From: Pseudovirgaria hyperparasitica
Lineage: Eukaryota
Strand: one strand, 5' to 3'
Length of the DNA stretch: 20,000 nt
Assembly (NCBI GenBank): GCA_010093815.1
Contig: ML996591.1
Part shown: one piece after another, positions 1 to 20,000 of the stretch
Position numbering within the stretch: the first letter of the stretch is position 1
Layout of the letters: the number at the start of each line of letters is the position of its first letter
The notes under the pieces: model-generated
Database searches by the model: none
Seen by the model: the letters and a program-made list of their open reading frames with translations, nothing else
Told to the model about the DNA's origin: nothing
Made by a program: the position numbers and the translations under genes

Positions 1-867
1 TCTCGGGGCGAGTGACGTTATACTCGAGGGCACTAATGAGATTCCGAACATCTCCTTTCTGTGCCCACGTGCCGTTGCTGTTGCCCAGAGTACCGGCAAA
101 CACGGCATAGCGCTCATGAGAGATGTATGCATCCCAATGGCGAATGTAGATGCTGTCATAATATCGAGCGGTACTATAAGGCTCGGTTGCGAGCTCCGAG
201 TTGTAAGCACTGCCGTTGTTCGCATAGGCTAGCGAGGAAGCGATCCAGTTAATGTCGCCATTTTCGGTCTGCCTGGCCTTAAAGCCAGAGAACGGTGCTG
301 CAAGGCTGGTGATGAAGGAACTTCTAAGGAGTCAGCCAGGACCTGGATAGGAGAGCTCTGTGCTCGATTCGCGTGGAGACTCACGGAGCAATAATTTCGG
401 CGCCAATGTCGGCGGACCATATGGAGATACCACCAGAGACCTCATCATTCGTTCTGTTTATGTAGATGACGCTAGTATCAGTGGGCCCAATCCACAGTAC
501 CTCTGAGACTTCACTGCCCCATGGGAGCTCAGAGATGTTTCCTGTGGCAACATGGAGTAAGTTCCAGGTAGTTGACGGCTCGTGCTCAGCCCAATCGTAG
601 GTGGTAGAGGTGAACACAGCCAATTGCTATATATCTGTCAGGACGAGGAAGCTACCCAGCAGCTCGGTGGAGAAGGTACAGCAGTAGGATTGACAGTTGC
701 AGCACTCCGGCGAGGAGCAGCAAGCATAAGCCTATAGAAAGAAAGTATGTCAATCAGAATATGAGCAATAGTTGAGAGCGATAAACTCACTCGGGAGTGA
801 TGGCTCTTGCAAAGGGCAGGAGGGCCGCCACAAGGGCAGAGATAACTTTAGTCGGTGGGGACATCAT
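1..867 (-). CDS. dpp5: Secreted dipeptidyl-peptidase V (peptidase family S9), 5' part; exons 791-867, 680-731, 385-626, <1-323; continues off the left edge
   Basis: Spliced translation MMSPPTKVISALVAALLPFARA|ITPELMLAAPRRSAATVNPTAQLAVFTSTTYDW...SLAAPFSGFKARQTENGDINW...AYNSELATEPYSTARYYDSIYIRHWDAY...AVFAGTL. It has a hydrophobic signal peptide and the ITPE..APRRS and STARxYDSIYxRHWD motifs I recognise from fungal DppV. Three GT-AG introns keep the frame, and the start context is GCCATG. Confidence 0.85.
324..384 (-). other. Intron 3 of dpp5 (61 nt)
   Basis: GTGAGT donor, GCTGAC branch, TAG acceptor; removes the apparent stop of the 381..623 ORF and opens a frame to the window edge. Confidence 0.85.
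627..679 (-). other. Intron 2 of dpp5 (53 nt)
   Basis: GTACCT donor, CTGAC branch, TAG acceptor; phase 0 join into the supplied 381..623 ORF. Confidence 0.8.
732..790 (-). other. Intron 1 of dpp5 (59 nt)
   Basis: GTGAGT donor, TTGAC branch-like site, pyrimidine tract, TAG acceptor; joins GA+G (Glu) in frame. Confidence 0.85.
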
Positions 868-964
868 GGCTTATTGCTAACGGTAGCCTTCCACTTGTGA
901 AGACTCGACGAATGCGGGACAGACAGCATATTTCCAATTCATGCTCTGCCGTTCCAAGGTATGC

Positions 965-970
965 TTTATA
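965..970 (-). promoter_or_regulatory. Putative TATA box of dpp5
   Basis: TATAAA on the minus strand about 98 nt upstream of the ATG, in otherwise GC-balanced sequence. Confidence 0.55.
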
Positions 971-1480
971 GCGGTCGGTCGACCACGACGGGATCTCGTA
1001 GCCGACCGTGGCGTCGACCTCGGGAAGGAATATCCATAGAGAAGGTCGTCCTCTAAGGTAACTTATCTTGATGGATTAATGCAGGGCCAGTCTAGGTACA
1101 TCTACCTATCACCCAATCGCCTCCCACGTACGGCACTCGCTTCTACTACCCAGGGACCTGCCTAGCTAGGTAGGTAAGCACTGGGTAGCTTTCATGGTAT
1201 ACTATCAGGTAGCTATCATCCTAACGTCATGGAGGAGTTAGCTAAGATTACATGTAAGAAGTTAGATCTACGTTAATAGATCTAAGAGTAGATATTATAT
1301 AGGAAGAATATATTATTTCTTCTAAAGAATAGTATAAATTAATTGTTTCTAGTAGCTTACTTTATAATTTAATCTAAACTTTAACCTTTAATACTAATAT
1401 TTATTAGATAAGATTTCTAAGATTAATAAATATTAAAATTAATAATAGAGAATCTATTTATTTATATAGTATTATATAAA

Positions 1481-1503
1481 AAACTTCTTTATACTCTAAG
1501 AGA
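1481..1503 (+). mobile_element. Extreme 5' end of an older Tad-like LINE (host of later insertions), part 1
   Basis: aaacttctttatactctaagaga matches the family 5' terminus (gaacttctcacaccctaa at 8168; gaacttcttatacatctctaagagg at 19295) and joins to 6826 across the target duplication. Confidence 0.7.
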
Positions 1504-1738
1504 TAAAACTTCTTATACTCTAACGGACTAAACTAGTTAATTCGGGGTAAAACAGCGATTTACATACATTAAACGATAGAGTACACCGAGTATAACAATC
1601 TCCGACATACATATATACGTATAGCGTATAATATACGACGATACTAATATATAGAGATACTATATATATACGCTTAAAGACTCTTTAATAATATAAGTAT
1701 AGACTATATCTAATAAATACTAACACGCCGACCCCCTT

Positions 1739-1769
1739 TTATTAGTTAAGGGCTACCCTTAACTAATAA
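1739..1769. repeat. 31-bp palindrome TTATTAGTTAAGGG-nnn-CCCTTAACTAATAA (also at 6549-6579, 8401-8431, 13211-13241, 19530-19560)
   Basis: 14-bp inverted arms with a 3-nt spacer, read directly at five positions; the 6549 copy has one G>A arm mismatch. Confidence 0.95.
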
Positions 1770-1921
1770 TTATAGCGGCCTTAGGCACTAATATACCCCG
1801 GCTTCTACCGGGTATACCCCTAATACTAGTATAGTAGAAACGGCTATATAGCGGTATATTCTAGAATAATTAAACCCCCGTCTAATAAATAACGAATAAC
1901 TAAGGGCGTATAATACTATAG

Positions 1922-3256
1922 ATAATAGAGATAGAGGGGACTCTACCTAGAGAGACCCTCCCGGATAAGATTAACTACTAGATAGTATATATAGAGAGGG
2001 AAGTTAAGAAGGGAGAAACGGCCCTACTTAGTATCTTCTAGAACCTTATCCGGAATATTAGAGAGCTTACCGTAGGAGTAAAATAGGCGCTAGAATTAGA
2101 CCCGGAATCTAGACTAGATCGTATAGAGGCCAGTCTATAGAGGATCTAGGAGGGCCTTACCTAGGGAAAACGCCCTAGTACGTGGGTATAGATCGCCGCA
2201 CCTATAAACGGAATAGCTATATTAGCTAAAATACTAAGGGCACCTATAGACGGGGTATATAGTATATAAGTTACTATCTAGAATAAAGAAGTACTCGTAT
2301 AAGTCTAGTAAGCGTCCCTAAAGGATATTATAAATAAGATTAATAAATAGAAAGGGATATAGTTAAATATAGTAGCCGCTAAACTCACCCTAGAAGGTAT
2401 AGTACTAACTACTACTACTAATACAGCCTAGTAGACTATCTCGCGTAACCCAAACGTAATTAATAATATCTTCCCTAGCGCGTCCGTCCGCGTAACCACG
2501 TATCTAATATAGATATATACTATCTCTATCCGAGAATACATTATTAGAGAAGATAATATTAAGTAAATAGAGTAATCTAACGAACCAAAGTACCCTAGAA
2601 TTAAGATCGCGAAGGCGTGGTGGAAGAACGTCTAAGGGATTAAGATAAAATTAAAAAAGTACTCTACTATAATAGTAGAGCTTAGGGACCCTACTCTCGT
2701 CTATAGAATAACATAGAAGGGCTTCCTAGCTAAAGGAGAGCTACTTACGGCGGAACTATAGAATAGAGCATAGATAATAACGTAATACTTTAACTATTAG
2801 AGATATAGATATACTAGATAGAGGTACTCTTAGAAGACCGCCTATAGGTAGTATAAATAGGGCTATAATACTAAGGCATGCCCTTATAAGACGCAGAGCG
2901 ATAAGACGCGAGATAGGGATACCGCTAAGTACTCTAACTACGACGGGAAATACCTATTCTAGTTAGTAACGTATACGAAACGTAAGTAGGTCGTAGAATA
3001 TATTAACGTGATAAAGATAAGAGGAGTAAGGTAGATATACTAAGCTATAAGGCCCTCGCTACCCTCGCCGCTATCCCTAACTTTACTTATAAATCTAGTA
3101 ATTACCCCCTAAAGGGGAGAGGATAACGTGTAATAGTATACTATATAGAGAAAGATAGGCCGACCCTAGGGTATACTTAAAGCCGCTACCGCGCGAGGAT
3201 AATCACGCCTTAGCGCCACTAATATATAGACTTAAACTTTCCCTAGCACCTAATAA
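1922..3256 (+). pseudogene. LINE copy 1 ORF1 (gag-like nucleic-acid-binding protein); start approximate
   Basis: De-RIPed PSTWAQVAAP at about 2174-2203; QCFNCQGYGH..C, CGQC..GH....C and CSNCDGKH......C knuckles at about 2780-2980, all in one frame; ends PSTQ*. Confidence 0.8.
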
Positions 3257-6200
3257 GGGTATAAGATATACTTATTATTATATAGGTAAACGTATAATAT
3301 AAATAAGAAAACTAAGTAACGCTTCTAGAAGAAATAGGAGCCGTAATAATAGCTATCTAGGAACTATATAAATACTACTAAACTAATAAGCTAATAATAT
3401 ACCTAGGATACTATACTATCCACCCCATAGGCCCGGATAGAAGAGTTATATTTTATATATATAAGTCGATCCCGCTCTTAGAATAGTCTTATACCGAATA
3501 TAATAACCTCTAGATAATACTATATCTCTAGATAAGTATAGGGCCTATCTACATCTATAATATCTATAATTAATAGTAATTACTTATACTAGACGATATA
3601 CTAGAGGGCACCACGACGCCGGGATAATATATCCTCCTAGGTAACTTTAATCTCTACTATAGATAGTAGGGAGGCCTAGCCGTCGTAAGAGAAGAACTTA
3701 GAGTAAGGGAACTATATATACGGTACCATGACTTTCTATACCTCCTTATACCTATAGGGTAGATTACCTAGAGAAAATATAAATAGAATAAGGACGGGTC
3801 TACGCTCGACCTTACCCTTACTACTAAGTACATTAGCTATAGAGTATAGTACTACCGCCCGAGCCGGATATAGACGGACTCCGACTACGAATATATAGAA
3901 ACCATAATAGACGTCTCTACTCTTAATAAATAACGTAGAAAATAGCTATAGAAGGATACTAATTAGGATAAATACCTAGAGGACCTAGAATCGGCGATTC
4001 TAGACCCCTCTATAGTCGACGTATCTAACGGCCTAGCTATAGATAAGGCCGTATAAGTCCTCCTTTAAGTATACTAAGCCACGAGAGATAAATACGTGCT
4101 ATACTAAATATATAGACCTCTAGAAGCAAGGGGTATACCTTAAATACGAGAGTATAGAAGAGACGCCCGTAGACTATATATATATATATACTATATCCGG
4201 ACGACTAAGGCGTGGGAAGAGTAGAAGAAAGTAGTACGATATCGTAATAGGGCCCTCTATAATAAATAACGAAAGTAATAGCGTATAATTACCGATAAAT
4301 ATATATAGTAAGCCGTAGAGCTATAGCGTATAGTAAAGTAGGCTAAGGGTATAGACGCGCCGATACCGCCGCTACTAATGCCTCCCCTAATATACTAAGA
4401 GAGAATATACTCTATAAGTCTAGAGAAGATGGAGATCTTACGTAAAGTTATATTCCCCCTCCCGGAGCTAGTAGACCTATTAGATATTAATAATACTAAA
4501 TATCTAGATATAATTAATATCCCCTAAGAGGTTATCGAGGAGAATATACTTAACGCCGTTAAAGTACTCCTAAATAATAAGGTACCTAGACCGGATAGGA
4601 TACCGAATAGGTGCCTTAAACGTACTATACTAGCTACCCTACCACTTATTAGTTATATATTTTAAGTATATATTAAGAACGGATACTACCTCTAAAGCTT
4701 CCGGGCTATCTATACTATTATACTTCTAAAACTAGGGAAGAACTCTAACTCCCTAAAAGAATGGAGGCTAATTACCCTCCTCTTCTATCTTAGGAAGATA
4801 CTAGAGACTATAATTACGAAGAAGATAAGCGCCGTAGTATAGAAATATAACCTCCTCCTAGTAAACTAGAAGGCGAAGGCTAGAAGCTCTCTAATTACTA
4901 CTATCTAATATATTCTCGAAGTTATCTAGACCGTATAGAAGTAGGGACGTATAGTAACGCTACTCTCTCTTAACATGGCCGGCGCATTCGATAAAGTAAA
5001 CCATATAAGACTTATCTATAACTTATAGAAGAGGCGTATACCCGCGTAGATTACGTGGTTTATATAGTCCTTCCTTACTAAAAGAGTTACCTAGATATAT
5101 ATCTCTAGATATCGAAGTAAGTATAAGAAGACGGCTTACGGCATCCTATAAGGAAGTACTATCTCCCTAATTCTATTTCTCTTCTTTACTATAGACCTTC
5201 TCTAGAGAATATAACGTATAGAGGTAGTAGGGTACGTAGATAATATATACCTTCTAGCTATTAATAATAATACTAGCTAAATATATAGATAACTCGAATA
5301 AGACTACGGGAGATATATCTAATAGGTAAAGCGCTATAGAGTAAAGTTCGCCCCTAAAAAGTACTAACTTATATACTTTATTAACTACTATAGGAAATAG
5401 ACTACTAGGGAAGGTAAGCGATACTCTAGAATAGACGCCTTTAACGAACCGCCGATATAAAGTATACACGTACTTAGCGTTATAATTAATAATAAGCTTA
5501 AATAGAGACCATAGGTAGTATATACCGTTTCTAGGGCCCTCTAGATAGAAGCCGCTATATAATAGATTATAGCCTCTACGTGGGGAACCGCCTAGGATAA
5601 GGCACGCTAGCTATATATATCTATAGTATAACCCGCCTTTACGTACGGACACGAGTACTAGTATACGGCCCTTATATAGACTAGGCGAATAAAGCTCGAA
5701 TCTATATAGGACCGTATACTCCGTCTTATATTAGGCGTATATAAAGCTACTAACACGGTACTACTACGACGCGAGATAGACGTTATAAGTATATATAACT
5801 TCTACTAGATATAGAGGGTAGTATACTTTACTAAATAATAAGCATAGAAATATATAGGAAATATAGAATATACCTTCGCCGTACTACGTATACGAGTTAG
5901 TGTATACTACTAAGTACTCTTATATATAGGCCGGACTCGACTATAGTATAAGTACCTAATAGAAATAGACTTAAACTAAGTAGTATAAGAGATTAAGGAT
6001 AACCTAGATACCCTTCTAGACTAATAGAGCCTTTAAGAGCTCAGACAAAGCATACAGTCATAGATCTAAGATAAGTAGAAAGAGATACTCCGGGCCTAGT
6101 AGGCCTTCTAGTAGAATAGATATCTAGAGTAGATCTAAGAACTATAGAAGGAGCCGAGTAAATAGATATATAAAGGGCTTATAAAGGCCTAGGTATCTAT

Positions 6201-6555
6201 ACTTCTCTAAGCCCGAACGGGCGCTATAGAACTTCTATACTACCTCTATAAGAGAGGCGTCCCTAATATATCTCTATAGTATAAGGCGTGCGGCCGGAGA
6301 GGTATAATACGCTACTATCTTATAATATACCCCGATCTTTATACGTAAAGGTAGAAGCTTATCTATATAATAAGAACCTCCGATATCGTACGATAGCTTA
6401 ATAAGTACTCTAAGGATATTACCCGGTAGATAATTATATACCTACTACTCCTCTAATTCTAGTAGACCTAGAAATATATACTAGAAGAGACCCGGTATAC
6501 GCTAGTAGTAACCCGATATATACCGGAAGAACCCCGGGAGAACTCCGATTATTAG
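3253..6555 (+). pseudogene. LINE copy 1 ORF2 (APE endonuclease, reverse transcriptase, C-terminal zinc knuckle), about 1100 codons
   Basis: De-RIPed motifs AIQEP (3352), LGDFNLHH, STLDL, DSDH, KAPGPDGIPN, WRPITLL..LGKILE, LSLDMAGAFDKVNH, GIPQGS..SPILF, YVD(D) at 5233, FAPEK, QARTG...C..C...H...CP. Start, YVDD and end fall in the same frame. No RNase H domain was recognised. Confidence 0.9.
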
Positions 6556-6825
6556 TTAAGAGTAGCCCTTAACTAATAACCTCTATACCTATATATACTA
6601 CCTAAGGGTAAAATAATAGTAATATAGACTATAGGCTAATAGGCGTACTCTATAGCTATATACTTAAGACGAAATAGAGGTTTAATAAGATATAGTTATA
6701 GATATAAGGAAGTTTTTCCCTATAGGGTTTCTTCTTATATAATAGCTTAGACTAGAGGAGGCATAGGCCTATAGAGTACTACTCTACCTAGTTATATAAT
6801 ATTATTATTATTATACTCTAAGAGA

Positions 6826-7002
6826 CTAAACTAGTTAATTTAGAGTAATATAGAGATCTATATATATTAATTAATAGAGTATACTAAGTATAATAACCTC
6901 TAATATATATATATATATATAGTATATAGAATATAATAATACTAATATATAGAGATACTATATATATATACTTAATAACTCTTTAAAGATATAAGTATAG
7001 AC
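6826..7002 (+). mobile_element. 5' UTR of the older, more heavily RIPed Tad-like LINE, part 2; cut by the Gypsy insertion
   Basis: Colinear with about 1528-1705 and 8190-8367 (ctaaactagttaatt...ataagtatagac) but more mutated; homology stops where the LTR begins. Confidence 0.8.
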
Positions 7003-7531
7003 TATAATAAATTACTAGCTAGAGCCATAGAAGGATACATAGACTCTAGCACGAGTAGCGTAAGAGGTAGTATAGTATATAGAAGAGGTGCCTATAATAT
7101 AATAGGTAGCCTTAGGTAGTAACCTAAGGCTAAGATAGATACCTATAGGAAGAACTAATTATAGATACTTAGAATAGGTATTCTAAGTAATCTATATAGT
7201 AATTAGAAATAGAATATTAGTATTCTAAGTAATATACTAAATACTTAGAATAAGTATTTTAATTAGAGGACCTTAGTAGAACTATATAGACCCTTTAGAC
7301 CTAATCTCTAGAGATAGTTCTATAGTAATTAATTTAAACTTATACTAATATAATTACTACTTTACTTACCTACTAGCTAGTTACTATTTATACTCTATTA
7401 ATACTTACTATAAATCTACTTATACTCCTCTAAGTCTTCTAAGTACCTTTATCTTAAGGAAAGCTAGAATACTCTATATAACGGACTACTTAAGGGATAG
7501 ACCGTATCCTTATCTAGGAAGGTTTATTATA
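7003..7531 (+). repeat. 5' LTR (about 529 bp)
   Basis: Begins tataataaa and ends tttattata, a perfect 9-bp terminal inverted repeat consistent with RIPed TGT...ACA; the first 353 bp match the 3' LTR. Confidence 0.8.
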
Positions 7532-7533
7532 GT

Positions 7534-7542
7534 TTAATTACT
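7534..7542 (+). promoter_or_regulatory. Primer-binding site, probably self-priming type
   Basis: ttaattact lies 2 nt after the LTR end and is the reverse complement of agtaattaa at 7324-7332 inside the LTR. Confidence 0.55.
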
Positions 7543-8583
7543 CTACTTAGACTCTAAAATAAGTATTTACGCTATCTATTTAAATGTAAAATAGTAAATA
7601 ATAGATAATTCTTATCTTTGCGAACTACTCTATAAGTACTAACTATAGAGTAAGTTAGATATCTTATTACTAAACTAGGGGAGTAAGTTATAGAGCTCTA
7701 GAGAGAAAACGTTAAACTTAGAAAAGCTAAAGAGAGCTTTAAAAGAAAAATCCTAGAATCTTTTAAAGGTAAGCGAAGTAAACTCTAAGGATTTCTAATA
7801 TAGATTAGAATATACCTTTAGACCTATTAAATTTAGAACCTAGAAGAATAAGTTATATTTACCGCTAGACTACTAAAGAGAGACGTACTCGCGTAGTTCG
7901 AGCCTTACTTAAGGGACTTTATAGAAAATAATCCGTAGAATTAATAGAATAATACTACTAAGATCTTTAAACATTTTAAAGAATTTAAGGAATATATTAA
8001 AACGATCTTTAGAGATATAGATAAATAAAGAATAGCTAAGAGACGAATCTAGTAAATAGTCTAGATAAAATCTATATCTAACTACGCCTCTAAATTCTAA
8101 TAAATCTCTAGTTAGCTAGAATAGAATAATAAACCTCTAATTCTCTAGTTCTATACTAGATTATATAGAACTTCTCACACCCTAACGGACTAAACTAGTT
8201 AATTCGGGGCAAAACAGCGATTTATATACATTAAACGATAGAGTATACCGAGTATAATAACCTCCGATATACGTATATACGTATAGTATATAATACGCGA
8301 TAATACTAACGTGTAGAGATACTATATATATACGCTTAAAGATTCTTCGATAATATAAGTATAGACTATATCTAATAAACGCCGACACGCTAACCCCCTT
8401 TTATTAGTTAAGGGCTACCCTTAACTAATAATTATAGCGGCCTTAGGCACCGACGTACCCTAGCTTCTACTAGGTATACCCCTAATACTAGTACGGTAGA
8501 AACGGCTATATAGCGGTATATCCTAGAATGATTAAACCCCCGTCTAATAAACGACGAATAACTAAGGGTATATAACGCTATAG

Positions 8584-9918
8584 ATAATAGAGATAGAGGG
8601 GACCCTACCCGGGGAGACCCTCCCGGATAAGATTAACTACTAGATAGTACGTATAGAGAGGGAAGTTAAGAAGGGAGAAACGGCCCTTCTTAGTATCTTC
8701 CGGAACCTTATCTAGAATATTAGAGAGCTTACCGTAGGAGTAAAATAGACGCCGGAATTAGACCTAGAATCTAGACTAGATTATATAGAGGCTAGCCTAT
8801 AGAGAATCTAGGAGGGCCTTACCTAGGGAAAACGCCCTAGCACGTAGGTATAGGTCGCCGCACCTATAAACGGAATAGCTATATTAGCTAAAATACTAAG
8901 GGCACCTACGGACGGGGTATATAGTATATAAGTCGCTATCTAGAATAAAGAAGTACTTATATAAGTCTAGTAAGCGTCCCTAAAGGATATTATAAATAAG
9001 ATTAATAAATAGAAAGGGATATAGTTAAATATAGTAGCCGCTAAACTTACTCTAGAAGATATAGTACTAACTACTACTACTAATACGGCCTAGTAGACTA
9101 TCTCGCGCGACCTAAACGCGATTAATAATATCTTCCCTAGCGCGTCCGTCCGTGTAACCACGTACCTAATATAGATATATACCGTCTCCGTCTAAGGACA
9201 CGTTATTAGAGAAGATAATATTAAGTAAATAGAGTAATCTAATAAACCGAAGTACCCCGGGATTAAGATCGTAAAGGTGTAGTAGAAGAACGTCTAAGGG
9301 ATTAAGATAAAATTAAAAAAGTACTCTACTATAATAGTAGAGCTTAGAGACCCCGCTCTCGCCTATAGAATAATATAGGAGAGCTTTCTAGCTAAAGGAG
9401 AGCTACTTATAGTAGAACTATAGGATAGGGTATAGATAATAACGTAATACTTTAACTATTAGGGATATAGATATACTAGGTAGAGATACTCTTAGAAGAC
9501 CGCCTATAGGTAGTATAAATAGGGCTATAATACTAAGGAATACCCTTATAAGACGTAGAGCGACGAGACGCGAGATAGGGATACTACTAAGTACTCTAAC
9601 TACGACGGGAAACATCTATTCTAGTTAATAACATATACGAAATATAAGTAGGTCGTAGAATATATTAACGCGATAAAGATAAGAGAAGTAAGGTAGATAT
9701 ACTAAGCTATAAGGCCCTCGCTACCCTCGCCGCTATCCCTAACTTTACTTATAAATCTAGTAACTACCCCCCGAAGGGGAGAGGATAACGTATAATAGTA
9801 TACTATATAGAGAAAGATAGGCCGACCCTAGGGTATACTTAAAGCCGCTACCGCGCGAGAATAATCACGCCTTAGCGCCACTAATATATAGACTCGAACT
9901 TTCCCTAGCACCTAATAA
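8584..9918 (+). pseudogene. LINE copy 2 ORF1; start approximate
   Basis: Colinear with 1922-3256 at offset +6662. Confidence 0.8.
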
Positions 9919-12900
9919 GGGTATAAGATATACTTATTATTATATAGGCGAACGTATAATATAAACGAGAAAACTAAGCGACGCTTCTAGAAGAAATAGG
10001 AGCTATAATAATAGCTATCTAGGAACTATATAAACACTACTAAACTAACAAGCTAATAATATACCTAGGATACTATACTATCTACCCTACGGGCCCGGAT
10101 AGGAGAGTTATATTTTATATATATAAGTTAATCCCGCTCTTAGAATAGTCTTATACCGAACGTAATAACCTCTAGATAACGCTATATCTCTAGATAAGTA
10201 TAGAGCCTATCTATATCTATAATATCTATAATTAATAGTAATCGCTTACGCTAGATAATATACTAGAGAGTACCACGACGCCGGGATAATATATCCTTCT
10301 AGGCGACTTTAATCTCTACCATAGATAGTAGGGAGGCCTAGCTATCGCGAGAGAAGAACTTAGAGTAAGGGAACTATATATATAGTACTATAACTTTCTA
10401 TACCTTCTTATACCTATAGGGTAGATTACCTAGAGGAAATATAAATAGGACGAGGATAGGTCTACGCTCAACCTTACCCTCGCTACCGAGTATATTAGCT
10501 ATAGAGTATAGTACTACCGCCCGAGCCGGATATAGACGGACTCCGACTATAAATATATAGAAACTATAATAGACGTCTCTACTCTTAACGAATAACGTAG
10601 AAAATAGCTATAGAAGAATACTAATTAGAATAAATATCTAGAGGACCTAGAATCGGCGATTCTAGACCCCTCTATAGTCGACGTATCTAACGGTCTAGCT
10701 ATAGATAAGGCCGTGTAAGTCCTCCTTTAAGTATACTAAGCTATAAGAGATAAACACGTGCTATACTAAATATATAGACCCCTAGAAGCGAGGGGTATAC
10801 CTTAAATACGAGAGTATAGAAGAGACGCCTATAGACTATATATACGTATATACTATATCCGGACGACCGAGGCGTAGGAAGAGTAGAAGAAAGTAGTATA
10901 ATATCGTAATAGGGCCCTCTATAATAAATAACGAAAGTAATAGTATATAATTACTAATAAATATATACGGTAAGCCGTAGGGCTATAGCGTATAGTAAAG
11001 TAGGCTAAGGGTATAGACGCGCTGATACCGCCGCTACTAATGCCTCCCCTAATATACTAAGAGAGAATATACTCTATAAGTCTAGAGAAGATGGAGATCT
11101 TACGTAAAGTTATATTCCCCCTCCCGGAGCTAGTAGACCTATTAGATATTAATAATACTAAATATCTAGATATAATTAATATCCCCTAAGAGGTTACCGA
11201 GGAGAATATACTCGATACTATTAAAGTACTCCCGAATAATAAGGCATCCGGACTAGATAGAATACTAAATAGATACCTTAAATATACTATACTAGCTACC
11301 CTACCGCTTATTAGTTATATATTTTAAGTATATATTAAGAATAGATACTACCCCTAAAGCTTCCGGGCTATCTATACTATTATACTCCCGAAACTAGAGA
11401 AGAACTCTAACTCCCCAAAAGGATAGAGACTAATTACCCTCCTCTTCTATCTTAGAAAGATACTAGAGACCACGATCGCGAAGAAGATAAGCGCCGTAGT
11501 ATAGAAATATAACCTCCTTCTAGTAAACTAGAAGGCGAAGGCTAGAAGCTCTCTAATTACCGCTATCTAATATATTCTTAAAGTTATCTAGACCGTATAG
11601 AAGTAGGGACGTATAGTAACGCTACTCTCCCTTAATATAGCCGGCGTATTCGATAAAGTAAACTACACGAGACTTATCTATAACTTATGGAAGAGGCGTA
11701 TACCCGCGTAGATTACGCGGTTTATATAGTCCTTCCTCGCCAAAAGAGTTATCTAGATATATATCTCTAGATATTAAAGTAAGTACGAGAAGACGGCTTA
11801 CGGTATTCTATAAGGAAGTACTATCTCCCTAATCCTATTTCTCTTCTTTACTATAGACCTTCTCTAGAGAATATAATATATAGAGGTAGTAGAGTACGTA
11901 GACGATATATACCTTCTAGCTATTAATAATAATACTAGCTAAATATATAGACGACTTAAATAAGACCACGGGAGATGCGTCTAATAGATAAAGCGCTATA
12001 GAGTAAAGTTCACCCCCGAAAAGTACTAACTCATATACTTTATTAACTACTATAGGAAATAGACTACTAGGGAAGGCGAGTAATACTCTAGAATAGACGC
12101 CTTCGACGAACCGCCGATATAAAGTATATATATACTCGGCGTTATAATCGATAATAAGCTTAAATAGGGACCATAGGTAGTATATACCGTTTCTAGGGCC
12201 CTCTAGATAGAAGCCGCTATATAATAGATTATAGCCTCTACGTAGGGAACCGCCCGGGATAAGGTACGCTAGCTATATATATCTATAGTACGACCCGCCT
12301 TTACGTACGGACACGAGTACTAGTATATAGCCCTTATATAGACTAGGCGAATAAAGCTTAAATCTATATAGAACCGTATACTCCGTCTTATATTAGATAT
12401 ATATAAAGCTACTAATACGGTACTACTACGACGCGAGATAGATATTATAAGTATATATAACTTCTACTAGATATAGAGGGTGGTATACTTTACTAAATAA
12501 TAAGTATAGGAACGTATAGAAAATATAGAATATACCTTCGCCGCGCTACGCGCGTAAGTTAGTATATACTACTAAGTACTCTTATATATAGGCTAGACTT
12601 AACTACGGTATAAGTACCCGATAGAAATAGACTTAAACTAAGTAATATAAGAGATTAAGGATAACCTAGATACCCTTCTAGACTAATAGAGTCTTTAAAA
12701 GCTTAAATAAAGTATATAGTTATAGATCTAAGATAAGTAGAAAGAGATACTCCGGGCCTAGTAGGCCTCCTAGTAGAATAGATATCTAGAGTAGATCCGA
12801 GAACCATAGAAGGAGCCGAGTAAATAGATATATAAAGGGCTTATAAAGGCCTAGATATCTATACTCCTCTAAGCCCGAACGGACGCTATAGAACTTCTAT

Positions 12901-13217
12901 ACTACCTCTATAAGAGAGGCGTCTCTAATATATCTCTATAGTATAAGGTGTGCGGCCGGAGAGGTATAATACGTTACTATCTTATAATATACCCTAATCT
13001 TTACACGTAAAGGTAGAAGCTTATCTATATAATAAGAACCTCTAATATCGTATAATAGCTTAATAAGTACCCTAAGAACGTCGCCCGGTAGATAATTATA
13101 CACCTACTACTTCTCTAATTCTAGTAGACCTAGAAATATATATTAGAAGAGACCCGGTATACGCCGGTAGTAACCTAATATATACTAGAAGAACCCCGGG
13201 AGAACCCCGATTATTAG
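9915..13217 (+). pseudogene. LINE copy 2 ORF2 (APE, RT, CCHC)
   Basis: Colinear with 3253-6555. GDFNL is intact at about 10302-10316 and the catalytic YVDD is intact at 11895-11906. Confidence 0.9.
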
Positions 13218-13461
13218 TTAAGGGCAGCCCTTAACTAATAACCTCCGTATCTATACGTACTACCTAAGGGTAAAATAATAGTAATATAGGCTATAGGCTA
13301 ATAGGTATACTCTATAGCTATATACTTAAGACGAAATAGAGGTTTAACAAGATATAGTTATAGATATAAGGAAGTTTTTCCCTATAGGGTTTCTTCTTAT
13401 ATAATAGCTTAGACTAGAGGAGGCATAGGCCTATAGAGTACTACTCTACCTAGTTATATAA

Positions 13462-13492
<31 letters not shown>

Positions 13493-14682
13493 CTAGATTA
13501 TATAATAATATTAAGGACGAAATCTCTAGAGAGAGAGAGACCGTTCTACCAACCTCTAGAAGTATATTAAGCTTATAGTCTAGATTAATAACTAACTATA
13601 TAAGAGACGCTATAAGAAAAGAGGGAAGAAGGTCTTTTAACCCGTACTTAAATAAGATATAAGGAAGGGCTATATTAATAAAGCCCTAAACTACTTATAT
13701 AAGGGATTCTATAATAGACCTATACCTATAGAACTTAGCACCTTATAGATAAAACATCTATCTAATAAAGAAAAGGAGTAACTAAAGAAGGAAGGTAAGT
13801 ATCTCTACTATAAGGAAAAGGGACACTATATACGTGAATACCTAAAAAATAAGAATAAGAAAAATTAGATTAAAGACCCGGTACTAAGATAAGGGAACTT
13901 CGCCGTAGAAAAGGAAGAAGTACCTTATATAGCTATGTTATAGACTAGTTATACTAATAATCTCTATTTTATATATAAGTTAGAGAAAGATAGTATAGAT
14001 TAGTATCTAAAGAAAAGAAACGTCTTAATAGCTAGTAAATAACCCCTATCGCTTTATAAAAAAGTAGAACTATAGAAACACTTAGAAGTAATAAGAAGAC
14101 CTAAACTAACTAAAGAAATAGTACCTAAAGAAGTAATAATTAAAGAAAGTACTATAGAAGAGGATAGTAAGAAAGAAACCCTTACTATAGAGGAACTATA
14201 TAATAAGTTAATAATAATATAAGACCCTATTACTTACTATATTATCTATTACTATAGAAAGTATATAGATAAGAATAATAGAGACCCACCTAGAAGAGGC
14301 GTAGAAATCTAATTAGAAGATAACTAACTTATTTCACTCTATTACGAGGAACACGGTAAGACTTTCTAGGTTACTTATATCTATAATAACTATCTTCGCC
14401 ACCTCTATAAGAAGTAAACCTAGAAATAGTTTCTATAACGGTATTAAAACCAAGTAATCCTAAAAGCCTTTAGAGACAAAGATATATAATAAAAACGAAA
14501 TTTGCCCGGAGAACCAATACACCCAATGCCCGGACGTTACGTACCAAACTTATTTAATATCCAAGGCTATTATATGGTATAACCTTCGAGTAGACTTAGA
14601 TAAAATTAAGAAATAAGTTTAATCTATAATCTAACTTATATAAGAAATAGAATAAGAACTTAGTAAGCTACGAAAAAACTAG

Positions 14683-17600
14683 GAAGGCCGGATATACTAA
14701 GAGAAATAGCTAAGCTAAAAAAAAAATCTCTCGTATCTATTAGTAGCTTAGATAATAAAACACGAATATCTCTTAAAATTTAGCTCTATTAAAAATACTC
14801 TATTAAGGTACTAATTAATAGCGGAGTATAGTCTAATTTTATCTCTCTAACTATAGTAGATAAACTAAAAATACCCTATAATAGTAAAGAAGAACTATAT
14901 AAACTATCCACGTTCAAAGGACTCAATATAGAATATACTAATAGAATAGTATACTTAGAAATAGAACCTCTGGATTTAGTCTTAATAGTAGGACACTAAT
15001 AATTACGACTAGATATAGCGGAACTAGAATAATATAACTTAATCCTAGAAATACTATAGCTCGAAGAAGTTAACCCTACAATTAACTAGAAAACTAAGAA
15101 AATTATACCCTAGAGAACATTAAGACCCTTAGAAACTATTAAAGAAGAAGTAGAGATTAATAAACCTATAAAGGCGCTAATAACTAGAAAGTCTATCTAC
15201 TATATTCGGAAGCTTAACGATAAGTAAGGTAATATAAAGAGTAGACCCTTATATAAGAAATACGTAGTATAATAAGGCACGCCTATAGATAAATAGATTT
15301 AAAAAATAAATAACGTACTTATACTAAAGGAATACTACTAATACTATATTATCTTTAAAGAAGAACTTAAGACGGGATTACTAAAGTATAGCCTATATAA
15401 TTATATAATAATACTCTAACTAGAAATAGCACCTATATTTAAAAGTATATACTAACTTACCGAAAAATAACTAGAGATAATATAATAATATATTAAGAAA
15501 ATAGAAGTAAAGGGATATATCCGACCCTCTAAATTACCTATAGAATATCTAATACTCTTTATACTAAAAAAAAGATAGGAGCGAACGACCCTATATAGAC
15601 TATTAATACTTAAATAATATTACTATTAAAAATAGATACCCTTTACCCTAAATTAATAAATTATAGAACTAACTCGTAGAAGCTTAGTACTTTACTATAA
15701 TAGACTTATAAGGAGCCTATAACCTTATATATATAGTAGAAGGAGATAAATAGAAAATAGCTTTTTAGACTTAATACGGCTACTATAAATATCTAGTAAT
15801 ACTATTTAGGCTAACTAATATACTAGCTATATTCTAAGTACTAATTAATAATATACTAAGAGAATATCTCGACTACTTTATAATAGTCTACCTAGACGAT
15901 ATATTAATTTATTTAAGAAACCTATTAGAGTATAGAGAATACGTATATAAGGTACTTTAGAAATTACGGATAGTAAATCTACTAGTAGAGTTAAAGAAGA
16001 GTATCTTCTATATATAGAAAGTTATATTTTTAGAATTTAAGATTATATCTAGAGAAATATAAATAGACCTAAAGAAAATTAAGACTATTAAAAACTAGAA
16101 GTAACCTAAGATAGTTAAGGAAATCTAAGGATTTACCGGATTCACGAACTTTTATAGAAAATTTATATATAACTATTCTATAAAAACGGCTCTACTATAT
16201 AAGCTTATAAAGAAAAATATAATATTTAAATAAGGACTAAAGTAAGAATAAGTATTTTAATAGTTAAAAGAGTCTATTATAACTAAACCCGTATTAAAGA
16301 TATACTAAATAGAAAAACCCTATAAAGTTAAGATAGATATATTAGAATTTACTATTAGAGGGTAGTTAACCTAGATAGATAAATAAGGGAAAAGATACTC
16401 TATAGTATTTTACTCCCGAAAATTCCGAGGGTTAGAAATAAACTAGCTAATCTATAAAAAAGAACTCTATACTATTATTAAATACCTTAAGAAATAGAGA
16501 AGCTACCTCTATAGATTAGACTATATAGTAAAGATATATACTAACTATAAAAACCTAACTACCTTTATTACTACGAAAGAACTCTAAAAGAAATAAATTA
16601 GTTAGTATAAGCTTCTTACGGAATTTAATATCTAAATTATATACTATAAAGGATCCGAAAACGGAAGAGCTAACGCCCTTAGCTAATAAGCGGAATATAA
16701 GTAAAAAGAACCTACTATAGAATAGACTATATTAGAGGTTACTAAAGATAGAAACCTTAGACTAACGCGATATATTATTGTTAGGCACGTGCCTACCAGT
16801 TAATTATACATGTGTATAGTAGTTGTATATAAGTAGTGTACTCCACCCTTAAAGTAGTAGCTTCAAGATTCGGTCCTTTTGGTATAGTTGGTTGGTACGT
16901 GGAGCCCGCCTCCTTACAATTATAGTAATATAGAAAGAATTTATATTTAAGGACCCGGAGGGAAGGAGTATAATCCTAAGAGACGAGGCCTACTATTTTA
17001 TTAAAGAATTCTATAAAGATCTAATACACGGATATTAAGGAGAAATAAAAACTTATAAAAGATTTAAGAGATACTATATAACTTATAAGGAAAGATAAGT
17101 TATTAAGGAAGTTATATAAGACTATATTCTATATAGTAAAAGCCGATCTAATAGATATAAACTATATAGAGAATTCTAACTAATTCCTCTACTATTACGT
17201 ACTTAGAAAATAATCTCTATAGACTTTATAATAGATCTACTACTCTTAAGGAAACTAGTTTCGCGAGTATAGTATAATACTATACTAGTAGTAGTTAATA
17301 AGCTTACGAAGTACGCCTACTTTATACCCTATTAAAAAGATATAGATATAGAAGAAATAGTATATATATTTCTATAAGTAGTTATAGCGAACTATAGTTT
17401 ATCTAATAGTATTATATCTAATAGAGATAAGCTCTTTATATTAAACTTTTAGAAAAGTCTAGTATAATAGCTTAGAATAAACTACCGACTATTAATAGTC
17501 TATTACCTATAGATAGATAGATAAATAGAGATTCTAAATAGAATACTAGAATAATACCTTCGATACTATATTAACGAATAATAAGATAATTAGATAGAAC

Positions 17601-18290
17601 TACTACTATTAGCTTAATTCGCCTATAATAGCGCGATAACCTTAACGACTAAAACCTTACCGTTCTATATAAACTATGGATTTAACCCTATAGCTAGCTA
17701 TAATTATAGACTAGAATAGTCTATACCGAAAGTAAAGATTAAGGTAGAATAGCTATATAAGCTATACTCGGAGCTATAGACCGAACTTTCTTTTATAAAT
17801 AAAAGAATAGTAAAATATATAAATTAAAAGAGAATAAAGAGACCATCCCTAAAGGGGGGAGACCTAGTATTCCTTATATAGAAAAATATTAAGATATAAT
17901 AACTAAATAGTAAATTAGACTTTAAAAAGATTAGACCTTTCTAAATAAAACGAAAATTTTTAGAAGTTAATTATAAACTATCTTTATCTTAGAATATAAG
18001 AATATACCTAGTATTTTATATCTTACTACTAGAACTAGTACTATGTAATATAAAAATTAAAACTAATATTAAAGCTATAGATAAAGAATTTAAAGTCGAA
18101 AGAATTCTAGAATCTAGAATTAGTAATAAAATACTAGAATACCTAATTAAATAGAAGGGCTACGGACACGAATTAAATATTTAGAAACCTAGGGAATATT
18201 TAACGAACTACTAGTAACTATTATAGAAGTTCTATTAAATAAATCTAGATTCACCTAGTCCTCTATACTAAGCTAAGAATTATTAAAACC
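14683..18290 (+). pseudogene. Gypsy pol: protease, RT, RNase H, integrase, chromodomain; ends approximate
   Basis: De-RIPed LIDSGAQSNFIS (14811); KGYIRPSKSP, KNRYPLP and intact YLDD at 15889-15900; TDAS..AIGG, KELYAI, TDHKNL and ENGRADALS; H....HGH.G, ISMDF, SDRDKLF, HPQTDGQTE, GPF and HPVFH.SLLEP; chromodomain F.VERIL...EYLIKWKGYGHE.NTWEP at about 18086-18235. Confidence 0.92.
16779..16918. mobile_element. 140-bp solo LTR (or LTR-like mini-element) inserted between RNase H and integrase
   Basis: TGT...ACA termini (tgttagg / ccttaca), 5-bp duplication attat at 16774-16778 and 16919-16923, many CpA/TpG retained; removal restores the pol frame. Confidence 0.85.
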
Positions 18291-18831
18291 TAAGGGAGAA
18301 TTCGGAACCTCCTTAACGGTAACTCTCTATTATTATTTAAGTTACTTCTCCTTCTTCTTAAGATCTATTACTAATAGATTCTAATAAAGTATATTATTTT
18401 AACGACGCTCTAATAGCTTCTACTATTTCTCTAGACACTCTAGACGCGTAAAGGCGGTCTAAGCGTCCTACTAAGCTTTTCGCTAAGTAGCGGCCGTATA
18501 TTCTTTCTCTAACTTAAGACAAGCCTTTTTAGAACGAACCTTCTTATCTAGAAATATTACTTACTAGCTCTAATAAGAGAAAAGGGAACTTATAAGATAA
18601 TTTACTTAAAGTCTTAATTCTATACTTACTCGCCGAGCGACTCTAATAAATATACTCTAAGTACTTATCGGACTTCACGAATACCACCCTATAAGTTAAA
18701 CTATATTTCTTATAGAACGAGTAAGGGAAAGGCATTTTATTACCTTTATAATTAATTAAAATAGATAAAGTAACTCTCTATTTCGCCGGATTAGATTTAG
18801 AAGGCTTAACTAATTTTATAACTCTAGATAT
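18189..18831 (-). pseudogene. Antisense accessory gene of the chromovirus: Zn2Cys6-like cysteine cluster plus coiled coil, one putative intron (18548-18593)
   Basis: Six TAY codons (RIPed TGY) spaced X2-X6-X9-X2-X9 at 18723-18622, preceded by MPFP; ATAAGT (RIPed GTRAGT)...TAG intron; exon 2 reads as an E/K/R/Q/A/L-rich helix. The start and stop are inferred. Confidence 0.65.
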
Positions 18832-18928
18832 AACGGAAGAAAAGAAAGAAGGGCTCCTTACCGAAGAAAATTAGGATAAACCCTCCGCTTATAAGTAACT
18901 ATAGAAGTACTTTAGGACGAAGTACCTT

Positions 18929-18936
18929 AGAAGGGG
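18929..18936 (+). other. Polypurine tract
   Basis: agaagggg 5 nt upstream of the 3' LTR start. Confidence 0.65.
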
Positions 18937-18941
18937 CATTA

Positions 18942-19294
18942 TATAATAAATTACTAGCTAGAGCCATAGAAGAATATATAGACTCCGGTATAAGTAGCGT
19001 AAGAGGTAGTATAGTAGGTAGAAGAGGTGCCTATAATATAATAGGTAGCCTTAGGTAGTAATCTAAGGCTAAGATAGACACCTATAGGAAGAACTAATCA
19101 TAGATACTTAGAATAGGTATTCTAAGTAACCTATATAGTAATTAGGAATAGAATATCGGTATTCTAAGTAACATACTAAATACTTAGAATAAGTATTCTA
19201 ATTAGAGAACCTTAGTAGAACTATATAGACTCTTTAGACCCGACCTCTAGAGATAGTTCTATAGTAATTAATTTAAACTTATACTAATATAATT
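18942..19294 (+). repeat. 3' LTR, left part (interrupted by LINE copy 3)
   Basis: Matches 7003-7355 with transition-type differences; homology breaks exactly at the LINE 5' terminus gaactt. Confidence 0.9.
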
Positions 19295-20000
19295 GAACTT
19301 CTTATACATCTCTAAGAGGCTAACTTGGTCTATTCGGGGTAATATAGCGAGATACACACCTTAATCGATAGAGTACACCGAGTATACTAACTACTACTAT
19401 ATATACGTATATATAGCGTCGAAACCAAGACGTTATCGCCGTATAAAGATATATATATACCCTCTTAAAATTCTCACGGAGATAGAGGTACGGACTATAC
19501 TACTAGAACACCGACACGCCGACCCCCTTTTATTAGTTAAGGGTAGCCCTTAACTAATAAATATAGCGGCCTTAGGCACCGATATACCCCGGTATATACC
19601 GGATATACCCCTACTAGTACGATAGAAAAGGCTATATAGTAATATTACTAAGGGTAGCTATATACCTATCTAAAACGTAGAACATATCTAAAGACGCACG
19701 CCGCTATAGATAGACGGAATAAAGGGGACCCTAAGAGGGGAAACCCTCCTAGATTATATTAACTACTAGGTAGTATATATAGAGAAGGAAGCCGGAGAGG
19801 GCTAGAAGACCCTTCTATATATATTCTAGAACCTTATCTAGAATCTAAAGAGAATTATAGAGGAGGAGAAGAAGATATAACTAGGAGGACTAGAGGGTAG
19901 GCTTAACTAAATAGAGGCTAGCCTACGTAGAATCTAGGAGGAACTTACTTAAGGTAAGCGCCCTAGTATATAGATATAAATAGTAGTAATACTAGAAGCT
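19295..20000 (+). mobile_element. 5' portion of a diverged Tad-like LINE (copy 3, different subfamily); runs off the right edge
   Basis: Starts gaacttctt like the other copies and aligns with about 1506-2200, but with many transversions. Retains the 31-bp palindrome and the start of ORF1. Confidence 0.88.

Follow-up and report, generated by a model that had tools for sequence, protein, structure and literature searches.

A 31-base palindrome shared by a LINE and an unrelated Gypsy family of Pseudovirgaria hyperparasitica: a possible RNA pairing signal

Separate cis-signals are generally ascribed to LINEs and to LTR elements. Contig ML996591.1 of Pseudovirgaria hyperparasitica (GCA_010093815.1) raises the question why a LINE carries the same 31-base palindrome at the start and at the end of its coding block, and what it might do there. 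We analysed a stretch of 20,000 nt of this contig (the window; Table 1), which has five palindrome sites compared to no match in 200 shuffles, and the genome-wide count is 502. A sequence-only reading had reported an identical palindrome at both LINE sites; its presence at both is real, and the site at 6549 has one arm mismatch.

Table 1. Elements, coding remnants and palindrome sites in the window
Feature	Position	Strand	Remarks
LINE copy 1, RIP-inactivated	1504..6812	+	13-bp target duplication 1491-1503 / 6813-6825; (TAT)n tail
ORF1 remnant, LINE copy 1, gag-like	1772..3250	+	weak zinc knuckle match in un-RIPed copy L053
ORF2 remnant, LINE copy 1	3253..6555	+	AP endonuclease and reverse transcriptase
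LINE copy 2, within LTR element	8168..13491	+	target duplication 8155-8167 / 13492-13504
Diverged LINE copy 3, 5' part only, leaves window	19295..20000	+	
Chromodomain Ty3/Gypsy, host of LINE copies 2 and 3	7003..19294	+	lacks the motif; other family than the palindrome-bearing Gypsy
Palindrome, LINE copy 1 5' site	1739..1769	+	ends 2 nt upstream of ORF1 ATG
Palindrome, LINE copy 1 3' site, one arm mismatch	6549..6579	+	ORF2 stop 6553-6555 in left arm
Palindrome, LINE copy 2 5' site	8401..8431	+	
Palindrome, LINE copy 2 3' site	13211..13241	+	ORF2 stop 13215-13217
Palindrome, LINE copy 3 5' site	19530..19560	+	centre base opposite to copies 1 and 2

The host element has an ORF1, an ORF2 with APE and RT domains, target duplications and a simple-repeat tail, which together identify it as a non-LTR retrotransposon; its named homologues are ascomycete RT proteins, and, in line with the sequence-only reading, we take it provisionally to belong to the Tad clade. 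An empty-site joint of the LINE is present in two of four contig sets. The palindromes do not mark the ends of the LINE: beyond them the element has another 230 nt of 5' UTR and 220 nt of 3' UTR.

In un-RIPed copies the palindrome reads TTATTAGTCAAGGGC-W-GCCCTTGACTAATAA, i.e. two 15-bp arms around a single central A/T, and its "orientation" is therefore a matter of one base only. The window palindromes represent the RIP end state with the symmetry kept, and two earlier ideas fall with this: the 3-nt core owes its asymmetry to RIP around the central A/T, and the arms are not RIP-proof through lack of CpA/TpG, as un-RIPed copies do carry these dinucleotides in the arms. Nor are the two LINE sites fixed in inverted orientation; inverted and direct pairs both occur in the genome, with T at the centre of 17 and A of 12 of the 29 LINE 5' sites, and A in 44 and T in two of the 46 3' sites.

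That the arms are conserved in the diverged copy 3 was borne out. Copies 2 and 3 share all 28 arm bases, against an overall identity of 68% and 5-17 differences in each of the other 20 31-base blocks. For the conservation figures, motif-selected copies were discarded as circular and independently chosen copies were used instead. In one relic (L090) the motif is 84% conserved amid flanks that are 37-65% identical.

The search for the motif in unrelated transposable elements, suggested earlier, revealed what the sequence-only reading had missed: it is also present, at three fixed positions, in a Gypsy family that is unrelated to the LINE and has an additional dioxygenase-like gene (ORF3). In total, the non-homologous contexts of the motif number at least five, and because only one of 21 flank pairs is homologous it appears to have been copied as a module. 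The eight exact un-RIPed cores lie in transposable element contexts or, in one case, at a site of no assigned context. The earlier suggestion of a selected cis-element is thus plausible given these contexts and the persistence of the motif beside diverging flanks.

Among the roles suggested for such an element we favour RNA pairing between 5' and 3' ends, with the operator option kept alongside. What is established is that the motif exists, that it occupies fixed positions at ORF edges, that both families share it and that it is able to fold. We propose tentatively, at somewhat less than even odds, that the palindrome is a sequence-specific RNA pairing signal of the LINE (two sites) and the Gypsy family (three sites), copied between co-resident retroelements. 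Each site in a transcript would form a hairpin of 14-19 bp, and any two sites could refold, aided by the nucleic-acid chaperones of the elements, into a more stable 31-bp duplex connecting the start of a coding block with its end. Within one RNA this would give 5'-3' closure and bring the ORF2 stop next to the ORF1 start; between RNAs it would give dimerisation and co-packaging. Since sites would have to pair with other sites, sequence and not just shape would be held fixed. The motif may have spread among sites and families through template switching by reverse transcriptase, with RIP afterwards rewriting it symmetrically.

The computed energies are consistent with RNA pairing. The gain of the duplex over separate hairpins is 12.6-17.7 kcal/mol for full LINE sites, the 5'-3' LINE duplex being 17.7 kcal/mol below two hairpins, and all seven of seven contexts fold with z between -2.4 and -6.1; such energies are expected of any perfect palindrome and do not prove function. 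The retention in L090 and the non-homologous flanks also speak for pairing, as does the pattern of change in 10 un-RIPed or lightly RIPed sites, where the right arm on the sense strand varies less than the left and two A>G changes in the left arm preserve pairing as G-U, an arm asymmetry that rests on a handful of events. Moreover, one 5'-truncated LINE relic has its breakpoint within the left arm, which is what stalling of reverse transcriptase at an RNA hairpin would produce. Against pairing, covariation over 10 rows is not above shuffles (134 of 500 reach the same level); one non-RIP double change was seen, adjoining the loop.

The positions of the sites point both ways. As claimed earlier, the palindrome supplies an in-frame TAG that terminates ORF2 in copies 1 and 2. 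Gypsy ORF3 also ends at a TAG within a site, at the same arm position as in LINE ORF2, which together with the 2-nt distance of the 5' site from the LINE ORF1 ATG favours RNA pairing; however, the arms give stop codons in two of three frames, so that "ending the ORF" is partly a matter of construction. In the Gypsy family, site B2 ends 7 nt upstream of an in-frame stop with a start codon directly after it. This stop is present in 11 of 11 copies and may be RIP-made, and in five of six pol homologues examined a separate ORF begins at the B2-equivalent junction, which again favours RNA pairing. At B2 the arrangement is similar to the reinitiation structures of SART1 and HvV190S, which lie beside a stop/start junction according to PMC10275272; in contrast to these, four of the five sites are away from a stop/start. 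The LINE itself lacks a palindrome at its ORF1/ORF2 junction, which argues against pairing as well.

Site loss bears on how strictly both sites are needed. In four LINE copies the 3' site is missing its left half; the right arm is retained and remains able to pair with the 5' site, a point for RNA pairing. Among 30 copies picked for homology of the ORF2 protein, independent of the motif, three have lost this half; as they sit at separate loci, an intact 3' site is not strictly needed, a point against RNA pairing. Other fungi provide a further such point: 79 related LINE loci lack the motif, and a comparable palindrome is absent from all 19 ORF2 ends. Metagenome and viral contigs scanned for the exact pattern gave no matches, Rfam gave a chance-level match only (24.9 bits; cut-off 62), and the motif is undescribed, and its exact arm string without a match, in the literature covered, most subscription journals lying outside this coverage.

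Palindromic dimerisation and 5'-3' cyclisation signals are present in retroviral and Ty1 RNA (HIV DIS; Ty1 PAL/CYC). The present motif resembles them as self-complementary RNA able, here by computation, to form a duplex inside one genomic RNA or with another; it differs in being a 31-nt near-perfect stem that is repeated at ORF edges and identical across a LINE and an LTR element. Another likeness is to the GalEa Copia elements' Conserved Hairpin Site (CHS), a conserved non-coding hairpin in ascomycete retrotransposons that is common to families within species. As described in PMC5445492, the CHS is a single site right after the 5' LTR that replaces the primer site, has 9-bp arms 12-41 bp apart and is confined to Copia, whereas our motif has 15-bp arms, two to three sites per element and a different sequence. 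We rejected its identity with the CHS: our motif resides in a LINE and a Gypsy element and no site abuts an LTR, the nearest lying approximately 500 bp from the 5' LTR.

A possible, if somewhat doubtful, alternative is a DNA operator to which a dimeric or paired protein would bind, either a host factor of AP-1/Yap1-like type or the Gypsy ORF3 product, and which would aid expression or anti-silencing of both elements. It would account for the conservation of sequence beyond structure, for 10-bp half-sites that are constant around a 5-bp centre variable in sequence (GCWGC, CAATC, GATTC) and constant in length, and for the TTAGTCA/TGACTAA heptamers in both arms, 11 bp apart, which are listed among Yap1 response elements in PMC6545440. 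The VANC proteins of VANDAL elements set a precedent for TE-encoded proteins binding motifs of their own element, and share with our case a repeated motif in an element encoding an accessory protein; their targets differ in often being tandem repeats and in varying between related TEs (PMC5735166). By analogy only, the ORF3 protein is a candidate VANC-like binder. But an operator has no need of placement 2-10 nt from start or stop codons or within an ORF, no host-gene set carries the motif (the exact un-RIPed cores being distributed as above), and the fold of the ORF3 family is of the PhyH/YbiU type (Z 20.5, rmsd 3.2, 275 aligned), NgTET1 scoring much lower (Z 9.1). A TET/AlkB-type demethylase was rejected for ORF3, as the fold groups with small-molecule PhyH enzymes. 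The N-terminal and Cys/His domains of ORF3 gave low scores only, with no fold or family match, and no relatives of ORF3 and pol were present in viral contigs.

Rather unlikely in our view is a passive mini-insert, i.e. a functionless hairpin that would have been copied into places where active elements tolerate it, would have stayed symmetric as one arm templated the other, and would have multiplied along with its hosts. Its borders are sharp amid unrelated flanks, its sites fall in UTRs, in a linker or in the tails of ORFs, half-deleted copies kept spreading, it is missing from the other fungi tested, and within the LINE family one of 15 other 30-mers is equally transversion-free. Left unexplained are five sites, four of them within ~10 nt of codons, and the retention amid the decayed flanks of L090; moreover, there is no direct repeat outside the arms (a TA duplication being indistinguishable from them) and no empty-site allele among the 30 independently chosen copies. 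Even as a passive insert, a 31-bp hairpin having colonised five sites would be unusual.

A single exact signal fixed at gene edges in a LINE and an LTR element alike would mean exchange of modules, and possibly cooperation, between the classes. A more far-reaching idea, which we consider improbable, makes the palindrome a cross-class address bracketing LINE ORF1-ORF2, Gypsy gag-protease and Gypsy pol-ORF3, whereby LINE RNA would pair with Gypsy RNA or recruit the Gypsy dioxygenase-domain protein and the LINE would hitchhike on Gypsy packaging, translation or anti-silencing machinery. Being short, the motif lends itself to direct reporter and pull-down testing, and it draws attention to a large unnamed PhyH-like protein family in a fungal Gypsy element.

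The idea of a tyrosine-recombinase site inverting or excising the coding block is already largely refuted and very improbable. The coding region is flanked by inverted arms, at ~13-15 bp like those of loxP and FRT, and flip-like variation of the centre base was seen in one of 43 within-subfamily changes (0.06 expected, P ~0.06). However, the centre is a single base and not a 6-8-bp asymmetric core, hybrid (swapped) flanks occur at none of 119 sites, the suggested search for inverted or deleted copies gave no joint linking the two sites in four contig sets, PF00589 has no match in the genome (divergent or RIP-damaged fungal recombinases falling outside that search), and the LINE target duplications and tail lie outside the palindromes. 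Hardly credible, finally, is a masked splice signal in which CTAAT of the right arm, resembling a branch point, would be sequestered in the hairpin: a YAG ends 15-18 nt past the branch-like A at the two 5'-most sites, but at none of the other five contexts, and the symmetry is left unexplained.

With respect to looser matches, six cores with one mismatch have unrelated centres, where approximately six are expected by arithmetic and the reversed-pattern control gave one. The locus L064 was considered as a diverged LINE 3' end; its flank similarity is not significant (z ~2) and it was kept as an unassigned context. Palindromes with a similar heptamer at L131 are DNA-transposon ends that match the motif at chance level, and they were rejected.

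The palindrome is real, far beyond chance, and its scope is larger than the sequence-only reading had seen. Specifically, it occurs five times in the window (Table), while none of 200 shuffles had a site, and a search of the 35.4-Mb genome with a RIP-tolerant pattern returned 502 sites, with 0 matches to the reversed pattern in the same genome; a shorter pattern with ≤3 mismatches gave 627. The window is heavily RIP-mutated (CpA/TpG-directed mutation) from approximately base 1100 onward. In copies spared by RIP the sequence is TTATTAGTCAAGGGC-W-GCCCTTGACTAATAA; CpA/TpG are therefore present in the arms, which are RIP targets and not RIP-proof as had been proposed, and RIP changes the two arms symmetrically. 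The presumed 3-nt spacer consists of one A/T at the centre and two arm bases damaged by RIP. The central base is T in 17 and A in 12 of the 5' LINE sites (n=29), and A in 44 and T in two of the 3' sites (n=46), differences that mostly follow subfamily. Inverted pairs of sites, as previously claimed, do occur, and so do direct pairs.

Table. Features in the window and in fetched loci (L numbers; G000, genome of this fungus, with contigs C4 etc.)
Feature	Coordinates	Remarks
Palindrome sites, window	1739, 6549, 8401, 13211, 19530	Single arm mismatch at 6549
LINE copy 1	1504-6812	13-bp target duplication, (TAT)n tail
TAG ending LINE ORF2	6553-6555	In frame, inside palindrome
LINE copy 2	8168-13491	13-bp target duplication, (TAT)n tail
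LINE copy 3		Diverged, 5' part; in 3' LTR of the LTR element cutting the older LINE copy
Older copy of same LINE	1480-1503, 6814-7002	Copy 1 inserted in its 5' end; itself interrupted by LTR element
LTRs of window's own Gypsy	7107-7265, 19046-19204	Different inverted repeats, arms 9-11 bp
Compositional boundary	1100-1300	Abrupt change, un-RIPed gene-like DNA (GC 52%) to RIPed AT-rich DNA
Gypsy site B1	~500 bp after 5' LTR	10-bp arms, centre CAATC
Gypsy site B2	2.7 kb beyond B1	19-bp arms
Gypsy site B3	7.3 kb further than B2, ~70-100 bp before 3' LTR	
Gypsy ORF3	L023:5333-8275 (G000:C4)	
LINE copy that escaped RIP	L053:1890-6931 (G000:C52, minus strand)	Target duplication present; ~290-bp deletion close to ORF2 end
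Un-RIPed LINE copy, second	G000:C39	Partial
Un-RIPed palindrome variant, single	L064:7596-7626 (G000:C19)	Symmetric double change beside centre; flanks unassigned; 770 bp downstream of Myb-domain gene
LINE 3' relic	L247:400-450 (G000:C36)	Truncated within left palindrome arm; host sequence, by eye, presumably a HET-domain gene
LINE 5' UTR junction	L056:7990-8050 (G000:C47)	~55 bp stopping exactly at palindrome, joined to un-RIPed RT fragment of another Gypsy
Metagenome DNA transposon	L131:1-120, 6040-6090	Inverted ends with short internal palindromes, TGACT cores; hosts a LINE

The in-frame TAG reported to end LINE ORF2 was confirmed, and ORF1 starts 2 nt beyond the end of the 5' site. Between copies 2 and 3 (68% identical) all 28 arm bases are the same, in agreement with the perfect conservation noted for the diverged copy; each of the remaining 20 blocks of 31 bases carries 5-17 differences. 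Among 30 LINE copies chosen by ORF2 protein homology, which avoids circularity, 27 have intact arms with 0 transversions and 0 indels; the remaining three have a common, microhomology-bounded deletion of the left half, and a fourth such copy was found (L063). One of 15 other LINE 30-mers is equally clean, and the conservation excess is therefore modest within the family. It is clearer at greater distance, the palindrome being 84% conserved in one relic (L090) vs 37-65% in its flanks.

The motif is so far confined to a single genome. When searched for elsewhere, as proposed, it had no exact counterpart in metagenomic or viral contigs, and 79 related LINE loci outside this genome (447 kb in total) lacked even a half-site; a literature search found no published description. 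The best palindromes at 19 ORF2 ends of related LINEs have 4-10 pairs vs 17 here. The related LINEs compared are distant ones, with ~23-45% protein identity.

The motif is not limited to the LINE, and is present three times (B1-B3) in a Ty3/Gypsy family in which RNase H and integrase domains were identified; the Gypsy of the window itself belongs to a different family and lacks the motif. B1 and B2 occupy the motif's sole stop-free frame. An in-frame stop lies 7 nt past the end of B2 in 11/11 copies, with a start codon directly after it (ATG in three copies, the RIP form of ATG in eight). Five of the six pol homologues examined (out of seven found) start 41-129 residues ahead of the first conserved block, roughly at the position of B2, which suggests a real ORF boundary; RIP could have made the stop. 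The TAG of ORF3 comes from B3 and lies at the arm position that also supplies the stop of LINE ORF2. Moreover, flanks are homologous in 1/21 pairs among seven motif contexts, and the motif therefore moved as a module with sharp boundaries.

With respect to function, the palindrome is akin to retroelement pairing or hairpin signals, a putative role for which Ty1 pairing signals offer an analogue. An RNA pairing signal, inferred from sequence, is a tentative reading that we place slightly ahead of a DNA operator. A start or stop codon is no more than ~10 nt away from four of the five sites, and of the two halves the right arm (sense strand) varies less. Two left-arm changes are G-U compatible, and half-deleted copies retain an arm that can still base-pair with the one at the 5' end. 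Sequence retention in the absence of covariation would be explained if each site had to pair with its sister sites. The antiparallel 5'-3' duplex, computed to lie 17.7 kcal/mol below two hairpins, would bring the stop of ORF2 to within a few bases of the start of ORF1. One relic whose truncation falls within the left arm is compatible with a hairpin in the RNA that stalls reverse transcription.

Among known systems, the GalEa Conserved Hairpin Site, as the available part of PMC5445492 has it, is like the palindrome a conserved hairpin common to families of one species, but unlike it is found in Copia elements, as a single site following the LTR. Stop/start reinitiation structures, going by excerpts of PMC10275272, fit B2 only.

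A DNA operator, for which VANC targets provide a model (PMC5735166, in part), is slightly less probable, and is supported by fixed half-sites, a 5-bp centre varying in sequence at constant length, and heptamers of the Yap1 type, as outlined in part of PMC6545440, in both arms. Somewhat less probable again is a passive insert, with which stops generated by the arms in two frames and the tolerant position of every site are consistent.

Finally, the palindrome is not a loxP-type recombination site: in 119 distinct sites in fetched loci (~1/4 of the total) both flanks came from the same landmark in 114 and hybrid flanks in none (of the other five, some adjoin an assembly gap, truncation, foreign junction or small duplication, and the rest could be assigned on neither side), four contig sets (≤2 samples) showed no joint between two LINE sites, so that the suggested inverted or deleted coding block was not seen, and a PF00589 search of the genome gave no match. 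An empty insertion site at the LINE's true ends was present in two of the four contig sets. The 5' UTR junction at L056 may use microhomology with the palindrome arm.

The extra ~950-aa ORF3 of the palindrome-bearing Gypsy has a helical N-terminus, a Cys/His cluster and a PhyH/YbiU-type 2OG-Fe(II) dioxygenase. It has 50 scored matches in this genome, and its family, which is large and has no name, counts 621 representatives at E≤1e-30; the nearest paper found, as far as its available text goes, describes orchid Gypsy elements with an m6A demethylase domain (PMC9289625).

What the first reader, a model, noticed from the sequence alone, without database searches (positions are those of the whole stretch)
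18189..18895. Chromovirus carries a hidden antisense, spliced gene for a Zn2Cys6-like coiled-coil protein
Seen: between pol and the polypurine tract, the minus strand has TATAAG (about 18888-18893), a CT-rich tract, then a frame from ATA (RIPed ATG, 18831) reading ...MPFP-Y-SF-Y-KKYSLT-Y-RVVFVKSDK-Y-LE-Y-IY*SRSASK-Y. All six Y are TAY codons, the RIP product of TGY, giving C-X2-C-X6-C-X9-C-X2-C-X9-C. A 46-nt ATAAGT..TAG intron leads to a helical exon (..KA.L.LEKE..AA.QRKAQQDAQTAF.RLE.LEKQQKLLERR..) and an acidic tail that may overlap the chromodomain end, about 198 aa in total. Established: this spacing fits the fungal GAL4-type binuclear cluster, which is usually followed by a dimerisation coil. 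From memory, an antisense gene (brtn) was reported in Botrytis Boty elements, so extra antisense ORFs have precedent. Inference: the retrotransposon encodes its own transcription regulator, perhaps acting on the LTR dyads, as a retrovirus-like accessory system invisible to ORF callers.
Basis: partly seen in the sequence, partly recalled or inferred. Interest (0 to 1): 0.8.

Follow-up and report, generated by a model that had tools for sequence, protein, structure and literature searches.

The report
Dead antisense zinc-cluster gene in retrotransposon
A mutation-riddled fungal retrotransposon still shows the wreck of a backwards-facing, intron-containing gene for a small zinc-cluster, coiled-coil protein that intact relatives of this element almost always carry, so these elements seem to encode a regulator of their own.

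Summary
The window holds a heavily RIP-mutated Ty3/Gypsy chromovirus (LTRs 7003-7355 and 18942-19294) with another retroelement nested inside it.

In 80 related, mostly unmutated chromovirus loci from metagenomes:
- 61 of 80 carry an open antisense frame just downstream of pol with a six-cysteine motif. Among loci with at least 600 nt after the pol stop, the figure is 59 of 65.
- The motif occurs 50 times on the antisense strand and 0 times on the sense strand.
- The proteins are about 170-240 aa, made of a Zn2Cys6-like cluster, a long helix and an acidic tail.
- The six cysteines are the only invariant columns, and dN/dS is 0.03-0.29.

In the window:
- The sixth is fixed by a conserved phase-1 intron whose donor lies exactly 28 nt after the last Cys codon, in the window and in 13 loci.
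- A RIP-aware profile score puts both gene halves at the top of the whole window (0 of 300 shuffles reach it).

Caveats:
- This copy is dead, with 16 stops and the start codon, donor and all six Cys codons changed.
- Membership of Pfam Zn_clus is sub-threshold.
- A role as a transcription regulator is inferred, not shown.
- It is probably the brtn family known from Boty elements.

The parts
7003..7355 (+). 5' LTR of the chromovirus (element B)
   Evidence: 353-bp direct repeat, 93.5% identical to 18942-19294. 22 of the 23 differences are transitions.
8152..13476 (+). Nested copy of a second retroelement (element A) that interrupts element B
   Evidence: 91.9% identical over 5325 bp to 1490-6814. 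The only Pfam hit is RVT_1, E 4.4e-10.
13477..18330 (+). gag-pol remnant of element B; the 3' end is approximate
   Evidence: Pfam hits with stops read as X: RVT_1 7.1e-13, RT_RNaseH_2 4.7e-15, SH3_Tf2-1 1.2e-7, Chromo 0.0032 (below Pfam's cut-off). About 185-202 stops per frame. 34 pol relatives were found, the best at 39-40% identity.
18086..18250 (+). Chromodomain remnant at the end of pol
   Evidence: Reads ..FKVERILESRISNKILEYLIK*KGYGHELNI*KPREYL... Pfam Chromo matches residues 1538-1585 of the frame starting at 13478.
18594..18831 (-). Exon 1 of the antisense gene: N-terminal helix and zinc-cluster remnant. The start codon now reads ATA.
   Evidence: Top RIP-aware match of the N-terminal half-profile in the whole window, 67.7. 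Contains 2 stops. ATG is reachable from ATA at 18831 by one TpG-to-TpA change.
18622..18723 (-). Six TAY codons in place of the six cluster cysteines (18723, 18714, 18693, 18663, 18654, 18624)
   Evidence: Five align to the invariant Cys columns. TGY is reachable from each by one G-to-A change in a TpG context. Spacing is 2-6-9-2-9.
18548..18593 (-). 46-nt phase-1 intron remnant, ATAAGT...TAG
   Evidence: The donor sits 28 nt after the last Cys codon, exactly as in 13 intron-bearing loci whose introns are 46-56 nt (65 in two). It is the only in-frame acceptor nearby apart from one that would give a 34-nt intron (read).
18189..18547 (-). Exon 2: coiled-coil and acidic-tail remnant, with the TAG stop at 18191-18189. 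Its 3' end overlaps the end of pol.
   Evidence: Top RIP-aware match of the C-terminal half-profile, 74.4. All 14 internal stops are TAG or TAA and revertible. Top 3 of 1980 fragments in the plain profile search, but E is only 0.52.
18835..18853 (-). CT-rich run just upstream of the antisense start; it is the complement of a purine-rich tract on the element's sense strand
   Evidence: Read. In relatives a pyrimidine run of 7-26 nt lies upstream of the antisense ATG, beginning 13-197 nt from it.
18888..18893 (-). TATAAG, probably a by-product of RIP and not a conserved TATA box
   Evidence: Only 5 of 49 distinct unmutated upstream regions have TATAWA within 200 nt. The TpA/ApT ratio here is 1.82.
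18942..19294 (+). 3' LTR of element B; likely site of the antisense promoter (inferred)
   Evidence: Repeat pair. The antisense start lies 110 nt inside the LTR boundary.

Best explanation
Window 18189-18831 (minus strand) is the RIP-destroyed remnant of an accessory gene that this clade of fungal Ty3/Gypsy chromoviruses normally carries. The gene lies antisense between pol and the 3' LTR, and its 3' end overlaps the last 110-150 nt of pol.

In intact relatives it encodes a protein of about 170-240 aa with four parts:
- an N-terminal helix;
- a six-cysteine cluster spaced like the GAL4-type Zn2Cys6 domain;
- a helix of about 80 residues that is predicted to pair two copies;
- an acidic, Trp/Phe-containing tail.

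In part of the family, and in the window's copy, a 46-56-nt phase-1 intron follows the cluster.

Shown here: the family exists, it is under purifying selection, and the window's copy belongs to it and is dead.

Inferred:
- The mRNA starts in or beside the 3' LTR and runs antisense.
- The protein binds zinc and DNA as a dimer.
- It regulates transcription of the element or of host genes, much as a minimal GAL4-type activator would.
For: Family:
- 61 of 80 related loci have the Cys motif in an open antisense stretch. Among loci with at least 600 nt after the pol stop it is 59 of 65. The first Cys codon lies a median 400 nt after the pol stop, against about 390-420 nt in the window.
- The motif without stops occurs 50 times on the antisense strand and 0 times on the sense strand.
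- The six Cys are the only invariant columns of 24 proteins, whose mean column identity is 24%.
- In the part that does not overlap pol, dN/dS is 0.03, 0.04, 0.05, 0.14 and 0.29 in the 5 pairs that could be estimated. Six further pairs are saturated at synonymous sites.
- 48 and 38 database homologues were found, all called hypothetical proteins, from Pseudogymnoascus, Sclerotinia and Stromatinia. 60 of 79 of them carry the motif.

Zinc-cluster likeness:
- Pfam Zn_clus gives sub-threshold hits in 12 of 22 proteins.
- GAL4, PUT3, HAP1, LEU3 and LAC9 make up 10 of the 30 rows in a profile search of PDB sequences, the best being GAL4 at E 0.021.
- 20 of the 21 Foldseek rows shown are Zn2Cys6 DNA-binding domains.
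- The LAC9 zinc domain aligns over 33 of 33 residues at rmsd 1.8 A, Z 2.2.
- UniRef names three Sclerotinia copies as Zn(2)-C6 domain proteins.

Pairing of two copies:
- Score 0.35 against a best control of 0.00. That mark was reached by 21 of 30 proteins solved as pairs of one chain and by 0 of 23 solved as single chains.
- The runs agree in at least 71% of contacts and the partner's pLDDT is at least 68.
- The contacts run along residues 76-135.

Window:
- The RIP-aware profile scores are the highest in the window for both halves.
- Cys columns 1-5 fall on TAY codons.
- The donor offset and intron phase are identical to those of the family.
- Other copies in the same organism read CGT (Arg, the family consensus) where the window has TGT at 18437-18435.
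- RIP signature: 426 transitions against 7 transversions between the two long copies of element A, TpA/ApT 1.65-1.82, and (CpA+TpG)/(ApC+GpT) 0.10-0.12 against 1.10 in the flank.
Against: - Without allowing for RIP the window's match is not significant. phmmer with the helical exon found 0 proteins among 1.84 billion representatives. The profile search gave E 0.08-0.5.
- The Tyr spacing alone is at chance level.
- The sixth Cys needs a last gap of 9 residues, outside the canonical 6-8 and outside what most relatives show.
- No Pfam Zn_clus hit reaches the cut-off of 21 bits; the best is 18.0.
- All Foldseek E-values are 0.55 or more, and Z is at most 2.6.
- One subgroup has 11 residues in the first loop instead of 6.
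- The predicted dimer is antiparallel (contacts at i+j of about 205-212), unlike GAL4's parallel coil.
- CGG half-site pairs are not enriched on the LTR side.
- No un-RIPed copy of this exact element was seen. None of the 40 variant rows shown, out of 100, falls on a Cys codon.
Confidence: 0.88

Rival explanations
1. The family is real, but the protein is not a DNA-binding transcription factor. The cysteine cluster and helix would serve another step of the element's life cycle, such as binding RNA or another protein (integrase, chromodomain tail or a host factor), or blocking a host Zn2Cys6 regulator by pairing with it.
For: - No member reaches the Pfam Zn_clus cut-off, and the fold scores are weak.
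- There is no Fungal_trans middle domain, and the proteins are only 170-240 aa.
- CGG pairs are not enriched near the LTR.
- The modelled dimer is antiparallel.
- The gene's tail is locked to the pol tail on the opposite strand.
Against: - The best sequence and fold matches of the cysteine part are almost all DNA-binding Zn2Cys6 domains, with all six Cys aligned to GAL4's.
- The order of cluster, then helix, then acidic tail is that of minimal GAL4-type activators. That comparison is from established knowledge and was not tested here.
Confidence: 0.3
2. The change of frame between the cluster part and the helical part in the window is a 1-nt indel in a decayed copy, not an intron. The ancestral gene of this element would then have been one continuous frame, as in most relatives.
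For: - 48 of the 61 motif-bearing loci are not among the 13 with a frame break restored by splicing, and most of those 48 run on for about 90-190 residues past the last Cys.
- The relatives closest by pol, L003, L006 and L008, are intronless.
- A few contigs of the same organism show single-base indels at 18580 and at 18641/18643.
- No CTRAY branch site survives in the window's 46 nt (read).
Against: - ATAAGT sits at exactly the family's donor position, 28 nt after the last Cys codon, in the same phase.
- The 46-nt length matches the family's 46-56 nt, and a TAG acceptor restores the helical frame.
- ATAAGT and GTAAGT together occur only 15 times in the 5465 nt of this strand of element B.
- RIP causes transitions, not indels: 426 transitions against 7 transversions, in an ungapped 5325-bp alignment.
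Confidence: 0.1
3. There is no gene. The Tyr spacing and helix-like frame are chance products of AT-rich, RIP-mutated non-coding DNA between pol and the LTR.
For: - The Tyr pattern occurs 5 times in the window's six frames.
- Plain searches are not significant.
- A RIP-compatible identity count did not separate real from reversed family sequences: median 36% against 35%.
Against: - Both halves of the family profile have their best match in the whole window here, on the right strand, in the right order and at the right distance from pol. 0 of 300 shuffles reach either score.
- The intron donor offset is exact.
- As the sequence stands, pairwise scores against the family have median 45 and maximum 77. 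Against shuffled family sequences they are 30 and 48.
Confidence: 0.02

Closest known systems
[quoted passage not shown] 2011, Virology 417:248). I saw only citations of it and passages about it in PMC8365987, PMC7264820, PMC4227169 and PMC5987419.
   Same: - It is antisense and lies between pol and the 3' LTR of a fungal chromovirus.
- A Monilinia transcript is reported to match both truncated Pol and BRTN, which suggests brtn lies next to or overlaps the end of pol, as here.
- Family members found here occur in several copies in Sclerotinia sclerotiorum and in Stromatinia cepivora.
   Different: - Identity with brtn could not be tested. The paper is not held, and no database hit carries the name BRTN.
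- None of the passages read mentions a zinc cluster, a coiled coil or an intron.
- 'brtn-106' in PMC4227169 may point to a shorter product.
GAL4-type Zn(II)2Cys6 binuclear-cluster transcription factors (Pfam PF00172; GAL4, PUT3, HAP1, PPR1, LEU3, LAC9)
   Same: - Six Cys spaced CX2CX6CX8-11CX2CX5-8C, with basic residues in the first loop, followed by a pairing helix.
- These proteins are the best PDB sequence and fold matches of the cysteine part.
   Different: - No member reaches the Pfam cut-off.
- There is no Fungal_trans middle domain.
- The proteins are only about 200 aa, and a helix precedes the cluster.
- The gene belongs to a retrotransposon, not to the host.
- One subgroup has an 11-residue first loop.
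- The modelled dimer is antiparallel.
Antisense extra ORFs between pol and the 3' LTR of plant LTR retrotransposons (Grande1, RIRE2, Retand, PvRetro13), as reviewed in PMC7264820 (passages read)
   Same: Same place and orientation in the element. They are conserved within families and their function is unknown.
   Different: They are plant elements. No sequence relation was tested here, and the passages read name no zinc cluster.
HBZ of HTLV-1, a retroviral factor with a leucine zipper encoded antisense and transcribed from the 3' LTR (recalled, not from any call)
   Same: It works alike in outline: an antisense, spliced mRNA that starts at the 3' LTR end and encodes a small dimerising nuclear regulator.
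   Different: It has a different DNA-binding and pairing fold (bZIP), a different host kingdom and no homology. For the fungal gene, neither the LTR promoter nor the regulatory role has been shown.

Membership tests
Zn(II)2Cys6 binuclear cluster (Pfam PF00172 Zn_clus) | Six cysteines spaced CX2CX6CX5-12CX2CX6-8C | tested here: met
   Met for the intact family. The six Cys are invariant in 24 proteins. 32 antisense ORFs that start with Met and have at least 50 aa fit the strict pattern. With a first loop of 6-11 allowed, 61 of 80 loci fit. In the window the six positions are TAY codons spaced 2-6-9-2-9, so the last gap is one residue over the canonical range.
Zn(II)2Cys6 binuclear cluster (Pfam PF00172 Zn_clus) | Score at or above Pfam's gathering cut-off (21 bits) | tested here: not met
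   0 of 22 proteins reach it. 12 of 22 give sub-threshold hits of 11.3-18.0 bits, E 0.0031-0.38.
Zn(II)2Cys6 binuclear cluster (Pfam PF00172 Zn_clus) | Fold of the cluster domain like that of solved Zn2Cys6 domains | tested here: inconclusive
   The AlphaFold2 model has mean pLDDT 83.8. In Foldseek, 20 of the 21 rows shown are Zn2Cys6 domains, but E is at least 0.55. VIA-align gives Z 2.2-2.6; LAC9 aligns over 33 of 33 residues at rmsd 1.8 A.
Zn(II)2Cys6 binuclear cluster (Pfam PF00172 Zn_clus) | Binds two zinc ions and CGG-containing DNA | not testable with these tools
   This needs metal analysis and DNA-binding assays. A scan for CGG pairs beside the gene found no enrichment.
brtn-type antisense gene of Boty-like elements | Antisense ORF between pol and the 3' LTR of a fungal chromovirus | tested here: met
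   for the window and its relatives. for the published description.
brtn-type antisense gene of Boty-like elements | Sequence homology to the published BRTN protein | not testable with these tools
   The paper is not held. No hit is named BRTN. Copies in Sclerotinia sclerotiorum, where brtn homologues are reported, make identity likely.
Ty3/Gypsy chromovirus | LTR pair; RT, RNase H and integrase in that order; chromodomain at the end of pol | tested here: met
   LTR pair at 93.5% identity. RVT_1, RT_RNaseH and SH3_Tf2-1 are hit; Chromo gives E 0.0032, below its cut-off, because of mutation. Intact relatives carry PF00665 and PF00385.
Repeat-induced point mutation (RIP) | Excess of C-to-T and G-to-A transitions in repeats, high TpA/ApT, low (CpA+TpG)/(ApC+GpT), with normal unique flanks | tested here: met
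   426 transitions against 7 transversions. The indices are 1.65-1.82 and 0.10-0.12 in the elements, against 1.08 and 1.10 in 1-1400. Nearly all variants among copies in runs X1 and X2 are transitions.

The most novel reading that the evidence does not exclude
A large clade of ascomycete chromoviruses encodes its own dimeric Zn2Cys6 transcription factor. It would be made from a spliced antisense mRNA driven by the 3' LTR, a fungal counterpart of retroviral antisense regulators such as HBZ. It would switch the element's LTR, or nearby host genes, on or off. That would make brtn-type genes the first sequence-specific DNA-binding regulators known to be carried by LTR retrotransposons of fungi.
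Probability: 0.4. Interest if true: 0.8.

Novelty: new member of a known kind. Interest (0 to 1): 0.66.

Why it matters
An antisense extra gene (brtn) has been known in Boty elements since 2011, with no function assigned in any passage I could read. This work adds four points:
- The gene is near-universal in the sampled clade of fungal chromoviruses (59 of 65 loci with enough sequence).
- It is under strong purifying selection.
- It often carries a conserved short intron.
- It has the build of a minimal GAL4-type regulator: cysteine cluster, pairing helix, acidic tail.

That turns the question of what the antisense gene does into a concrete test of zinc binding, DNA binding and LTR reporter activity.

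It also shows that gene callers and Pfam miss the family: every database member is a 'hypothetical protein' with no Pfam domain. A RIP-aware profile score can recover such genes even from copies with no open frame left.

The full-text searches found no paper that links a retrotransposon antisense ORF to a Zn2Cys6 cluster. The 2011 paper itself could not be read, so it may already say so.

Tried and rejected
- **Whole genome:** none is held for this window, so other copies could not be aligned directly.
- **phmmer:** the helical exon with X at stops, searched against 1.84 billion representatives, gave 0 hits.
- **Plain profile search of the six frames:** the right place ranks first, but E is only 0.08-0.5.
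- **Masking every codon that touches a TpA:** too little sequence is left and the signal is lost.
- **RIP-compatible identity count:** real family sequences gave a median of 36% and reversed ones 35%, so the measure is uninformative and was dropped.
- **Sequencing runs:** no RNA holder is listed, so expression could not be examined.
- **Reads laid on the window:** the laid runs are contigs. Only 40 of 100 variant places were shown, and none falls on a Cys codon. Runs X3 and X4 gave nothing.
- **CGG half-site pairs** (inverted, everted and direct, gaps 0-15) in the 770 nt on the LTR side of the gene, in 36 distinct loci. Of 48 tests, one stood out: direct repeats with a gap of 14, in 10 of 36 loci, reached by 1 of 100 shuffles. 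That is what multiple testing would give.
- **Conserved TATA box:** 5 of 49 upstream regions.
- **Name BRTN among database hits:** none.
- **ESM Atlas:** only unnamed Ascomycota clusters, plus one cluster of 204-aa proteins named as Zn(2)-C6.
- **Earlier findings of this scan:** nothing.
- **Zhao et al. 2011:** not held.
- **Supplementary figure S1 of PMC8365987,** which draws the extra ORFs, was not looked at.
Full report
**Anatomy of the window.**
- A self-comparison shows a chromovirus, element B, with LTRs at 7003-7355 and 18942-19294 (93.5% identical).
- A 5.3-kb copy of a second retroelement, element A, interrupts it at 8152-13476. That copy is 91.9% identical to 1490-6814, and a third partial copy lies at 19296-19981.
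- With stops read as X, element B gives Pfam hits to RVT_1, RT_RNaseH, SH3_Tf2-1 and, weakly, Chromo. The chromodomain remnant lies at about 18086-18250.
- Comparison with 34 intact relatives places the end of pol near 18300-18340.
- No ORF of 80 aa or more survives inside the elements.
- The damage is RIP. The two long A copies differ by 426 transitions and 7 transversions.
- TpA/ApT is 1.65-1.82 and (CpA+TpG)/(ApC+GpT) is 0.10-0.12 in the elements, against 1.08 and 1.10 in the unique flank 1-1400.

**Checking the observation.**
- The model from ATA at 18831 to the TAG stop at 18191-18189 is 198 codons, with a 46-nt gap at 18593-18548. It holds 16 internal stops, all TAG or TAA.
- The Tyr spacing by itself is not evidence. 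The canonical spacing occurs twice, and neither match is here.
- Plain searches also fail. phmmer with the helical exon finds nothing among 1.84 billion representatives.

**Relatives.**
- From the tails of six intact pol proteins I fetched the 80 best related loci from metagenome contigs, each with up to 2 kb after pol.
- Many carry an intact antisense ORF of 170-240 aa that starts downstream of pol and ends 110-150 nt inside it.
- The six-cysteine motif without stops occurs 50 times on the antisense strand of these loci and never on the sense strand.
- It is present in 61 of 80 loci, and in 59 of the 65 that have at least 600 nt after the pol stop.
- Of the 19 loci without the motif, 13 have under 600 nt after pol. 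The other 6 mostly have low GC, 0.42-0.49.
- In an alignment of 24 proteins the six cysteines are the only invariant columns, and mean column identity is 24%.
- In the part that does not overlap pol, dN/dS is 0.03-0.29 in the five pairs that can be estimated. Six more distant pairs are saturated.
- Database homologues number 48 and 38 in two searches. All are 'hypothetical protein' with no precomputed Pfam domain, from Pseudogymnoascus, Sclerotinia sclerotiorum and Stromatinia cepivora. 60 of 79 carry the motif.
- Three Sclerotinia copies bear the UniRef name 'Zn(2)-C6 fungal-type domain-containing protein'.

**The intron.**
- In 13 of the motif-bearing loci the antisense frame breaks soon after the cluster.
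- In all 13 a GT lies exactly 28 nt after the last Cys codon, which is nine codons plus one base, so phase 1.
- Removing 46-56 nt (65 in two loci by my longest-ORF rule) restores an ORF of 172-235 aa. The removed stretch has a GTNNGT-type donor, CTRAY 9-15 nt from its end (27 in those two) and a YAG acceptor.
- The joined products match the family profile at E 4e-13 to 2e-48. They align straight through the junction with intronless homologues.
- The 13 loci come from at least three subgroups.
- L054 reads through the same stretch in frame. L005 has a GT at that offset but no branch site, and it reads through.
- In the window ATAAGT begins at exactly this offset after the sixth Tyr codon. The stretch to the TAG is 46 nt, and it restores the helical frame in phase 1.
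- This fixes the sixth cysteine and supports splicing. A simple frameshift remains possible, at about 10%.

**Does the window's copy belong to the family?**
- I scored the family profile against every frame of the window. Each codon was allowed to count as any residue reachable by reversing TpA to CpA or TpG.
- The N-terminal half scores 67.7 at 18837-18634, against a next best of 53.1 anywhere in the window.
- The C-terminal half scores 74.4 at 18515-18186, against a next best of 55.7.
- Dinucleotide shuffles of the region give 25.7 +/- 3.4 and 33.0 +/- 3.6, and 0 of 300 reach the observed values.
- The traceback puts Cys columns 1-5 on the codons at 18723, 18714, 18693, 18663 and 18654.
- The N-terminal stretch from 18831 resembles that of L003, L006 and L008.
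- Contigs of the same organism are all RIP-mutated too. Even so, many read CGT where the window has TGT at 18437-18435, which gives the Arg of the family consensus.
- None of the 40 variant rows shown, out of 100, falls on a Cys codon, so the direct de-RIP test remains open.

**What the protein looks like.**
- Pfam Zn_clus gives sub-threshold hits in 12 of 22 members, and none reaches the cut-off.
- In a profile search of PDB sequences the first row is Beclin-1, a coiled coil. GAL4 follows at E 0.021, then PUT3, HAP1, LEU3 and LAC9. These Zn2Cys6 proteins take 10 of the 30 rows, and all six Cys align to GAL4's.
- The AlphaFold2 model (mean pLDDT 83.8) has a helix at residues 11-35, a small cysteine domain at 37-66, one long helix at 79-156 and a disordered tail.
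- Foldseek gives no E below 0.55, yet 20 of the 21 rows shown are Zn2Cys6 DNA-binding domains. VIA-align gives Z 2.2-2.6.
- Two copies are predicted to pair along the long helix. The score is 0.35 against a best control of 0.00, a mark reached by 21 of 30 proteins solved as pairs of one chain and by 0 of 23 solved as single chains. The runs agree in at least 71% of contacts, and the partner's pLDDT is at least 68.
- The modelled arrangement is antiparallel. The pass may also reflect likeness to solved coiled coils.

**How it most likely works.**
- Shown: a conserved, selected and sometimes spliced antisense gene, and its relic in the window.
- Inferred: because the start codon lies within about 15-130 nt of the polypurine tract in relatives and 110 nt from the LTR in the window, the promoter should lie in the 3' LTR, reading antisense.
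- Inferred: the protein should bind zinc and DNA as a dimer and use its acidic tail to regulate transcription.
- I found no enrichment of CGG pairs on the LTR side and no conserved TATA box, so the target is unknown.
- I put about 40% on a DNA-binding regulator and about 30% on another zinc-dependent role in the element's life cycle.

**Comparison with what is known.**
- An antisense gene, brtn, between pol and the 3' LTR is described for Boty elements of Botrytis and Sclerotinia (passages in PMC8365987 and PMC7264820). PMC4227169 mentions a Boty-like element 'with brtn-106'.
- A Monilinia transcript is reported to match both truncated Pol and BRTN (PMC5987419).
- The family found here is very probably brtn, but the original paper is not held and no hit is named BRTN.
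- Searches of the held library found no paper that ties such an ORF to a Zn2Cys6 cluster.
- I therefore file the window's copy as a new, dead member of a known kind. The domain assignment, the breadth of the family and the conserved intron may be new, as far as I could check.

Noticed in passing
window 1490-6814, 8152-13476, 19296-19981: A second retroelement (A) occurs three times. One copy is nested inside the chromovirus, and the other two abut the chromovirus's two LTRs directly. Only a reverse-transcriptase hit survives (RVT_1, E 4.4e-10). Terminal repeats of about 199 bp lie at 1510-1708 and 6808-7006. The nested copy seems to lack its 3' repeat.
   Followed up: partly
window 1490-6814 against 8152-13476: The transitions still differing between the two A copies sit mostly at CpG (271), then CpC (75) and CpA (71). 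CpA sites are nearly exhausted. RIP here therefore also hits CpG, which makes Arg (CGY) to Tyr (TAY) changes possible in two steps.
   Followed up: partly
window 1-1400: The left flank is not RIP-mutated: GC is 0.52 and the RIP indices are 1.08 and 1.10. The mutated block starts sharply near 1490. Stop-to-stop frames reach 110 aa. No family search was run on them.
   Followed up: no
window 18835-18853 and 18926-18933: Two purine-rich tracts lie upstream of the 3' LTR as defined by the repeat pair. If the first is the true polypurine tract, the 3' LTR would start near 18856 and the 5' LTR would be truncated by about 86 bp where element A abuts it.
   Followed up: no
L013, L014, L022, L029, L031, L032, L036, L053, L067: One subgroup of the antisense proteins has 11 residues instead of 6 between the second and third cysteine (C-X2-C-X11-C), a departure from the canonical Zn2Cys6 spacing.
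   Followed up: no
L054:2180-3004 (minus strand): This locus reads through the intron-like stretch in frame, adding about 17 residues after the cluster. It could be a retained intron or an exonised one.
   Followed up: no
L044, L053, L055, L067 and others with GC 0.41-0.44: Several metagenome loci show RIP-like decay of the same gene, with many Cys and Tyr codons and broken frames. Inactivation of this family by RIP is therefore common, not special to the window.
   Followed up: no
window 3568 and 10230 (minus strand): The same Tyr spacing pattern also occurs antisense inside both long copies of element A. The RIP-aware profile gives no peak there, so I take it as chance.
   Followed up: partly
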